Position numbers and translations under genes: made by a program
The notes under the pieces: generated by a model
Databases searched by the model: none
Told to the model about the DNA's origin: nothing
Seen by the model: the letters and a program-made list of their open reading frames with translations, nothing else
Part shown: piece after piece, positions 1 to 43,719 of the stretch
Numbering within the stretch: position 1 is the first letter of the stretch
Layout: every line of letters starts with the position of its first letter
Source: a virus
Strand: one strand, 5' to 3'
Length of the DNA: 43,719 nt
Virus record (IMG/VR): IMGVR_UViG_3300045988_022668
Coordinates: 1 to 43,719 of that record

Positions 1-119
1 ACTTTTTTTATGGCATTAATTAAATGCGTAGAATGCGGAAAAGAAATTTCTGACAAAGCAACATTTTGCCCATCCTGCGGTTGCCCGGTCGAGAAGGAAG
101 TCCGAAACGCTCCGATTAC
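1..119. repeat. Terminal overlap copy 1 (identical to 43601-43719)
   Basis: Direct base-by-base comparison of the first 119 nt with the last 119 nt. Confidence 0.95.
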
Positions 120-531
120 ATTTTGGTGGGTCGGAAAAAGAGGGGACAGCCTCAGAAAAACCACTGTTTACATTGATGGTGAAGAAGTTGCCACTATGAA
201 ATGCGGAAGCCAAGCGACTGTATTAGTAAACGGTGCTACTCATCAGGTAAATATGTACCAAGGAAAATATCATTTGATATCGGAAGAAATAACTATCGAT
301 TCAGAAGGCGAAGTCTTCGCATACAAAGAAGTTCCCGGGTTTACGCACGTAAAGCTTGAAAAAATAAGCAATGCGGAATTGAACAGAAAGCCACGGTGCC
401 CAACCTGCGGCAGCGATAAAGTGAAGAAGATATCTGCTTCAAGGAAAATTTTTGAGCTCGAAATGATTGGATTCGCCAGTGGCTCGGCCGGGAAAACCTT
501 TGAATGTAAAACTTGTGGGTATAAATGGTAA
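10..531 (+). CDS. Double zinc-ribbon protein (173 aa), first gene of the rightward operon
   Basis: N-terminal CVECGK...CPSCGCP and C-terminal CPTCGS...CKTCGYKW CxxC pairs. GGAGG lies 9 nt upstream of the ATG. Confidence 0.7.
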   Translation: MALIKCVECGKEISDKATFCPSCGCPVEKEVRNAPITFWWVGKRGDSLRKTTVYIDGEEVATMKCGSQATVLVNGATHQVNMYQGKYHLISEEITIDSEGEVFAYKEVPGFTHVKLEKISNAELNRKPRCPTCGSDKVKKISASRKIFELEMIGFASGSAGKTFECKTCGYKW

Positions 532-537
532 ATAGAA

Positions 538-990
538 ATGTCTAAACGTATCACGGTATCCGTTAAACAAAAACTCTTTGATTTAATTGATCTTTACTGC
601 AAAAATGAAGATATAACCGTTGCGGCATTTTCTCGGAAAGTCGGAAAACACAATCGTTGGATAAGCGAAGTAAAGCGAGGAAGAAATCTCCCCTCCCCAG
701 AAGAAGCCGCCCGCATGTGCATCCTCCTAGAAACTACCCCCGAAGAAATCCTGCTGCACGAAGGCGAGACAGATGAAGAAACGGCCAAATGCCTGGAGGA
801 TATCCAGCGGGTGAAAGAACTGGTGGAAGAGCTGCGGAAAGAAGAGCCGATCCACATAGGCGCCAGCTTGCCAATCACCAGGGAAGCGTGGGAAGCGGAG
901 GCCGAGAAATGGTCCGACGAGGACCTTCTGAAGGCTATGCGGAAACTCTTGGCGATCCAGGAAGAAAGGCGAGAGAAGAATGGAGATTGA
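538..990 (+). CDS. XRE/CI-type HTH DNA-binding protein (150 aa), candidate repressor
   Basis: ITVAAFSRKVGKHNRWISEVKRGRNLPSPEEAARM resembles a Cro/CI-type helix-turn-helix. Acidic coiled-coil tail. Sits on the opposite strand to the cro-like gene across the switch region. Confidence 0.6.
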   Translation: MSKRITVSVKQKLFDLIDLYCKNEDITVAAFSRKVGKHNRWISEVKRGRNLPSPEEAARMCILLETTPEEILLHEGETDEETAKCLEDIQRVKELVEELRKEEPIHIGASLPITREAWEAEAEKWSDEDLLKAMRKLLAIQEERREKNGD

Positions 991-1264
991 GTTGACCCGT
1001 GCGGCAAAAAAATCTCTGGCGGCACTCTACAAAGAGTACCGCCAGAGGATAAATGCCGGGATGAAAAAGGCACAGGCCATTTCTTTTGAGAATTGTTCCG
1101 AGGATATCTTGGAAAGCCGGAACGAGCTGAAGGCCGCCGGCCTGGTGAAGGTCGATATCCTGGGCAATATTCAGCTCACGGACAGAGCCATCATTTTCAT
1201 GGAGGGGAAAGCCTGGGACACCATTAAGGAATGGCTTTCATTCGGCGCTCAGTTTATACCCTAA
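980..1264 (+). CDS. Hypothetical protein (94 aa)
   Basis: ORF overlaps the upstream stop by 11 nt. Non-repetitive, balanced composition. No family recognised with confidence. Confidence 0.5.
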   Translation: MEIELTRAAKKSLAALYKEYRQRINAGMKKAQAISFENCSEDILESRNELKAAGLVKVDILGNIQLTDRAIIFMEGKAWDTIKEWLSFGAQFIP

Positions 1265-1459
1265 TTTGTCCTCGATAAAACGGATAAACTCGTCCCCGGA
1301 GAACGCCTTGCCGGAATGCACATTCTGGACGCTGAAAGAGACGTCGCACCCGTCCGTGTGGAAGGTCAGCTCCTCGCAGCGAAGCGGGAGCCCGTTCACG
1401 ATTGCATAGGTTTTATCGCCGTCAGAAGCGATGAGAATTTTAGGGTTGGATAATACCAT
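1238..1459 (-). CDS. Hypothetical protein (73 aa)
   Basis: ATG preceded by GGAAGGAG. Convergent with the 980-1264 gene. Confidence 0.5.
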   Translation of the reverse strand: MVLSNPKILIASDGDKTYAIVNGLPLRCEELTFHTDGCDVSFSVQNVHSGKAFSGDEFIRFIEDKLGYKLSAE

Positions 1460-1589
1460 CTTTTTGTAACTCCTTCCATAGTCTGATTTGCTCTTCCTGC
1501 GGTAGTTTCGTTACCGCCAGGATAAATTCCTGTCGCAATGATGGCGCAAGCGCCGAAGATCCCGCACACAACAGTTCCTTCAATTCCAC
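1440..1589 (-). CDS. Small hypothetical protein (49 aa, GTG start), below the ORF-track cutoff
   Basis: AGAGGAAAGAAGG SD before the GTG. Translates to MELKELLCAGSSALAPSLRQEFILAVTKLPQEEQIRLWKELQKDGIIQP. Overlaps the next gene by 20 nt. Confidence 0.35.
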   Translation of the reverse strand: MELKELLCAGSSALAPSLRQEFILAVTKLPQEEQIRLWKELQKDGIIQP

Positions 1590-1692
1590 GCCTTCTTTCC
1601 TCTTAGTTTATACAATTCGCAATCGAAAGTCAACAAGATTCCAATATGTAATACTATATCGATTGGGGAGCCAATCGCAATTTTGTTCTGTT

Positions 1693-1877
1693 GGCCCCTC
1701 CGCCGCCTGCAACCGGCGGAGGGGCCGTGCAGCAGATATCCTGTAACCACTCATCTGCTACGCTTAAATGGTAGCAGATTCCAGCCCGTCGGGGCTATCC
1801 TCTTGCTGGTGAAATTGGCAGATTTTTGGGAAAATAATTTACCGGCACGGGCACAAAGCGCCCTTGCCGGTAAAATT
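1693..1877 (+). promoter_or_regulatory. Cluster of strong hairpins in the leader of the membrane-anchored HTH gene
   Basis: 13-bp GC stem GGCCCCTCCGCCG/CGGCGGAGGGGCC (1693-1725). 9-bp stem ATCTGCTAC/GTAGCAGAT (about 1752-1780). 15-bp stem with one mismatch, TTTACCGGCACGGGC/GCCCTTGCCGGTAAA (about 1838-1877), followed by ATTTTGG just before the SD. Confidence 0.45.
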
Positions 1878-1901
1878 TTGGAAATTGGAGGCGGATATAC
1901 C

Positions 1902-2453
1902 ATGTCAGCGATCCAGGAGCTTGCCCCGTATATCGAGGCGTATCCCCGGCGGGTGCGTGCCGCCAAGGAGGAGAAGCACTACACCATCAGCGATATCATT
2001 GAGCGCTCCGGCGTCTCGGCCTCAGCTGTCAACAAGCTGCTGGCGGGAACGCAGATGGAGCCAAAGCTCTACAACTCGGCGGCCCTCTGCAAGGTCCTGG
2101 GCCTCTCCCTGGACGAGCTCTTCGGCCTCACCGCCCCGGAGGGCAGCGACCGGCAAGCCCGAGAGGAGATACACCAGCTCCAGCTGGAAAATGTCCGCCT
2201 GGAGGCGGAGAATCGCATGGGGGCGGAGCGGGTGGACGCCCAGCGCCCGGTGATCCTTGCCCTGCTGATCCTCTGCACCGCTCTCTGCGCGGCGCTGGCC
2301 GGCTACATCGCCATCGACGCCCAGATCAGCAACGCCGGTCTGATCCAGGGCGGAGACCCCACCGTTGTGGCATGGGGCATCATCGTCCTGCTGGTCCTGG
2401 CCGTCGCCGTCATCGCCTGGGCCATGGTCCGCGCTATCCGGCGAGGAAAGTGA
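1902..2453 (+). CDS. XRE-type HTH regulator with coiled-coil and two C-terminal TM helices (183 aa)
   Basis: ATG at 1902 follows GGAGGCGG. The track ORF from 1683 is an unsupported N-terminal extension. HTH: YTISDIIERSGVSASAVNKLLAG. Hydrophobic: PVILALLILCTALCAALAGYIAI and VVAWGIIVLLVLAVAVIAWAMV. Stop lies 2 nt before the integrase ATG. Confidence 0.75.
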   Translation: MSAIQELAPYIEAYPRRVRAAKEEKHYTISDIIERSGVSASAVNKLLAGTQMEPKLYNSAALCKVLGLSLDELFGLTAPEGSDRQAREEIHQLQLENVRLEAENRMGAERVDAQRPVILALLILCTALCAALAGYIAIDAQISNAGLIQGGDPTVVAWGIIVLLVLAVAVIAWAMVRAIRRGK

Positions 2454-2455
2454 CG

Positions 2456-3535
2456 ATGGACCTCTGTGTTAAGTGTCGGGCGGAGCTGCCGCCTGGGGCA
2501 CTCTATTGCCCCGCCTGCGGGAAAAAGCAGGCGCCGGAAAAGCGTAAGGCCCTGAAGCGGGCCAACGGCACCGGCACAGTCTACCGCCTGCAGGGCAGAC
2601 GGAAGCGCCCCTGGGTGGCGGCGAAAAATCGCGTGGTCATCGGCTACTACGCCAAGAAAACGGAGGCCCTGGAGGCTCTGGAGCGTCTCTCCGGCGTCGA
2701 TATTTCCGAGCGCTACAATATGACTTTCGCCCAGGTTTTCGACGCCTGGAAGCAGGAGCACTACCAGGAGATCGGCCCCCACGGCATCGAATCCTATGAG
2801 CAGGCGTACAAAGTCTTCGCCCCGCTGCACGGCCGGAAATTCCGCGAGCTGCGCACGGCAGACTTCCAGGCCGTCCTGGATGCCCACATGGGCAAGTCTC
2901 ACTCCACCGTCTCCAAGTATAAGCAGCTCATCACCCAGATGTCTACCTGGGCCATGCGCGAGGAACTCATCACCACAAATTTCGCCCGTTTTGCCAAGTT
3001 GCCGGAGCAAAAAAAGACGGAGAAAGAGGTCTTCTCTGCCTCCGACATCGCCAAGCTGCAGGCGGACGACACCGAGGCCGCCAGGATTGTGCTGATGCTG
3101 ATCTACACCGGCATGCGCATCGGCGAGCTCTTCTCTCTGCCCCGCAGCGCATACTATGGCACCTACGTCATCGGCGGCGAGAAGACCGAGGCCGGGCGGA
3201 ACCGGATCATACCCATCTGGCCGGAGGGCCGGGAACACTTTGCCTACTTCGCCTATTTTTCCTCGCCGGGCGGCCTGCTGCTGAGCAGCTACAGCGGGCA
3301 AAAGGTGGCCGCCAATTATCGCAAGCGGGACTACTACCAGCTGCTGGATCGACTGGGCATTGCCCGGAAAACGCCGCACGCTACCCGCCACACCTACGCC
3401 AGCATGGCGGTGACTGCCGACATCCGGCCAGAGCTCCTGCAAAAGATGCTTGGCCATGCAAACTACGCCACGACGGCCAACATCTACCAGCACTTCGACC
3501 CGCAGGAGCTGGTCCGGGCCGTGGAGAATCGCTAG
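2456..3535 (+). CDS. int: Tyrosine recombinase / phage integrase with N-terminal zinc ribbon (359 aa)
   Basis: Catalytic signature TGMRIGEL (Arg), HATRHTYAS (His-x-x-Arg), LGHANYATTANIYQH (His...Tyr). N-terminal CVKCRAELPPGALYCPACG. Confidence 0.9.
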   Translation: MDLCVKCRAELPPGALYCPACGKKQAPEKRKALKRANGTGTVYRLQGRRKRPWVAAKNRVVIGYYAKKTEALEALERLSGVDISERYNMTFAQVFDAWKQEHYQEIGPHGIESYEQAYKVFAPLHGRKFRELRTADFQAVLDAHMGKSHSTVSKYKQLITQMSTWAMREELITTNFARFAKLPEQKKTEKEVFSASDIAKLQADDTEAARIVLMLIYTGMRIGELFSLPRSAYYGTYVIGGEKTEAGRNRIIPIWPEGREHFAYFAYFSSPGGLLLSSYSGQKVAANYRKRDYYQLLDRLGIARKTPHATRHTYASMAVTADIRPELLQKMLGHANYATTANIYQHFDPQELVRAVENR

Positions 3536-3538
3536 TGA

Positions 3539-3552
3539 TTTGTTAGTAACCG
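3539..3552 (+). repeat. 14-bp direct repeat TTTGTTAGTAACCG, copy 1 (candidate integrase arm-type site)
   Basis: Exact repeat of 3746-3759. The two copies bracket the tRNA-like fragment and its terminator. Confidence 0.5.
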
Positions 3553-3658
3553 CAAGCACACACAGACGCACAGGGCCGCACAAAGGCGGAAATAATGCGC
3601 CCTGTACGGCCCTGTGCGCTCCCATATCGTTCCGGTCCCGCTTGACGTGCAGGGGGTC

Positions 3659-3686
3659 ACAGGTTCGAGTCCTGTACCGTCCACCA
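3659..3686 (+). other. 3' terminal fragment of a tRNA or tmRNA gene (T-arm, acceptor 3' strand, discriminator A, CCA): probable attP core
   Basis: ACAGG-TTCGAGT-CCTGT T-stem-loop, then ACCGTCC-A-CCA. No matching 5' acceptor strand, D-arm or anticodon arm upstream. Lies immediately downstream of int. Confidence 0.7.
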
Positions 3687-3692
3687 CGGAAA

Positions 3693-3725
3693 AGTCCCGA
3701 AATCTCAACGATTTCGGGACTTTTT
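3693..3725. terminator. Bidirectional rho-independent terminator
   Basis: AGTCCCGAAAT / ATTTCGGGACT 11-bp stem with a 7-nt loop. T-run after it on the plus strand, and an A-run before it that reads as a U-run for minus-strand transcripts. Confidence 0.75.
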
Positions 3726-3745
3726 GCGTCTGGAAATTTTGAGCG

Positions 3746-3759
3746 TTTGTTAGTAACCG
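3746..3759 (+). repeat. 14-bp direct repeat TTTGTTAGTAACCG, copy 2
   Basis: Exact repeat of 3539-3552. Confidence 0.5.
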
Positions 3760-3769
3760 GGCAGCAACG

Positions 3770-4267
3770 TCACTTTCCGCGCTCCGCGATGCCGTGGTAG
3801 TACGCCGCCATCTTGGCCCGGGGGCCGCCGGCATCGCGATCAAAGAGGAAGGCCTTGGCCATGTCGGCGTAGAACTCCGCCGTGCCGACGCCGTACCGGT
3901 TGGCGACGCCGCAGTAGTCGGAGTACATCATGCACATGGCAGCCCACCAGCACCAGGGGGAGAGCTGGTCGAAGATCACGCCGACACTCTCGGCCACGGC
4001 GGTGGTCTGGTCGACAGTCCAGTGCGGCCCGAAGGTGCCATCCTCGTTGACCATCTTAGAGCACCAGGCCTCGGCATCGGCCTGGGTGAAATCAGCACCG
4101 CCACCGCAGAGAGACTGCTCAGCTGCATCCACTACAGACCAGCACTCCAGCATCCCGCGGACACCGTTAGCGGAGCGCTCCCCCGCAGGCATCCCCATGT
4201 ACTCGGCAATGCCTCGCTCCAACTTGTCCTTGTAGGCGGTGATGATCTCCTTGGTCAGGTAGCCCAT
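3770..4267 (-). CDS. Hypothetical Trp/Cys-rich protein (165 aa), last gene of the accessory operon
   Basis: G-rich SD before the ATG. Motifs NEDGTFGPHWTVDQT and SPWCWWAAMCMMYSDYCG. No family assigned. Confidence 0.65.
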   Translation of the reverse strand: MGYLTKEIITAYKDKLERGIAEYMGMPAGERSANGVRGMLECWSVVDAAEQSLCGGGADFTQADAEAWCSKMVNEDGTFGPHWTVDQTTAVAESVGVIFDQLSPWCWWAAMCMMYSDYCGVANRYGVGTAEFYADMAKAFLFDRDAGGPRAKMAAYYHGIAERGK

Positions 4268-4280
4268 AGTCTACCCCCCG

Positions 4281-4682
4281 TCAGATCCGCTGGACCCGCA
4301 GGGCCACGTTGTTGACGGTGGCAGCGGCGCCGGTCAGCACCAGCGTCAGAGCGGAGCCGGCGGCGCAGCAAGCCTGACGTACCAGCGCCGGGAAGCTGAG
4401 GACAGTGGGGGCGCCCGCAGCAGCGGCAGCGGATGCCGTGGCGCCGGGGATGGCCACGCCGTCCTTGACCAGCGTAGCGGTGACGGTGCCGGCAGCGGTG
4501 GGAGCCACGGTGACGGACACGTCCACGTCATAGTAGCCGGCATTGGTGATGTTGACCGCATTGCCGTTGAGGTTGGCGTCGCAGCCGTACCGGCGGATGA
4601 TGCTGCCCAGCGGGATGACCCCATCAACGGCCACGGCCGTGGGGGTCTGCAGGGCGGTATAGAGAGCAGATTTACAGGACAT
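4281..4682 (-). CDS. Hypothetical Ala/Val/Thr-rich beta-type protein (133 aa) starting MSCKS, with RRYGC and QACCAAG
   Basis: AAAGGAG SD. Composition and size resemble jellyroll spore-surface/appendage-type subunits (tentative). Confidence 0.65.
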   Translation of the reverse strand: MSCKSALYTALQTPTAVAVDGVIPLGSIIRRYGCDANLNGNAVNITNAGYYDVDVSVTVAPTAAGTVTATLVKDGVAIPGATASAAAAAGAPTVLSFPALVRQACCAAGSALTLVLTGAAATVNNVALRVQRI

Positions 4683-4709
4683 ATTTATACGCTCCTTTCA
4701 TAATGTCAA

Positions 4710-4731
4710 GGGCGGGGCATCAGCCCCGCCC
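4710..4731 (-). promoter_or_regulatory. Intercistronic GC hairpin (GGGCGGGGC-loop-GCCCCGCCC)
   Basis: 9-bp perfect stem between the 198-aa and 133-aa genes, followed by only UU on the minus strand. Could be a partial terminator or an mRNA stabiliser. Confidence 0.4.
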
Positions 4732-4780
4732 GTTTCCCGGCCTAAAGGGGCCTACCATCTCGGCGATGTCGCCAAGATGC

Positions 4781-5377
4781 TCAGATGTTGCCGTTGCAGC
4801 CGCCGCAGCCGCAGAAGGGGGACGGACCGGCGTTGTAGGCGTAGCCGTTGGGATACCGGACGACGCCATACATGCGGTTGTCCATCTCCAGGCTGGCGAT
4901 GCGGGCGGACTGCTCCGCGATCCGCTGCTCCAGCTGGCTCTTCTCCAGGGCGGCGAACTTGGCCTCCATGTTGGCGTTCACGCCGTCAATGGCCCGCTGG
5001 GTGGTGCAGCAGCACTCGGCAAGCTGGGCCTGGATGCCATTGGCGCTCTGCATGATGGCCATGTTGGTGCCGTTCTGGGCCAGGGCCATCTCCTTGCCAA
5101 GCTGGCCGATGTTGCCCTGCATCTCGTAGCCGAGGTTACAGATGCCGTTGCCAATGTTGGTGAGGCGGTCGTTGAGCTGGCCGAACTGCTGTCCGTAGAG
5201 GATCTCCTGCTGAGATGCGGCCGTGGCGTACTGGCCAAACTCGCCCTGGCGATTCCAGCCAAATCCGCCGTTCATGAAGACGAGGAAGAGCAGGATGATC
5301 CACCAGCCGCTATTGCCACCCCAGCCGTCGGCGTCCTTGGTCACGGCGGCGAGATCAGAGAGGGAATAGTTATCCAT
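4781..5377 (-). CDS. Hypothetical single-pass membrane, coiled-coil, Cys-rich protein (198 aa)
   Basis: AAAGGAG SD. TM segment WWIILLFLVFMNGGFGW. Gln/Asn-rich helical region. ECCC motif and C-terminal FCGCGGCNGNI. Confidence 0.65.
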   Translation of the reverse strand: MDNYSLSDLAAVTKDADGWGGNSGWWIILLFLVFMNGGFGWNRQGEFGQYATAASQQEILYGQQFGQLNDRLTNIGNGICNLGYEMQGNIGQLGKEMALAQNGTNMAIMQSANGIQAQLAECCCTTQRAIDGVNANMEAKFAALEKSQLEQRIAEQSARIASLEMDNRMYGVVRYPNGYAYNAGPSPFCGCGGCNGNI

Positions 5378-5426
5378 ATAAGGCTCCTTTCGCTAAATTT
5401 TTATTGATAAACCGTGTCGACCCGGC

Positions 5427-5648
5427 TCATCTCAGGAAACGTGCGAACTCCTGCGCCTGGCGCTGGAGCTGCTGGAACTGATCCTGGCTCATGCGGCCGT
5501 CGGCCAGCATCTCCTGGATCTGCTGCTGGGCCCGCTGCGGCGTCATGCCGGCGGCAAATTTGCGGAACTCCGCGATCATGGCCAGGGGATTGTTACTCGG
5601 CCTTGGGCTTGCGCTGCGGCTTAGCATCTCCATCATCGGATTTGCCAC
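5427..5648 (-). CDS. Hypothetical Gln-rich helical protein (73 aa, GTG start; alternative ATG at 5579)
   Basis: GGAGGAG lies 8 nt upstream of the GTG. Overlaps the upstream gene by 56 nt in another frame. Confidence 0.45.
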   Translation of the reverse strand: MANPMMEMLSRSASPRPSNNPLAMIAEFRKFAAGMTPQRAQQQIQEMLADGRMSQDQFQQLQRQAQEFARFLR

Positions 5649-5985
5649 TCAGCATCTCCTCCAATCTGCGCACGCGATCCTCCAGACTGTTGACATCCAC
5701 CGGAGCCGCCGCCTGGTAGGGCGCCACGGTGTACGGGGTGACGGTGGCATAGCCAGCGCCGTCCGTCTGCTTGAGCCACACGATAGGGTCGTTCTCGTCC
5801 ATCAGCAGGATGGAGCTGTTAGGGGCCATGCGGAAGGCGTCAGCGCCATTGCGGCCGTTGACGCGGGTAATCTGACCCCCGAAGGGCTGCGGCCCTCCTA
5901 CGGGGCTCTGAGGGCCCACAGAGGGGTATCCGCCGTAAGGGCTGCCATACGGCGACGGCTGGTAAGGGTTGTTGTAATATCCCAT
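5593..5985 (-). CDS. Hypothetical protein with Pro/Tyr/Gly-rich N-terminus (130 aa), first gene of the accessory operon
   Basis: AAGGAGGTG SD. N-terminus YNNPYQPSPYGSPYGGYPSVGPQSP, a central beta-like core, and a charged coiled-coil tail. Confidence 0.7.
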   Translation of the reverse strand: MGYYNNPYQPSPYGSPYGGYPSVGPQSPVGGPQPFGGQITRVNGRNGADAFRMAPNSSILLMDENDPIVWLKQTDGAGYATVTPYTVAPYQAAAPVDVNSLEDRVRRLEEMLSGKSDDGDAKPQRKPKAE

Positions 5986-6014
5986 AGCGCACCTCCTTGT
6001 CTGCCACTATGGTA

Positions 6015-6103
6015 CAAAAAATCCGGGCAGTCAAACTGCCCGGATTCTGCCCGCATTCTGCGGGGATGGCAGGATGCACAAAAACCGCCGCCGGTTTTGT
6101 GCA
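6015..6103 (-). promoter_or_regulatory. Structured leader with terminator-like hairpin upstream of the accessory operon
   Basis: Minus-strand RNA has three hairpins. 6103-6075: 12-bp stem with one bulge. 6064-6050: CCCGCA/UGCGGG. 6045-6021: AUCCGGGCAG/CUGCCCGGAU followed by U6 (6020-6015). CGGGCAG occurs twice, which allows alternative pairing. Confidence 0.5.
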
Positions 6104-6122
6104 GCTCTACAAACCTCGAAAA

Positions 6123-6175
6123 ATACACCAATTTGGGGTATTTTCTCTTGACAATACCCCAAATTGGTGTATAAT
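6123..6175 (+). promoter_or_regulatory. Consensus promoter (TTGACA 6148-6153, 16-nt spacer, TATAAT 6170-6175) inside a perfect 19-bp inverted repeat (6123-6141 / 6154-6172)
   Basis: Both hexamers match consensus exactly. ATACACCAATTTGGGGTAT and its reverse complement flank the -35 and cover the spacer up to the -10, an operator-like layout. Confidence 0.7.
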
Positions 6176-6218
6176 AATAAATGTAATCAAGAGGGGCACA
6201 GCCCAGGAGGATAAAAAA

Positions 6219-6410
6219 ATGAAGAACACTATGTGGTATGCGGTTATGCGGGACAACGACGATACCGATTGGGGCACCGGCAGCAACAACATGGACGAGG
6301 CCATCGAGATGGCCAAGACGTACCGCGCAAACGGGTACGAGGACGCTTACATCGCCGTGATCGACGACGAGGGCGACCCCATCTGCGTGGACGAGATCCG
6401 GGACTTTTGA
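6219..6410 (+). CDS. Small acidic hypothetical protein (63 aa)
   Basis: AGGAGG SD before the ATG at 6219. The track ORF from 5997 is an upstream extension. Sequence: MKNTMWYAVMRDNDDTDWGTGSNNMDEAIEMAKTYRANGYEDAYIAVIDDEGDPICVDEIRDF. Confidence 0.7.
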   Translation: MKNTMWYAVMRDNDDTDWGTGSNNMDEAIEMAKTYRANGYEDAYIAVIDDEGDPICVDEIRDF

Positions 6411-6417
6411 CTGAGCG

Positions 6418-6768
6418 ATGATGGACGATAAATTCAGCGCACTTTTCGGCGCCGCGCTAAAGACGGATGATCGGGATAAGTATGTCTCCGATTGGGCCCT
6501 TTTCTCCGAATGGGGAGATGCCGCGGATGCCGAGGTCCCCGATCAGAGGATTAGCGCCCTCGGTGCCCTCTGGGATGTGGCCCACGCCAGTATCCGGGAG
6601 ATCCGGGCCTATACCGGCCTCACCCGTACAAACTTTGCCCTCCGCTACCTGATTCCATACCGCACCGTGGAGAATTGGGAGCGGGGCGAAAGCCAGTGCC
6701 CGGATTACGTCCGGCTCCTGCTGGCTCAGGTCACTGGCTTTTATCGCCGCCCGGGAGAAAGCCAATAA
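6418..6768 (+). CDS. HTH DNA-binding protein (116 aa), Aca/antitoxin-like regulator
   Basis: C-terminal IREIRAYTGLTRTNFALRYLIPYRTVENWERGESQCPDYVRLLLA resembles an XRE-type HTH. Starts 7 nt after the upstream stop. Confidence 0.7.
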   Translation: MMDDKFSALFGAALKTDDRDKYVSDWALFSEWGDAADAEVPDQRISALGALWDVAHASIREIRAYTGLTRTNFALRYLIPYRTVENWERGESQCPDYVRLLLAQVTGFYRRPGESQ

Positions 6769-6769
6769 A

Positions 6770-6802
6770 AGGAGGCCGTGCCCAAATTGGGCACGGCCTC
6801 CT
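6770..6802. terminator. Terminator hairpin between convergent genes
   Basis: AGGAGGCCGTGCCC-AAATT-GGGCACGGCCTCCT 14-bp stem. UUUUAUU follows on the minus strand. The plus-strand side is weakly U-rich. Confidence 0.75.
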
Positions 6803-6803
6803 C

Positions 6804-7040
6804 TTATCCCTTGATATCATCCGCCAGGTGGGCATAGGCCCTCCGGCGGAGCTTGTAGAGCCCGTCCACGCTGAGGTTAAGCCGGGCGGCAGTCTGCAGG
6901 CAGCTGCGGCCCAGGATATCCACCTCAACGACGCAGGTCTCCTCGTCCGGCGGCAAGCCCGCCGCACGGACCGCCTCCGTGGCCCGGCGTGGGGCCATGC
7001 CGGAGAGCAGCGCTCTGATCTCCCGGTGCTGTGCGTCCAT
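6804..7040 (-). CDS. Small sigma-region-4-like/HTH protein (78 aa from ATG 7040; 86 aa from GTG 7064)
   Basis: ETCVVEVDILGRSCLQTAARLNLSVDGLYKLRRRAYAHL resembles a sigma-70 region 4 type HTH. No SD at either start. See the frameshift finding. Confidence 0.5.
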   Translation of the reverse strand: MDAQHREIRALLSGMAPRRATEAVRAAGLPPDEETCVVEVDILGRSCLQTAARLNLSVDGLYKLRRRAYAHLADDIKG

Positions 7041-7115
7041 GTGATCGCCGGACTTGCAGGACACGGCGGGGCCGTGCGGATGTCGCCATCATCTGGCTTG
7101 CCTCCTCTCAGATTG

Positions 7116-8129
7116 TTAGCCCGTCCAGTCGGCCCGATCCTCCCGGACGTCGATGTGGGTAAAGCCCTTCTTGACGTAGACGCCCACGCCGCCCCAGTCG
7201 GGCATGATCTCCCGGGCGTAGGCAAACACCTGGGCCGGGGTCTTGCCACGGACCACGATGTCCGCCGCCGTGCCGTAGCAGTGCTGGGAATGGGCTACGC
7301 CGCCGACCTTGGCGTTGTACTGCGGTGTCCGGTAGGCGCTGTGGATGGTCACCGGGGCCGCAAAGTGGCTCCGGATGCTCTGCAGCACCATCACCAGCCG
7401 GGGGGCCACCAGGACGGCGTCGCTGCCGTCGCTGCAGGCGAACTCGCGCACCTTGAAATTGCTGGACAGCCTCTTGCCGCCGTCCTTGGCCTTGCTGTAT
7501 GCGTTGATCTCTACCATAGGCTTGCCTCCCTCCGGCTCGTTATCGTTGAGGTATACCAGGATATAGTGCTGCACCCTCCGGGAGCTGGTGATGCGCTGGC
7601 CCTGGAAGTCGCACTGGCTGCTGCCGCCGCTGTCCAGCATCACGGCGCTGTCCCAGCCCGCCTTCACCAGGTCGCTCCGCAAGTCCTCCGGCGTCCTGGC
7701 GGCCCCGGAGCCGTCCCGGGAGCAGTAGAGGGCCAGACGGTCGCCCTTGATGCCGATGGCGCTCCTGCCCCGCTTGCCGCCCTGGCCGGGATCGTAGGTG
7801 AGCTTGCTCAGGGCCTTACCGCTGACGATCAGGGGCGTGCAGGCGATGTAGTTGCGGGCGCTGTCCGGCAGTGCGTCCATGCGGATGTCCGGCCCCTGGC
7901 CCCAGGCGTAGCCCGCCACGGTGTAGGCGGGATTCGCCAGGACCTTGCCGTCCACCTTGAGGTGGCAGTTGACGGCCAGGGTGCGCATGTTGTAGAGGGT
8001 GCCGTTGAGGCCGTAGTCCGCCCCCGTCTCCCGCATGATCTGGGTCAGGGTCCGCCGCCGGGTGTTGACGTAGATCTGGATGCGGGCGATCCGGGAGAGC
8101 GGCACGGTGACGGCGCAGGGGTTACTCAT
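7116..8129 (-). CDS. Endolysin: N-terminal phosphodiester-glycosidase-like (NAGPA/DUF2233-type) domain plus C-terminal M15-type peptidase domain (337 aa)
   Basis: C-terminal SAYRTPQYNAKVGGVAHSQHCYGTAADI...GFTHIDV matches the Zn-binding pattern of M15 peptidases. N-terminal SAIGIKGDRLALY...AVMLDSGGSS. The ATG overlaps the holin stop. Confidence 0.8.
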   Translation of the reverse strand: MSNPCAVTVPLSRIARIQIYVNTRRRTLTQIMRETGADYGLNGTLYNMRTLAVNCHLKVDGKVLANPAYTVAGYAWGQGPDIRMDALPDSARNYIACTPLIVSGKALSKLTYDPGQGGKRGRSAIGIKGDRLALYCSRDGSGAARTPEDLRSDLVKAGWDSAVMLDSGGSSQCDFQGQRITSSRRVQHYILVYLNDNEPEGGKPMVEINAYSKAKDGGKRLSSNFKVREFACSDGSDAVLVAPRLVMVLQSIRSHFAAPVTIHSAYRTPQYNAKVGGVAHSQHCYGTAADIVVRGKTPAQVFAYAREIMPDWGGVGVYVKKGFTHIDVREDRADWTG

Positions 8130-8388
8130 TGAGCTGCCGCATGGCCTGGTTGGCGCCGGTGGCGGCCAGGCCGGAGACGATGCCGATGGCCGCCGCCGTG
8201 ATGTAGTCGGTGGCCGGGAAGTCCGGCATGATGTACATGGCGGCGATGCCGAGGATCAGGCCGCAGACGCCGCAGATGATGGGGATCCACTTGCTGTCCA
8301 CGGCACTGGCCTTGACGGCCTGCCCGATCAGCAGGCAGATGACGGTGATGGCCGCCACGCCGGTAATGCCCATAGCGTTGATATCCAT
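8122..8388 (-). CDS. Holin (88 aa, 3 predicted TM helices)
   Basis: Start at MDINAMG follows AAAGGAG. The track ORF 8122-8649 is an unsupported Arg/Gly/Pro-rich N-terminal extension. Hydrophobic segments ITGVAAITVICLLIG, WIPIICGVCGLILGIAAMYI, AAAIGIVSGLAATG. Directly upstream of the endolysin. Confidence 0.75.
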   Translation of the reverse strand: MDINAMGITGVAAITVICLLIGQAVKASAVDSKWIPIICGVCGLILGIAAMYIMPDFPATDYITAAAIGIVSGLAATGANQAMRQLNE

Positions 8389-8408
8389 AGTGCGCTCCTT
8401 TCTCCGGG

Positions 8409-8708
8409 TCAGCCCCGGATGACCTTGCGGCCCTTGACCTCGTACCAGCTGCCACGGAGGCAGACAAAGGCGGGCATCTCGCCGCAGTCGGTGTCCACCA
8501 GCTCGTTGTCCCGGACCTGCACGGGGTCCAGGGTGCCGGTGCCGGTATCCAGCAGTCCCCAGCCCGCCTCGATCATCTCGGGCGTCAGCTTGGGGCGGTC
8601 CGGGTCCAGCATCACGGGGTGGCCCAGCTCCCGCAGCTTGGCGTTGCACTCCTCCAGGGTGATTGCGCCCTGGGCGTAGGCGTTGATGGTGTCGGTTACC
8701 TTACTCAT
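8409..8708 (-). CDS. Hypothetical protein (99 aa) in the lysis cassette
   Basis: GAGAGGAG SD. No recognisable motif. Confidence 0.55.
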   Translation of the reverse strand: MSKVTDTINAYAQGAITLEECNAKLRELGHPVMLDPDRPKLTPEMIEAGWGLLDTGTGTLDPVQVRDNELVDTDCGEMPAFVCLRGSWYEVKGRKVIRG

Positions 8709-8723
8709 ACTTGTACTCCTCTC

Positions 8724-9020
8724 TCAAATCCCGCCGCTGATGAGCCAGGCGGCGAAAGCCCCCACCAGAGCCGCCAGCAGCGTGCTTACGATACTGTCCC
8801 AGCGCTTGCCGGGCCGGGCCGCGAGGCCCTTGACATCCTCCTTGATCTCCGCCAGGTCCTGCTTCACGTGCCCCTGCTCGTTGGCCAGCTCCCGCACGGA
8901 GGAGGTCAGCTCCAGCAGGGCCTTCTGGTCCGCCTCCAGCTTCTTGATCCGCCCCTCGTTGCGCTGGGAGCGGTCGTCCACCTTCTGCAGCTGGATCGCC
9001 AGGTTGGTGTTGTCGTCCAT
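8724..9020 (-). CDS. XhlA-like coiled-coil membrane protein (98 aa)
   Basis: N-terminal coiled coil (LQKVDDRSQRNEGRIKKLEADQKALLEL) plus a C-terminal TM helix (IVSTLLAALVGAFAAWLISGG), the XhlA haemolysin-family layout. GGAGGTG SD. Confidence 0.65.
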   Translation of the reverse strand: MDDNTNLAIQLQKVDDRSQRNEGRIKKLEADQKALLELTSSVRELANEQGHVKQDLAEIKEDVKGLAARPGKRWDSIVSTLLAALVGAFAAWLISGGI

Positions 9021-9031
9021 GGGTCACCTCC

Positions 9032-9181
9032 TCAGGCAATCCCGCCGTACTCGGCGGGGACCAGGCCCAGGAGGCCCAGCTCACCCACCAGGATGTCCGC
9101 CACGGCCTGGCGGAGCTTGGGGGGCACCTGGGCCCACTGCGTGCGGCCCTCGGCCACTCTTATGGCGAAAAGTCTTGCCAT
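9032..9181 (-). CDS. XkdX-like small protein (49 aa), below the ORF-track cutoff
   Basis: GAGAGAGGAG SD. Sequence MARLFAIRVAEGRTQWAQVPPKLRQAVADILVGELGLLGLVPAEYGGIA. Typical position between the tail fibres and the holin module. Confidence 0.5.
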   Translation of the reverse strand: MARLFAIRVAEGRTQWAQVPPKLRQAVADILVGELGLLGLVPAEYGGIA

Positions 9182-9198
9182 GCTCTCACTCCTCTCTC

Positions 9199-9594
9199 TC
9201 AGGCGTAGACCACGCCTGCCATCTCTACGATGCAGTCCTCCAGCATGGCCCCGCTCTCCACAGCGGCGGCCAGCTTGGCTCTGAGCTCCTTATTCTCCGC
9301 CTCCAGCGCCGCCAGGCGCTGAGCGTCCGTGGGCTGCTGGGAGGGGGCGATGTCCCCCTCCGGGTAGAAGGTCCCGGTGCCGGCGTCATAGAGCCAGCCC
9401 TCCGGGGGCTCGGGCTGCAGGAAGCGGGCGTCGCCCTCCTGCTCCGGGTCGTAGCCCCAGCCCTCGAAGACGTTGTCCGGGGCCTCCACGAAGAGGTCTG
9501 AGGGCGGGAAGCGCCCCACGGTGGAGGCCACGCTGGGGAACTGCGCCGTGGCGTCCCAGTGGCACCAGCCGCCTACGATGTGAAATACCTTCAT
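9199..9594 (-). CDS. Hypothetical tail-fibre-associated protein (131 aa)
   Basis: ATGA coupling to the upstream fibre gene. C-terminal coiled coil RLAALEAENKELRAKLAAA. Confidence 0.55.
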   Translation of the reverse strand: MKVFHIVGGWCHWDATAQFPSVASTVGRFPPSDLFVEAPDNVFEGWGYDPEQEGDARFLQPEPPEGWLYDAGTGTFYPEGDIAPSQQPTDAQRLAALEAENKELRAKLAAAVESGAMLEDCIVEMAGVVYA

Positions 9595-10853
9595 CCTGTC
9601 ACCTCATAAACGTAGTACTTGATAACGCAAACGCCGTTACCACCAGCGCCGCCATTGTCGGTGTTGTGGCCTCCGCCGCCGCCGGCGGCATAGCCGCCAT
9701 CTCCGCCGCTTCTGTCACTACTGCCGCCAGCGCCGCCAGTGCCAGCGGATCCATAGCCGCCGCCACCGCCTCCGCCGAAGTCTCCGGTGCCACCAGCGGC
9801 TCCATAGCCACCACCGCCGCCGCCGCCGTAACCGACGCCGCCATTTCCGCCGTTTCCGCCATAGCCTCCTCCTCCGCCGCCGCCGAAGCTGCCGCCGTTT
9901 CCGCCATTTCCACCATAGCCGCCGCCACCGCCGCCGCCAGCTCCAGAACCAGCGGATTGAGCTGTCCCCGCGGTTCCTTGCCCGTTGTAGTCGAGCCCGG
10001 AAATGTTTGTGGTATCGGTGCCATTTTCTCCGTTTGCTGCGGCGATTTGATTTGTGCTGGACATTCTTCCTCCGGAGCCGCCGGATCCACCGTGCGTACC
10101 TCCCGTACCTCCAGCGGTCGGTGCAGGACTTCCGGAGTACGTTCCGCCGCCGCCACCGCCGCCGCCGTAGCTGCCGCCATTTCCGCCATTTCCGCCAGCA
10201 TAACTGTCGTCTCCGCCGCCACCGCCGCCGCCACCATAGTCGCCGTTGCCACCACGCTTGTCGTAAGCTCCGCCGCCTCCGCCGGAGCCGCCATCTCCTG
10301 CGGTATCGCTTGATCCGTAACCTCCGCCGGAATTTCCGCCAGCGGCAGAAATATGAGCGCCGAAAGAAGACGTTCCTCCCGCACGGGGATATTCTCCACC
10401 GCCGCCACCGGCGCCAATGGTTACCGTCACGTTTGCCCCTTCTTCGAGGTCAAACGTTCCGTGGGCCATGTGCCCGCCGCCGCCGCCATGTCCGCCGACG
10501 CTGTTAGAGGAGCCGCCACCGCCACCACCGCCGCCGCCGAAGATGCGGACGTCGATCTCCCCCGCATGCGCCGGGACGGTCCAATCCTGCGTCTCCGTGA
10601 TGATAACGGTCTTGGCAACCTTGCGCTTGTGGGGCAGGGACGCCAGGGCGTCGTCCACGGTGGGGTCTGCGGGCCGGGTGCTTGCGTCCGGCCAGATAAG
10701 GGCCGCCGTCTCGTCGCTGAGGAGGGTGGCCTTGTTGAGGGGTGTGCCCTCCTGCTGGGGACTGTCCGCCCGGCTCATGTCGTAGGTGTTGGCCTGCCCG
10801 GCCACGGGCGTGAGCTTCACCCGCCCCGGGTACAGGGGTACTCTATCCTTCAT
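9591..10853 (-). CDS. Glycine-rich tail fibre protein (420 aa)
   Basis: N-terminus MKDRVPLYPGRVKLTPV, as often seen at the start of phage tail fibre proteins. Long GGxGGxG tracts, including runs of 8 or more Gly. AAAGGAG SD. Confidence 0.7.
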   Translation of the reverse strand: MKDRVPLYPGRVKLTPVAGQANTYDMSRADSPQQEGTPLNKATLLSDETAALIWPDASTRPADPTVDDALASLPHKRKVAKTVIITETQDWTVPAHAGEIDVRIFGGGGGGGGGSSNSVGGHGGGGGHMAHGTFDLEEGANVTVTIGAGGGGGEYPRAGGTSSFGAHISAAGGNSGGGYGSSDTAGDGGSGGGGGAYDKRGGNGDYGGGGGGGGDDSYAGGNGGNGGSYGGGGGGGGTYSGSPAPTAGGTGGTHGGSGGSGGRMSSTNQIAAANGENGTDTTNISGLDYNGQGTAGTAQSAGSGAGGGGGGGYGGNGGNGGSFGGGGGGGYGGNGGNGGVGYGGGGGGGYGAAGGTGDFGGGGGGGYGSAGTGGAGGSSDRSGGDGGYAAGGGGGHNTDNGGAGGNGVCVIKYYVYEVTG

Positions 10854-10868
10854 TGCTCGCTCCTTTCA

Positions 10869-11546
10869 TCATACCTCTCCGGCGTACAGGTCTCCGGAGA
10901 AAAACCACGCCTGGCTCATCCGGGTAATGGCGTCATCCACCGCCAGGAGGATGCTCTCGATGGCGTTGGCCTCCTCCCAGCTGAGGCCCAGCATGTCCAC
11001 GGGGGCCGGGGGCGTGCCGTCCCGCGGCGGCAGTGCCGCCCGCAGGGCGGCGATATCCGCCAGATACGCCGCCATCTCGGCCCTGGTGGGGATGTCCGTC
11101 TCCTGCCAGTCCATCCGGGGGGCCACGGAGACGGAGATACCGCAGCCACGGAGCCGCCCCGCCACGTAGTCCACGGCGCTCCCCACCCGGTTGAGGTCGC
11201 TGGCGTTGTAGGCACCCCGCATCTCGCCCAGCCACTCGGTCCGCTCCGCCGCCGTCATGCCCGCCCAGCCCTTGGCGGCCAGCGCCTTGACCCGGCGTAC
11301 ATCCGCCTCCGTCCGGTCCGTGATGAGCCCCTGCAGGCCGTAGTAGAGGGTCAGCTCGTAGCTGGCGGAGGTCCCCAGCGAGTTGACCGCCGTCAGGGAG
11401 ACCCGGTATCGCTCGTCCGCCGCCCGCTCCACCGTGGCCTGCCAGGCGTCGTCCATTCGGGTCCAGGTGTAGGCCGTCCCGTTGACGGTGCCGGAGACGT
11501 AGATCACCTCGCTGGGGAGGGCGACGCTCAGTGCGCGGGTGCTCAT
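10869..11546 (-). CDS. Tail fibre/baseplate-associated protein (225 aa) ending WFFSGDLYAGEV
   Basis: Position within the fibre block. C-terminal motif shared with the 12449-13651 product. Confidence 0.55.
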   Translation of the reverse strand: MSTRALSVALPSEVIYVSGTVNGTAYTWTRMDDAWQATVERAADERYRVSLTAVNSLGTSASYELTLYYGLQGLITDRTEADVRRVKALAAKGWAGMTAAERTEWLGEMRGAYNASDLNRVGSAVDYVAGRLRGCGISVSVAPRMDWQETDIPTRAEMAAYLADIAALRAALPPRDGTPPAPVDMLGLSWEEANAIESILLAVDDAITRMSQAWFFSGDLYAGEV

Positions 11547-12445
11547 GTGATGGTGACGGAGATCACCATCGTCGCCCCGGCGTCAACGGGGTTGGGAGTG
11601 ATGGTGGCCGCCGTGATCTGGGGCACGGAGGTGTCCAGGGTCACCGTCCGGGTGACGCTAGAGGTCTTGCCGGCGGCGTCCGTGGCCGTCACCTTGATGG
11701 TGTTGCTCCCGCTGGCGAGGGTGATGGACTTGGACCAGGCACCGCCGGTGCCCACCGTGACAGCGCCCTGGTCCTTGCCGTTGAGCTCGATCTTGATGGT
11801 CACGGGGCTGCTGGTTGCGTCGTTGGTGGTGCCCGCCACGGTGAGGGTCTGCGAGTTGGTGATGAGGCCGTCCGTGGGGCTTGTGACGTTGAGGGTGGGC
11901 GGCACGGTATCCACCGTGTAGGTGGTGGACCTCTGCGCCGCGCTGTTGCCGTCGTAGTCCTTGCAGTCGATGGTGACGGTGTGGCTGCCGTCCGTCAGGG
12001 CGGCGGCCGGGGTGTACGTCACCTGGTAGCCATTGGTGATGGCCGTGGAGCTGATGGCGGAGGCTGCCGCTGCCGTGCCGTCCTGCTTGACGACGAGGCT
12101 CGTGAGATCCACGCCGGAGCCGCCGTCCTCGTCCACCACGGTGAAGACCACCGGCTGCTTGTTGTTGCTGACGTAGGCCCCGGAGGAGGGCGACAGGATC
12201 GTGATGACCGGCGCCACCCGCTCCCGGACCACCAGGCGCAGCCCTGTGAGGGTGGAGCCGTCCGCCTGGCCGGTGGTCCCGGCGTCGTTGGTGGCCTTGA
12301 CGGTGACGTTGTAGTAGCCGCCGCTCTGGCCGTAGCTGGTCTTCCCGGGGGCCGTGATGGTGGCCTCCCACTTGCCCGTGGAGCTGTTGAGCGCCAGGGT
12401 GTATGTCTGACCGTTGATGACGGCCTGGACTGTCTTAATGGCCAT
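11543..12445 (-). CDS. Ig-like repeat tail protein (300 aa)
   Basis: Repeated Thr/Val-rich beta modules (YNVTVKATNDAGTTG, HTVTIDCKDYDGNSA, NTIKVTATDAAGKTS), typical of bacterial Ig-like domains. Confidence 0.65.
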   Translation of the reverse strand: MAIKTVQAVINGQTYTLALNSSTGKWEATITAPGKTSYGQSGGYYNVTVKATNDAGTTGQADGSTLTGLRLVVRERVAPVITILSPSSGAYVSNNKQPVVFTVVDEDGGSGVDLTSLVVKQDGTAAAASAISSTAITNGYQVTYTPAAALTDGSHTVTIDCKDYDGNSAAQRSTTYTVDTVPPTLNVTSPTDGLITNSQTLTVAGTTNDATSSPVTIKIELNGKDQGAVTVGTGGAWSKSITLASGSNTIKVTATDAAGKTSSVTRTVTLDTSVPQITAATITPNPVDAGATMVISVTIT

Positions 12446-12448
12446 GGG

Positions 12449-13651
12449 TTATACCTCCCCGCTGTAGAGATCGCCGGAGTACCAGGCCTCCGGCTCCAGG
12501 ATGAGCACCGTCTCCGCCGCCGAGAGGGACAGGACGGTCTTGGCGTTGATGTCGCAAGGATTGATGGAGAAAACGGCGTCCGAGAAGGTGATCGTTCGGA
12601 AGGCGAAACCCTCCAGGGTGGATGCCGTCAAGGCAGCCGGGTCGCTGTCGCCGTCGGCGTTGTAGGCGATGAGGGAGTAGCGGTAGCTCTCCCCCGGCTC
12701 CACGTCGCTGTCCGTGTAGCTGGTGCCCGTCAGGGTGGCCAGCAGGGCCCCGTCCCGGTAGAGGCGGTAGCCCGTGGCGTCCGCAGCGGCGTCCCAGGCC
12801 AGGCCCAGGGAGAAGTAGTCCTTGGCGGTCTGGTGGAAGTTCGTGGGGGTCTCCGGCCCCTGGGGGAAAACCTCCAGGACGGTGATCCGGGCGTAGCCGT
12901 CGCCGCTGTGGCCGGTCTCCGCCGTGCCCGTGGGGCCCATGAAGGATGCGCTGCCCGCCGTGGTGCTGGCGTTGGCCAGGTGGTACTCGCTGCCCAGGAG
13001 ATAGCCCGTGGGGGCGTTGGAGCCCGTCCAGACGAAGCCGCTTCCGCCGCCTCCGCCTCTGTCATCGTCACCGGAGCTGTCCGGGTAAGCGCCTCCGCCG
13101 CCGTACCAACCGCCGCCACCGGCACCGCCGTAGCCGCTGGAGCGGTAAAGGCCCTCGCCGCCGACGCCGAAGGTGCCGGAGTTGCCGGACCCGCCCGCTC
13201 CCCCGGCGGTCTGGGTGCCCCCTCCGCCGCCGGTGCCGTAGTTTGCCGTGTTGGTGCCGCCGCTCTCGCCGCCGCCGTACATACCGGCCTTGCTGGAAGC
13301 GCCGTCCGATCCGCCGCCGCCCGCCACGATAACACGGGCGTAGAGGTCGTCCTGTCCGATGCGGATATCCGTGCCGCCGCCACCGCCGTTGTAGGTGCTC
13401 CGCTTGCCGCCGCCGTTGTAGCCGCCGGAGGTCTTGCCGGTGTTGCCGCTGCCGCCCACCTGGACGTAGAGCGTGGTTTCCTCGTTGAGCGTCAGCTCGC
13501 CGACAGAGTATCCGCCCTTGCCGCCGTAGGCGGTGTTGGAGCGGTATCCGCCCTGGGCGCCCCAGCACTCCAGCCGGTAGCGCCCCGGCGGCAGGACCAC
13601 CGTCTGCGCCGCCCCGGTGTAGGCGTAGTCCAGGATATCCCCGGCGGTCAT
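12449..13651 (-). CDS. Glycine-rich domain plus FN3-like tail fibre/receptor-binding protein (400 aa) ending WYSGDLYSGEV
   Basis: YRLECWGAQGGY...GGKGGY...GGGGGTDIR glycine-rich domain. FN3-like LAWDAAADATGYRLYRDGALLATLTGTSYTD. Confidence 0.7.
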   Translation of the reverse strand: MTAGDILDYAYTGAAQTVVLPPGRYRLECWGAQGGYRSNTAYGGKGGYSVGELTLNEETTLYVQVGGSGNTGKTSGGYNGGGKRSTYNGGGGGTDIRIGQDDLYARVIVAGGGGSDGASSKAGMYGGGESGGTNTANYGTGGGGGTQTAGGAGGSGNSGTFGVGGEGLYRSSGYGGAGGGGWYGGGGAYPDSSGDDDRGGGGGSGFVWTGSNAPTGYLLGSEYHLANASTTAGSASFMGPTGTAETGHSGDGYARITVLEVFPQGPETPTNFHQTAKDYFSLGLAWDAAADATGYRLYRDGALLATLTGTSYTDSDVEPGESYRYSLIAYNADGDSDPAALTASTLEGFAFRTITFSDAVFSINPCDINAKTVLSLSAAETVLILEPEAWYSGDLYSGEV

Positions 13652-15111
13652 CCCGTCACCTCCGCCCCGTAGACCACGGTGTTAGAGAGCTTGATCTCCA
13701 TCTTGTGGAGATTGCCCGTCACCAGCGTACCCCAGGGCGTATAGACGCTCAGGCAGTCGCCCAGCTTCTCGCCCTTGTGGACGATGCGGGCCGTGGCGGT
13801 GTCCCGCTTGGCGTAGTAGGCATATACCCGGTTTGCCACGGCCTGTCCGATGTCCGTGGAGACCAGCGTCGCCCCGGGGATCTCCTTCACGTTTTCCCGG
13901 TCCCCGGCGGTGACATTGGGATTGCTCACCGTGTAGACGGTGGTGGTGTCCTTGTAGGACACGCCGCCCACCTGGACACTGCCGCCGCTGTCCGCCGTGT
14001 AGGTATGGGCCGTGACGGAGACTTTGGTCACGATGGACGCCGTGTCCACCGCCGCCCCGATAAAGGTCCGGTCCTTCGGGATGACTTCCGCCGTGCTGTC
14101 CTGTTGGAAAACCCGGAGAGCGCTGCCGCCGTCCGTGGCGAGGCAGACGCCCCCCCAGGCGAAAAGAACTTGCTGAATGGCTTCCCGCCGGGTCTGCGGG
14201 AGAAGCAGGCCCTTCAGAGTGGCATCCTCGACGCCATCCGCATACTCCACCGCAAAGGGCGCTGCCAGCTCGCCTAGAAGCGTTTTTGCGCTCACCCCGG
14301 ATAGGTACGCTCCCCCGGCAAACTGCGTCTCAGAGAGCACGCCGAGGGCATCGTTGCACTTGATGTCATAGAGGGACGCCGCCTGCCGGGAGGAACTGGA
14401 GATGTAGTAAACCCCCAGCAGCCCAGCGGCGCTGCGTACCTCCACCGGCTGCTTGAGCTGGAACATGTACTCCACGTCAGAGAGGCTATCCAGCGTCCAA
14501 GAGAAAGACGAAACCGGGAGCTCAATAGCCGCCTCGTCCATCTCGTTGACGATGGAGGCGTTTCGCAGCTCCTCCATGCCGAAGATGCGGACGATGCCGA
14601 AGAGAATCTGGTTGATCTTCGCCCTGCGATACGGAAGGGAGGTCGCCTGGATGGTGATTACCAGCTTGTCGTAGCTCTCCACTTTCTTTTCGCAGAAGTA
14701 CTGGGCGCTGTCCGGGGCAAAGTCCTGGTCCGCCTTCAGGGTGTCGCCCTGGTACCACTTGATGTTCAGGGCGGAGCAGTATTCCCCTGTGGCAGTGTCA
14801 AAGCTAAAGCTCACGCCCATGGAAGAGAACTGCTGCGAAAAAGCGATGGTGATGGTGGGCGGCTCATCGAAGCTCCCGTCCGCCCCGGAAAGCGCCGCAG
14901 ACCAGAAGGCGTAGGCCTCATCCTCGTACCAGCGGTCCATAGAGCCGTCCAGAATCCACCGGTTGTGCTCCAGCGTCACGACAGCTCCGGTATCCTGGCC
15001 GAATGGGAGCTTTGCCGGGGCGCTCTCCGGCGTAGGACCCGTGGCGGTCACGGACGCCGCTTCCGCCGCTCCCACCGCAACGTCCTTGTAGACAACTGTC
15101 GTTTTGCCCAT
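13648..15111 (-). CDS. Tail tip / Tal-like tail protein (487 aa)
   Basis: Large protein lying after the tape measure and Dit-like genes. GAGGTG SD. Assigned by synteny. Confidence 0.6.
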   Translation of the reverse strand: MGKTTVVYKDVAVGAAEAASVTATGPTPESAPAKLPFGQDTGAVVTLEHNRWILDGSMDRWYEDEAYAFWSAALSGADGSFDEPPTITIAFSQQFSSMGVSFSFDTATGEYCSALNIKWYQGDTLKADQDFAPDSAQYFCEKKVESYDKLVITIQATSLPYRRAKINQILFGIVRIFGMEELRNASIVNEMDEAAIELPVSSFSWTLDSLSDVEYMFQLKQPVEVRSAAGLLGVYYISSSSRQAASLYDIKCNDALGVLSETQFAGGAYLSGVSAKTLLGELAAPFAVEYADGVEDATLKGLLLPQTRREAIQQVLFAWGGVCLATDGGSALRVFQQDSTAEVIPKDRTFIGAAVDTASIVTKVSVTAHTYTADSGGSVQVGGVSYKDTTTVYTVSNPNVTAGDRENVKEIPGATLVSTDIGQAVANRVYAYYAKRDTATARIVHKGEKLGDCLSVYTPWGTLVTGNLHKMEIKLSNTVVYGAEVTG

Positions 15112-15119
15112 TTGTCACC

Positions 15120-15518
15120 TCACGTCGGTTTTACCTGCGCTTCCATGGGGATAAAATTTACCTCGATCTCGCCCCAGTAGTTGACGCCACCCTCTACCTT
15201 TTCGAGGTCCTGGGTGGCGCTGGTGTAGTACGCCTCGTAAGCGATGGCGGTCTGCCCGTCAGCAGCCTCCAGGAGGACGGAATCGTCCACGCTGTGCTGG
15301 TACAGGTAATCCCAGAACTCGTCCAAACCGGCGTAGTTGTTGCCCCGGCGGAAGACGGTGATCTTATGCCCCAGGTAGGTTCCGATGATGTCCCGGATCA
15401 TCCGGCCCGTCATGGCACGGCCTACGTTGTCGCCGTCCAGGACGTTGAAATTGCGGTTGTACTTGGAGATGGCGATGTCAGCGTCAAAGCTGCGGCCGTT
15501 GAGCTTGATATACCCCAT
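15120..15518 (-). CDS. Distal tail protein-like (132 aa)
   Basis: Immediately downstream of the tape measure gene. Assigned by synteny only. Confidence 0.5.
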   Translation of the reverse strand: MGYIKLNGRSFDADIAISKYNRNFNVLDGDNVGRAMTGRMIRDIIGTYLGHKITVFRRGNNYAGLDEFWDYLYQHSVDDSVLLEAADGQTAIAYEAYYTSATQDLEKVEGGVNYWGEIEVNFIPMEAQVKPT

Positions 15519-15519
15519 G

Positions 15520-17481
15520 TCACACCCCCGTAAGGTTCACGCCGATGCGGTTTCCTTCGGCCTTGTTGAGCCGATATACCACCCGGCCCACAACGTCTCG
15601 GTCCAGAACGAGATATGCCTCGCTGCTGCCGCTGTAGCCGCTCTCCGCAAGGGCCTGTTTGAAGGCCTGGACCATCGTCGCCAGCGGCGTTTCGATGTTC
15701 GTCCCGCTCCGCTGGTCGCCCAGCACGGCCAGGAACTCCCGGTTGGGAGGAATGACGGCGCCCTGGGCCAGCTGCGGGATTTGCCACTCCTTCACGAGAG
15801 GGATGTTTGGCCCCCAGCTCTTTCCGCCGATGCCAGGCACCCAGTCCGGCACGTCAAAGGAGATGCTGTTGATCTTCTCGATGAGCCAGTTGAGGCCCCG
15901 GATGATGAGGTTAATGACACTGCCCACGATGGTAAGCACCGTGTTCAGCGCCCCGCTGACCATGCCCTTCAGCCCGGAAAGCATTTTCTCGATGTCCAGG
16001 TTGATAAGGCCATCCAAGAAGGTCACAAGCCCCGAAAACGTCTGCTTGAGGTTGCCGATCAGCTGTTCCCCGTTGCCCGCAAGGGTCGTGATGGCGAAGA
16101 GAATGGCGGCAATGCCCGCAACCACCAGCGGGAACACTTTCCCTGTCAGGAACCAGAAACCCAGACCGGTGCTGACAATGCCGGCGATCATCAAGAGCGT
16201 GTTTTTGAGATTCAGGCCGTTTTGGTCGATGTCCCGGAACGCCGTGACCACCATAGCGGCTCCGGCAACGACAAGCCCGATGCCTGCGCCGACCTCCTTG
16301 AAGGTCAGGTAGAGGCCCAGCGCCGCCGCTGCGGCGCCGCCAAGGATCTCGATGAGATTTCCCCAGTCCACGCCGTTGTTCCAGGCGTCGGAAAGCCCGT
16401 CCCACAGGAGGATGAGGCCACCCACGGTGAGGGCGATTCCTGCCAGTTTCCCCGCCACGGTCCCCAGCTTCCCAGGGAGGACCGAAGACAGCTCCCAGGC
16501 GGCAAGCCCCACCCCAATGAGAAGGACCGCATCGGCAATCTTTTTCAAACGTCCATCTACCTCGTCCATGAAGGAGAAGTCCGGCGCAATGCTGTCCGCA
16601 GAAGCGCCGCCCCCGCCGCCGGAAGAGCCGGAGGAGAGCTGGTTGATCTCGTCAAACGACGCAAGGGACTTCCCGGCGTCTTTCGCCGCCTTCCCGGTCC
16701 CCTTCAGGGCCTTCGTCTGGGCGTTCAGCGCCTTCGCCGACGCCGCCGCACTGGATAAGCTTTTCCCGGAGATGGCCGCCACAAGGCGGGCGATCTGCGT
16801 CACAACGGCGGCGATAACCCGGACAAGCATAGTAAACGCCGGGACGAGGACCTGTACAAGGGGCCGCGCCAAGGTGAGAAGCGCCCCCTTGAGCTGCGCC
16901 ATTGCGGCGGAGGCCTCCTTGTCACTCTTTACGATTTCCGCCATCCAGTTCCGCAAGCTCCGCAGAGCGGCGGTAATTACAGCGAAAATAAGAACTCGTT
17001 TGGCCAGTTTCCCTACACGGCCCAGAATCTTCTTCATTTTCCCGTCTGCGTTAGCTGCAGCCTCGCCAAAACGGCTGGTATTCGCCTCCGCCTCCCGGAT
17101 TCGGTCGCTGACCTCCCCCGCCTTCTTCTTTGCGCCATCCAGGTCGGTTTCCGCCGCCCGAAGCTGATTCCCAATATTGTCAACGCTGTTTGCGGTCCTG
17201 TTAAACTCCGCCTGCAGCAGCCGGACACGGGTCGCCTGGTCTGCGATATCGACCTTTTCATAGGTGCCCTTCGGAGCTGCCCGCATGTCCGCAAGTGCCG
17301 CTTTGGCCTCATCCAGCTCTCCTGTGATCCGCTGGAGTTTTTCCTCCAGCGGGATCTTCTGAGCGCCCAGCTTGGAGATTTTGCCGTCAAGCCGGTCGAT
17401 ATCCTTCACCGCCTTGTTCAGGTCCCGGTAGAGCGCCTTGTTGTCCAGCTCCGTGCTGAAAATCACTTCGCCATCGGCCAT
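15520..17481 (-). CDS. Tail tape measure protein (653 aa)
   Basis: N-terminal coiled coils, central Gly/Ala/Leu-rich hydrophobic segments (GIALTVGGLILLW, GLVVAGAAMVVTAF). Position between the chaperones and the distal tail genes. Confidence 0.85.
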   Translation of the reverse strand: MADGEVIFSTELDNKALYRDLNKAVKDIDRLDGKISKLGAQKIPLEEKLQRITGELDEAKAALADMRAAPKGTYEKVDIADQATRVRLLQAEFNRTANSVDNIGNQLRAAETDLDGAKKKAGEVSDRIREAEANTSRFGEAAANADGKMKKILGRVGKLAKRVLIFAVITAALRSLRNWMAEIVKSDKEASAAMAQLKGALLTLARPLVQVLVPAFTMLVRVIAAVVTQIARLVAAISGKSLSSAAASAKALNAQTKALKGTGKAAKDAGKSLASFDEINQLSSGSSGGGGGASADSIAPDFSFMDEVDGRLKKIADAVLLIGVGLAAWELSSVLPGKLGTVAGKLAGIALTVGGLILLWDGLSDAWNNGVDWGNLIEILGGAAAAALGLYLTFKEVGAGIGLVVAGAAMVVTAFRDIDQNGLNLKNTLLMIAGIVSTGLGFWFLTGKVFPLVVAGIAAILFAITTLAGNGEQLIGNLKQTFSGLVTFLDGLINLDIEKMLSGLKGMVSGALNTVLTIVGSVINLIIRGLNWLIEKINSISFDVPDWVPGIGGKSWGPNIPLVKEWQIPQLAQGAVIPPNREFLAVLGDQRSGTNIETPLATMVQAFKQALAESGYSGSSEAYLVLDRDVVGRVVYRLNKAEGNRIGVNLTGV

Positions 17482-17490
17482 CGTGTCACC

Positions 17491-18036
17491 TCAAATCCAC
17501 TCTTGCAGCTGTGTGTTTTCCGCCTCGGAATATTTCTCCTTGATATCCACAAGGCGCTTATTTTCTCGGTAAAATTCCTGGTCCGCCTTCTCTAGTCTCT
17601 TGCCCTTCGCCCGCAGGGAGCGGATCCGGACAATTTGAGCAAAGAAGCAGTCTCCGATCTCGTAGTAAGCGGAGATGAAGGTCCACCAGTGAAGATAGGG
17701 CATGGACCTGATCTCCTGCCCCACCACCCGATTGATCGGAGCGGCGATGTACTGGAAATCCTGCTCCCAATCCATCAGCTTGGGGCGCTTGCGGTTGTCG
17801 CCCTCGTCCCCGCAGTTGATAAACCAGAACATCTTCTCCGCCGCTTCCCGCAGCTGTTCCCCGGGGATCGTCAGGAAATCCGGGTAGAAGATGTCCAGCG
17901 CCGCCAGCGCCTTCCGGTCATTGTCCAAGTCCGGGTCGCCGAAGACCTCGAAGATATTCAGGATAGCCCGGTAATCGGAGCGGATGGGATAGCTGCTCCC
18001 TCCGATCTCGACCTCTGTCGGCAGGGAGTAATTCAT
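17491..18036 (-). CDS. Gp15-family tail assembly protein (181 aa)
   Basis: IGGSSYPIRSDYRAILNIFEVFGDPDL and YHWWTFISAYYEIGDCFFAQIV resemble the Bacteriophage Gp15 family. Lies just upstream of the tape measure gene. Confidence 0.6.
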   Translation of the reverse strand: MNYSLPTEVEIGGSSYPIRSDYRAILNIFEVFGDPDLDNDRKALAALDIFYPDFLTIPGEQLREAAEKMFWFINCGDEGDNRKRPKLMDWEQDFQYIAAPINRVVGQEIRSMPYLHWWTFISAYYEIGDCFFAQIVRIRSLRAKGKRLEKADQEFYRENKRLVDIKEKYSEAENTQLQEWI

Positions 18037-18452
18037 CTGTGGTACTTCTGGACGTGCTTCTGGATGCGCTTGTCGGAGAGAGCCGCCTCCCGCTTCACGG
18101 AATCGTCAAACAGGTCGATCACGGCCAGGATGAAGTTCTCCCACACGGGAAGGCCGTCCGCCGAGGCGTACAGGCTCATTTCCCCGAAGATTTTTTCGCA
18201 GACGCCAATTCCAAAAAGGATGTCCAACACGCCACGCATCTCCTGGTCCAGGGCGTGGAGGCGGAAAAATGTTTCCTCAATGTCTTCGGACCTCTTTTCG
18301 ACTTTGGCACGTTCCTTCTGTTTGCCCTCCAGGTCCTTCATGGCAAGATAAATCTTTTGCAACATCTCCGCATCCGTTGGGTTGAGCCGGAGAGCGTCTT
18401 CCACGCCGTTGACGGTGTAGCTCTGTACGCCGTTGGCAAAATTGAGTTCCAT
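18033..18452 (-). CDS. Tail assembly chaperone (139 aa)
   Basis: Start at MELNFANG after AAGGAGGAG. The track ORF extends spuriously to 18563. Position between the major tail and Gp15 genes. Confidence 0.55.
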   Translation of the reverse strand: MELNFANGVQSYTVNGVEDALRLNPTDAEMLQKIYLAMKDLEGKQKERAKVEKRSEDIEETFFRLHALDQEMRGVLDILFGIGVCEKIFGEMSLYASADGLPVWENFILAVIDLFDDSVKREAALSDKRIQKHVQKYHR

Positions 18453-18470
18453 GGTCTCCTCCTTCCAAAT

Positions 18471-18491
18471 GGGGCGGGCAGAGCCCGCCCC
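18471..18491 (-). promoter_or_regulatory. GC hairpin after the major tail gene (possible attenuator)
   Basis: GGGGCGGGC-UCU-GCCCGCCCC followed by AUUU on the minus strand. Confidence 0.4.
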
Positions 18492-18498
18492 GCTGTCA

Positions 18499-19020
18499 TT
18501 AAGTGTCCGCCGTGAAGGTCTTCGTGGTCTTATCGAACGTGCCGGTAACACGTTCGCCGCCATAGGAGACCTTGATGCCAGTTACCGCCTTCTCGCCGCC
18601 AGGGCCGCCGATAGAGGTCATCAGGACGGTACTGTTCGGATACCGCTCCGCAAATGCCTTCCCGCTGCTGTCCTGCAGGAACAGGTACACGACGAGACAG
18701 TCCTGGTTCTGGAGCTCCGCCATATTCTGCTGGACAATGCAGAGATCCAGCACCCGATTCATCACGGCATCACCGGCAAGCAGGTTCGAATCAGAGAACT
18801 CCTGCTCCCTCTTCGGCTTCTTTGCGCTGTTCCACACCGTGCCGAAAATGTCGGTTTTGCTGTCCTCGGAATAGTCTGCGTCGATGGAGCTGTCCTCGAC
18901 CGTTCTCCCCATAGGCGACCACACAGGCTGCGCCGAAGAGGTCGTGTTGAGATAGGTCACGATCTGTTCACGAAGCGGAGATTCGCCGGTGTTGCCGGCG
19001 ATGGAATACTTCTCAGCCAT
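18499..19020 (-). CDS. Major tail protein (173 aa)
   Basis: Position and size fit. Followed by a hairpin and the chaperone pair. TAATG coupling to the upstream gene. Confidence 0.7.
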   Translation of the reverse strand: MAEKYSIAGNTGESPLREQIVTYLNTTSSAQPVWSPMGRTVEDSSIDADYSEDSKTDIFGTVWNSAKKPKREQEFSDSNLLAGDAVMNRVLDLCIVQQNMAELQNQDCLVVYLFLQDSSGKAFAERYPNSTVLMTSIGGPGGEKAVTGIKVSYGGERVTGTFDKTTKTFTADT

Positions 19021-19481
19021 TATACATTCACCTCGTAATTCATTTTCATAAGGATTTGATGGTCCTCGTCGCCGTTCTCGTACATAGCAAAGAGCGACGA
19101 TCTGGTGGTGGGCTCAATGCGGATTACGTGCTTTCCCTCGCCAATAAACGGGTCATCGTTCACGCCTCCGAACAATTCTGCCCAATCACCGAGAGCGTTT
19201 AAGAGTTCATCCGCCTTTAGCCGCTTGTCGTTGCTGTTGCCGGGCTTTACCCGGTAAATCACCTTGAATTGATACTCCGCCTGGTATCCGCCCAGAATGT
19301 ACCGCTTGACGATGTACGCCGCCTGGATGGTGGAAAGCGCCATGCATTCCGTATCAGCGGGAAGAAATTCGAAGCGGATCAGGTCAACCGGCTTGTCCGG
19401 AAAGGTGTTAAGCCAAACCAGAAGCTTGCGGGATACCTGGTCTTCCTCTGCCGCCGATACCGCCTTTTTAACCTGTTCCAT
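19020..19481 (-). CDS. Neck/tail-terminator-like protein (153 aa)
   Basis: Synteny between the head-completion genes and the major tail gene. Confidence 0.5.
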   Translation of the reverse strand: MEQVKKAVSAAEEDQVSRKLLVWLNTFPDKPVDLIRFEFLPADTECMALSTIQAAYIVKRYILGGYQAEYQFKVIYRVKPGNSNDKRLKADELLNALGDWAELFGGVNDDPFIGEGKHVIRIEPTTRSSLFAMYENGDEDHQILMKMNYEVNV

Positions 19482-19926
19482 ACTTTTTCACCGCCTTTTC
19501 CGCTACACGGATCCATTTATCGAGATTCTGAGCTTTGGACGCCTCAAACCAATGGGATTGCGCTTGCGGATGCACAGTCTGGGTAAAAACCAAATTTCGG
19601 TCCGTCACAACCTTTGTTCCACCTTCGGGGGCGTATGTGCTTCCGGTGTTGGGATCCACCATGACTTTTCCGTAGTACAGAAATCTGGCATAAGGGCCGG
19701 GGTACACAATCATATTTCCGCTTCCAGGGCCAAAATCGGTCTTAGTAAATCCCTCAATGTGCGCTCTGTTTGCAAGGCTTTTAGCTTGAGACGCCGGGAC
19801 ATACGGATCGGTATCCGTCAAAACTTGGACGGCGAGCGCATGTTCTGCTTTACCGCATCCCTGCGCCAGCTTTTCCTTGATGGCGTCCATGCCTTCCATG
19901 TAAACGGAAAACTTTACGCCCATCAT
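19468..19926 (-). CDS. Minor capsid / tail-attachment (HK97 gp10-like) protein (152 aa)
   Basis: DTDPYVPASQAKSLANRAH...GPYARFLYYGKVMV resembles the minor-capsid family found in SPP1-like neck modules. Confidence 0.5.
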   Translation of the reverse strand: MMGVKFSVYMEGMDAIKEKLAQGCGKAEHALAVQVLTDTDPYVPASQAKSLANRAHIEGFTKTDFGPGSGNMIVYPGPYARFLYYGKVMVDPNTGSTYAPEGGTKVVTDRNLVFTQTVHPQAQSHWFEASKAQNLDKWIRVAEKAVKKYGTG

Positions 19927-20372
19927 TTGCCTCCGACTTCCCAGTGCCGCATGTCGTCGCTACCATAGTCCATTTCGTCGACTTTGGTGACGTTGTAGCA
20001 ATCATCATGGAATCGCACGACATCCAGATTGTCGGAAACAAATTCGCCCTTCACAAAAATGGTTTCTTGCCCATTTCCATTGTAGGAGAGCGTCCACATG
20101 CCGGATTTATCAGCGGCGGCGTTAAACGCCTGTGGCTTGGAATAGGTCTTGGCGGCCCCCGTCTTCCCATCCACCGCTTCCACAAAGAAGGGGATATAGA
20201 GGTTTACGGCATCGGCGCCTTCCAGGCCGCTTTTCCGGACGTTTGCAGCCTTTGAGGCCTGCAGCATCACGTCACGAAGGATCGTGATATAGGCCTGCTC
20301 TGTTTCTTCCAGCGTCGCCGGGTCCGTTTCCCGGACGATGTTGTAGATCGTTACAACGTGGGGAGCGTACAT
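19923..20372 (-). CDS. Head-closure / minor capsid protein (149 aa)
   Basis: Assigned by synteny. Overlapping start and stop with both neighbours. Confidence 0.5.
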   Translation of the reverse strand: MYAPHVVTIYNIVRETDPATLEETEQAYITILRDVMLQASKAANVRKSGLEGADAVNLYIPFFVEAVDGKTGAAKTYSKPQAFNAAADKSGMWTLSYNGNGQETIFVKGEFVSDNLDVVRFHDDCYNVTKVDEMDYGSDDMRHWEVGGK

Positions 20373-20788
20373 CCGCAGCCTCCTCCCCGATAAAGCAGCC
20401 CAGTATGGGCAAGGTACTCATTGCACGTTGCCGCTAGCAGCTTTTTTGCCCCGTCCGTTACGTTGATTGCGGCCAACGCAGATTCTCCCCCGGTTGCCAA
20501 AGTGCGAGAATACCCACCTACCGTTTCGCTTTTCACGCTGTCTCCGTTTGCTGCTTCTACCATTTTTGCGGCGGCAAGCGCCTGTGCCGCTTCGATGACA
20601 GCATACTTGTCAATGAGTGCGCAGCAGCACATTTTTACAGCGTCCAAATCAGCGTTATCTTTCGCCTTGTTGCGAGTGTAATAATCGAGGAAGGAGCTGG
20701 CCCGAACGGATAGCCGGGGAAAATCCTCATCTTTTGCGGCAGTCCCACAATAAGTGCAGGAGTAATACTCATAGTCGGCGTAAATCAT
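20351..20788 (-). CDS. Head-tail connector (gp6-like) protein (145 aa)
   Basis: First gene after the major capsid gene. N-terminus MIYADYEYYSCTYCG...FPRLSVRASSFLDYYT is typical of head-tail adaptor proteins. Confidence 0.55.
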   Translation of the reverse strand: MIYADYEYYSCTYCGTAAKDEDFPRLSVRASSFLDYYTRNKAKDNADLDAVKMCCCALIDKYAVIEAAQALAAAKMVEAANGDSVKSETVGGYSRTLATGGESALAAINVTDGAKKLLAATCNEYLAHTGLLYRGGGCGCTLPTL

Positions 20789-20808
20789 ACGGGCCAGCTC
20801 CTTTCAGG

Positions 20809-22020
20809 TCAGGAAACGGTGACGGTAGCGGTGCCGGTCTTGCTGCTGTCCTGCTTGGACTTGGCAGTTACGGTGATGCTGGTGGAAGTCTCGTTGGAGG
20901 CCACAGTCAGAACGCCATCCTCGGAAATGGAGGACTTAGCGCCATTCTGGCTCCACTCAACGTTCTCGCTCACGATGCCATCACCGGCCACAACGGCGGA
21001 AAACGCCTTCTTGTCGCCCTTTGCCATAGTGGCGGTAGCGGGAGAAACGGTCACAGTGGACACGGTGCCCGCCTTGCCATAAACGGAGAAGGGGAAGGGG
21101 TCGGTAATGTCGGCGTTGTAAGCGTTGATGGGGTTGGCGATCTCCCAACCCAGACGCATGACGGCACGGAGAGCTACCATGTCGTTCTGCATCAGGTTGT
21201 AGGTAATGTCCTTAGTGCTGGGATCCTGGATAACGCCCTCGGTGAAAATCTTGAAGGTCATATCCTGCCGGATGGCATAGACCAGCTGGCTCCAGTCGCC
21301 CACGATCATTTGGGCCTGGGTGGGGTCGAAAGCGCCATTCATGGGGAAGTACATGTCCATGCCGTCCAGGCCGTAGCGGGTAGCGCCCTGCATGTCAGAC
21401 TTAAAGATGGGCTGCCCGGTGGTATCCTTCAGGCCACGGAGCTTGCCACGCATCTGGATAGCGGACATAACGCCGTTGGGGTTAAAGCCGTCCAGCTCAA
21501 CCTTATCGATCAGTCCGTTTTCTCCCATGATGTCGTCGAAAACGCTGGTGCCGACGGGAACGCCATTGCCAGCGGCGATAGCGGAAGGCACAACGCCGTT
21601 ACGCCAAGTGCTGGGCTTGTTGGTGCCAAACAGGATAGCGGCATCAATGACTTTGCCAAAAGCCTCGGTCAGGCGAGGACGGACCTCGCCCCAGATGTCG
21701 TAGTCAGAATCGTCGAGGACGGCCTCAGGGATGGGGACGATGACGGCGATTTCCTCGGCGTAGATTTTCTTCTTGTCCCACGCCATCTTAGTGGTCTGCT
21801 TCCAGGCGTCACCAGCACCGCTGTCAGTGGCCTCGCCGTTGATAAAGTAGGCGGAGGGCAGAGCGTCAAGGACGTTGATGGTCTGGGTCTTGCTGGACAT
21901 GTTTGCCAGGCGGCGGCCCATACGCAGGACGGCGCTCTCAGCAATAGCTCCCTGCATAATCTCACGAGTTACGGGCTCAGGGATCAGGCCGGAAAGTGCG
22001 GAACGATCAATAGTTGCCAT
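20809..22020 (-). CDS. Major capsid protein (HK97-fold type) with C-terminal Ig-like (Big_2-type) domain (403 aa)
   Basis: Position after the scaffold gene. AAGGAGA SD. C-terminal VTVSPATATMAKGDKKAFSAVV...ITVTAKSKQDSSKTGTATVTVS has a Big_2-like pattern. Confidence 0.85.
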   Translation of the reverse strand: MATIDRSALSGLIPEPVTREIMQGAIAESAVLRMGRRLANMSSKTQTINVLDALPSAYFINGEATDSGAGDAWKQTTKMAWDKKKIYAEEIAVIVPIPEAVLDDSDYDIWGEVRPRLTEAFGKVIDAAILFGTNKPSTWRNGVVPSAIAAGNGVPVGTSVFDDIMGENGLIDKVELDGFNPNGVMSAIQMRGKLRGLKDTTGQPIFKSDMQGATRYGLDGMDMYFPMNGAFDPTQAQMIVGDWSQLVYAIRQDMTFKIFTEGVIQDPSTKDITYNLMQNDMVALRAVMRLGWEIANPINAYNADITDPFPFSVYGKAGTVSTVTVSPATATMAKGDKKAFSAVVAGDGIVSENVEWSQNGAKSSISEDGVLTVASNETSTSITVTAKSKQDSSKTGTATVTVS

Positions 22021-22031
22021 ATTCTTTCTCC

Positions 22032-22538
22032 TTACTTCACTGCGCTGCGAATCAGACTGTTCATCGCAGCATTTACGTCAATTTTCTTCTCACCGCCGCC
22101 AGCAGGGGCCGCCCAGTCGATTCTTACCTTCTGGCGATTTTCGGTAAGCTGGTCCACCGCCTGCTCAAAGGTGGTCTTGTCGTCCACCATTTTCAGAGCC
22201 TTAAATGCAATAAACTCAGCTTCTTCGCCAGTCAGGCCCTTGGAAAAAACGTACTTGTCTCGCTTCATCTGCTCAATTTCCGCCTGTGCGGCGGTCAGAG
22301 CGGACTTGCTGTCGGCAAGCTCCTTGTCTCTCTTGGCCTGGCGCTCCTGTTCGGTCTGCTGGCCCTCTCTCCATGTGCGGTATGCGGCGATCTCTTCTTC
22401 GCTGGGGATACCCTTCATCGCCTTTGCGAGGCGCTTGCCAATCATGGCGTCTACTTCTTCCTGCGTGAAGGTCTTCGCAGGTGTCGGCTCCGGTACGGGG
22501 GCCGGGTTCGGATTGGGGTTGTTAATGGGTTCGCTCAT
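22032..22538 (-). CDS. Scaffolding protein (168 aa)
   Basis: Charged, helical, coiled-coil sequence (EQERQAKRDKELADSKSALTAAQAEIEQMKRD) directly upstream of the capsid gene. Confidence 0.75.
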   Translation of the reverse strand: MSEPINNPNPNPAPVPEPTPAKTFTQEEVDAMIGKRLAKAMKGIPSEEEIAAYRTWREGQQTEQERQAKRDKELADSKSALTAAQAEIEQMKRDKYVFSKGLTGEEAEFIAFKALKMVDDKTTFEQAVDQLTENRQKVRIDWAAPAGGGEKKIDVNAAMNSLIRSAVK

Positions 22539-22605
22539 TTGATTTACCTCCGTTTATTTCCTGGGCCGTCGCCCAGCGGTTTAACGCCTCTCGGCAAGTG
22601 TTGAT

Positions 22606-22649
22606 AAAACAAAAGAGCCAACCACCAAGAAAATCTCAGTAGTTGGCTC
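22606..22649 (-). terminator. Rho-independent terminator between the MuF/small-ORF block and the scaffold gene
   Basis: Minus strand: GAGCCAAC(U)AC...GGUGGUUGGCUC stem followed by UUUUGUUUU. Confidence 0.65.
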
Positions 22650-22692
22650 ATCGTGCCACTTCCTCGCGCTCAATTGCGCTGCGGGAATGTAT

Positions 22693-22821
22693 TTACTTTT
22701 TCAGCTCTTCCGCTTTGATGATCTGTGCTTTTACGCTGCCATCCTTCATGCATTTTAACTGCACCCGGCAACCGGCGGCAAGCGCCCGTTCAATGGCGGC
22801 TTTTAGCTTATCGTCGATCAT
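22693..22821 (-). CDS. Small hypothetical protein (42 aa), below the ORF-track cutoff
   Basis: ATGA coupling to the upstream stop. Sequence MIDDKLKAAIERALAAGCRVQLKCMKDGSVKAQIIKAEELKK. Confidence 0.45.
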   Translation of the reverse strand: MIDDKLKAAIERALAAGCRVQLKCMKDGSVKAQIIKAEELKK

Positions 22822-23003
22822 GCAAGTACCTCAATTTCATTGGGGCTTACATCTGAGAGTTCAACTCTTGCGCCATCGTCGCACAGAATAACGATACGGT
22901 ATTGGATCACTCGAATTGCGTTGCGTGAACCGTCACGAAGCACATTTACAGCAGAATCAATTTCGAGAACAGTTCCTTTATAGTTCCTGACTTTAACCTT
23001 CAT
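22818..23003 (-). CDS. Small hypothetical protein (61 aa), candidate immunity/accessory protein
   Basis: Overlaps the upstream stop. Lower-GC, beta-rich sequence. Confidence 0.55.
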   Translation of the reverse strand: MKVKVRNYKGTVLEIDSAVNVLRDGSRNAIRVIQYRIVILCDDGARVELSDVSPNEIEVLA

Positions 23004-23206
23004 GTAAGCACCTCGATACTTTCAATTTCGTCTTGGTAAAAAGACTTGATTTCGCCGCTGTCCATTTCGATGTCAATGCTATCCTCGACATCTTCTGTTT
23101 CTTCGGCATCCAAAACCATAATGACCTTCCCAATAAACCAATTCCCATCCGCCGTTTTCAACTTTATGCGTGGCAACGCATTAGCATATTCCCATACATT
23201 AACCAT
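23000..23206 (-). CDS. Small acidic hypothetical protein (68 aa), candidate immunity protein
   Basis: Starts 2 nt after the MuF-toxin stop. Acidic (DAEETEDVEDSIDIEMDSGE). Confidence 0.55.
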   Translation of the reverse strand: MVNVWEYANALPRIKLKTADGNWFIGKVIMVLDAEETEDVEDSIDIEMDSGEIKSFYQDEIESIEVLT

Positions 23207-23207
23207 G

Positions 23208-24839
23208 TTAATCCTCCTGGGGAACCGTTGGAACGATGTGCGCCCCTTTTTTTGAGTAAATAATCATAATTCGCTTTGTGTCGTGGAATGCATCGCTTTC
23301 ATAATATTGCCCAATCACCCGATCCACGTTCGTATACTCTTTGATTTCCAAAGAACCATCTTTTCTGGTCTTTATGGCTATAGTTCCAGTCCCAGTATAT
23401 CTTCCTAAGATTTCCTGCGCTTCCTGCGCCGTAATGGTCATAATGCTCTGCGGCGTCTGTCCCTTCGCAAGTCTCTGCGCTCTGTACCGTTCAAATTCTG
23501 CCGTCCCTTCGATGTGCCGCGCCTGAACCTGTGGCCTGATTTTCGTAGAGATTTCGCCGCTGGTTATTCTTGCGTTAAGTATAGCAGTATTTTCCTTATT
23601 TTGCAACGCTGCTTCTGCATCACGCCGCGCTTTTAGCGCCTGTGCGGCAGCGTCGCTTTTAGCATCACCGTACAGCACCTTCAACCGTTCCGGCTGCTCC
23701 GGCAGGCCCGCCGCCTTGCTGAACTCCCGGTATTTGGCGTTCAGGCGGCGCAGTTTAATATTTGCTGCACGCGCATCATCGGTTAGCCCCGCATCTTTAT
23801 ACGCGTTTTTGATCCGCTTCTGCTTGCGTATGGTGCGCTCTATACGGCGCTGCATCTGCGTGGCCTCGTATGCGGTATATTTCTTACCGTCGTACTCGCA
23901 GCCTAAGCCGTCATCGATATGGGCAAGTTGATCGTCGGTATATGTGCGTTCAGATACGCCCTCCACCCAGGGATAGCGCCGGTGACGGCAGTTAGCGCCC
24001 TCCAGACCATCGACATATCCCAGACCGCACACTTCGTAAATGCTTGGGTAAATGTCGCCGCTGCGGGTGGAATAAACCTTGCCCTGCCAGTCTTTGTGCG
24101 AGGACCACGGAGACGGCCCCGGCTTATCACGCGCCCCGGCGTGGGCAGACACTTCATAATACGGCGTTTCCAAGTATTCCGCCGCTTGCTCCGCGTACTT
24201 ACTGCACAGCTGCGATACGCCTGTCATTACAGCCCTGCGCGCAGCTACGTCTACATGGTCACGGTGTCCGCTCTCATAGTCCACCACGCGCAGGCCGCCG
24301 CTTGCAAGCTCCCTAACGGCGTCTTTGATGGCTTGCCCATAAGAAATAGCCCCGCTTTCTACTTTCAATGTAGCGGCATCTAAAGCCCATTGGTACGCCT
24401 TTGCGGGGGGCAGCATCGTCCGCCCTGCGTCTACCAAAAACCCCATCGAAGCGGTGATGTTGCGGAACGCATCCTGCGTCTGCCGTCTGATTGCGTCAAT
24501 GGCAGTTGCATCTACCAGCACGTCAGGCTGTGTTACACGGGCAAGGTCTATGACCTCGGTGTAATACTTTTGGTTGCGCTCCACCACATCGTCTATCAGC
24601 TCGTTTAGCTTTTTCTCGCTTATGCTGGCACTCTGGCGTATGGCTTTCTCAATCTCTTTCAGGTCGATGCCGTGTGACCGCAGCGCCTTGATGTCCTGAA
24701 CCGTGACCTCGTTCAGCTCGTCCCGCAGCTTCAGGCGGGAGCATATCTCCATCAGAAGTGCGTCCTCAAGCCCACGGTACAGCTCTGCCAACTCTTCCGG
24801 CATGGCATCAAGTATTTCCGGCTGAAACGGATATTTCAT
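23208..24839 (-). CDS. MuF-like head morphogenesis protein fused to a C-terminal Ntox50-like toxin domain (543 aa)
   Basis: N-terminal two-thirds is typical of SPP1 gp7/MuF proteins and sits after the portal region. C-terminal ARHIEGTAEF...RYTGTGT...VIGQYY...IIYSKKGAHIVPTVP matches my recollection of the polymorphic toxin type 50 pattern. Confidence 0.7.
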   Translation of the reverse strand: MKYPFQPEILDAMPEELAELYRGLEDALLMEICSRLKLRDELNEVTVQDIKALRSHGIDLKEIEKAIRQSASISEKKLNELIDDVVERNQKYYTEVIDLARVTQPDVLVDATAIDAIRRQTQDAFRNITASMGFLVDAGRTMLPPAKAYQWALDAATLKVESGAISYGQAIKDAVRELASGGLRVVDYESGHRDHVDVAARRAVMTGVSQLCSKYAEQAAEYLETPYYEVSAHAGARDKPGPSPWSSHKDWQGKVYSTRSGDIYPSIYEVCGLGYVDGLEGANCRHRRYPWVEGVSERTYTDDQLAHIDDGLGCEYDGKKYTAYEATQMQRRIERTIRKQKRIKNAYKDAGLTDDARAANIKLRRLNAKYREFSKAAGLPEQPERLKVLYGDAKSDAAAQALKARRDAEAALQNKENTAILNARITSGEISTKIRPQVQARHIEGTAEFERYRAQRLAKGQTPQSIMTITAQEAQEILGRYTGTGTIAIKTRKDGSLEIKEYTNVDRVIGQYYESDAFHDTKRIMIIYSKKGAHIVPTVPQED

Positions 24840-25455
24840 TCGCTTTCCTCCGTTTCACAATATCGTCATAGTGCGGCTTTACTCGAATTACATTCCAGTC
24901 GCATTCCTCCGGCACTTTTCCGTAGAATATCACCCATTCCGGCGACAGCCGTTTCATCATTTCTTCGTAGCCGCGCAAAAACAGCCGCTTGCTTTCCTTG
25001 TTCTGCTGTGTTCCTACCGAACTGACAGCCACAACACCGCCAACGGGATCACCATCAAAGCACCAATCGTAACTGCTCTCATCGCTCCATGAGATTGAGG
25101 GATAGACTGTCATGCCACGCATTTGCCAATATGCCGCCAACCAGTGCTTGCGATAGTGGTTGTATATCTGCATCGCAAGCGGCATATCCGTGTATGTGGA
25201 GAAGTCCGGCGCGCACACCGCCGCAAACTGCGACAGTTTCGGAATGTATTTGTCCGGCGTGTTCCAATATCGAATGAACTGGTAATCGTCCACGAAGAAA
25301 TGCACAATCTTGCTTTTCGTGTCTTTCGCTGTGTAATGGTAATTCACGGGGACAAACTCACCTTGTGGGTATGTCTTGACCGGCTCGATCTGCGGAATAT
25401 CGTACTTGCCCACGCCGAGGAATGTGAACTTATCAAGATTTTCAAAGTTAATCAT
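24808..25455 (-). CDS. DUF4417-like protein (215 aa)
   Basis: HFFVDDYQFIRYWNTPDKY...APDFSTYTDMPLAMQIYNHYRKHWLAAYWQMRGMTVYPSISW matches the remembered DUF4417 pattern. Start at MINFENL. Lower GC than its neighbours. Confidence 0.6.
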   Translation of the reverse strand: MINFENLDKFTFLGVGKYDIPQIEPVKTYPQGEFVPVNYHYTAKDTKSKIVHFFVDDYQFIRYWNTPDKYIPKLSQFAAVCAPDFSTYTDMPLAMQIYNHYRKHWLAAYWQMRGMTVYPSISWSDESSYDWCFDGDPVGGVVAVSSVGTQQNKESKRLFLRGYEEMMKRLSPEWVIFYGKVPEECDWNVIRVKPHYDDIVKRRKANEISVSAGNT

Positions 25456-25469
25456 AAATCCCCCAGCAA

Positions 25470-25509
25470 ACAAAAATGCCGCAAGATACATTTCTGTACC
25501 TTACGGCAT
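25470..25509 (-). terminator. Rho-independent terminator upstream of the DUF4417 gene
   Basis: Minus strand: AUGCCGUAAG-loop-CUUGCGGCAU (10 bp, including one G-U pair) followed by UUUUUG. Confidence 0.6.
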
Positions 25510-25568
25510 AGCAAGCGCCCGGATTCTAACCGGAGTTCCCGCAGTCACGGTGTAATCACCCTATACGA

Positions 25569-25955
25569 CTACTTGCTATGCCTATTATACCAAGCCTTTT
25601 TTACGAATGCAACCAGCTTCTTTTCATCCGCAGTCAAGCCCCTTGTGCCGCCCTCATCGTGATAATACCCGATGTGCGTGTGCTCTCCCTTGAATTGTTC
25701 ATGGCTATGTAAGAGATTGATTGTTTTTACGCGCTTTCCATCTGCACCGTAATAGCTGATTGCATTTATTTTGCCCTCATCGTTTATCGTTGCGTAAATG
25801 CGCCCTTTGGTCATAGTTTCCAATGGGTCTTTTGCGTTCAATGCCGCATTTTGCTTTACAAACTTTACGTTCCCAGCTTTTAAAAGTGTCCTAAACTCGC
25901 TCCCGTAAGGCTTGCCCTTTTCGCTCATGCCGCTACTTGCGCCGCGTCCGCCCAT
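25569..25955 (-). CDS. Hypothetical protein starting MGGRGASSG (128 aa)
   Basis: TAATG coupling to the upstream gene. Motifs KGKPYGSEFRTLLKAGNVKFVK and HTHIGYYHDEGGTRGLT. Confidence 0.6.
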   Translation of the reverse strand: MGGRGASSGMSEKGKPYGSEFRTLLKAGNVKFVKQNAALNAKDPLETMTKGRIYATINDEGKINAISYYGADGKRVKTINLLHSHEQFKGEHTHIGYYHDEGGTRGLTADEKKLVAFVKKAWYNRHSK

Positions 25956-26494
25956 TAAACAGGTCTCCATGTACCGCTGCGCTTGTTAGCCCTGCGGTAT
26001 TTCTTGCCGTTTACCGTAACTTCCAACGCGCCGGACTTTTGCGCTGTTACAAAGGCATTGGAAAATGCCTTGTTTTCTGCTGCTTTTCGGTTTTTACTGG
26101 ACTGGTCACGCAATTTCCGCATGTAGCTATCCATTTCACCGCGCGCTCTTGCAGCTCTGTCTGCGGCGCTTCCTGTTTTCTGCGCCGTTGTCAGGCGTGC
26201 AGGCCCACTTGCATAAGGATTGACTGCTCCTGCCGCCGTTTTGAGCGCCGTTGTTGCGAGAGTTGCCATCTGCTTTACGGCGTCTTTCTTTTCAGCGTCC
26301 GACAGCGAAAGCCCATTGATTTCAGCAGCGTTGCGCTCAAATGTGCGCCTGATAATATCGCCCATATCAGTGACAGACGCAGCGTTTGCTCGGTTAATAT
26401 CCTGCTGTGACAAAAACCGCGCAAGGCTCATACCGCGCCCACGCCCAAATTCTCCGGCTCCAATGCCGCCACCAGCTCCGCCTCTGCCGCCCAT
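25955..26494 (-). CDS. Hypothetical protein starting MGGRGGAGGG (179 aa)
   Basis: TAATG coupling to the portal stop. Basic and helical. Confidence 0.6.
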   Translation of the reverse strand: MGGRGGAGGGIGAGEFGRGRGMSLARFLSQQDINRANAASVTDMGDIIRRTFERNAAEINGLSLSDAEKKDAVKQMATLATTALKTAAGAVNPYASGPARLTTAQKTGSAADRAARARGEMDSYMRKLRDQSSKNRKAAENKAFSNAFVTAQKSGALEVTVNGKKYRRANKRSGTWRPV

Positions 26495-27924
26495 TACTCT
26501 ACCTCCTGTTGTCCTTCGGTTGTCATGTCCTGCATCTTCGGCAGCGCCGCCTTTGCGGTCGCCTCATCCTCGTTCATCCACTTCATGCGGAACTCCCAAT
26601 CGTTCATGATACCCGCCTGCAAGAGCTGCATATCGCGGGAAAATTCGGTCTGCTTGTCCTCAATGATGGAATCGTCAAAGTCGATGGAGATTTCCACATC
26701 TTCATCCAACCCAGCGTTCATGGCCGTGTTGCCCAGCCGCAGAAGAATGCGGCATAGCTCCACGAGCGCCTGCTCGAGCACAATCTCATGCTTTTTGATC
26801 GTGCGGAACATGGTAGAGTTTTCGCTGATGACCTGTGTGGCAGTTGCTACGCTGCCACCGTCAAAGCGGTAATAGGTTTCACCGAAGCCGCACTTGCTGG
26901 ACAAAATGTTTAGCTGATCCTGAATGCCGGTGTTGTGCTCCGCCGTCCGCAATGTCATATCAATCGGCGTAATAACCGCACCGTCATTTACGTCCTCCGG
27001 AAGAACGTAAAACGCGACGTCGCTTGAATCAAATACCGGCTCTCCGTCAAGGTACTTCGCTGCAGCTGGTTTCACCATAATGCGCTTTTTCCCGAGCTTG
27101 AACTCATTGACGTAGCTATCATAAGCAATATCCACGCCTTGCATTACGTCGATAGCATTTGCATACACCGAAATGCCGGTTGGAAGCAAATAGTTGAAGT
27201 TATTTACAATGTTGGGTCGGTCAATGACAAATTGACGCTTATCGCTTCCGGTATGCACAACAGGGGGGATGCGCTCAAAGCCCTTAACATTGGTCAGCGC
27301 TTCGTCTGCAAGTTGCTCATTATCATACCGATAAATGCGGTTCTCAATGACGTATTCGCCGCCATCCTCTTTGCGATGGATTTGCAGATAGAGGTAATCG
27401 CGCCCGCCCCTTGTAACTACAGAGGAAAACGCGCACTCGCTGATATATCCGTTCTGCCATGCCAGCGGGTAGATATTTTCGATGGTCACATAGTCCAGCA
27501 CAATGCCAGAGGCGTTGCCGGGTACGATCTCGCCGCTCTCGTTGACCTCCTGCCCCACAACGCGGGGAATGTATGCCACCGTGCCAAGCGCGGACTTCAT
27601 TTCCTGCATCTCATTCGCCTTAACGGAAAAATTGTTCTCCGTCAAGATGCGGTCAATAAACTCCTGTTCCTTATTCCCTTCAAGCGTTATCTGCACTTTC
27701 TCGTTCATGAGCAGATTCGCCCAATCCTCGCACAGCTTCTTTCCCATTCCAAGGGAATACCGCTTGCAGTTGACCACGCTTTCACCGTTACGGACGCGGT
27801 AATTGTGGAATCCCTTTACATTCCCCTGATACCAGCTTTTCCACTCGTTTACTTTTCCGTAGAACGCTTCCGGAATTGTGGCGTACCCTAATTCAGTTAG
27901 CTTTTGGATAACCGCGTTACTCAT
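26494..27924 (-). CDS. Portal protein (SPP1 gp6-type), 476 aa
   Basis: Immediately follows TerL with ATGA coupling. Size and N-terminus (YGKVNEWKSWYQGNVKGFHNYRVRNG) are typical of the SPP1-family portal. Confidence 0.85.
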   Translation of the reverse strand: MSNAVIQKLTELGYATIPEAFYGKVNEWKSWYQGNVKGFHNYRVRNGESVVNCKRYSLGMGKKLCEDWANLLMNEKVQITLEGNKEQEFIDRILTENNFSVKANEMQEMKSALGTVAYIPRVVGQEVNESGEIVPGNASGIVLDYVTIENIYPLAWQNGYISECAFSSVVTRGGRDYLYLQIHRKEDGGEYVIENRIYRYDNEQLADEALTNVKGFERIPPVVHTGSDKRQFVIDRPNIVNNFNYLLPTGISVYANAIDVMQGVDIAYDSYVNEFKLGKKRIMVKPAAAKYLDGEPVFDSSDVAFYVLPEDVNDGAVITPIDMTLRTAEHNTGIQDQLNILSSKCGFGETYYRFDGGSVATATQVISENSTMFRTIKKHEIVLEQALVELCRILLRLGNTAMNAGLDEDVEISIDFDDSIIEDKQTEFSRDMQLLQAGIMNDWEFRMKWMNEDEATAKAALPKMQDMTTEGQQEVE

Positions 27925-29159
27925 GCTATAACTCCCATCTGGCGAGAAATACGCTCTAAAGCGTATCTTGTGGCATCAATCAAATGGTTATTTGCATCAG
28001 GATACCCGCTGATGATGTCGCCGTCTTTATTCCGTTCGTATTCGTAATTCACGAACTCGTTATATGCGTTTGGTGTCCGACGGCGGTCAATGACAATCTT
28101 GCGCCGCTGTAGCCACTTCATACCGTAGTCAACAGAACCGGGGCCTTTGACCGCCGCCTTTGCTGGAAGCCCCATAGCGCGGTAGTCCGCTACACTCTTA
28201 GGCTCCGCGCTGTCGCAAGTAATATAAGCGTCTTTGTACCCGCGCTGGATGATGATGTTCCCGCTTGCCTCGTTTGTAAGCTTGTTTTGGTATATCTCAT
28301 CCATCAGATAGATAGTCTCCCGCGCTCTGTCGTAGTACAGCCGGATAAAAGCAAACGGGTCGGGGAACCAACCGTAGTCCACACCCTGATAGATTTGGTC
28401 GAAGTGCGACATTTCTTCGTCGGTAATTTCTCGCAGCTCCAAATTTTCAAACACATTGCCACCCGTGCCGACCGGAATGCCGAGGTATTCGTGCTGATAT
28501 GCTCGCTCGTCCGTCTCTTTGAGGTGTTCTGCCTCGTCGATAAACTGCTGCCCCAGCCACTCAGGCGGCGCTTGCAGGTACGTTGACTTGTGGCACAGGC
28601 GGTCGGCGCGTTCCTCCAAGCTGTCTTTGTTCGCCCAGTTGTCGCGCGAAATCGGTGGGTTATAACTTTCAAAATTCCAGAACACCGAGCCGCCGCGCAT
28701 AGTCGACTGCAAAATGTTTCGGATTTCTGCACGTCCGGCAAACTGGTCTTTTTCCTCAAAGTGCGTCACGGCGATATAGCCAAACGGCACCTTGATAGAC
28801 TTGATCTTCATCGGGTCATCCGCGCCGCGAAACATGATCTTCTGCCCCGTCGGCTTATAAATCAGCTCCATCGGGGAAACCTTGGCTTCCCAATACGCCG
28901 CCATGCCCAGCTCACCGATTGCCCAAATATACTGGGCGTACACGCTATCGCGGATCGTGTTTGCTACCTTGCGCAGAACAAGTGCGTGCGTGCCGGGATT
29001 GCTGACCAGCAAAAGCGGAACAATAATTGATACTGCGGAAGATTTCAACGAGCCGCGCCCGCCGCTAAAATCGTAATGCGTATGACCGTGGTGGAACACG
29101 TCATGCGCCACGTCGTAGAACGCAGAGCCGATTTTTTCAGACAGGCGGATGTCAGACAT
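27921..29159 (-). CDS. terL: Terminase large subunit (PBSX/Terminase_3-type), 412 aa
   Basis: Walker-A-like FSGGRGSLKSS. Nuclease-half motifs (ITCDSAEPKS, HLIDATRYAL). ATG at 29159; the track start at 29162 is a TTG one codon upstream. Confidence 0.9.
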   Translation of the reverse strand: MSDIRLSEKIGSAFYDVAHDVFHHGHTHYDFSGGRGSLKSSAVSIIVPLLLVSNPGTHALVLRKVANTIRDSVYAQYIWAIGELGMAAYWEAKVSPMELIYKPTGQKIMFRGADDPMKIKSIKVPFGYIAVTHFEEKDQFAGRAEIRNILQSTMRGGSVFWNFESYNPPISRDNWANKDSLEERADRLCHKSTYLQAPPEWLGQQFIDEAEHLKETDERAYQHEYLGIPVGTGGNVFENLELREITDEEMSHFDQIYQGVDYGWFPDPFAFIRLYYDRARETIYLMDEIYQNKLTNEASGNIIIQRGYKDAYITCDSAEPKSVADYRAMGLPAKAAVKGPGSVDYGMKWLQRRKIVIDRRRTPNAYNEFVNYEYERNKDGDIISGYPDANNHLIDATRYALERISRQMGVIA

Positions 29160-29478
29160 CAATTATCACCTTAACACCCTCTGTGTTGATGTTCTGTTCC
29201 ACAATATCCTTTTGGTCGAGGTACTGTTTCCCGAGCCAAATGGCCATATTTGCATTCTTTTCAGCCAATCGCCACTGGCTCCGCCGCAGTGAAATTTTCC
29301 CCGCTCCACGCTTTTGTTTAAATACCTCGGAAAAATTGGCATGATAGGTGCGTTTGCACCAGCTATCCAGCGTTTTGTCCGTTACGTCAAACCAGCCGCA
29401 GATTTCCTCAAGCGTGCATTGCAGGCCGCAGAGGTTCTCGAATTGCTTCTGGTCTATTTCCTTTCTTGGCCTTGCCAT
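29152..29478 (-). CDS. terS: Terminase small subunit (108 aa)
   Basis: N-terminal HTH-like MARPRKEIDQKQFENLCGLQCTLEEICGWFDVTDKTLDSWCKR. AAGGAGGG SD. Directly upstream of terL. Confidence 0.75.
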   Translation of the reverse strand: MARPRKEIDQKQFENLCGLQCTLEEICGWFDVTDKTLDSWCKRTYHANFSEVFKQKRGAGKISLRRSQWRLAEKNANMAIWLGKQYLDQKDIVEQNINTEGVKVIIDV

Positions 29479-29581
29479 ACGCGCCCTCCTTTCTCTTCTG
29501 GCGTTTGATAAACTTCTCCATGTCCCGTTTTAGGTGCGGACTATTTGTTTTTGCAATGATCGCCTGCGCTTCTTCAATCGT
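29408..29581 (-). CDS. Possible small ORF (57 aa) overlapping the methylase stop and the terS start
   Basis: The ATG overlaps the end of the methylase gene. The N-terminal part MTIEEAQAIIAKTNSPHLKRDMEKFIKRQKRKEG looks protein-like, but the last 70 nt or so overlap terS out of frame. Confidence 0.25.
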   Translation of the reverse strand, partial: TIEEAQAIIAKTNSPHLKRDMEKFIKRQKRKEGAYGKAKKGNRPEAIREPLRPAMHA

Positions 29582-30767
29582 CATGCAGGAGCACCGCTTT
29601 CTTCCCGGTAAACTTCTCCCACCGGTCAACAATGACGTCGGCATACTTCGGATCATACTCCATGCAGAAAGCGTGTCGACCATTCTGCTCCGCTGCCATG
29701 ATCGTTGTGCCGGAGCCAGCAAACATGTCGAGCACATTCTCTCCCGGCTTGCTGGAACACTGCATCTGGTAGTCAAACAGCTTAATCGGCTTCATGGTCG
29801 GATGCTCCGCAGACTTTACCGGCTTATCAAAATTCAGGACGGTTGTCTGTCTGCGGTTCTTAAAGAAGTAGTGCTTCTTGCCTTCCGTCCATCCGTAAAG
29901 GCAAGGCTCGTGCGCGTCCTCTTCAATCTCATTCTCGCCATACAGGCAAGGTTCATGTTTCCACTGGAAATCCTGTCTCCCCATCACAAGAGAATTCTTC
30001 ACCCAAATCAGGCACTGCCGGACGCGAAGCATCGCATCTCTGCACGCCCCACGGAAGTTATACCCTTCGCTATCTGCGTGCCAGATGTAAAACGGTGCGC
30101 CAGGTTTCATGACCATCGCCGCATTGGAAAACGCATCCGTCAGAAACCGTCTAAACGCCGTATCCTCCATGTTGTCGTTCTTAATCTTTCCGGCGGTTCC
30201 CTGATAGTCCACATTGTACGGAGGGTCGGTGAGCAGCAAATCCATTTGTGCCCCCCCCACGAGCGTCTGTACGTCTGTCAAAGACGTACTGTCTCCGCAC
30301 ATCAGCCGATGGTCGCCAAGCTGGTACACATCGCCCAGTTTGCTCTTTGGCTCTGCCGGCAAAACAGGATCGTAGTTGTCCTCTACGACTGACGTGTCAA
30401 GTTCATCTCGCAATCCCCAATCAAAATCAAAAGCAGACAGGTCAAGACCAGGCAGCTCCTCGGCCAGCAAATCAAAGTCCCAATCGCTCTCGTTGCTCTT
30501 GTTATCCACCAACCGCAGGGCGTTCACCTGCTCCGGTGTCAGATCGTCCACACAGACGCACGGCACTTCTTCCATGCCAAGCTTCTTTGCCGCCATAGCG
30601 CGGCAGTGGCCGATTACAATCACGCCGTCACGGTCAATCACAATCGGCTGCACAAATCCGTACTGCTTGATGCTCTCCGCAACGTTGTTGATTTGCCTCT
30701 TATCATGCTTTTTTGCGTTAGTCGCATACGGAACAATGTCCGCAAGCCGCCGTTTTGTGATTTCCAT
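29574..30767 (-). CDS. ParB-like nuclease domain fused to a beta-class N6A/N4C DNA methyltransferase (397 aa)
   Basis: N-terminal ParB-N-like IKQYGFVQPIVIDRDGVIVIGHCR. Methylase motif IV TDPPYN precedes motif I DMFAGSGTT. AGGAGGAAGG SD. Confidence 0.85.
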   Translation of the reverse strand: MEITKRRLADIVPYATNAKKHDKRQINNVAESIKQYGFVQPIVIDRDGVIVIGHCRAMAAKKLGMEEVPCVCVDDLTPEQVNALRLVDNKSNESDWDFDLLAEELPGLDLSAFDFDWGLRDELDTSVVEDNYDPVLPAEPKSKLGDVYQLGDHRLMCGDSTSLTDVQTLVGGAQMDLLLTDPPYNVDYQGTAGKIKNDNMEDTAFRRFLTDAFSNAAMVMKPGAPFYIWHADSEGYNFRGACRDAMLRVRQCLIWVKNSLVMGRQDFQWKHEPCLYGENEIEEDAHEPCLYGWTEGKKHYFFKNRRQTTVLNFDKPVKSAEHPTMKPIKLFDYQMQCSSKPGENVLDMFAGSGTTIMAAEQNGRHAFCMEYDPKYADVIVDRWEKFTGKKAVLLHDD

Positions 30768-31777
30768 GCCTTCCTCCTGTTTTGCTACCAGCCCCCGCCC
30801 CTTGGCCTTACGCAGCAGACTTTACCCGCCCCGAAGGGTTACTCTATGCCCGCAAGGGGCGTGATACTTACACAGTCTCCGGCGCTGCGCTCTGTTCGGC
30901 CCGGCCTACGCAACGGCCTAATCTCTCGATTGCCGTCACCACGCCACATCCATTTACCGCCTCAGCCTCCTCGCAAAGACAGCAGCGCCGGATAACCACG
31001 GAACTTTTCAGCCCTGCGCCGGTATGTCGGTCGCATCCGTTTCTTTTACACAAGCCGGGTCCAGCTAAATAATAAATACTTCGACCTGCCGCTTTCATAC
31101 AGCGCACAGGCAAGCCCCTTGTAGCGGTCTTACCCTTCCGTGGTGCCGCAATGCGGTAGCATACATCTGGTACGGCATTGCAGTCCTGCCCTGCTTTAGC
31201 GCTTCAGGGAAAGTCCCCGTCACTCGCTGTGGTCTCCCCTTACGGGGCACCTATGCCGCATATTGGCCGTCTTGCCGCTTAAATTGTCTTACGATCTCGG
31301 GTCCGACGCCACGCAGGCGCTTCGGACACAATCCACAGACACGTCCATCGAGATAGGGAGCTCGCTCCCCCGCGTGCGTAGTTTTCAGCGACCATTCCTG
31401 GGTAGGGACTATGACGGCCAGCCCCTTACTTTGTGCCACGATTTCTCAGGCTCTCGAAGTCCCGTTGCGTCGTGTTCCGCGCGCCCTCTCATTGTGGGCT
31501 ATCCGGCGTTGCTCTCCGTCGTGTCGCAGTTACTATCGGTCTGTGTTCCGTCCGGCTTGCACGGAAGGGAGCGGCCCTGCATCAAACACGCTGTGCCGCA
31601 TGAGAAGTGCGACCTCTCGGCCCTGATCGTTGGGCTGCATCGTGCGTGCGGCATATCCCCGTGCGGCAGAAGGAGGACGGACCACCGCACGGGCGACAGA
31701 AAGGGAAGTGGGAGGTGGAAGGAATATCCTCCCATCTCCCACTGTAACACAAGTCAATGGCTTTTTAAGGCCAACTT
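30768..31777 (-). ncRNA. Candidate large structured non-coding RNA (about 1 kb) or highly structured leader of the late operon
   Basis: No SD-supported ORF in 1,010 nt of an otherwise gap-free genome. Many local helices and one long-range helix can be paired by eye. The G-U pairs fit the minus-strand sense. See findings. Confidence 0.5.
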
Positions 31778-32086
31778 TTAGTCCAAGAGCCCTCTTTTTT
31801 TGGCAACAAGAAGGATAAACTCCGTATGCCACCGGCGGGCGGTACGCTCTGAGCAATGCACTTCCAGCGCAGCTCCCTCCAGGGTATGCGTCCGCTCCCA
31901 AAACACGATCCGCACAAGCCAGATACGCTCCTTGCCGCCATTCATGGCTTCCGTCTGCTCTACCGCATCCCGGACCGCCTGATACTCCGCGATCTGGGAG
32001 GCGGACGCCGGGGCAAACTTCCCTCCGTTATACTGCCGGATGATCGCTTTGACATATCCCCACCAAGGATATCTTGGCTTGCTCAT
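31778..32086 (-). CDS. RinA/ArpU-like late transcriptional activator (102 aa)
   Basis: Start at MSKPRYPWW after GAGGAGG. C-terminal WERTHTLEGAALEVHCSERTARRWHTEFILLVAKKRG resembles the sigma-region-4-like HTH of RinA-type regulators. Lies upstream of the packaging genes. Confidence 0.55.
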   Translation of the reverse strand: MSKPRYPWWGYVKAIIRQYNGGKFAPASASQIAEYQAVRDAVEQTEAMNGGKERIWLVRIVFWERTHTLEGAALEVHCSERTARRWHTEFILLVAKKRGLLD

Positions 32087-32096
32087 GTACACCTCC

Positions 32097-32456
32097 TCAG
32101 TACGGCTTCTTCCGCTTATTGGGCGGCAGTTTGTTCTTTTTGCGCCACTTCCACACAACGCAACCGGAGCACTCAGCTTCCTCGCCAATTTCCCGATCAT
32201 TCATTCCTCGCTCGTACAGCTTCCGCACTAAATCAAAGTCGATCGGCGCCCGGACAACCTTCGGCGGCTTCTCAACCTTTTTCTTCTTCGGCTCGAAAAA
32301 CGGGCAATCGTCAGGGTCGGCTATCGTTTTGACCTCCACTCCATTTGGCAAAACTTTTTTCACGATTTTGCAATGGCCGGTGTTTTTGAGGTAATCACAG
32401 TACCCGGCGTAGCCGCTGAGGTTGCGATGGATACACCCCTTGCATTTAATCGCCAT
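32097..32456 (-). CDS. Cys-rich N-terminus plus C-terminal HTH protein (119 aa)
   Basis: Start at MAIKCKGC. CKGC...C...C cluster. C-terminal LVRKLYERGMNDREIGEEAECSGCVVWKWRKK is HTH-like. Confidence 0.5.
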   Translation of the reverse strand: MAIKCKGCIHRNLSGYAGYCDYLKNTGHCKIVKKVLPNGVEVKTIADPDDCPFFEPKKKKVEKPPKVVRAPIDFDLVRKLYERGMNDREIGEEAECSGCVVWKWRKKNKLPPNKRKKPY

Positions 32457-33039
32457 AGTACGCCTCCATGTACGCCAGGACATTGGAGGCATAGGTGCTC
32501 TTACCTGGCTTTCCGCTATTGTAAGCCGTCAGCGCCTCTTCCAGCGAATATTTCCCCAGCAGCTCCGCCAGATAATCGCAGCCCACCCGGAAATTACTGT
32601 AGGGGTCCGTGAGATCCGTCACCCCCAAGCGGGCCATTCGGTCCTCGTGCCAGCGCCGCTGCACCTGCATATAGCCCACGCTGCGTCCATCATCACCCAC
32701 GACGTTGCGGAACTCTGTTTCCTGCCGAATCACGGCCAGGGCCAACTCATAGGGGATGCCGGTCTCCTCACAGGCCGCCCGGAGAAAAGCCTGGGTATCG
32801 CTGTCGAGGGGTACGTCCTCCCGGAAGTAGCCGGAGGCGTAAAGCGCCGCCTCGATGTACTCGTTCTCAAAGCCCTCTTCCGGCTCCTCGATCACACACT
32901 CCGTGCGTTCCGCCGCATCTTCCGTGCGATTTTCCGTGCGTTCTGTGTCTTCGGCGGCTCTAGCGGGCCAGAAAAGCAGCAAGCCTACCACAAATACCAT
33001 CCATACGATGTACGCTATTTTCCAAACATTTCGCTTCAC
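32446..33039 (-). CDS. Lytic transglycosylase (SLT domain) with N-terminal signal anchor (197 aa, GTG start)
   Basis: AVIRQETEF (catalytic Glu), GYMQV and AYNSG motifs. N-terminal IAYIVWMVFVVGLLLFW. AGGAGG SD. Confidence 0.75.
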   Translation of the reverse strand: MKRNVWKIAYIVWMVFVVGLLLFWPARAAEDTERTENRTEDAAERTECVIEEPEEGFENEYIEAALYASGYFREDVPLDSDTQAFLRAACEETGIPYELALAVIRQETEFRNVVGDDGRSVGYMQVQRRWHEDRMARLGVTDLTDPYSNFRVGCDYLAELLGKYSLEEALTAYNSGKPGKSTYASNVLAYMEAYYGD

Positions 33040-33048
33040 GTTTTCCTC

Positions 33049-33507
33049 CTAAACCTCCTTGATCGTGATCCCGTGCACCATCAGCATCAACTTCCGCTTG
33101 ATGATAAACAGCCGATAAGCGGCGCTCTTGGAGTCGTCATAGCCTTTTACGTCCTCCACCACCACTTTGCAACCGTCCCGGTAAACAAAATCGGCAACAT
33201 ATGTACAGGGATTCTCCCATTTCCCGTCGCCTCTTTCCTGCCGGGGGATCAGCTCAAACGGCACCTGGCAGCGCAGGCCTGTAATCCGGCCCGCCCTTTG
33301 CAGCAAATCCAGCTCCCGGAACCTTTCCGCCTCCTTCTCGCTGGCGAAATGCCTTGCCGTACCGTCCGGCATCCACGCATCCGTCGGTTTGGCGTGGTAC
33401 TTACTCGGTTTTTTCTCCCTAGGCCGCTGCTGCGCTCCCAGCTTTTGCAGCACTTGCTTCTGCGCCTTCGGGCCCATCTGGGCCAGGTCTGCCGATGTCA
33501 GCGCCAT
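33049..33507 (-). CDS. DUF1064-like protein (putative nuclease/resolvase-type), 152 aa
   Basis: Start at MALTSADL. SKYHAKPT...FASEKEAERFRELDLL...YVADFVY...EDVKGY...KRKL matches the remembered DUF1064 pattern. Confidence 0.55.
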   Translation of the reverse strand: MALTSADLAQMGPKAQKQVLQKLGAQQRPREKKPSKYHAKPTDAWMPDGTARHFASEKEAERFRELDLLQRAGRITGLRCQVPFELIPRQERGDGKWENPCTYVADFVYRDGCKVVVEDVKGYDDSKSAAYRLFIIKRKLMLMVHGITIKEV

Positions 33508-33508
33508 C

Positions 33509-33712
33509 TTATCGCCACCTCTTCCGATTCGCCCGCCTCTCCGTGCGCCGCTTGGAATCCCGGGAATAGCAGTACATGGCATCGTTTTTCTTCCGAATAT
33601 CCCGGATAACGTCTTTCCCCGCCTCGTGCTCCGCCCGCTGCTGTAAATATGCCTCGCATTTACTGCGGCAATTGACATAGCGTTTCTCGCAATCCGCACA
33701 GCAGGTAATCAT
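33509..33712 (-). CDS. Small Cys-rich basic protein (67 aa)
   Basis: CCADCEKRYVNCRSKCE cluster. Coupled to both neighbours. Confidence 0.5.
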   Translation of the reverse strand: MITCCADCEKRYVNCRSKCEAYLQQRAEHEAGKDVIRDIRKKNDAMYCYSRDSKRRTERRANRKRWR

Positions 33713-33978
33713 GTTTCGCCGTCCTTCCTCCGCCCGTAGGAGCAGAAATCCCGCTCCCTGACCTTATGCATGGCCCAACGGCGTTGGCAGTAGTAGGCCT
33801 TGCTCCGCTCGGACCACTTGGCATAGGCACACTGCATGCAACGGCACACCCGTGTTACACCCTCAGCAATTGGCAGGCTTAAAAGCTCCTCGACATCCAC
33901 GGCCTTGATGTATCCGCATTTCACACCAGCGTCCCATGCTCTTTGGAGCAATACGCCCCGATCAATGTAATCAGCCAT
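33709..33978 (-). CDS. Hypothetical Cys-containing protein (89 aa)
   Basis: Start at MADYIDRG, overlapping the upstream stop by 8 nt. CRCMQCAYAKW...YYCQRRW. Confidence 0.5.
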   Translation of the reverse strand: MADYIDRGVLLQRAWDAGVKCGYIKAVDVEELLSLPIAEGVTRVCRCMQCAYAKWSERSKAYYCQRRWAMHKVRERDFCSYGRRKDGET

Positions 33979-34279
33979 CCGATGCCTCCAGCTCCCCGCC
34001 GCAGGCGGCATACCCGGCCAAGTCAATCCAGTTGTCCGCCTTGCCGTGGCCCGTGGAGATGCGAGCGATTTTGAAGAGGCACATCATGGCCGCCACATCC
34101 TCCGGGAGGACCTGGACCTCCGGCGGCCCGCCGCACATCGGCTCCAAGCACTTCTCCTGTAGGCAGGTCCCCCAAAACTGCCCAATGACCCCAAAGGACC
34201 GTTCCGGGCTGCCATAGTCCTGTTCCCGATCGCCGCATACGCATTTCTGTGCGGCTGCCAAAATTTCTTCTCTGGTCAT
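33971..34279 (-). CDS. DUF6378-like phage protein (102 aa)
   Basis: AAQKCVCGDREQDYGSPERSF...DVAAMMCLFKIARISTG...WIDLAGYAACGGE matches the remembered DUF6378 pattern. GAGGA SD. Confidence 0.55.
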   Translation of the reverse strand: MTREEILAAAQKCVCGDREQDYGSPERSFGVIGQFWGTCLQEKCLEPMCGGPPEVQVLPEDVAAMMCLFKIARISTGHGKADNWIDLAGYAACGGELEASDG

Positions 34280-34288
34280 TGTGTCCTC

Positions 34289-34429
34289 CTAACTTGTCTT
34301 CCCGTCCGCAACCACCTGCACCACACGGACATTCCCAAGCGGTTCCAGCATCATAGCTACGGATTCCTTTGCCGCCATGTAATCGTCTACCCCGTAGACG
34401 TCTACCACCACACGCACATGGTCAACCAC
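34289..34429 (-). CDS. Possible small ORF (46 aa, GTG start), below the ORF-track cutoff
   Basis: GGAGGTGG before the GTG, which overlaps the DnaC-like stop. Its own stop overlaps the SD of the next gene. Confidence 0.35.
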   Translation of the reverse strand: MVDHVRVVVDVYGVDDYMAAKESVAMMLEPLGNVRVVQVVADGKTS

Positions 34430-35144
34430 CAGCCACCTCCCGCAGCCGCCAGTTCTGCTTGCTGCGCAGGTTCAGGGTGTACTCTCTGGCCCGCTCGGCG
34501 ATCCGGCTTCCGATGGCCTCATCCCACGATAGGATCTTATCGATGGGCCACTCCGTGGAGATAATCGTGATAGCGTCCGGATTTGCGTACCTGGCGTTTA
34601 GCAGATCAAAAGCGATGTTTTTGTCCGCCTCCGTAACCGAGCCCTTGAGGAAATCGTCTATGTACAGGGCTCGTACCGTTTTCAGCGGCCAGATGGCCTC
34701 GTGGTACGCCTCTGCGTCGTTGACTTTGGCCTTGATGGCTGGAATATCGCCACGCCACTGGACGTACCGGCAAGGGACGCCGCCCGCCATCAGCTGCCCG
34801 CAGATCGCCGTACAAAGATGGGTCTTCCCGGTGCCGGAAGATCCGCCGATGAAAAACCACTTCCCACGGCAATCCGTCAGATACTCTTCCGCCGCCTGTT
34901 TTGCGGCCCGCTGCCATGCCTCCGGCGTCTGGAACGACGCAAAATTGCATCGCTCCAGAAGCCCCGCCAATCCGGAGCGCTGGATGCGCCTCCGATTCTG
35001 CCGGACGATCTCGCACCGGCACGTCCGGCTTACCAGCTCTCCCGTTTCGGTCCGGGAAACGGTATAACCCAGCCCATCACAGAGCGGGCAAGGCTCAGAG
35101 GTCTCGTCCCACGTTGCGGTATTCAGGCTTCCCTTGCTGTCCAC
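34422..35144 (-). CDS. DnaC/IstB-like AAA+ helicase-loader protein (240 aa, GTG start)
   Basis: Walker A GGSSGTGKTHL and Walker B LYIDDF. N-terminal CPLCDG...CRC zinc-like motif. GGAAGGAGGAAA SD before the GTG at 35144. Confidence 0.8.
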   Translation of the reverse strand: MDSKGSLNTATWDETSEPCPLCDGLGYTVSRTETGELVSRTCRCEIVRQNRRRIQRSGLAGLLERCNFASFQTPEAWQRAAKQAAEEYLTDCRGKWFFIGGSSGTGKTHLCTAICGQLMAGGVPCRYVQWRGDIPAIKAKVNDAEAYHEAIWPLKTVRALYIDDFLKGSVTEADKNIAFDLLNARYANPDAITIISTEWPIDKILSWDEAIGSRIAERAREYTLNLRSKQNWRLREVAGG

Positions 35145-35856
35145 AGCTTTCCTCCTTCCCGTAAACTCCGCCACGGTCCTGCTCCTTCGAGAGCCACGTG
35201 ACGATAAACCGATTAATCCCGCTTTTCGTCTTTTTCTTGCGAGGATTGGCAATCAGCCACGCCCTCATTTGCCGAAGCTGCTGTATCACGTCGACAGCAG
35301 GGTACAGGCCCGCCCATTCATGGCACTGCTCCTGAGAGACCGGATATTCGGTCCCATCATTCAGCGGCAAAAAAATCACCGGCGGCATGGACGCCGCTTG
35401 CGGCTCCGTGCCTATAAACTTCGGATTCGGATTCGGATTGGATTCGGATTGGATTGGATTCAGGCCGCAGTCCGCCGCAGGTTGCGGCAAGTCGCCGCAG
35501 TCCGCCGCAGGTTGCGGCAAGTCGGCATTTTCAGGGCCAGGGTACTTAGGTTTGCAATCACGGATTCTCTGGTGCTTGGCCCAGCTCGGGAACGAATAGT
35601 AGGGCCTCCCGCCTACAGTGTAGAGGGTGACGCAGCTAACCGCCGCCAATGCGTGAAGCGCAGCACTGATATCCTTTGTTGTTGCCCTTTCCCGAAACGG
35701 GAAAACGTGCCCCTTGATGTAAGCAGGGCGGGCGTCTCCGCGCCCTGCGTCATCTGCTTGAGTAATTAAGCCGACCCATAGCCGAAACTCAAAATCCGAA
35801 AGAGCCGCCAATTTCTCCGAATCGCAAATGCTCTCTTTGATTATTCTGTTCGGCAC
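35095..35856 (-). CDS. Replisome organizer / replication initiation protein (253 aa) containing internal DNA repeats
   Basis: N-terminal IKESICDSEKLAALSDFEFRLWVGLITQADDAGR is typical of the phage replisome-organizer N-terminal domain. Followed by the DnaC-like gene. Confidence 0.65.
   Translation of the reverse strand: MPNRIIKESICDSEKLAALSDFEFRLWVGLITQADDAGRGDARPAYIKGHVFPFRERATTKDISAALHALAAVSCVTLYTVGGRPYYSFPSWAKHQRIRDCKPKYPGPENADLPQPAADCGDLPQPAADCGLNPIQSESNPNPNPKFIGTEPQAASMPPVIFLPLNDGTEYPVSQEQCHEWAGLYPAVDVIQQLRQMRAWLIANPRKKKTKSGINRFIVTWLSKEQDRGGVYGKEESCGQQGKPEYRNVGRDL
35422..35523. repeat. Repeat cluster inside the organizer gene: about 7 x (G)GATT(C/G) hexamers (35422-35461) plus a 2 x 30-bp perfect tandem repeat (35464-35493 / 35494-35523)
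   Basis: Read directly. Unit GCCGCAGTCCGCCGCAGGTTGCGGCAAGTC occurs twice. Each unit contains GCCGCAG twice and an imperfect palindrome GCCGCAGGTTGCGGC. Confidence 0.85.
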
Positions 35857-35868
35857 GACGGCACCGCC

Positions 35869-36288
35869 TTAAAACGGAAGGTCCCCGTTGTCCTCGGCCT
35901 CCGCAAAGCCGCCATACGTCCCTTCGGCGGCGTTCTCCGCCTGGGCGCTGTCGCTGCCCTCCAGCTTTTTGGAATCGCCAAAATACACGCTGTCTGCCAC
36001 GACCTCGGCGGTCCGGCGCTTATTGCCCTCCTTGTCGGTCCAGTCACGGAGCTGCAGCCGCCCGGTAACCACAGCCATGCGGCCTTTGGAGAAATACTTG
36101 CTGGCAAATTCCGCCGTAGTCCGCCAGGCGACGATATCGATAAAGTCCGTCTCTTTCTCGCCGTCCTGGGACTTGAAATCCCGATCAACGGCAATGGTAA
36201 ACGATGTCACTGCGGTACCGTTGCCGGTCCGCCGAAGCTCAGGGTCCCTGGTCAGGCGGCCCATAAGGAAAATTCTGTTAAGGCTCAT
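35869..36288 (-). CDS. ssb: Single-stranded DNA-binding protein (139 aa)
   Basis: OB-fold N-terminus MSLNRIFLMGRLTRDPELRRTGNGTAVTSFTIAV and acidic C-terminal tip DNGDLPF. Confidence 0.9.
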   Translation of the reverse strand: MSLNRIFLMGRLTRDPELRRTGNGTAVTSFTIAVDRDFKSQDGEKETDFIDIVAWRTTAEFASKYFSKGRMAVVTGRLQLRDWTDKEGNKRRTAEVVADSVYFGDSKKLEGSDSAQAENAAEGTYGGFAEAEDNGDLPF

Positions 36289-36599
36289 TAAATGTCCCCC
36301 TTCTTATAAATTACGCTTTCCCGGCTCCAGCCGGGATAAAATCCTTCCAGATAGTCGGTAATGCGCTTGTAGATTTCGTTCCGATGCGGGCCCTCGTCAA
36401 ACTCCCGATGGCAGATAGGGCAGAGCGTCACAATGTTCTGCTCTACCCCCCTTCCGCCCTGGGAGCGCCGGATAACGTGGGCTACTGGCGCTCCGGCGGA
36501 AGATCCGCAGAGAATGCACCTGTGGCCGTCTCTGGCCCATACGACGATTTTCACGGATGCCGGAATGGCGGTTGCCTTAGTCATCTTCCGCATTCCCAT
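36288..36599 (-). CDS. HNH endonuclease (about 100 aa; start ambiguous at 36599, 36593 or 36584)
   Basis: HRCILCG...HVIRRSQGG...NIVTLCPICH HNH/zinc motif. The best SD spacing is for the ATG at 36593. Confidence 0.8.
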   Translation of the reverse strand: MGMRKMTKATAIPASVKIVVWARDGHRCILCGSSAGAPVAHVIRRSQGGRGVEQNIVTLCPICHREFDEGPHRNEIYKRITDYLEGFYPGWSRESVIYKKGDI

Positions 36600-37111
36600 C
36601 CCTCCATCAGCGCCGCCAGCTTGCCCGGCGGCATCGTCTCAATGCCCTGGGATTTGCAGTCATAGACAATCATGTCAATTAACCGGGACATCTGCGCCGT
36701 ATCATAGGTGCTGGCCCCGTAGTACAGGATAACGTTGACGCAACCGGAAATTTTGCTGGTCTGGATATCCGTTTGCCATCCAAGCCCATTGTGCTCCCAG
36801 CCGGTCCGTAATTTTTTTACGGCAGCCTCCACCACGCAGACGGTTTCGCTGTTTCCGCCGATTTCCCGGATGTAGTGCCGGTAGATTTCGGTTTTTGGGA
36901 TGCCCGTCTTTTCGGCCAGCTTATCCATCAATACCCATGCGTATGCGTTGGCGTCTAGGCTCCGCCTCTCCCGGTGCTGTTTGATCTCCACGTCGTACAG
37001 TTTCCCGGGCGTAAGCTCGTCCAGTATCTTCCTAGCGCCTTTTGTCCGAATGCAAAGCCAATCGCCGGAGGCGTCCATGGACCATCGGAAATCCGATGCG
37101 TTAGCCTGCAT
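36581..37111 (-). CDS. NinB-like / recombination-associated protein (176 aa)
   Basis: RERRSLDANAYAWVLMDKLA resembles the NinB RSLDQN motif. Lies between the Erf and HNH genes. Tentative. Confidence 0.4.
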   Translation of the reverse strand: MQANASDFRWSMDASGDWLCIRTKGARKILDELTPGKLYDVEIKQHRERRSLDANAYAWVLMDKLAEKTGIPKTEIYRHYIREIGGNSETVCVVEAAVKKLRTGWEHNGLGWQTDIQTSKISGCVNVILYYGASTYDTAQMSRLIDMIVYDCKSQGIETMPPGKLAALMEGWECGR

Positions 37112-37712
37112 GAGCCCGTTCCTGCTGTTCCGCCTTCATACAGCCGCCGCAGAGCTCCGACCCGAATTTGAGTTTGCTATAAGTACACATGTCGGGTACG
37201 GTCCACAGGGTGCCGTCACGCTTTTCTACAGGCGTAATCTCCTTCCCGCATTTGGCGCATTTGGGAGGAATGGCCGCTTTCTTCTTGGCCGTGCTGGGCT
37301 CCGGCGTCTCTGCGTCGGGGTCCTTCATCTCCTCGGTGGGGATGCAAAAAACCTGGAAGAATGCGTACTTCATGGCGATAGACATTGCCTTGTTGCTTGC
37401 TTTGTCGCCGCTGTCCATGCCCTCTCCAATAACAACGGCGGAAACGGAGGTGCCGTCCTCGGCGTAGAAGCTGTACTTGATCCGCATCACGGAGTACATC
37501 AGCGTGCCGCCCTTGTTAGTCTGCCGCTCCTCCCGGCTCTGCTCCAGGACTTCCGGGACCACGAAAACCTTGTTTTTGGAGAGGATAGGTTGCAGAGCGT
37601 TCATTACATCATCAATGCCCCGATATTTAAAGCCATGCTGCTGGTTCTGCTTATCCTTTCCAATGGCCGGGATTTCCTGCATAATGGCGGCGATGCTCTC
37701 ATAGATGTTCAT
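37101..37712 (-). CDS. Erf-family single-strand annealing protein with C-terminal zinc ribbon (203 aa)
   Basis: MNIYESIAAIMQEIPAIGKDKQN...FKYRGIDDVMNALQPIL is a typical Erf N-terminus. C-terminal CAKCG...CGGC. ATG at 37712 overlaps the upstream TGA by 1 nt. Confidence 0.8.
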   Translation of the reverse strand: MNIYESIAAIMQEIPAIGKDKQNQQHGFKYRGIDDVMNALQPILSKNKVFVVPEVLEQSREERQTNKGGTLMYSVMRIKYSFYAEDGTSVSAVVIGEGMDSGDKASNKAMSIAMKYAFFQVFCIPTEEMKDPDAETPEPSTAKKKAAIPPKCAKCGKEITPVEKRDGTLWTVPDMCTYSKLKFGSELCGGCMKAEQQERAHAG

Positions 37713-38209
37713 CACTTCACCCCCAAGCTGAGGCCGGACACCAATTCCGCCCCGGGAACCGGCTCCGTCGCCATGATGCGCTTGAGCTCTGTCTTGGATA
37801 CCGTCGGGGCCTCATACTTCACGGCGTCCTCGTATCCATGGGTTTCCAGCCACTCCACCACCGTTCCCATATCCAGGATGTTCACGCTGGGAGGCGTCGC
37901 CCGGAAGGAAATCTTGCAGCGGGCGGATTCAAAATTCTCCCCGTGCAGAACGAAGGAGAGATAATCCTTCATTCGCTTCGCCTGGTTTTCCGCCACCTTC
38001 TGGCGGGCGGCGAAGACGTCCTTCTCCGCCTTGTAAGCGGCGGCGTCCGCCGTAAGGTTCTTGATGTAGCAAGCCAAATTCTCGATTTTCTTGGCCTTCT
38101 CCATTTCCAGCGCCTCGATTGCGCTGGTATCGGTGATTTCTCCCGTCTCCGGATCGATCAGCTTTTCGATCAAAGCGTCGATTGCCGGGTCAATTTCGTA
38201 AAGCTTCAT
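37712..38209 (-). CDS. Siphovirus Gp157-family protein (165 aa)
   Basis: MKLYEIDPAIDALIEKLIDPETGEI...KKIENLACYIKNLTADAAAYKAEKDVFAARQK matches the Gp157 pattern. AAGGAGGG SD. Confidence 0.7.
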   Translation of the reverse strand: MKLYEIDPAIDALIEKLIDPETGEITDTSAIEALEMEKAKKIENLACYIKNLTADAAAYKAEKDVFAARQKVAENQAKRMKDYLSFVLHGENFESARCKISFRATPPSVNILDMGTVVEWLETHGYEDAVKYEAPTVSKTELKRIMATEPVPGAELVSGLSLGVK

Positions 38210-38735
38210 TTGCCCTCCTTATAAACCAAATTCTTTACCTTGCAGTACTCCGCCTTTCCATTGCTCCGCAAGTCGATTCGATGCTATTCCGTCGCAACAC
38301 CTCTCCATGCTTTTCCATCACGTTGCGCTGCCAAACTGTTCCATTGCCTTCCGTTTCTTCCCGATGCCGACCTATTCCGTTGCTCTGCGTCTCTTGCCGG
38401 TTCTCTCCGTAGCTATTCCACCGCTCTGCATTTCTCTGCGTAACCTTGCGTTCCTATTCCGCCGCTGTTCTGTGTAATGCCACGCAGCGCCATTGCCAAT
38501 CATATCCAATCTCAACGCAGCTTTTCCGTTGCCGTGCTCCACGAAACCTCGCCTTGGCTAATCTTTCCCATGCCTTTCCCATGCGGCTCCCGGCGAAACG
38601 ACGCCCTTGCTGTTCCGTCCACAGCGAATGCGTTACCTAGCATCTCCATTGCCCATCATCGCTCGTCGATTCCATTGCAATGCCTCGCTAAACACTTCCC
38701 TTGCTACGCACGGCGGACAGGCGCCATCCCTTCGC
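38210..38735 (-). repeat. ORF-free, purine-skewed (minus-strand sense) array of about 16-18 degenerate GCAAYGGAA(UAG) motifs
   Basis: On the plus strand the motif (T/C)TTCC(A/G)YYGC recurs in one orientation at about 38255, 38286, 38312, 38338, 38374, 38415, 38456, 38523, 38563 and 38574 (perfect 11-bp tandem), 38612, 38643, 38669 and 38695. Counted pyrimidines: 44/60 in 38341-38400 and 45/60 in 38401-38460. Confidence 0.8.
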
Positions 38736-39326
38736 TTACAGCTCCTCCCAGCGGAATCTACCTTTCCCGCTGTTCCGCCACTGGCCGATGCCGGAAAAAC
38801 GGCCATAATCCAGCCACTCCCGGACGGCCTTCTCGTGATCGTCGCAGAGGCAGACAACGGTAAACTCGCACGTCGCCCCGGCGGGAATCTCCTCGCTCAT
38901 CGCAAGGCTGATGCGTTCACCCTGCGCCGTCTGCGCTCTCAGAGGGCGCTGACACTCACCGATTTTGCCATCAAACAGGAGAGGAATCGTTCTGGGCTCC
39001 GGGAAAATCAGCTTGTCGATTTCTTTCTTGTACGCCTTGATCTTCTCGCTTGCGGTCCCTTTCACCTTGCGAAGGCCGCCGCAGGTATCCTTGAAAAATC
39101 CCTTGATCTGGTAATCGTAGAGGAACGGCGTGCCATCATCCAGACGGGGGAATACCGTCATGCCCTTATCCGCCACAGCGTCAGCACCAAGAGCGGCGAC
39201 CTCATCCTCCACGCTCAAAGCGTCCGGGCTTTTACTGCCGATAAACTCCCGATAAACCTCAGGATTGGCCGGAGACGTCCCCAAGATGGGCTCCGTAAAT
39301 GTCAGATTGACCTTGATCTCCTTCAT
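38736..39326 (-). CDS. Hypothetical protein (196 aa) with RAMP-like sequence features
   Basis: AGGAGGA SD. MKEIKVNLTFTEPILGTS start, YQIKGFFKDTCGGLRK and C-terminal GIGQWRNSGKGRF Gly-rich loop (GhGxxxxxGxGxF pattern). Confidence 0.7.
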   Translation of the reverse strand: MKEIKVNLTFTEPILGTSPANPEVYREFIGSKSPDALSVEDEVAALGADAVADKGMTVFPRLDDGTPFLYDYQIKGFFKDTCGGLRKVKGTASEKIKAYKKEIDKLIFPEPRTIPLLFDGKIGECQRPLRAQTAQGERISLAMSEEIPAGATCEFTVVCLCDDHEKAVREWLDYGRFSGIGQWRNSGKGRFRWEEL

Positions 39327-39352
39327 GTTGTCCTCCTATTACTTCCCGTAAT

Positions 39353-39526
39353 TTAATCCGCCAAATGCCGGTACTCCCAGGCATCCAGCGTCTCCATGCA
39401 GTTCTCGCACCCCACAATGAGCCCGGCCCGATCCCGGTACAGCGTCTCGCACTCCTCGCCGCAGCAGGGGCAGCGGGGATTTTCTTCCGGCTCCGGCGGC
39501 TCCAATGGCCGCTCCGGAATATCCAT
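39353..39526 (-). CDS. Small zinc-finger-like protein (57 aa from ATG 39526; track start 39556 gives 67 aa)
   Basis: CPCCGEEC...CENC motif. The ATG at 39526 lies 1 nt after the upstream stop. Confidence 0.5.
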   Translation of the reverse strand: MDIPERPLEPPEPEENPRCPCCGEECETLYRDRAGLIVGCENCMETLDAWEYRHLAD

Positions 39527-39527
39527 A

Positions 39528-39863
39528 TCAAAGTGCAAGCTCATTGGTATCATCATTAATTCTCTGCCGCAATCGCTTCAGCTTGAAATTTTCCTCCTCG
39601 GTGGTATCGCCAAAAATGATAACAAGCTGATCAAGCATAATTCTGACATCAGCCATCTCTTCCCGCGCATCGGCTACAATCTCAGAAATATCATCGGAAG
39701 CAATATCGGCTCGAATGTACTTGGTAATAGCCTTTATAAGCTCGCTCATTTCTTCGATGGCCACAATAATTTGCATGTCAGCTCCATAGGTTGCAATCGC
39801 CATGCTTAAAATACGGCGCTTTTCTTCTGGCGTGATTTTCTCTTCCATTTCTTTCTCCTTCAT
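39528..39863 (-). CDS. MazG-like nucleotide pyrophosphohydrolase (111 aa)
   Basis: IIVAIEEMSELIKAITK...AREEMADVRIMLDQL matches the EExxE...ExxD pattern of small all-alpha MazG-family NTP-PPases. GAGGAGGA SD. Confidence 0.6.
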   Translation of the reverse strand: MKEKEMEEKITPEEKRRILSMAIATYGADMQIIVAIEEMSELIKAITKYIRADIASDDISEIVADAREEMADVRIMLDQLVIIFGDTTEEENFKLKRLRQRINDDTNELAL

Positions 39864-40066
39864 TTTTCGTCCTCCTCTACCCACACGACCCGATACTTAG
39901 AATGGCTCGTATGCTTTGCCTTTCCTCTCCGGCTAATAGCGGCGGCTACCGTGCCGCCGGTAACGCCAGCGATTCGGGCCAGCTCATCCATGGTATCCGT
40001 AACCGCAAGGGGTAGCTCGTACTCATCTTGGGAAACCAGCAGATACAGGGGCTTGCAACTATTCAT
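39860..40066 (-). CDS. Small HTH-like protein (68 aa)
   Basis: Start at MNSCKPLY, overlapping the upstream stop by 8 nt. DTMDELARIAGVTGGTVAAAISRRGK is HTH-like. Confidence 0.5.
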   Translation of the reverse strand: MNSCKPLYLLVSQDEYELPLAVTDTMDELARIAGVTGGTVAAAISRRGKAKHTSHSKYRVVWVEEDEK

Positions 40067-41141
40067 AGGCCACCCCAATAAAATCCAGCACTCTGGCGTA
40101 GCCCAAGCCCTTTTCAGTGGGCTTCCAAAAGCCGTCCGCCGGGTCGAAAGCGCCGCCTCCAACGCAAAAATCGTAGTGGCGGGGGTGAGTATGCTTCATC
40201 CTCTGGAAGCGATTCTCTCCCTTCTCCAGGTGCGCCCCGAAGCCGCAGAACATACAGCCCGTACGCTGACAGCCGGTACACCGGAGCGGTTGCTCCGTCA
40301 GGGTGCTGGTGTACTCGTTCTCTCCGTCGCTGGCCACAATGTCGCCGTAGACGCTGCAATAGGGGATCTCAGCACCAACAAGGTAGTGGAGCACGTCCTG
40401 CTCCGTCCAGAAGCTCATGGGCTTTCCCATCGGGCGCTTGCCGTCAAAAGCGTTACAGCCTGACGCCCGCCATTTCTGCATCCGTTGACGGCCTTCCGTC
40501 GCCATCGTCGCAACAATCGGCTTGTCCTTTGTTCCGCTTTCGTAGCGATGTAGTGTCCGTTTTTTCATCACACGACAGCATTCCGCAGAAATCAGATACG
40601 GAGCGTCCATCAGGAACTCCCAGTTGTCGCAGCAGTATGGGCTTTTTCGGCCATCTGGCGTCAGCAGCTCTCCGCGTATCCGCTTCGCTCTGGTCCCATC
40701 CGGGTCTCTCCGGGCCAGCCACACGCAGTTTGATACCTCTTTGCTCACGATGCTGTACCCGTATTTCGCCACAACCTGCCGGATGTTCAGCTTTGGCCGC
40801 AGACGGGCGAGATTGACCGCGACATGTGGGAACTCCTGCCGCAGCCAGCCAGCATAGTCGTTCACAAAGTGCTGGATTTCCGGATACTCCAGGCCCGTGT
40901 TAACGAACACCAGATTCAGCGGCCAGGGCGGCGTCCGGTAGCTGGCAAGATACCGGGCCACAAGGTAAGCCAAAACCGTGGAATCCTTGCCGCCGGAAAA
41001 GCTGACGTAGCACTTCCCGCCCCAGGCAGTGTACCATTGGTCGATCTTCTCCCAGGAGGCCAAAATCTTGTCCTCCAGCAGCAGCGCTAAGAGTGCCTTC
41101 GCCCGCTCGGGAGATATGGGGTCGTTATGCCATCCGGTCAC
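40059..41141 (-). CDS. PAPS-reductase/PP-loop ATPase family protein (IbrA/DndC-like), 360 aa, GTG start
   Basis: PP-loop SFSGGKDS. C-terminal Cys cluster CTGCQRTGCMFCGF...C. The GTG at 41141 overlaps the stop of the 58-aa ORF (GTGA). Confidence 0.8.
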   Translation of the reverse strand: MTGWHNDPISPERAKALLALLLEDKILASWEKIDQWYTAWGGKCYVSFSGGKDSTVLAYLVARYLASYRTPPWPLNLVFVNTGLEYPEIQHFVNDYAGWLRQEFPHVAVNLARLRPKLNIRQVVAKYGYSIVSKEVSNCVWLARRDPDGTRAKRIRGELLTPDGRKSPYCCDNWEFLMDAPYLISAECCRVMKKRTLHRYESGTKDKPIVATMATEGRQRMQKWRASGCNAFDGKRPMGKPMSFWTEQDVLHYLVGAEIPYCSVYGDIVASDGENEYTSTLTEQPLRCTGCQRTGCMFCGFGAHLEKGENRFQRMKHTHPRHYDFCVGGGAFDPADGFWKPTEKGLGYARVLDFIGVAYE

Positions 41142-41314
41142 CCTTTCCCCATCTCCTTCCTGATATCCCGCAGAGCCGCCAGGTAGCCTTCCCACCAGAT
41201 AATGCCCGTCGGGTGCTGCTCCATCAGGTACGGAGCGCCCTTCTGCGTCCTGGCGTAGTTTTCCATAGCGTCCAGCTTTGCCATAAGCTTGTCCTTCGTC
41301 GGGTTCCGGCTCAT
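41138..41314 (-). CDS. Small hypothetical protein (58 aa), below the ORF-track cutoff
   Basis: GGAAGGAGGAG SD. ATGA overlap with the methylase stop and GTGA overlap with the next start. Sequence MSRNPTKDKLMAKLDAMENYARTQKGAPYLMEQHPTGIIWWEGYLAALRDIRKEMGKG. Confidence 0.55.
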   Translation of the reverse strand: MSRNPTKDKLMAKLDAMENYARTQKGAPYLMEQHPTGIIWWEGYLAALRDIRKEMGKG

Positions 41315-42603
41315 GTGTGCTCCTCCTTCCAGGGCAATTCCCAGTCCGGAGCCCGAACCTGGAAGGCGTCGCCAAGCTGAATGGTCTCAGGATAGTTGTG
41401 CTGGGTGGTTGCGATAGCGTACTTGTCGATCTCGGTAGCGTAGTAGGCGGAAACGTCCGCGCCCAGCTTACCCAGGGCGATGTGACCGCAGCTCATGCCA
41501 TCGTACATAGATAGCACTTCCACCGGCTCCGCGGTCAGCCCATCGAAATGGCTCATAATATGGGCGATCACGTCCACGGTCCAGCCGTTGCCCAGCATTT
41601 TATATGCCTGGGTGTCGCTGACGGGGAAGGCGTATGTGTCCGGCACAGTCTGGAGGCGTTTACACTCGGTCACGGTCAGTTTGCGGATAATGTAGCAACC
41701 GTCTCGCAGTTTAATCGGGTATCGCTTGCCTTTAATGGCGATAAAGCCGTCGCGAACTTCGTATACGGGCCACGCTTTCCCATCCGGGCCGTCGACCGGC
41801 GTTGCATAAAGGCCCGTCTTGGCTCCCAGCCCCCCGCCGTTTCCGCAGAGGGTCACGCTCCTTCCGTCCGGCGAATAGACGCGGTATTGCTGGCTGTCAT
41901 GGTCCGGGTTCTTCGCGTCATTCTCGATAGTGCCGATGCGTACTGGTTCCGCGCAAATGTTATACGGAACGCCGCGATGCACATTTGCGGTGATGCAAAG
42001 CGCTTTGTCTGCCTCCCCTGGCTTTTGCAGATATGTCCAACGGTCGGAGTATTTGCCATGCGAGCCAACCATGTAATCCATTTCTCGCTCAGTCAGAGGA
42101 TTGATGGCAACGGGCTCCGCCACACCCATATAGCCAAAATGCCCATTCGTTTCGATGTGTCGCAAAACATTTGACACACCCTGTTTTGTCGCCGCGCTCG
42201 CTCTCAATGTGTACGCTTTCTCATGCCACGTCACAGCACCGCTTTCCAAAATGTCCCGCAGAAGGATACCACGGCCATCCGGCTGCTCCACGGGGACCTG
42301 GCTGTAGGTGCCGTCTGGGTTACGCTTGCCCACCCAATACAGGCGCTGGCGGTTCTGTGCGCTCACCAGGGCGCTGTTAATCAGGACAGGCTCCACGCCC
42401 AGCTCCGCCGTAATCTGTTCCCGGATAGCGGGGGACATGGATTTGTTGTTCTCATAGAGGAAGTAGTCCGGTTTGTATTTGTCGCGGGCAATGCGGTAGT
42501 TCAGGAACAGTTCCCAGCCGATGCCCTCCGCTTTGGTTTCCCTGTTTTTAGTCTGAGCGATACTCCAATGCGTGCAGGGCGAACCGCCGATTAAAAGCTT
42601 CAT
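41311..42603 (-). CDS. DNA (cytosine-5) methyltransferase with circularly permuted motif order (430 aa)
   Basis: Start MKLLIGGSPCTHWS (motif IV) after GAGGGGGGAG. Then YENNKSM (VI), SAQNRQRLYW (VIII), RKLTVTECKRLQTVP (IX), MLGNGWTV (X), and finally VLSMYDGMSCG (I), YATEIDKYA (II), IQLGD (III) at the C-terminus. Confidence 0.8.
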   Translation of the reverse strand: MKLLIGGSPCTHWSIAQTKNRETKAEGIGWELFLNYRIARDKYKPDYFLYENNKSMSPAIREQITAELGVEPVLINSALVSAQNRQRLYWVGKRNPDGTYSQVPVEQPDGRGILLRDILESGAVTWHEKAYTLRASAATKQGVSNVLRHIETNGHFGYMGVAEPVAINPLTEREMDYMVGSHGKYSDRWTYLQKPGEADKALCITANVHRGVPYNICAEPVRIGTIENDAKNPDHDSQQYRVYSPDGRSVTLCGNGGGLGAKTGLYATPVDGPDGKAWPVYEVRDGFIAIKGKRYPIKLRDGCYIIRKLTVTECKRLQTVPDTYAFPVSDTQAYKMLGNGWTVDVIAHIMSHFDGLTAEPVEVLSMYDGMSCGHIALGKLGADVSAYYATEIDKYAIATTQHNYPETIQLGDAFQVRAPDWELPWKEEHT

Positions 42604-42695
42604 CTCCCCCCCTCGATCCTGTCGATGAGCCGGAACACCCAGCTCGTGGCGGTAGAGGCCCCGATGATGACCAGCGCCAGCGTATATCCATCCAT
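42549..42695 (-). CDS. Possible small membrane peptide (48 aa), below the ORF-track cutoff
   Basis: GAGGAGGA lies 8 nt upstream of the ATG. MDGYTLALVIIGASTATSWVFRLI is hydrophobic. The 3' 55 nt overlap the methylase start out of frame. Confidence 0.3.
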
Positions 42696-42709
42696 TATGC
42701 TTGTCCTCC

Positions 42710-42916
42710 TCATTTCTTCGGCGTCGCCCGCATCTCGATCCACTCATCCAGGAGCCGGGTGAAGATCTGGTAGACCGGCTTGATGCCCCCCTGGATGCAG
42801 AGGCCGAAGGGGTAGAGCCCCTGCTGGATGCCGGCGCCCAGCGTGGTGTTGGTGATGCGCATACCGTGCTGCCGCAGGTACTCTGTGGCCTCGTTAAGCG
42901 ACATGGTCTCGATCAT
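42710..42916 (-). CDS. Small HTH protein, excisionase/MerR-like (68 aa)
   Basis: LNEATEYLRQHGMRITNTTLGAGIQQGLYPFG...IFTRLLDEWI resembles excisionase-type HTH proteins. GGGAGGAG SD. Confidence 0.5.
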   Translation of the reverse strand: MIETMSLNEATEYLRQHGMRITNTTLGAGIQQGLYPFGLCIQGGIKPVYQIFTRLLDEWIEMRATPKK

Positions 42917-42949
42917 GCGATCTCCTCCCTTCTGCCGTCCCTTCGATTT

Positions 42950-43144
42950 TCATAAGTCCTCCCCGGCTATCGCCGCAACTGCAGCAGAAACCAACACCAC
43001 CAGAAGAACGAAAACGATGGCGAATAACGGGCTGTCCATTGTCCCAACGATCCGCTCTGAAACGAACATCAAAACGATGCCGACCGTGAAGATTATTACC
43101 AACAATGCGCAGAGAAACAAAAACCATTTGACAAACCGCTTCAT
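42950..43144 (-). CDS. Small two-TM membrane protein (64 aa)
   Basis: WFLFLCALLVIIFTVGIVLMFV and LFAIVFVLLVVLVSAAVAAIA. ATGA coupling to the cro-like gene. Confidence 0.6.
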   Translation of the reverse strand: MKRFVKWFLFLCALLVIIFTVGIVLMFVSERIVGTMDSPLFAIVFVLLVVLVSAAVAAIAGEDL

Positions 43145-43362
43145 GCGCCCTCACCCGCCCTTGCTTCCTGCGCCGCCCGGATGGCGGCGATGATCTCCTC
43201 GTCGGTGACGTGGTACAGCTTCGCCAGTTTGGGCACAAACTTGCTTGCGATGCCGTTGGCTCCTCGCTCCCACTGGGAAACGGCATTCTGGGAAACATAC
43301 AGCTTCCGTGCGACATAGGGCTGTTTCAGCCCCGCCGCCTCCCGGAGCTCCTTCAATGTCAA
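43141..43362 (-). CDS. Cro-like XRE-family HTH protein (74 aa, TTG start)
   Basis: AAAGGAGGG lies 7 nt upstream of the TTG at 43362. The track start at 43455 has no SD and adds a hydrophobic junk extension. HTH: LKELREAAGLKQPYVARKLYVSQNAVSQWERG. Confidence 0.75.
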   Translation of the reverse strand: MTLKELREAAGLKQPYVARKLYVSQNAVSQWERGANGIASKFVPKLAKLYHVTDEEIIAAIRAAQEARAGEGA

Positions 43363-43382
43363 ATGAAACCCTCCTTTCAATG

Positions 43383-43394
43383 TGAAGAACTTCA
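43383..43394. promoter_or_regulatory. 12-bp palindrome TGAAGAACTTCA (operator candidate); related TGTGAAGTTC at 43504-43513
   Basis: Perfect dyad next to the -35 of the rightward promoter and the cro-like SD. TGTGAAG recurs at 43381 and 43504, near the leftward transcription start. Confidence 0.4.
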
Positions 43395-43396
43395 GC

Positions 43397-43425
43397 TTGA
43401 CAAACAGTGATACGGCCGCTATTAT
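43397..43425 (+). promoter_or_regulatory. Rightward promoter TTGACA-17 nt-TATTAT
   Basis: -35 at 43397-43402 and -10 at 43420-43425, with a counted 17-nt spacer. Points toward the zinc-ribbon/HTH operon across the circular junction. Confidence 0.55.
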
Positions 43426-43522
43426 GTAAGTGTCAGCCAACAAAATATCGGCCATAGGCCCGCAGAACGGAGAAATCCGAGGGGGCTTGGTTTTTTGTTG
43501 CCTTGTGAAGTTCTATGTTGTT

Positions 43523-43551
43523 ATTATAGCCACCATAATGGTCGTTGTCAA
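43523..43551 (-). promoter_or_regulatory. Leftward promoter TTGACA-17 nt-TATAAT (perfect consensus) for the early/cro operon
   Basis: Minus strand: -35 at 43551-43546 and -10 at 43528-43523, with a counted 17-nt spacer. Confidence 0.65.
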
Positions 43552-43600
43552 GCTGTTTAGCCACCGTTTTGTAAGTTCGTTGTATTGCACAAATTGGAGG

Positions 43601-43719
43601 ACTTTTTTTATGGCATTAATTAAATGCGTAGAATGCGGAAAAGAAATTTCTGACAAAGCAACATTTTGCCCATCCTGCGGTTGCCCGGTCGAGAAGGAAG
43701 TCCGAAACGCTCCGATTAC
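43601..43719. repeat. Terminal overlap copy 2 (duplicates the SD and 5' part of the CDS at 10-531)
   Basis: Identical to 1-119. Consistent with a circular genome assembled past its start point. Confidence 0.95.

Follow-up and report, generated by a model that had tools for sequence, protein, structure and literature searches.

A probable noncoding-RNA island with tRNA-array-like organization upstream of the packaging operon in an Oscillospiraceae phage

Background

What fills a thousand nucleotides without a recognizable gene in an otherwise tightly packed phage genome? The question is raised by a virus from the IMG/VR collection (record IMGVR_UViG_3300045988_022668), of which we analyzed positions 1 to 43,719, below called the window. 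In this genome, 1,010 nt (positions 30768-31777, read in the minus sense) separate two neighboring genes. Large, intricately folded RNAs of bacteria and phages for which no function is known are, to our knowledge, rare. GOLLD, an Rfam family reportedly described by Weinberg in 2009, and ROOL have recently been shown to form RNA-only cages. An earlier sequence-only reading of the window had placed the gap in the context typical of these two classes.

Results

Genomic setting and coding capacity

The gap is flanked upstream by a small gene (31778-32200) and downstream by a gene with the Pfam domains ParB_N and N6_N4_Mtase (29574-30767), whose Shine-Dalgarno sequence AGGAGGA and ATG lie at 30778-30765 on the minus strand. 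The upstream gene had been called RinA-like, an identity that was not established, the gene showing a weak match to a transcription-regulator PHROG. A gene upstream of the gap also weakly matches an HNH endonuclease PHROG. The statement that all other gene pairs overlap or lie less than 15 nt apart is roughly true, apart from nearby gaps of 95 and 77 nt.

The description of 30768-31777 as ORF-free stands. TAA, TAG and TGA are all present in each of the three minus-strand frames, so that stop-codon reassignment cannot rescue a gene, and the ORFs that can be drawn (one of 172 aa on the plus strand, 31263-31781, and several of 50-120 aa on both strands) have no Pfam or PHROG match. In related phages, tRNA genes lie within these ORFs. 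A consensus scan of the minus strand called no U-tract terminator before the methylase Shine-Dalgarno sequence, as had been read by eye, and none between the modules described below; no promoter for the RNA island was found. A second candidate noncoding island at 22539-23207 was rejected, as that gap contains small ORFs of 42-68 aa.

Division of the gap into modules

The sequence-only reading had proposed one giant 1-kb RNA that is helix-dense throughout. We observed that the gap splits into independently occurring modules instead, the largest coherent RNA among them being about 300 nt long. From 5' to 3' on the minus strand these are two hairpins, module A, a variable segment X, and modules B, C and D. 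Folding relative to shuffled sequences is uneven, with z-scores of -3.1 for A, -2.9 for B, a modest -1.9 for C, and +0.27 for D and +0.25 for X, both no better than shuffles.

The claim of a conserved structured RNA in a Firmicutes phage was borne out by abundant covariation and by occurrence in Oscillospiraceae phages. Most of the helices listed earlier are real: those in A, B and C showed compensatory changes among homologues, with the exception of the 9-bp helix discussed below, and the hairpin in D is conserved. Overall, 95-97% of alignment cells at paired positions are paired; the corresponding range is 76-94% for shuffles, and 25-56% for slid registers. G.U cells outnumber A.C cells (244:8, 208:15 and 37:13), and the sense strand is therefore the minus strand, the same as that of the flanking genes, as the G-U pairs had suggested. 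No covarying pairing was found between modules. The single candidate, a 9-bp helix (31183-31175/31154-31146) noted in the earlier reading, competes with the covarying closing stem of module B and is impossible in relatives where a genuine tRNA precedes module C.

Module C, a two-domain RNA of about 300 nt

Module C spans 31167-30867 on the minus strand and has two domains with at least eight helices, defined by covariance models (R1 and R2) and covariation. The types of module C differ wholly in helix sequence, and type-restricted seed alignments and covariance models were used. RNAalifold on plain MAFFT alignments of all types missed most helices because their sequences differ completely between types.

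The 5' half (31167-31052) contains helices P1 (31166-31151), P2 (31149-31124, with a large conserved loop), P3 (31111-31084) and P4 (31066-31053, GCUGG-N-CCGGC). P3 includes the bulged hairpin previously noted at 31110-31085 and covaries. An AU-rich linker joins P3 to P4; the AU-rich island at 31080-31061, which had been thought to split the RNA in two, is this internal linker. Model R2 scores 133.8 bits in the window and has 95 matches in 100 sources. In the model-based alignments of module C (A5 and A7), which lean toward the modelled structure, 95% of cells of the 5' half are paired and 146 are doubly changed, compared to 34.6 in shuffles (0/500), and in the 3' domain 96.6% of cells are paired.

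Between the two lies a three-way junction (31040-30998), composed of the closing stem ACGGA/UUCCGU, the arm UGCG-A-CCG...CGG-CGCA, and the tetraloop hairpin GCU-GAAA-AGU. Two inner pairs are compensated (CG to UA and GC to UA); elsewhere the junction does not vary, as the loci were selected with that very motif. The junction holds a 22-mer with exact matches in more than 120 viral contigs; four Oscillospiraceae/Eubacteriales metagenome-assembled genomes (MAGs) also have it. Most contigs with the modules come from one IMG/VR data set (3300045988). BLAST against GenBank phages gave three unannotated metagenomic records and no cultured phage. A match in an Akkermansiaceae MAG (L126) shares just the 20-mer and no other feature, and we regard it as a chance or partial match.

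The 3' domain (31004-30867) is built on the long-range helix S1 (30992-30982/30888-30878), inside which lie the motifs GAGGCG and UGGCGUGGU, hairpin S3 (30937-30912) and a GYGUAG motif; the domain terminates in CUGUGUAAG. The 10-bp helix at 30992-30983/30887-30878, recognized earlier by eye, covaries at all ten pairs, and six of ten S3 pairs also show compensatory changes. Model R1 scores 133.2 bits in the window, with 94 full-length matches, and a plain MAFFT alignment of this domain gives the same picture as the R1-based one. Cognate S1 strands pair with -32.9 kcal/mol, non-cognate ones with -19.6. The two domains are unequally conserved, the 5' domain holding the invariant core and the 3' domain varying in sequence.

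Several further elements were considered but are not claimed. Pairing of CCACGG in the P2 loop with an invariant CCGUGG, as a closing helix, fits one-sided changes in type 1, but the other types have no partner; a CACGG/CUGUG helix called by RNAalifold was likewise dropped. In the 3' domain, a T-box-like 'UGGN' bulge is a speculative reading of the conserved UGGCGUGGY, but this is predicted to pair with CCGAGGCG, and Rfam gave no T-box match.

Module C in tRNA slots

Module C is bounded on both sides by same-strand tRNA genes in many phages. A tRNA lies within 2.5 kb of it in 81 of 122 loci, and all 140 tRNAs within this distance are on the same strand, with none on the opposite one. The upstream tRNA ends 0-2 nt before C in 23 of 61 loci, so that C starts right after the encoded CCA, and the downstream tRNA follows within 10 nt in 17 of 21. 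The conserved unit between tRNA slots measures about 300-380 nt. The downstream genes vary by locus and include TerS/TerL, the ParB-methylase, HU-like and NifS-like genes, and others. About 45 loci have a TerS, TerL or ParB-methylase gene 0.3-2 kb downstream of C; others have tRNAs, HU-like or other genes downstream, or an integrase gene upstream.

Module B, a tRNA-like element

Module B (31259-31168, minus strand) is a 92-nt, tRNA-like four-way junction ending in ACCA. It has a 7-8 bp acceptor-like stem, a GUAA-capped arm, an arm with an internal loop that we read as K-turn-like, and a 4-bp arm whose 7-nt loop reads GGCAGGA, where a tRNA T-loop would have UUCGAAU. The GUAA-capped arm is the GNRA hairpin CCCC-GUAA-GGGG noted earlier at 31247-31236, and it covaries. 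Paired cells amount to 96.2%, with 13 pairs doubly changed vs 2.8+-1.3 in shuffles, and NCCA comes right after the stem in 110 of 133 loci. The fold z-score on the antisense strand is -0.2.

A 21-mer of module B is found exactly in more than 120 IMG/VR contigs. C is missing at 100 of 135 loci with the module, and its model R1 matches in just 7 of 100 module-B loci. Three loci (L101, L015 and L042) have a tRNA-Ser in its place. Neither A nor B is recognized as a tRNA: ARAGORN finds none in the window and RF00005 gives no match at E<=10. Relaxed ARAGORN settings (-ps70/-ps80, introns, tmRNA) produced overlapping, implausible calls on both strands, which we rejected.

The 5' edge, module A and segment X

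The gap opens with a strong hairpin (31742-31708, minus strand) followed by UUCCCUUUCU, and a second hairpin (31693-31658) with a 12-bp stem, CCCGUGCGGUGG/CUGCCGCACGGG. Together they are predicted to fold at -48.3 kcal/mol, far better than shuffled sequence (z=-6.0). They correspond to the hairpins indicated at 31740-31703 and 31693-31685/31666-31658 and have BLAST matches in just about five near-identical relatives. From its predicted fold, the first hairpin with UUCCCUUUCU is probably the terminator of the upstream operon; the consensus scan made no intrinsic-terminator call here.

Module A (31653-31594, minus strand) is a 60-nt mini-cloverleaf, detected by BLAST in about 56 of 237 loci. Besides a 7-bp closing stem it has three arms: one of 3 bp, one of 4 bp with a conserved CGAUCA in its loop, and one of 7 bp with CGC as the loop. 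The closing stem, already recognized as UGCCGCA/UGCGGCA (31653-31647/31600-31594), and the 7-bp arm each occur in three compensated versions.

About one third of the gap, segment X (31590-31264, about 330 nt), is variable filler without structural support. BLAST places it in 4-11 loci, and no conservation beyond close relatives was found. Among four relatives with few substitutions, its helices show one compensatory change and several broken pairs; the helices claimed within 31566-31546 and 31369-31356 lie in this stretch, whose folding does not exceed that of shuffles. The last 40 nt or so (31300-31264) form a conserved leader ahead of module B. Other phages have drum (RF02958) or skipping-rope (RF02924) RNAs immediately 5' of B, as in relatives L150, L157, L129 and L159, and one locus (L007) has two tRNAs where the window has 31650-31288.

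Module D, a putative leader element

Module D (about 30866-30781, minus strand) ends 13 nt before the methylase ATG. It comprises the hairpin CCC-UUCG-GGG (30838-30829), correctly singled out by the sequence-only reading and conserved, a helix UGCUGC/GUAGCA with compensated versions among few variants, and the G-rich tail CCAAGGGGCGGGGGCUGGUAGCAAA (30805-30781). The tail is present in 123 of 238 sources; in most of 116 cases it ends 5-30 nt before a start codon, and at least ten different first genes follow it. In some loci D follows B directly. A cis-acting leader is, for module D alone, an evenly balanced proposition; D could also act at the DNA level.

Comparison with known RNAs

A possible membership in ROOL or GOLLD was not supported. 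Rfam 15, searched with 30600-31950 on both strands, gave no match in the gap region even at E<=10, HDV-type and mascRNA-menRNA models included. At gathering score, 12 related loci yielded tRNAs only, and 29 further ones tRNAs, drum and skipping-rope, never ROOL or GOLLD. The proposed ROOL/GOLLD-type context does apply, the genomic niche being a phage tRNA island.

Like C, GOLLD is a multi-helix RNA encoded by phages and prophages, beside or inside tRNA islands; its domains are unequally conserved and tRNAs can be covalently adjacent. The cryo-EM study of GOLLD describes a 5' region with lower conservation than the 3' region, and a linker in which tRNAs are sometimes found (PMC12286853). In C the order is reversed, with a 5' invariant core and a variable 3' domain; GOLLD exceeds 800 nt, compared to about 300 nt for C, and the modules upstream of C in the window occur independently of it. 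ROOL, 581 nt on average (PMC5737381), shares with C a complex fold and the location in Firmicutes phages and prophages, often near tRNAs. However, C is about half its size and differs in helices and conserved nucleotides.

Drum and skipping-rope are structured RNAs of about 100 nt that share the island of module B in related phages. Their models have no match in the window, and none to A, B, C or D. The theta ribozymes of gut Caudoviricetes, which are minimal HDV-like ribozymes, begin within +/-1 nt of a tRNA 3' end (bioRxiv 10.1101/2023.06.13.544163), a start that C shares in the 23 loci mentioned above. The copy of C in the window has G as its first nucleotide, and a G.U pair can open P1. 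We nevertheless rejected C as an HDV-like or theta ribozyme: the P1 strands are 8 nt apart, too close for a nested double pseudoknot, and C is five times longer.

tRNA-like processing signals are known from MALAT1/mascRNA, mitochondrial 'tRNA punctuation' and the small stable RNAs encoded in the tRNA cluster of phage T4. The likeness is that cloverleaf-like A and B and true tRNAs flank another RNA, and tRNA-processing enzymes could therefore define the ends of C. In contrast to those signals, A and B fail tRNA detection by ARAGORN and Rfam. An IMG/VR catalogue of structured RNAs (10,006 candidate models; PMC10690425) includes tRNA-like candidates and ones upstream of terminase and N6-adenine methyltransferase genes. 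Its candidates come from the same data source as the window, are unnamed and at most 151 nt long, and were compared with A-D by description only.

Discussion

Proposed explanation and alternatives

We consider it rather probable that the gap is a noncoding-RNA island, organized like a tRNA array, in which other structured RNAs stand in place of tRNA genes or among them. At least four modules, A to D, are each conserved on their own and show compensatory changes, and A and B are cloverleaf-shaped. Module C is a new RNA family, unrelated to GOLLD and ROOL and located in their niche; it is set apart from the candidates of PMC10690425 by description. The island would be transcribed as a polycistronic precursor of the tRNA-array type. 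Host enzymes would cut it at tRNAs and at tRNA-like A and B, with RNase P making the 5' ends and the 3' ends being trimmed after CCA. In this way C, and B with its CCA end, would be freed as discrete stable RNAs acting in trans during lytic growth, as GOLLD and ROOL are thought to do, and D would stay behind in the late mRNA, as a hairpin in its 5' leader.

A bolder and unlikely extension takes C for a novel class of large RNA encoded by phages that works with tRNAs, is cut from tRNA arrays and acts in trans. C may be excised by host tRNA-processing enzymes or by its own catalysis at the tRNA-C junction, and it might, like GOLLD and ROOL, form a higher-order RNA particle; alternatively, it might bind tRNAs or RNAs resembling them, the CCA-ended module B among these. 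If so, C would alter host translation or blunt tRNA-targeting defences, and the island would consist of cassettes, with phages exchanging tRNAs, A, B, C, drum and skipping-rope slot by slot.

The island also has a putative regulator gene on one side and the packaging genes on the other, with C repeatedly ahead of TerS, TerL or ParB-methylase genes and the tail of D close to start codons, whichever gene follows. These positions would suit a cis-acting leader of the late packaging operon, controlling antitermination, mRNA stability or translation, instead of trans-acting RNAs. We hold such a leader to be improbable for the gap as a whole: C occurs elsewhere near tRNAs, HU-like and integrase genes and is therefore not tied to one operon, B has a CCA end like a processed tRNA, and the tRNA-slot arrangement points to excision. 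It is quite improbable that the gap is one giant GOLLD-type RNA of about 1 kb, with a variable 5' region that nests tRNAs or tRNA-like inserts and a conserved 3' region (C, or C and D). The common orientation of the modules, the lack of a called terminator between them, the similar layout of GOLLD and a locus with a tRNA between A and C (L001) agree with this model. However, A, B and D are found without C in most loci that hold them, tRNAs bound C on both sides at 0-10 nt in many phages, and neither covarying intermodule pairing, structure in X nor an Rfam GOLLD or ROOL match was found.

Modules that exchange with tRNA genes at sharp boundaries, and cloverleaves in A and B that tRNA finders reject as if degenerate, might be expected of DNA-level elements or evolutionary debris in which RNA structure would serve no function, such as a decayed tRNA array, recombination linkers behind phage mosaicism, a promoter, or a cos/pac site. 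Cos sites typically lie ahead of terS, as the gap does, and the weak HNH match upstream agrees with such a reading. Such an origin is nevertheless very doubtful, given the 21-22-mers kept exactly in more than 120 otherwise diverged contigs, the compensatory changes with pairing well above shuffles and slid registers, and the strand-specific excess of G.U over A.C, which sites acting as duplex DNA would not be expected to show. A protein-coding gene that has decayed or been recoded, to which the 172-aa ORF and its smaller companions might belong, can practically be dismissed: stops of all kinds fill every minus frame, no Pfam or PHROG match exists, relatives' tRNA genes sit inside these ORFs, and helices, not codons, track conservation.

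Significance

With C, a third family joins GOLLD and ROOL in their niche, widespread in human-gut Oscillospiraceae phages and recognizable by its invariant three-way-junction core. It offers an independent handle on what phages gain from complex RNAs in tRNA islands, and drum and skipping-rope gain a concrete phage context. In many gut phages, the modules are markers of the boundary that precedes the packaging genes, and they account for long 'empty' gaps in which gene callers place spurious ORFs.

Genomic context and coding potential of the gap

Two minus-strand genes flank the gap at 30768-31777: on its downstream side a ParB_N plus N6_N4 methylase gene (29574-30767), followed by the TerS and TerL genes, and on its upstream side a small gene (31778-32200). 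The earlier description of the latter as RinA-like is not established: a transcription-regulator PHROG matches the ORF only weakly (E=1e-4), and a Pfam search gave no match. This ORF is listed at 140 aa but probably starts at an internal ATG (32086) with GGAGG ahead of it, which would give a protein of ~102 aa.

The gap is real and noncoding, as the sequence-only reading had proposed. TAA, TAG and TGA all occur in each of its three minus-strand frames, so that recoding cannot rescue a gene, and its short ORFs have no match in Pfam or PHROGs. The same reading noted that no U-tract terminator precedes the Shine-Dalgarno sequence of the methylase gene, in agreement with the absence of terminator calls there on the minus strand.

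We searched the window against Rfam 15. At gathering score, the sole match was SpF41_sRNA, located elsewhere in the window and unrelated to the gap. When 30600-31950 was searched permissively (E<=10), nothing but chance microRNA-type matches on one hairpin came up, with no ROOL, GOLLD, tRNA, tmRNA, RNase P, T-box, HDV-type ribozyme or intron. The suggestion that the gap might belong to ROOL or GOLLD is not supported. ARAGORN identified no tRNA in the window.

Mosaic organization of the gap

The gap consists of a string of RNA modules in the same orientation; they covary, are conserved independently of one another, and trade places with tRNA genes. A BLAST search of GenBank phages with the gap gave three gut-metagenome phage records, each carrying a different piece of it adjoining tRNA genes. 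We used as a probe for module C a 22-mer (31019-30998) from the best-conserved piece of the gap, which was found exactly in at least 120 IMG/VR contigs among the matches listed, and in four MAGs of Oscillospiraceae, Oscillibacter or Eubacteriales. A 21-mer of module B was likewise found in at least 120 contigs among the matches listed, mostly other than those with the 22-mer. A single IMG/VR data set supplied most of the contigs, although the counts drew on 69-71 distinct sequences. The module C motif occurs on the same strand as B in 25 of 135 B loci, and the module C covariance model found C in 7 of 100.

A coverage map of the gap across 237 loci has sharp blocks: A (31660-31590) is matched in ~56 loci, X (31590-31300) in 4-11, B (31260-31168) in ~138, C (31167-30867) in 45-134, and the D tail (30840-30781) in 100-124. 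Close relatives of the window are themselves a mosaic. Three of them (L101, L015 and L042) have a tRNA-Ser in place of B, with both flanks 94-97% matched to the window, and in another (L007) two tRNAs stand at the place of 31650-31288.

One Akkermansiaceae MAG (L126) has a single copy of a 20-mer of the C core (within 31019-30998), but the surrounding module is absent there; we rejected this as a chance or fragmentary match. The core motif alone is insufficient to identify the module C family.

Structure and conservation of module C

Module C (31167-30867, minus strand, ~300 nt) occupies a slot of a tRNA array in related phages. All 140 tRNAs within 2.5 kb of C share its strand. In 23 of 61 loci, 0-2 nt separate C from the end of the upstream tRNA, and in 17 of 21 the next tRNA downstream starts no more than 10 nt after the 3' end of C.

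The 3' domain is enclosed by the long-range helix S1 (30992-30983/30887-30878), already listed in the sequence-only reading. The S1 sequence is wholly different among at least nine types, and its two strands are matched in every one, with a mean pairing energy of -32.9 kcal/mol for cognate strands versus -19.6 +- 5.4 for non-cognate ones. When 15 sequences were aligned with plain MAFFT, double changes appeared at 13 of the 26 pairs; the share of paired cells was 97.7%, compared with 85.7% after shuffling and 27-56% when the register was slid. With the covariance model built from this alignment, 94 of 100 sources each gave a single full-length copy (window copy at 31004-30867, 133 bits). Model-based alignments are biased towards the modelled structure; here they gave compensatory changes in every one of the 10 S1 pairs and in 6 of the 10 pairs of hairpin S3, with a covariation score of 0.619 versus 0.233 in shuffles, and both the plain alignment and the alignment-free energy test agree with this result.

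The model of the 5' half (helices P1, P2, P3 and P4) has 95 matches, including the window copy at 31167-31052 (134 bits); 95% of cells are paired, and 146 are doubly changed versus 34.6 in shuffles. Between the two halves lies the core, an invariant three-way junction with a GAAA tetraloop hairpin (31040-30998, minus strand), where two inner pairs alone vary, both with compensated changes. Since the loci were selected by the core motif, this invariance is not independent evidence. G.U cells exceed A.C cells among the modelled pairs (244:8 and 208:15), which establishes the minus strand of the window as the RNA sense. Judged by folding energy alone, C stands out only mildly (z=-1.9).

One locus (L121, IMGVR_UViG_3300045988_006024) has a shortened 3' domain that runs directly into methylase-coding sequence and looks like a deletion variant of C.

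Modules B, A and D

Module B (31259-31168, minus strand) is a four-way junction with an acceptor-type stem of 7-8 bp. It folds better in the sense strand (z=-2.9) than in the antisense strand (-0.2); 96.2% of cells are paired, and 13 pairs are doubly changed versus 2.8 +- 1.3 in shuffles. The stem is followed by NCCA in 110 of 133 loci. By its sequence, an internal loop in one arm reads like a K-turn. Module A (31653-31594, minus strand) is a 60-nt mini-cloverleaf whose closing stem and 7-bp arm each have three compensated versions.

Module D (~30866-30781, minus strand) closes with a G-rich tail that 123 of 238 sources share. In most cases 5-30 nt separate this tail from the start codon of the first gene, of which there are at least ten kinds, including the ParB-methylase and several TerS types. 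One helix of D occurs in compensated versions (UGCUAU/GUAGCA, UGUUAC/GUGACA and UGCUGC/GCAGCA). The D fold is no better than shuffles, and D could also be a DNA-level signal. In one locus (L132), a full D precedes another small gene farther upstream, and a partial second tail (CCAAGGAGCAGGGGCCGGCAGCAAAAC) follows ~330-375 nt downstream of B, immediately before the ParB-methylase start codon, indicating that D-like tails can recur before successive genes.

Segment X and the 5' hairpins

The sequence-only reading described the gap as helix-dense. This does not hold for the filler segment X, which takes up one third of it (31590-31264), folds no better than shuffles (z=+0.25) and is matched in near-identical relatives only, with few substitutions. 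Two 5' hairpins (31742-31658) do fold strongly (z=-6) and are private to close relatives; a U-rich run follows the first, which may end the upstream operon. The proposed 9-bp helix that would join the end of B to the start of C represents an alternative pairing, and it cannot form when C is preceded by a true tRNA.

In other phages, the Rfam RNAs drum (L150 231-336 and L157 351-456, 79 bits) or skipping-rope (L129 2349-2443 and L159 3667-3761, 45-51 bits) adjoin B directly on its 5' side, where the window has X. Both are absent from the window according to Rfam. These two orphan families thereby gain a phage late-region context.

Possible processing and relation to known RNAs

We propose that the string would be transcribed in the manner of a tRNA array, with host tRNA-processing enzymes cutting at tRNAs and tRNA-like modules. 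C (~300 nt) and B (~92 nt, ending in CCA) would thereby be freed as stable RNAs, and D would remain on the late mRNA as its 5' leader. A role for C as a gene-specific regulator is disfavoured, because the genes downstream of C differ and it is not bound to any one of them.

GOLLD and ROOL have a niche in common with C (phage, tRNA island, complex fold and unassigned function), but C fails both covariance models and both size criteria, and is therefore not a member of either. Theta ribozymes, a gut-phage RNA class, likewise begin exactly at tRNA 3' ends. C cannot adopt their fold, but it might still cleave itself. C appears to represent a new family of broadly the same kind as GOLLD and ROOL. 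Pieces of the modules may already be among the unnamed candidate RNAs predicted from IMG/VR, each of no more than 151 nt (PMC10690425).

Additional observations

In larger phages (L002, L013 and L053, contigs of 48-81 kb), an HU-like DNA-binding gene follows the tRNA/ncRNA island, 0.3-2.5 kb downstream of C, and packaging genes are absent after the island. A NifS-like aminotransferase gene stands directly after the HU-like gene in L002 and L013, and ~3.2 kb downstream of C in L053. Another locus (L010) has a tyrosine recombinase gene 0.6 kb upstream of the island and, ~1.8-3.0 kb downstream of C, a 400-aa ORF with the look of a TnpB/OrfB-type transposon nuclease.

The SpF41_sRNA match (25475-25581, minus strand; 53.3 bits versus a gathering score of 52) lies in a ~115-nt gap between two head-module ORFs. 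Its fold combines a long closing stem with a hairpin similar to the T-arm of a tRNA, and a terminator-like hairpin and U-run come after it. For the gene downstream, a start near 25453 is more likely than the listed one at 25491.

Follow-up and report, generated by a model that had tools for sequence, protein, structure and literature searches.

A Cas7-like RAMP gene and its adjoining pentamer array: a probable RNA-guided module of the VIPR kind in a siphovirus-type genome

Introduction

What is encoded by 526 nt of phage DNA that lie between two early genes, code for no protein and repeat one short motif in a single orientation? The question arises from the window analysed here (the whole of a 43,719-nt stretch, IMG/VR record IMGVR_UViG_3300045988_022668), a genome of siphovirus type that encodes terminase, portal, major capsid and tape-measure proteins and an endolysin. 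Its early operon opens with a Cro-like gene (43141-43455). Further along, a gene for a 196-aa protein (38736-39326, minus strand) and a Gp157 gene (37712-38209, minus strand) enclose the 526 nt, and a sequence-only reading had placed these boundaries correctly. That reading left three explanations standing side by side: an RNA sponge for the host protein CsrA, a DNA iteron array acting as replication origin or decoy, and a platform to be bound or processed by the RAMP-like product of the gene just upstream.

A fourth point of reference has since appeared. VIPR (Viral Interference Programmable Repeat) is a newly reported, not yet peer-reviewed form of DNA recognition by RNA guides. It has been proposed to be older than CRISPR and is described in bioRxiv preprints of April-June 2026. 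In the accessible part of one of them, VIPR is defined as a phage RAMP of ~20 kDa with flanking pentanucleotide-repeat RNA arrays (10.64898/2026.04.26.720920).

Results

The region between the two genes was found to be free of open reading frames, as had been claimed. All three sense frames hold mixed TAA, TAG and TGA stops, sense-strand ORFs in the 526 nt reach 42-56 aa only, and the ORF at 38633-38857 overlaps the 196-aa gene upstream out of frame, just as the sequence-only reading had described it. The array has the same orientation as the 196-aa gene and follows its stop codon after a gap of 21 nt with no terminator. A promoter/terminator scan detected no promoter, terminator or processing signal at the array, neither terminator nor promoter in the linker (38715-38735), and neither a 3' tail nor a terminator at the array 3' end. 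Among the ~30 window ORFs scanned, no cas genes were found besides the solitary RAMP. The features of the locus are the following:

38736-39326, minus strand: vipr-like gene for a single-RRM RAMP (Cas7-like), 196 aa (ORF, profiles, AF2, Foldseek)
38715-38735, minus strand: linker of 21 nt from the vipr stop codon to the first pentamer unit (sequence)
38209-38714, minus strand: register-shifted array of 17 vrRNA-like units (Viterbi segmentation, lag-5 G autocorrelation, junction repeats)
38699-38714, minus strand: unit 1
38673-38698, minus strand: unit 2
38647-38672, minus strand: unit 3
38626-38646, minus strand: unit 4
38605-38625, minus strand: unit 5
38579-38604, minus strand: unit 6
38553-38578, minus strand: unit 7
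38527-38552, minus strand: unit 8
38491-38526, minus strand: unit 9
38460-38490, minus strand: unit 10
38419-38459, minus strand: unit 11
38378-38418, minus strand: unit 12
38373-38385, minus strand: example of a unit junction (...GCAAC-G/G-AATAG..., the slash marking the boundary), units 12/13 (junction logo)
38342-38377, minus strand: unit 13
38316-38341, minus strand: unit 14
38290-38315, minus strand: unit 15
38259-38289, minus strand: unit 16
38229-38258, minus strand: unit 17
38213-38220, minus strand: Gp157 ribosome-binding site AAGGAGGG, marking the array 3' end (sequence)
37712-38209, minus strand: Gp157 / Mu-Gam-like gene (Pfam and PHROG)

The recurrent motif reported for this region is real. 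The pattern GC[AG][AG][CT]GGA matched nine times, every one on the minus strand, and for GCRRHGGMA the window holds 36 occurrences, compared with 17 +/- 4.5 in shuffled sequences; eight of the 36 fall inside the 526 nt, all of these on one strand. The perfect tandem GCATGGGAAAG x2 is likewise present at 38563-38584. However, the array is more ordered than it had seemed, a strict 5-nt register having been missed. Viterbi segmentation resolved it into 17 head-to-tail units on the minus strand (38209-38714), each made of n pentamers G-(C/A)-N-N-N plus one extra G and thus 5n+1 nt long (21-41 nt). Units 1-16 hold this length, and unit 17 runs out into the Gp157 ribosome-binding site. In the register chosen, G stands first in 93 of 94 pentamers. 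At +0.29, the lag-5 autocorrelation of G exceeds shuffles by 6.7 SD and is the top value of all 526-nt stretches on both strands of the window; on either strand, such an array occurs only this once. According to this segmentation, the motif RGCAAYGGAAWAG that first drew attention is the unit junction (...GCAAY-G/G-AAWR...), where the register slips by +1, so that the two adjacent Gs belong to two registers offset by one. Junction repeats in the window are spaced 41, 41, 57, 62 and 67; those of the array region are degenerate (13-17 nt, 76-85 % identity), and the sole repeat found by TRF was an 11-nt x2. The strand asymmetry is borne out by a GC skew of -0.34 to -0.40 on the plus strand. The transcript sense is indeed purine-rich, at 66 % versus 54 % for the whole window, a lower figure than the ~75 % that had been estimated.

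Further information came from the protein. It belongs to no Pfam, PHROG, NCBIfam or PADLOC family. Compared with the PDB, its family profile matched type VII Cas7 (E 4e-6) and also the Csm4 G-loop. The AF2 model has a pLDDT of 89.9, and the best Foldseek matches of the protein are type VII Cas7, Csm3, Cmr4 and Cas7-11 (E 1e-7 to 1e-5, TM ~0.57). Its parts include a C-terminal G-loop, GIGQWRNSGKGRF (GIGQWRNSGKG), and a beta-hairpin thumb at residues ~123-147. The kinship with CRISPR RAMPs that had been suspected is real. With hhalign, family profile A1 aligned to SUSP1 Vipr (85 %, E 6e-6, 167 columns) and, full length and colinear, to the SUSP1-family profile (70 %, E 4e-5, 182 columns), while a reciprocal hmmsearch between the 196-aa family and the Vipr family was not significant (E about 1 at Z = 1e6). 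The alignments support, without proving, a distant homology to Vipr that is remote and confined to the profile-profile level.

In SUSP1 Vipr, the G-loop residues W178 and R179 hold G2 and Y3 of the repeat (10.64898/2026.04.26.720927). Their equivalents here, W183 and R184, are both nearly invariant, and the two G1 contacts of SUSP1 Vipr are altered, H17 to T17 and D177 to Q182. These two substitutions fit a repeat that has lost its first G (GGYNN to N-G-(C/A)-N-N). That the pocket changes (H17 to T, D177 to Q) track the repeat change (GG to NG) provides a testable structure-function prediction.

The association of gene and array was followed through a comparison set of 139 loci, this one and 138 other homologous loci (protein identity 49-98 %), whose hosts range from Oscillospiraceae to Dehalococcoidia. 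In 130 of the 138 others, the same kind of array abuts the stop codon of the gene, starting -5 to +25 nt from it. Nine loci gave no downstream units, and at least five of these have one directly upstream, on the same strand as the gene; several other loci have arrays both upstream and downstream of the gene. Clustering of the neighbours found no conserved neighbour genes (68 clusters upstream, 63 downstream). The largest upstream cluster, a Cro-like HTH gene, accounts for 41 of 130 loci, and the window's own neighbour genes occur in 1-26 of the 138. A Gp157 homologue is present in 22 of 138 related loci only, at varying positions; the Gp157 gene is the downstream neighbour in this phage only and lies outside the module. 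Across the 139 loci, no pair is conserved other than the gene with its array.

What is conserved in the arrays is their grammar. Across 1000 distinct units, G fills 93 % of first pentamer positions, the second position carries C (51 %) or A (32 %) in most cases, and positions 3-5 stay close to background. The pooled lag-5 G autocorrelation reaches +0.43. The only conserved parts of a unit are its last pentamer, GCAAY plus G, and its first, GAAWR. The junction logo (557 instances, 71 loci) has a G every 5 nt on both sides of the GG, the downstream side shifted by one, and junction-to-junction spacings across relatives are 26, 31, 36, 41 and 46 nt. The units themselves are hypervariable: 863 of the 1000 are unique to one locus, and the locus whose protein is 98.5 % identical (L004) has 3 of 16 units in common with the array here. 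Arrays of relatives differ through insertions, deletions and replacements of whole units. When the locus was compared with related phages by blastn, the gene aligned and the array did not, so the homology of the arrays is architectural, not positional.

The family is large, with at least 8000 close protein clusters and 1768 clusters at 50 % identity, and the gene is present on at least 591 IMG/VR contigs. In phages of Oscillospiraceae and other Clostridia from the human and animal gut, the module is extremely widespread.

We also looked for targets and for a code. With 28 pairing rules (read positions x skip lengths), 754 units showed no excess of matches over pentamer-shuffled controls in a 1.4-Mb database, which has limited power for gapped guides of 10-16 nt. 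Two exact gapped-pattern scans of IMG/VR with a conserved 61-nt unit common to seven loci gave 0 matches, exact matching being a limited approach to gapped guides. The array has no self-targets in the window; self-targeting is absent too from the VIPR systems covered in the accessible part of the preprint (10.64898/2026.04.26.720920). Pentamer positions 3-4 correlate best, though weakly, with codon positions 1-2 (r = 0.42), and within-cluster variability did not differ significantly among pentamer positions 2-5 (p = 0.37).

Discussion

We consider the gene and its array to be the two components of a phage-encoded, RNA-guided module of the VIPR kind, and give this reading a probability of about 80 %. 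The evidence that bears on it directly is the predicted fold of the protein, its probable, distant homology to Vipr, the array's pentamer register and unit structure, the hypervariability of the units and the exclusive linkage of array to gene. Of the three earlier explanations, the RAMP-linked platform is essentially right: the array is part of the sole pair conserved in 139 loci, and its partner is a Cas7-like RAMP, probably a distant relative of Vipr, which by analogy would bind it. Transcription, processing, protein binding, DNA targeting and biological role are all inferred here from the SUSP1 and P. fulva systems.

By that analogy, the array would be co-transcribed with the gene, within the early operon that begins at the Cro-like gene. 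Each pentamer could be bound by one RAMP protomer, with the conserved G and the following C/A seated in a pocket formed by the thumb arginine and the Trp-Arg of the G-loop, so that each unit of 5-8 pentamers would give rise to a short, helical ribonucleoprotein filament. At the GCAAY-G/G-AAW junction, the +1 slip of the register would separate successive filaments and probably marks the cut sites between units. The variable pentamer positions would then be offered for gapped base-pairing with the dsDNA of competing phages, satellites or prophages, and transcription of the paired target DNA might be blocked. Only 3-6 variable pentamers per unit would mean low specificity under the published rule of 2 nt per repeat.

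It is tempting to propose that this very abundant clade of gut Clostridia phages is a VIPR type outside the seven published, but we regard this as doubtful. If true, it would use a different code, single-G pentamers N-G-(C/A)-N-N, matched by the loss of the two G1-binding residues of Vipr. Its guides would be tail-less and about one filament turn long (5-8 protomers), with up to 17 or more of them chained per transcript and a +1 register slip as their sole separation. Such an array would amount to a set of multiplexed, short, transcription-factor-like RNA-programmed DNA binders that work without an accessory protein, and its pairing rule would be other than the published 1-nt-skip rule.

Among the alternatives, an anti-CRISPR decoy survives best, and it is unlikely. 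Here a viral RAMP with a pseudo-crRNA array would trap host type I or III Cas proteins, or the protein would be a Cas6-like RNase with its substrate, and the units would not be DNA-targeting guides. Phage-encoded RNA anti-CRISPRs and Cas mimics are known, and the closest solved relatives of the protein are the backbone subunits Cas7 and Csm3. However, the full-length alignment is with Vipr, the pentamer register resembles vrRNAs and not crRNAs, which follow the 6-nt periodicity of Cas7, and the family spans very different hosts regardless of their CRISPR type. Moreover, the array contains no CRISPR-like repeat, no repeat of at least 23 nt and no palindrome. The earlier statement that it is not a CRISPR array is right in the strict sense, as near-identical repeats of ~23-50 nt with unique spacers are absent.

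The hypervariability of the units speaks against the second of the earlier explanations, a DNA iteron array serving as replication origin or origin decoy and bound by an initiator, possibly the 196-aa protein. Iterons must match their initiator, yet the units differ almost completely, in length as well as sequence, between phages whose proteins are 98.5 % identical. One-orientation repeats in non-coding DNA of the early region, beside recombination and replication genes, would suit an origin, but the phage encodes a replication initiator of its own (35095-35856), together with a DnaC-like loader (34422-35252), 2.3-4.3 kb downstream. An AT-rich unwinding element is also missing from the region, whose GC content is 50-55 %, and unit lengths of 26-41 nt show no helical phasing. 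The strong purine bias of one strand and the single-strand G register point to an element that acts as RNA, and the predicted fold of the partner is that of an RNA-binding RAMP. We thus consider an origin very improbable.

A sponge of the CsrB/RsmZ type, in which many GGA motifs sequester host CsrA or RsmA, is less probable still. Multiple GGA motifs define these sRNAs, and like them the region is a non-coding, purine-rich RNA candidate with many GGA triplets: we counted 27 in the 526 nt, in good agreement with the roughly 25 claimed. However, most of them are a by-product of the GCAAY-G/G-AAW junction and the 5-nt G register. Some motifs had been placed in hairpin loops, but the predicted fold is no better than that of shuffled sequences (z = -0.91) and so gives no sign of GGA-in-loop hairpins. 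The Rfam search that had been suggested returned nothing at E <= 10 for the region, CsrB/Rsm families included, and nothing at gathering threshold for the window. Unlike CsrB/RsmZ, the array thus lacks both hairpin-loop presentation and an Rfam match, keeps a strict pentamer register and has an obligate RAMP partner instead of CsrA. A sponge would also leave unexplained the 5n+1 quantisation of the units, their hypervariability and their obligate pairing with a RAMP gene in phages of distant host phyla.

Finally, a hidden protein-coding gene, read by stop-codon reassignment or frameshifting, can be dismissed: TAG recoding is known in gut phages and the frame of the upstream gene holds just three TAGs as internal stops before a TAA, but recoding is rejected by the 5-nt periodicity (a coding control shows none at lag 5), by 5n+1-nt indels that make relatives' arrays differ by 26, 31, 36 or 41 nt, not multiples of three, and by the standard code in which other window genes read through, and the region is unalignable between close relatives.

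The VIPR reading gives the locus a wider interest. Starting from raw sequence, it independently shows that the gene-plus-pentamer-array module is real, its two parts being strictly linked, and it documents a compact variant, 17 guides in ~500 nt with single-G repeats, no tail and no accessory gene. Given the gains, losses and swaps of whole units between relatives, the arrays could be read as a record of conflict among gut phages, provided that the pairing rule of this variant is worked out. For engineering, guides that are short and lack a tail would be attractive as well.

Compared with known systems, the closest solved folds are those of the class 1 CRISPR-Cas backbone (Cas7/Csm3/Cmr4 on crRNA, including type VII Cas7). 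Class 1 systems place one RAMP protomer per fixed RNA step, the thumb interrupting the guide periodically, and by analogy the module would do the same. The step is 5 nt here versus 6 nt in class 1 systems. Unlike them, the module is phage-encoded, has no CRISPR repeats, spacers, Cas6, Cas5, large subunit or adaptation module, and interleaves guide information with scaffold nucleotides.

Differences from VIPR type II (Escherichia phage SUSP1, Pseudomonas fulva prophage), which has been characterised by experiment, are clear. The repeat is N-G-(C/A)-N-N, with one conserved G, versus G-G-Y-N-N in type II. Units of 5-8 pentamers (21-41 nt) are joined without a gap, the register slipping by +1 between them, whereas type II has separate vrRNA genes of 9-16 repeats plus a pseudoknotted tail of ~30 nt (~100 nt in all). 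The conserved structured 3' tail of type II vrRNAs is absent here, where units abut and show no excess folding, and type II Vipr proteins can be aligned with the 196-aa protein at profile-profile level only. The accessory vap gene that stands beside vipr in six of the seven published types also has no conserved equivalent here. Seven types and only six vap genes are named in the accessible part of the preprint (10.64898/2026.04.26.720920), so a vap gene may not be obligatory.

The likenesses run through both components. Both the module here and VIPR type II have a single-RRM RAMP of ~20 kDa with a G-loop (G-x-W-R) and a thumb, and same-strand non-coding arrays that abut its gene. In both, the arrays consist of pentanucleotide repeats, with conserved positions that contain G and hypervariable positions in alternation; cas genes and CRISPR repeats are absent from both, and self-targeting is found in neither. 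The alternative VIPR repeats NNNGG, YNNNG and NNNNG and the 'staggered' arrays with 1-nt overlap, as described in the Methods and in figs. S17 and S18 (10.64898/2026.04.26.720920), fit the array here at the level of description. In the SUSP1 vrRNA region, our positive control, the lag-5 G periodicity is +0.29, equal to that of the array.

Results

The segment between the 196-aa gene and the Gp157 gene

Two genes of the early operon enclose the segment 38210-38735:

38736-39326, minus strand: 196-aa gene, upstream of the segment
37712-38209, minus strand: Gp157 gene, downstream of the segment

Within the segment, mixed TAA, TAG and TGA stops interrupt each sense (minus) frame. The sequence-only reading had described it as a non-coding, strongly purine-rich stretch with a motif repeated in one orientation, and this description stands except for the purine content, which had been set too high: the sense strand is purine-rich (66 % vs 54 % in the window), and plus-strand GC skew ranges from -0.34 to -0.40. 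The segment holds 27 GGA triplets and nine matches to GC[AG][AG][CT]GGA, in a single orientation, and the reported 11-nt tandem at 38563-38584 is present. In the window, the degenerate motif GCRRHGGMA is found 36 times vs 17 +/- 4.5 in shuffles, with eight copies crowded into the minus strand of the 526 nt.

Gs on the sense strand recur with a period of 5 nt. Over a 500-nt stretch, G autocorrelation at lags 5, 10 and 15 is +0.31, +0.26 and +0.17, and a second series occurs at lags 16, 21, 26 and 31. At lag 5 the whole 526-nt segment gives +0.29, which lies 6.7 SD over base shuffles and is the highest among all 526-nt stretches on both strands of the window. Hidden-Markov segmentation divided 38209-38714 into 17 head-to-tail units, each composed of n G-(C/A)-N-N-N pentamers and then one extra G, so that units 1-16 are 5n+1 long (16, 21, 26, 31, 36 or 41 nt). 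The register moves +1 at each unit boundary, and G opens 93 of the 94 pentamers. The motif first noticed, RGCAAYGGAAWAG, is this boundary: the last pentamer GCAAY, the extra G and the next unit's first pentamer GAAWR. The same model, applied to both strands of the 43.7-kb window, detected no second array. The 5-nt period and indels other than multiples of three rule out coding by stop-codon reassignment. Two antisense ORFs, 38477-38863 (+, 128 aa) and 38607-39356 (+, 249 aa), face the array and the 196-aa gene; the strong compositional bias between strands most likely accounts for them.

Linkage of array and gene

We compared the window with 138 loci, 80 taken from IMG/VR and 58 from genomes of GTDB species. 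Most come from MAGs of Oscillospiraceae and other Clostridia, and a few from distant phyla. The array begins at most a few dozen nt from the stop codon of the homologue in 130 of these 138 loci (protein identity 49-98 %), and in most of the remainder it directly precedes the gene on the same strand. In GenBank phages, blastn alignment was confined to the 196-aa gene; the homologue is followed by purine-rich DNA without ORFs that carries the same motifs, and the next genes differ. Across 71 non-identical loci, the 400 nt past the gene hold 96 copies of GCAACGGA, where its frequency elsewhere in the loci predicts 0.9. Successive junction motifs, marking unit boundaries, are 26, 31, 36, 41 or 46 nt apart; of 382 gaps, 284 leave a remainder of 1 on division by 5 and 84 a remainder of 2, these 84 being gaps of two units. 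No neighbouring gene was conserved across related loci. The array goes with the upstream 196-aa gene and not with Gp157.

Some more distant loci (L088, L092, L097, L102, L104, L107, L109, L110, L117, L141) carry a pentamer array on the gene's own strand and immediately before it, and in some, arrays flank the gene on both sides.

Unit content is hypervariable. Out of 1000 distinct units, 863 were confined to one locus, and L004, the nearest relative, whose protein is 98.5 % identical, has only 3 of 16 units in common with the window. Related arrays are distinguished by whole-unit insertions, deletions and replacements, a pattern of gain, loss and replacement similar to that of CRISPR arrays. 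Several arrays downstream of the homologue (L012, L017, L019, L020, L028, L032 and others) have unit blocks in common in the same order, with changes at both ends and internally and no obvious polarity.

The 196-aa protein

The protein matched no Pfam, PHROG, NCBIfam or PADLOC family, and its own family is very large, with 8000 or more close clusters and 1768 at 50 % identity. A 62-sequence profile matched type VII CRISPR-Cas Cas7 (E 4e-6) and the Csm4 G-loop in PDB. The structures nearest to its AlphaFold model (pLDDT 89.9) were type VII Cas7, Csm3, Cmr4 and Cas7-11 (E 1e-7 to 1e-5, TM ~0.57), and the nearest viral model in BFVD is named 'Cas system-associated RAMP superfamily protein'. These matches identify the protein as a solitary Cas7-like RAMP that has a single RRM, a beta-hairpin thumb and a C-terminal G-loop GIGQWRNSGKGRF.

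Operon and genome context

The minus-strand early operon starts at a Cro-like gene, and methyltransferase, PAPS-reductase-like and MazG-like genes precede the RAMP gene. The array follows, and then Gp157-Erf-NinB-HNH-SSB-initiator genes. A promoter and terminator scan found neither element between RAMP gene and array, and the two are therefore probably co-transcribed. A 64-aa Cro-like HTH gene (e.g. 3788-3982 in locus L001) immediately precedes the homologous gene in 41 of 130 related loci, so that the latter is the second gene of the early operon; in the window the RAMP gene lies ~4 kb into the operon.

Five further genes, four of them upstream of the module in the early operon, look like a counter-defence set:

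41311-42747, minus strand: C5 DNA methyltransferase, early operon
40059-41375, minus strand: PAPS-reductase/DndC-like gene, early operon
39528-39884, minus strand: MazG-like NTP pyrophosphohydrolase, early operon
39353-39556, minus strand: 67-aa CxxC zinc-ribbon protein, early operon
29574-30767, minus strand: ParB-methyltransferase fusion

The Cro-like HTH gene (43141-43455, minus) lies at one window end and two cI-like HTH genes (538-990 and 1683-2453, plus) at the other. This arrangement suggests a divergent lysis-lysogeny switch divided between the ends, and hence a temperate-type genome that is complete or circularly permuted. None of the window ORFs scanned was identified as an integrase, and a 440-aa ORF (2303-3625) had no family match. 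An Rfam gathering-level match to SpF41_sRNA (RF02435; 53.3 bits, cut-off 52) at 25475-25581 (minus) sits between head-module ORFs 24808-25491 and 25569-25970.

Target and pairing-rule searches

We evaluated 28 pairing rules (choice of read positions with 0-3 skipped bases) for 754 units over 1.4 Mb of DNA. No excess over pentamer-shuffled controls appeared, and the best matches were of low complexity. Self-targets in the window did not exceed chance, and two exact gapped IMG/VR scans with a unit conserved in seven loci gave no match. Among pairs, pentamer positions 3-4 were slightly nearest to codon positions 1-2 (r = 0.42); position 5 was the most variable inside unit families, not significantly. 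Our prediction is a rule reading positions 3-4 with a 1-nt skip.

Discussion

An anti-CRISPR decoy, with array and RAMP acting together, has no specific support and seems to us improbable. The sequence-only reading had offered three roles, two of which are rejected here. An iteron origin is contradicted by the hypervariable units, by the strand specificity of the register and by the separate initiator/loader pair that the phage encodes. An RNA sponge for CsrA fails on the absence of any Rfam match, the lack of excess secondary structure and the register architecture.

The array and its gene are real, non-random and functional-looking, and are best filed as a Viral Interference Programmable Repeat (VIPR) system, a kind recently described in two 2026 preprints. 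As reported there, Vipr is a ~20-kDa RAMP encoded by phages with non-coding arrays on its flanks, and its guide (vrRNA) carries 9-16 YNNGG pentamers and a structured tail. Each protomer takes one pentamer and sequesters the GGY bases, while the NN bases form pairs with double-stranded DNA in which every third target base is skipped, and competing phages and satellites are silenced (10.64898/2026.04.26.720920; 10.64898/2026.04.26.720927). Also mentioned are alternative NNNGG, YNNNG and NNNNG repeats, 'staggered' arrays in which one vrRNA's end is the next one's start with a 1-nt overlap, and seven types but only six accessory genes (10.64898/2026.04.26.720920).

By analogy, RAMP protomers would coat every unit, one to a pentamer, giving 5-8 protomers a unit, which is about a single turn of the filament reported for SUSP1. 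At the GG junction, the +1 slip could interrupt the filament and set the mature RNA boundaries, and the variable bases of the units may pair with foreign DNA.

The reference system is that of Escherichia phage SUSP1:

KT454805 28474-29061, minus strand: SUSP1 Vipr, GGYNN tracts on flanks

Our family profile matched SUSP1 Vipr with 85 % probability (E 6e-6) and a 36-sequence SUSP1-family profile at 70 % (E 4e-5, full length). The relationship is remote, since plain hmmsearch did not connect the two families. In SUSP1 Vipr, H17 and D177 read the first G, thumb residue R138 together with W178 the second G, and R179 the pyrimidine (10.64898/2026.04.26.720927). The aligned pocket positions of our protein are T17, Q182, W183 and R184, the last three almost invariant in its family. 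From this alignment we infer that second-G and pyrimidine contacts are retained and first-G contacts replaced, in keeping with the repeat, which here reads N-G-(C/A)-N-N in place of G-G-Y-N-N. The SUSP1 intergenic region has the same lag-5 G autocorrelation (+0.29) as our array, but +1 register drift is found only in the latter. Compared with the VIPR systems described, that of the window is a compact variant with single-G pentamers and short, tail-less, register-shifted units, without an accessory gene.

Follow-up and report, generated by a model that had tools for sequence, protein, structure and literature searches.

Cytosine-5 DNA methyltransferases have, in the textbook view, a fixed order of conserved motifs, to which the M.BssHII group and the plant DRM enzymes are the natural exceptions. 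In canonical structures of the M.HhaI type, motifs X and I lie adjacent to each other. The DRM enzymes, which are eukaryotic and carry UBA domains, run from motif VI to X and then from I to V, with the break between V and VI, and M.SPRI and M.Phi3TI, the multispecific cytosine-5 methyltransferases of Bacillus phages, have the canonical I-X order. Enzymes of the multispecific kind are marked by tandem TRD modules between VIII and IX, one for each target specificity. In the laboratory, Peisajovich et al. are said to have evolved, in 2006, M.HaeIII permutants that start between motifs II and III or between III and IV and keep their activity.

The natural permuted cytosine-5 methyltransferases M.BssHII, M.Alw26I, M2.Eco31I, M.Esp3I, and M2.BsaI are classed as Type H, in which the N terminus lies between motif VIII and the target-recognition domain (TRD) and the order is TRD-IX-X-I...VIII, and all the natural permuted enzymes found by these authors have their breakpoint within the variable region (Albert et al. 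2018, PMC5944983). Engineered Type C permutants, cpM.MpeI and cpM.SssI, have their new N terminus between III and IV and kept their activity (PMC5944983). In plant DRM2, the ENV motif (E312-N313-V314) is found near the start of the catalytic domain and the catalytic-loop residues 592-595 near the C terminus (PMC8172135), which fits the DRM motif order given above. Among amino-methyltransferases, class-beta enzymes (M.PvuII, M.RsrI, CcrM, and M.EcoGII) carry motif IV, then the TRD, and then the AdoMet-binding motif I (PMC7544214).

Here, we analyze a gene in a 43,719-nucleotide stretch of viral DNA (IMG/VR record IMGVR_UViG_3300045988_022668; the window). Judged by its sequence, the gene product is very probably a genuine single-chain cytosine-5 DNA methyltransferase, probably an active one, that is naturally circularly permuted.

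Gene structure and features

The methyltransferase ORF lies on the minus strand, from an ATG at 42603-42601 to a TGA at 41313-41311, and encodes 430 amino acids. A first-pass annotation had placed a single uninterrupted ORF, preceded by a strong Shine-Dalgarno sequence, at exactly 41311-42603, and both statements hold, as every peptide that it quoted is present in the translation and the purine-rich run GAGGGGGGGAG lies at 42614-42604; the strand had been left out. The ORF is intact and coupled translationally at both ends to small ORFs, neither of which (31 amino acids upstream, 58 amino acids downstream) had a match in a PHROG comparison. The features of the locus, in the direction of transcription, are as follows.

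42600..42695, minus strand: upstream 31-aa ORF, with its stop and the methyltransferase start sharing an ATGA; L082/L083 gene call converted to window coordinates, and sequence
42604..42614, minus strand: Shine-Dalgarno-like purine run immediately 5' of the methyltransferase ATG, by sequence inspection
41311..42603, minus strand: complete gene of the predicted permuted cytosine-5 DNA methyltransferase, 430 aa plus TGA stop; ORF list, translation, PF00145
42562..42600, minus strand: motif IV KLLIGGSPCTHWS, residues 2-14; aligns to DNMT3B motif IV LVIGGSPC
42574-42576, minus strand: Cys10, predicted catalytic nucleophile, in motif IV
42436..42468, minus strand: motif VI DYFLYENNKSM, residues 46-56, an ENN variant of ENV; aligned to DNMT3B FENV
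42334..42375, minus strand: motif VIII SALVSAQNRQRLYW, residues 77-90, QxRxR; aligned to DNMT3B SAAHRARYFW
41716..42321, minus strand: variable or target-recognition region, residues about 95-296, between motifs VIII and IX
41806..41895, minus strand: conserved TRD core module SQQYRVYSPDGRSVTLCGNGGGLGAKTGLY, residues 237-266; in the A1 consensus and repeated in longer relatives
41632..41694, minus strand: motif IX YIIRKLTVTECKRLQTVPDTY, residues 304-324; query 307-351 aligns to M.HhaI 272-316
41545..41613, minus strand: motif X TQAYKMLGNGWTVDVIAHIMSHF, residues 331-353; aligns to DNMT3B 262-282 and the M.HhaI C terminus
41524..41544, minus strand: X-to-I linker DGLTAEP, residues 354-360, between the X and I blocks
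41473..41523, minus strand: motif I VEVLSMYDGMSCGHIAL, residues 361-377, a DNMT3-like loop for AdoMet binding, FDGxxxG type; aligns to DNMT3B/3C IRVLSLFDGIATGYLVL, residues 4-56
41413..41451, minus strand: motif II SAYYATEIDKYAI, residues 385-397, with the conserved acidic E391; aligned to DNMT3 YIASEV
41356..41388, minus strand: motif III ETIQLGDAFQV, residues 406-416; aligned to the GDV of DNMT3A and canonical relatives
41314..41355, minus strand: C-terminal tail RAPDWELPWKEEHT, residues 417-430, former III-IV linker and new C terminus, by re-permuted alignment
41138..41314, minus strand: downstream 58-aa ORF, with its start and the methyltransferase stop sharing an ATGA; ORF list, sequence, gene call
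40059..41141, minus strand: PAPS-reductase-like (PP-loop) gene, next in the same operon, 360 aa; phrog_424, E=1.5e-42

One nr record (P0002, 478 amino acids) uses a start 48 codons too far upstream, at ATG 42747. We rejected this longer form because the homologues begin with MK[IL]LIGGSPC; the added codons run across other small ORFs and bear no likeness to motifs I-III. A remnant of a second copy was sought 3' of the methyltransferase stop, and the 58-aa ORF found there has no methyltransferase similarity.

Homology and motif order

Every cytosine-5 methyltransferase motif is present in the 430-aa protein, in the order IV-VI-VIII-TRD-IX-X-I-II-III and not in the canonical linear order I-X. 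It carries the Pro-Cys of motif IV, the Glu of motif VI, the Arg of motif VIII, and motifs I-III and X, and it matches the Pfam profile PF00145 (E=1.9e-27, 97 bits against a 22-bit cutoff), its only Pfam match, in three separate stretches, as had been predicted for a permuted enzyme. The NCBIfam model TIGR00675 scored 81 bits, under its cutoff of 100.65, probably because the noncanonical order splits the match. Annotation of such proteins would need attention, since order-dependent models under-score them. The sequence likeness to cytosine-5 DNA methyltransferases is far above chance.

In a phmmer search against the PDB, the best matches were DNMT3A, DNMT3B, and DNMT3C (E about 1e-14), and query residues 3-154 corresponded to DNMT3B 82-233 (IV-VIII), 331-351 to DNMT3B 262-282 (X), and 358-402 to DNMT3B 10-56 (I-II). 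When the last 124 residues served as the sole query, the I-II part matched DNMT3 residues 4-56 (E about 6e-7) and the IX-X part matched M.HhaI 272-316 (E 2.6e-6), and the C-terminal block is thus a homologue of motifs I-III, as had been claimed. Residues 353-430 placed before residues 1-120 were collinear across the junction with four canonical relatives, which are 60-70% identical to the query in motifs IV-VIII, with a single 7-residue gap; the tail and Met1 fall in the III/IV linker, where the query has an excess of 7 residues.

Together, the PDB matches, the search with the tail, and the re-permuted alignment bear out the motif order that the first-pass annotation had read from the translation, and the alignment likewise places the termini in the III/IV linker; the linker between X and I, described there as short, has about 7 residues. 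Two details need correction. IQLGDAFQV is followed by 14 residues, not 17, before the protein ends, and in canonical relatives about 15 residues separate GDV from GGSPC, which had been thought to follow it directly.

Comparison with described methyltransferases

Like the M.BssHII group, the query is a predicted single-chain prokaryotic cytosine-5 methyltransferase in which motif X is followed by motif I, meaning that the ancestral termini are joined in both. The breakpoint differs, as the first-pass annotation had suggested: the present family is broken at the III/IV junction, with the catalytic half leading and the beta1-beta3 AdoMet unit alone relocated to the C terminus. A Type H enzyme has its N terminus in the variable region and IX-X before I-VIII, whereas motifs IV-VIII of the query occupy residues 2-90, ahead of the TRD.

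Plant DRM1 and DRM2 (PDB 4onj/4onq, 7l4c) are similar in their DNMT3-like sequence and in having X, a linker, and I-III contiguous, and query residues 327-413 align in one piece to DRM2 195-281. However, the Pro-Cys pair, near the C terminus in DRM enzymes, is N-terminal in the query (residues 9-10), as is ENN (residues 51-53). The DNMT3 enzymes are like the query in motif I (FDGxxxG type) and motif VIII (SAxxRxRxxW), but they are eukaryotic enzymes of canonical order with regulatory domains and a much shorter TRD.

The break itself is that of the engineered Type C enzymes and of the M.HaeIII permutants, which are laboratory constructs, whereas the enzymes described here occur naturally, in a diverse and widespread family. 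In linear order, the 430-aa protein follows class beta, yet class-beta enzymes act on an exocyclic amino group with a (D/S)PP(Y/F) motif IV, while the query has GGSPC with a predicted cysteine nucleophile, and the two are not detectably related in sequence apart from the fold they have in common. M.SPRI and M.Phi3TI resemble the query in being phage-borne, with no cognate nuclease gene seen nearby, and resemble its relatives in having tandem TRD modules. Family size, the class-beta order, and the likeness to Type C were subjects on which the first-pass annotation was silent.

Predicted structure and catalytic mechanism

We propose that the chain begins at strand beta4 with motif IV and its nucleophile Cys10 and continues through motif VI (Glu51), motif VIII (Arg85 and Arg87), the target-recognition region, and motifs IX and X, and that the AdoMet-binding beta1-beta3 unit (motifs I-III) is supplied from the C terminus. 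The new termini would lie in the former III/IV linker, and the linker of about 7 residues would connect X to I. The C-terminal I-III unit would pack on the N-terminal IV-VIII unit and restore the usual seven-stranded fold, and the chemistry would probably be the usual one, in which Cys10 adds to the flipped-out cytosine at C6 and C5 receives the methyl group of AdoMet.

An AlphaFold2 monomer model (pTM 0.76) is consistent with this proposal. Mean pLDDT in ten-residue blocks was about 89-98 over most of residues 21-110 and 311-420, and the motif-bearing regions were thus modeled with high confidence in a check that had been suggested beforehand. The TRD was poorly modeled at residues 122-217, with pLDDT <50 at 122-126, 128-142, and 155-217. 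The best structural matches of the model in Foldseek were M.HhaI (E 3e-12), DNMT3, and NtDRM, with TM-scores of 0.44-0.57 that understate the fold match, since the alignments are sequential and hence carry no evidence on the permutation itself. Packing of I-III on IV-VIII within one chain is suggested by the confidence scores of the model rather than by its contacts.

It is also conceivable, though we consider it unlikely, that activity depends on a domain-swapped dimer in which the IV-X part of each chain is completed by its partner's I-III unit. Since motifs X and I neighbor each other in canonical structures, a 7-residue linker should suffice for closure within one chain, which counts against the swapped dimer, as does the confidence of the monomer model over both units. 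Class-beta amino-methyltransferases, with the same linear order, have been described as active only as dimers (PMC7544214), DNMT3A and DNMT3B, the closest solved relatives, were solved as oligomers (e.g., homotetramer and homo-hexamer in PDB entry titles), and fragments of a cytosine-5 methyltransferase split between II and III complement each other in trans, but engineered Type B and Type C permutants are active as single chains (PMC5944983). We therefore favor the single-chain enzyme.

Breadth and conservation of the family

The III/IV-permuted enzymes form a large family, not a one-off case, and are common in prophages of gut Clostridia. Homologues number roughly 9000 in all. The permuted order was found in all 120 of the closest database homologues (63-100% identity), in about 75 of the 150 best cluster representatives (50% identity clusters), and in 69 of 71 classifiable loci from genomes of bacterial species, among them cultured Clostridia isolates of Flavonifractor, Oscillibacter, Acutalibacter, Robinsoniella, and Butyricicoccus. 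A permuted member is also present in phage nd4. A tblastn comparison with isolated phages joins pieces irrespective of their order, and among its matches, only H1-H3 were collinear. The matches in phages of Vibrio, Bacteroides, Pseudoalteromonas, and others, which seemed to cover the query from residue 1 to about residue 425 as two or three segments, were set aside because the segments had been joined without regard to order and the shortest matches (about 180 codons) fit a canonical arrangement of I-III followed by IV-VIII.

Across an alignment of 45 diverse permuted members, the predicted catalytic and cofactor-binding residues of both halves are strongly conserved. G6, G7, S8, P9, and C10 of motif IV (GGSPC) are at least 90% conserved, and invariant positions include E51 and N52 of the E51-N52-N53 of motif VI; Q83, R85, and R87 of motif VIII; Y304, E313, and P321 of motif IX; N339 and W341 of motif X; S365, Y367, D368, and G369 of motif I; E391 of motif II; and G411 and A413 of motif III, in which D412 is at least 90% conserved. 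R417, in the tail, is invariant as well.

This conservation bears on the idea that the gene is a decaying remnant, an inactive 3' part of one methyltransferase gene fused to the 5' part of the next and kept by chance or for a noncatalytic role such as DNA binding, which we regard as very improbable. Motif VI reads ENN instead of ENV and motif I reads YDGxxxG instead of FxGxG, as might be expected of decay, but both ENN and the DNMT3-like motif I also occur in canonical relatives and are therefore features of the clade. Moreover, the catalytic and cofactor residues remain invariant or nearly so in members down to 45% identity, some members still host inteins at the catalytic cysteine, and the large family has diversified its TRD modules. 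The query TRD has one clear "TL...GGG...KTGLY" module (residues 237-266) and about 110 poorly modeled residues; relatives of 527-643 amino acids have one to several copies of the core module (2-4, in tandem, between VIII and IX), and close relatives vary in this region by whole inserted modules.

Origin of the permutation

We suggest that the permuted enzyme arose when two canonical genes were fused or duplicated in frame, after which the first copy would have shed motifs I-III and the second motifs IV-X. This was probably a single event, at the base of what is now a large family. The first-pass annotation had likewise proposed a tandem duplication followed by truncation and had suggested a search for duplicated intermediates in relatives. 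Such forms do exist: P0125 and P0249, of the same clade, are in-frame tandem fusions of two canonical enzymes, and P0268 has an IX-X-I...X form that looks 5' truncated. They lend support to the duplication origin without proving it, and the tandem fusions are counterparts of an intermediate rather than proven ancestors. In a neighbor-joining tree, the permuted sequences cluster together, with a mean identity of 61% within the cluster and 52% to canonical sequences, and a single origin is only moderately supported, since the exact permuted/canonical split was recovered in 80 of 200 bootstrap replicates.

Some relatives, canonical as well as permuted, carry an intein with a LAGLIDADG endonuclease at the catalytic cysteine, between Pro9 and Cys10. 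This site is only about 10 residues from the permutation point, and the N-extein of some permuted members is likewise only about 10 residues long, a proximity that could point to fission of a canonical gene at III/IV, perhaps linked to the intein, and rejoining of the pieces in reverse order. We consider this route quite implausible. The new N terminus lies before beta4, and because MKxLIGGSP precedes the intein, the intein site and the break do not coincide; in addition, the in-frame tandem fusions and the partly truncated form are what the duplication model predicts.

The weakest alternative is an assembly artifact, an ORF absent from the phage that came about when a tandem duplication collapsed or two canonical genes were mis-joined. 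It is conceivable in principle given that tandem canonical fusions or adjacent methyltransferase genes exist in relatives (P0125, P0249, and locus L020), but recurrence effectively refutes it and answers the concern about mis-assembly raised at first. A separate ENA scaffold and a Logan contig each carry the 430-aa ORF unchanged, flanked by the same genes, and JGI, ENA, Logan, and NCBI all contribute near-identical proteins. The same motif order is common to hundreds of homologues from independent assemblies, isolate genomes, and one sequenced phage, and the MK[IL]LIGGSPC start and the end are conserved family-wide.

A probable third natural topology

Searches of the published literature found no natural III/IV-permuted cytosine-5 methyltransferase. 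They brought up a single survey, from 2018, which lists no natural case and whose motif-I search pattern could not have matched the present family (PMC5944983). On balance, we lean toward regarding these enzymes as the first recognized natural class of cytosine-5 DNA methyltransferases with a III/IV breakpoint and class-beta topology, a large and mostly Clostridia prophage-borne class that contradicts the generalization of permutation in the variable region only and coexists with tandem-fusion, partly truncated, and intein forms. If this is true, they represent a third natural topology, abundant in gut prophages, and a break that proved viable in laboratory evolution and in design is tolerated by the fold in nature as well. 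Canonical, tandem-fused, truncated, and permuted relatives would then stand side by side for studies of how protein topology evolves, and since the permuted family coexists with tandem-fusion and partly truncated forms, every stage of "permutation by duplication" would be observable in one clade. Enzymes would also be at hand to ask how relocation of the AdoMet unit alters cofactor affinity and oligomeric state, a question similar to one raised by Albert et al. for the neighboring Type B topology, with its break between II and III (PMC5944983).

Genomic setting

The methyltransferase gene lies just 3' of a Cro-like HTH gene and 5' of genes for Gam, Erf, SSB, and replication proteins. A survey of the genes near the locus, its immediate neighbors, turned up no nuclease gene. 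This setting suggests an early operon of a temperate phage of gut Clostridia, in which the enzyme would likely methylate phage DNA and shield it from host restriction. A functional tie to the PAPS-reductase-like neighbor was rejected, as a PP-loop gene was found in only 1 of 80 related loci, with a search pattern that was strict and perhaps too strict, and that locus has a canonical enzyme. In one phage record, the permuted member is labeled "hypothetical protein."

Motif order and termini of the methyltransferase

The first-pass annotation had read an ORF, which lies on the minus strand, as a cytosine-5 DNA methyltransferase with its motifs in the order IV-VI-VIII-TRD-IX-X-I-II-III, and both split database matches and a collinear re-permuted alignment bear out this order.

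41311-42603, minus strand: methyltransferase ORF, ATG 42603-42601 to TGA 41313-41311, 430 aa
42614-42604, minus strand: purine-rich ribosome-binding sequence GAGGGGGGGAG, 5' of the methyltransferase ATG

Pfam PF00145 matched the protein with E=1.9e-27 over three separate stretches, a split, out-of-order match to this family or M.HhaI being what that annotation had expected. In phmmer searches of PDB sequences, residues 3-154 corresponded to DNMT3B 82-233 (motifs IV-VIII), 331-351 to DNMT3B 262-282 (motif X), 358-402 to DNMT3B 10-56 (motifs I-II), and 307-351 to M.HhaI 272-316 (IX-X). When the last 124 residues were searched alone, the IX-X part matched the M.HhaI C terminus (E 2.6e-6), the I-II part matched DNMT3 at the beginning of its catalytic domain (E about 6e-7), and motif X, the linker, and I-III gave a single contiguous alignment to plant DRM chains. 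With residues 353-430 moved ahead of residues 1-120, the protein was collinear with four canonical relatives (P0148, P0159, P0169, and P0156) across the artificial junction, the sole gap being 7 residues. Together, the split matches and this collinearity place the termini in the III/IV linker, after motif III (GDA, residues 411-413) and before strand beta4 (KLLIGGSPC). The tail after GDAFQV counts 14 residues, not 17 as first reported, and the NCBIfam TIGR00675 score is under its cut-off.

At both ends the methyltransferase shares an ATGA overlap with a small ORF: its ATG with the stop of one of 31 aa upstream, and its stop with the ATG of one of 58 aa downstream. The N terminus MK[IL]LIGGSPC is common to all close homologues. 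An in-frame ATG at 42747, the start chosen in the nr record P0002 (478 aa), adds 48 residues and was rejected as 48 codons too early; the ENA and Logan gene callers place the 430-aa start.

Recurrence of the permuted order

Permuted enzymes form a large family, and the protein studied here is not a one-off. An ENA scaffold and a Logan contig both carry the same protein with the same neighbours, and the order recurs in separate contigs, isolates, and Phage nd4; these duplicates and the same order in isolate genomes and homologues rule out an assembly artefact, which had been an initial concern. A word-indexed search gave at least 8000 matches, the best 120 of which (63-100% identical) were all permuted by segment-wise BLAST (120/120). 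An exhaustive search over 50%-identity cluster representatives returned 9064 proteins at E<=1e-3 and 1721 at E<=1e-30, and the 150 best representatives comprised about 75 permuted, 44 canonical, and 35 partial proteins and 2 tandem doubles. A one-genome-per-bacterial-species scan confirmed 551 loci, of which 80 were kept; 71 of their ORFs were classifiable by motif pattern, and 69 of these were permuted. They include cultured isolates (Flavonifractor sp. An92, Pseudoflavonifractor sp. 524-17, Oscillibacter sp. 1-3, Acutalibacter caecimuris, Robinsoniella peoriensis, Butyricicoccus pullicaecorum DSM 23266, and Criibacterium bergeronii), the remainder being mostly MAGs of Oscillospiraceae or other Clostridia. 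Only three records of the GenBank phage collection hold a collinear permuted copy, one being Phage nd4 (OR777945.1, 3998-5674), whose permuted 558-aa CDS with two TRD modules is annotated "hypothetical protein."

At one locus, in a MAG of an uncultured member of the Clostridia (L020), two permuted ORFs lie back to back on the same strand, with starts near 2998 and 4231. The best PHROG for our protein is phrog_17284 ("unknown function"), whose positions 70-240 (of 245) match residues 215-381, that is, the TRD, IX, X, and the start of motif I, while phrog_16427 is contiguous across IX-X-I-II. The spans of these two families indicate that the permuted junction is already captured, unrecognised, inside existing phage protein families.

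Conservation and predicted fold

Forty-five permuted members, down to 45% identity with our protein, were aligned; E51, N52, Q83, R85, R87, N339, W341, S365, Y367, D368, G369, E391, and G411 are invariant among them, and G6, G7, S8, P9, and C10 reach at least 90% conservation. Constraint therefore acts on the catalytic half as well as on the cofactor-binding unit that has been relocated. The ENN variant of motif VI and the DNMT3-like motif I (YDGxxxG) were ruled out as signs of decay, since canonical relatives have both and they are clade traits.

An AlphaFold2 model built with the 45-member alignment (pTM 0.76) has ten-residue block means of pLDDT of about 89-98 over most of 21-110 and 311-420, with helices and strands as expected for beta4-alphaD-beta5-alphaE-beta6-beta7 at the N terminus and beta1-alphaA-beta2-alphaB-beta3 at the C terminus; the TRD segment 122-217 was modelled poorly. 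The model suggests that the two units would pack within one chain. Foldseek matched it to M.HhaI (E 3e-12), DNMT3A/B/C, M.HaeIII, M.MpeI, and NtDRM, and the best viral model match bears the generic name "Cytosine specific methyltransferase." In predicted chemistry and likely role, the protein is an ordinary C5-methyltransferase, and both the initial observation and its interpretation are supported.

Comparison with known permuted methyltransferases

The catalytic domain of plant DRM2 has ENV at 312-314, close to its start, and catalytic-loop residues at 592-595, close to its end; these positions fit the DRM break between motifs V and VI, which differs from the III/IV break described here. The linear order IV-TRD-I of class-beta amino-methyltransferases (PMC7544214) equals that of our protein, the predicted chemistry and motif IV of which are of the C5-enzyme type. 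Albert et al. (2018; PMC5944983) list M.BssHII, M.Alw26I, M2.Eco31I, M.Esp3I, and M2.BsaI as known natural permuted C5-methyltransferases. Their screen of 20,677 REBASE sequences yielded 27 natural permuted enzymes, and they state that all those found have the break in the variable region; our family has SMYDGMS at the motif-I position, which does not fit the pattern of that screen, and would therefore have been missed by it. In the same study, engineered Type C permutants, with the new N terminus between III and IV, kept detectable methyltransferase activity, and Peisajovich et al., as cited in PMC5944983, evolved M.HaeIII permutants that include a III/IV-break topology. In the literature searched, no natural C5-methyltransferase permuted at III/IV was described, and earlier recognition is possible. 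As far as could be established, this chain topology is a natural variant of one otherwise reported only for engineered enzymes.

Origin of the permutation

We propose that the permutation arose by tandem fusion or duplication of canonical enzymes followed by truncation. Natural analogues of the tandem-duplicated intermediates that the first-pass annotation had suggested seeking in relatives were found: P0125 (962 aa) and P0249 (618 aa) are single ORFs, each with two complete canonical C5-methyltransferases of the same clade fused in-frame, and the partly truncated P0268 (556 aa; TRD-tail-IX-X-linker-I...X) resembles such a fusion with the 5' part of the first copy lost. As analogues, these proteins match the fused and partly truncated intermediates that such a route needs.

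When core blocks of 60 permuted and 42 canonical representatives were re-ordered and placed in a neighbour-joining tree, the two groups separated cleanly; mean identity was 61% among permuted sequences and 52% between permuted and canonical ones. The exact split appeared in only 80/200 bootstraps, an instability that comes from eight divergent canonical sequences, while permuted sequences do not scatter. A single origin of the permuted group is therefore likely but not established.

Genomic context and role

In the tightly packed minus-strand operon that contains it, the methyltransferase follows a Cro-like HTH gene and three small ORFs and precedes the 58-aa ORF and a PAPS-reductase-like gene, after which come genes for MazG-like, Gam-like, Erf, HNH, and SSB proteins and for replication proteins of the DnaD/DnaC-like kind. 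The operon corresponds to the early region of a temperate phage that is siphovirus-like.

40059-41141, minus strand: PAPS-reductase-like PP-loop gene (phrog_424, E=1.5e-42)
38736-39326, minus strand: 196-aa ORF between the MazG-like and Gam-like genes, without a PHROG match

No nuclease gene is present among the immediate neighbours of the methyltransferase, which probably serves to protect phage DNA from host restriction. The PAPS-reductase-like gene is coupled translationally to the methyltransferase via the 58-aa ORF, with a 4-base overlap at each junction; a strict motif search of 80 related loci did not find this adjacency conserved.

TRD modules and inteins in relatives

The main difference from close relatives is one to three extra TRD modules in the latter. 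Compared with window positions 41716-42321, P0017, P0019, P0059, P0072, and P0108 (527-643 aa) have near-identical catalytic cores and one to four tandem modules, of the type SQ..R.YS..GKS.TL...GGG...TGLY and other kinds. The extra modules resemble those of multispecific phage methyltransferases, and this variation suggests that target recognition is modular and possibly multispecific. In P0043, part of the motif IV-VIII region is duplicated internally.

In thirteen canonical representatives, motif IV is interrupted by an insertion of about 150-380 residues. A Pfam scan identified a Hint/intein splicing domain at this place in four of the thirteen (P0157, P0161, P0172, and P0189) and in the permuted, intact-start P0150, P0226, and P0258, with a LAGLIDADG endonuclease domain in five of these seven; in the canonical P0163 and P0176, the intein was recognised from junction sequence only. 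The intein separates the Pro of motif IV from the catalytic Cys (...GGSP|CFVAGT...VVHN|CT.WS), and the N-extein of permuted enzymes with an intein is only about 10 residues (MKRILIGGSP). In P0147 and P0204, the ORF start is apparently within the intein.
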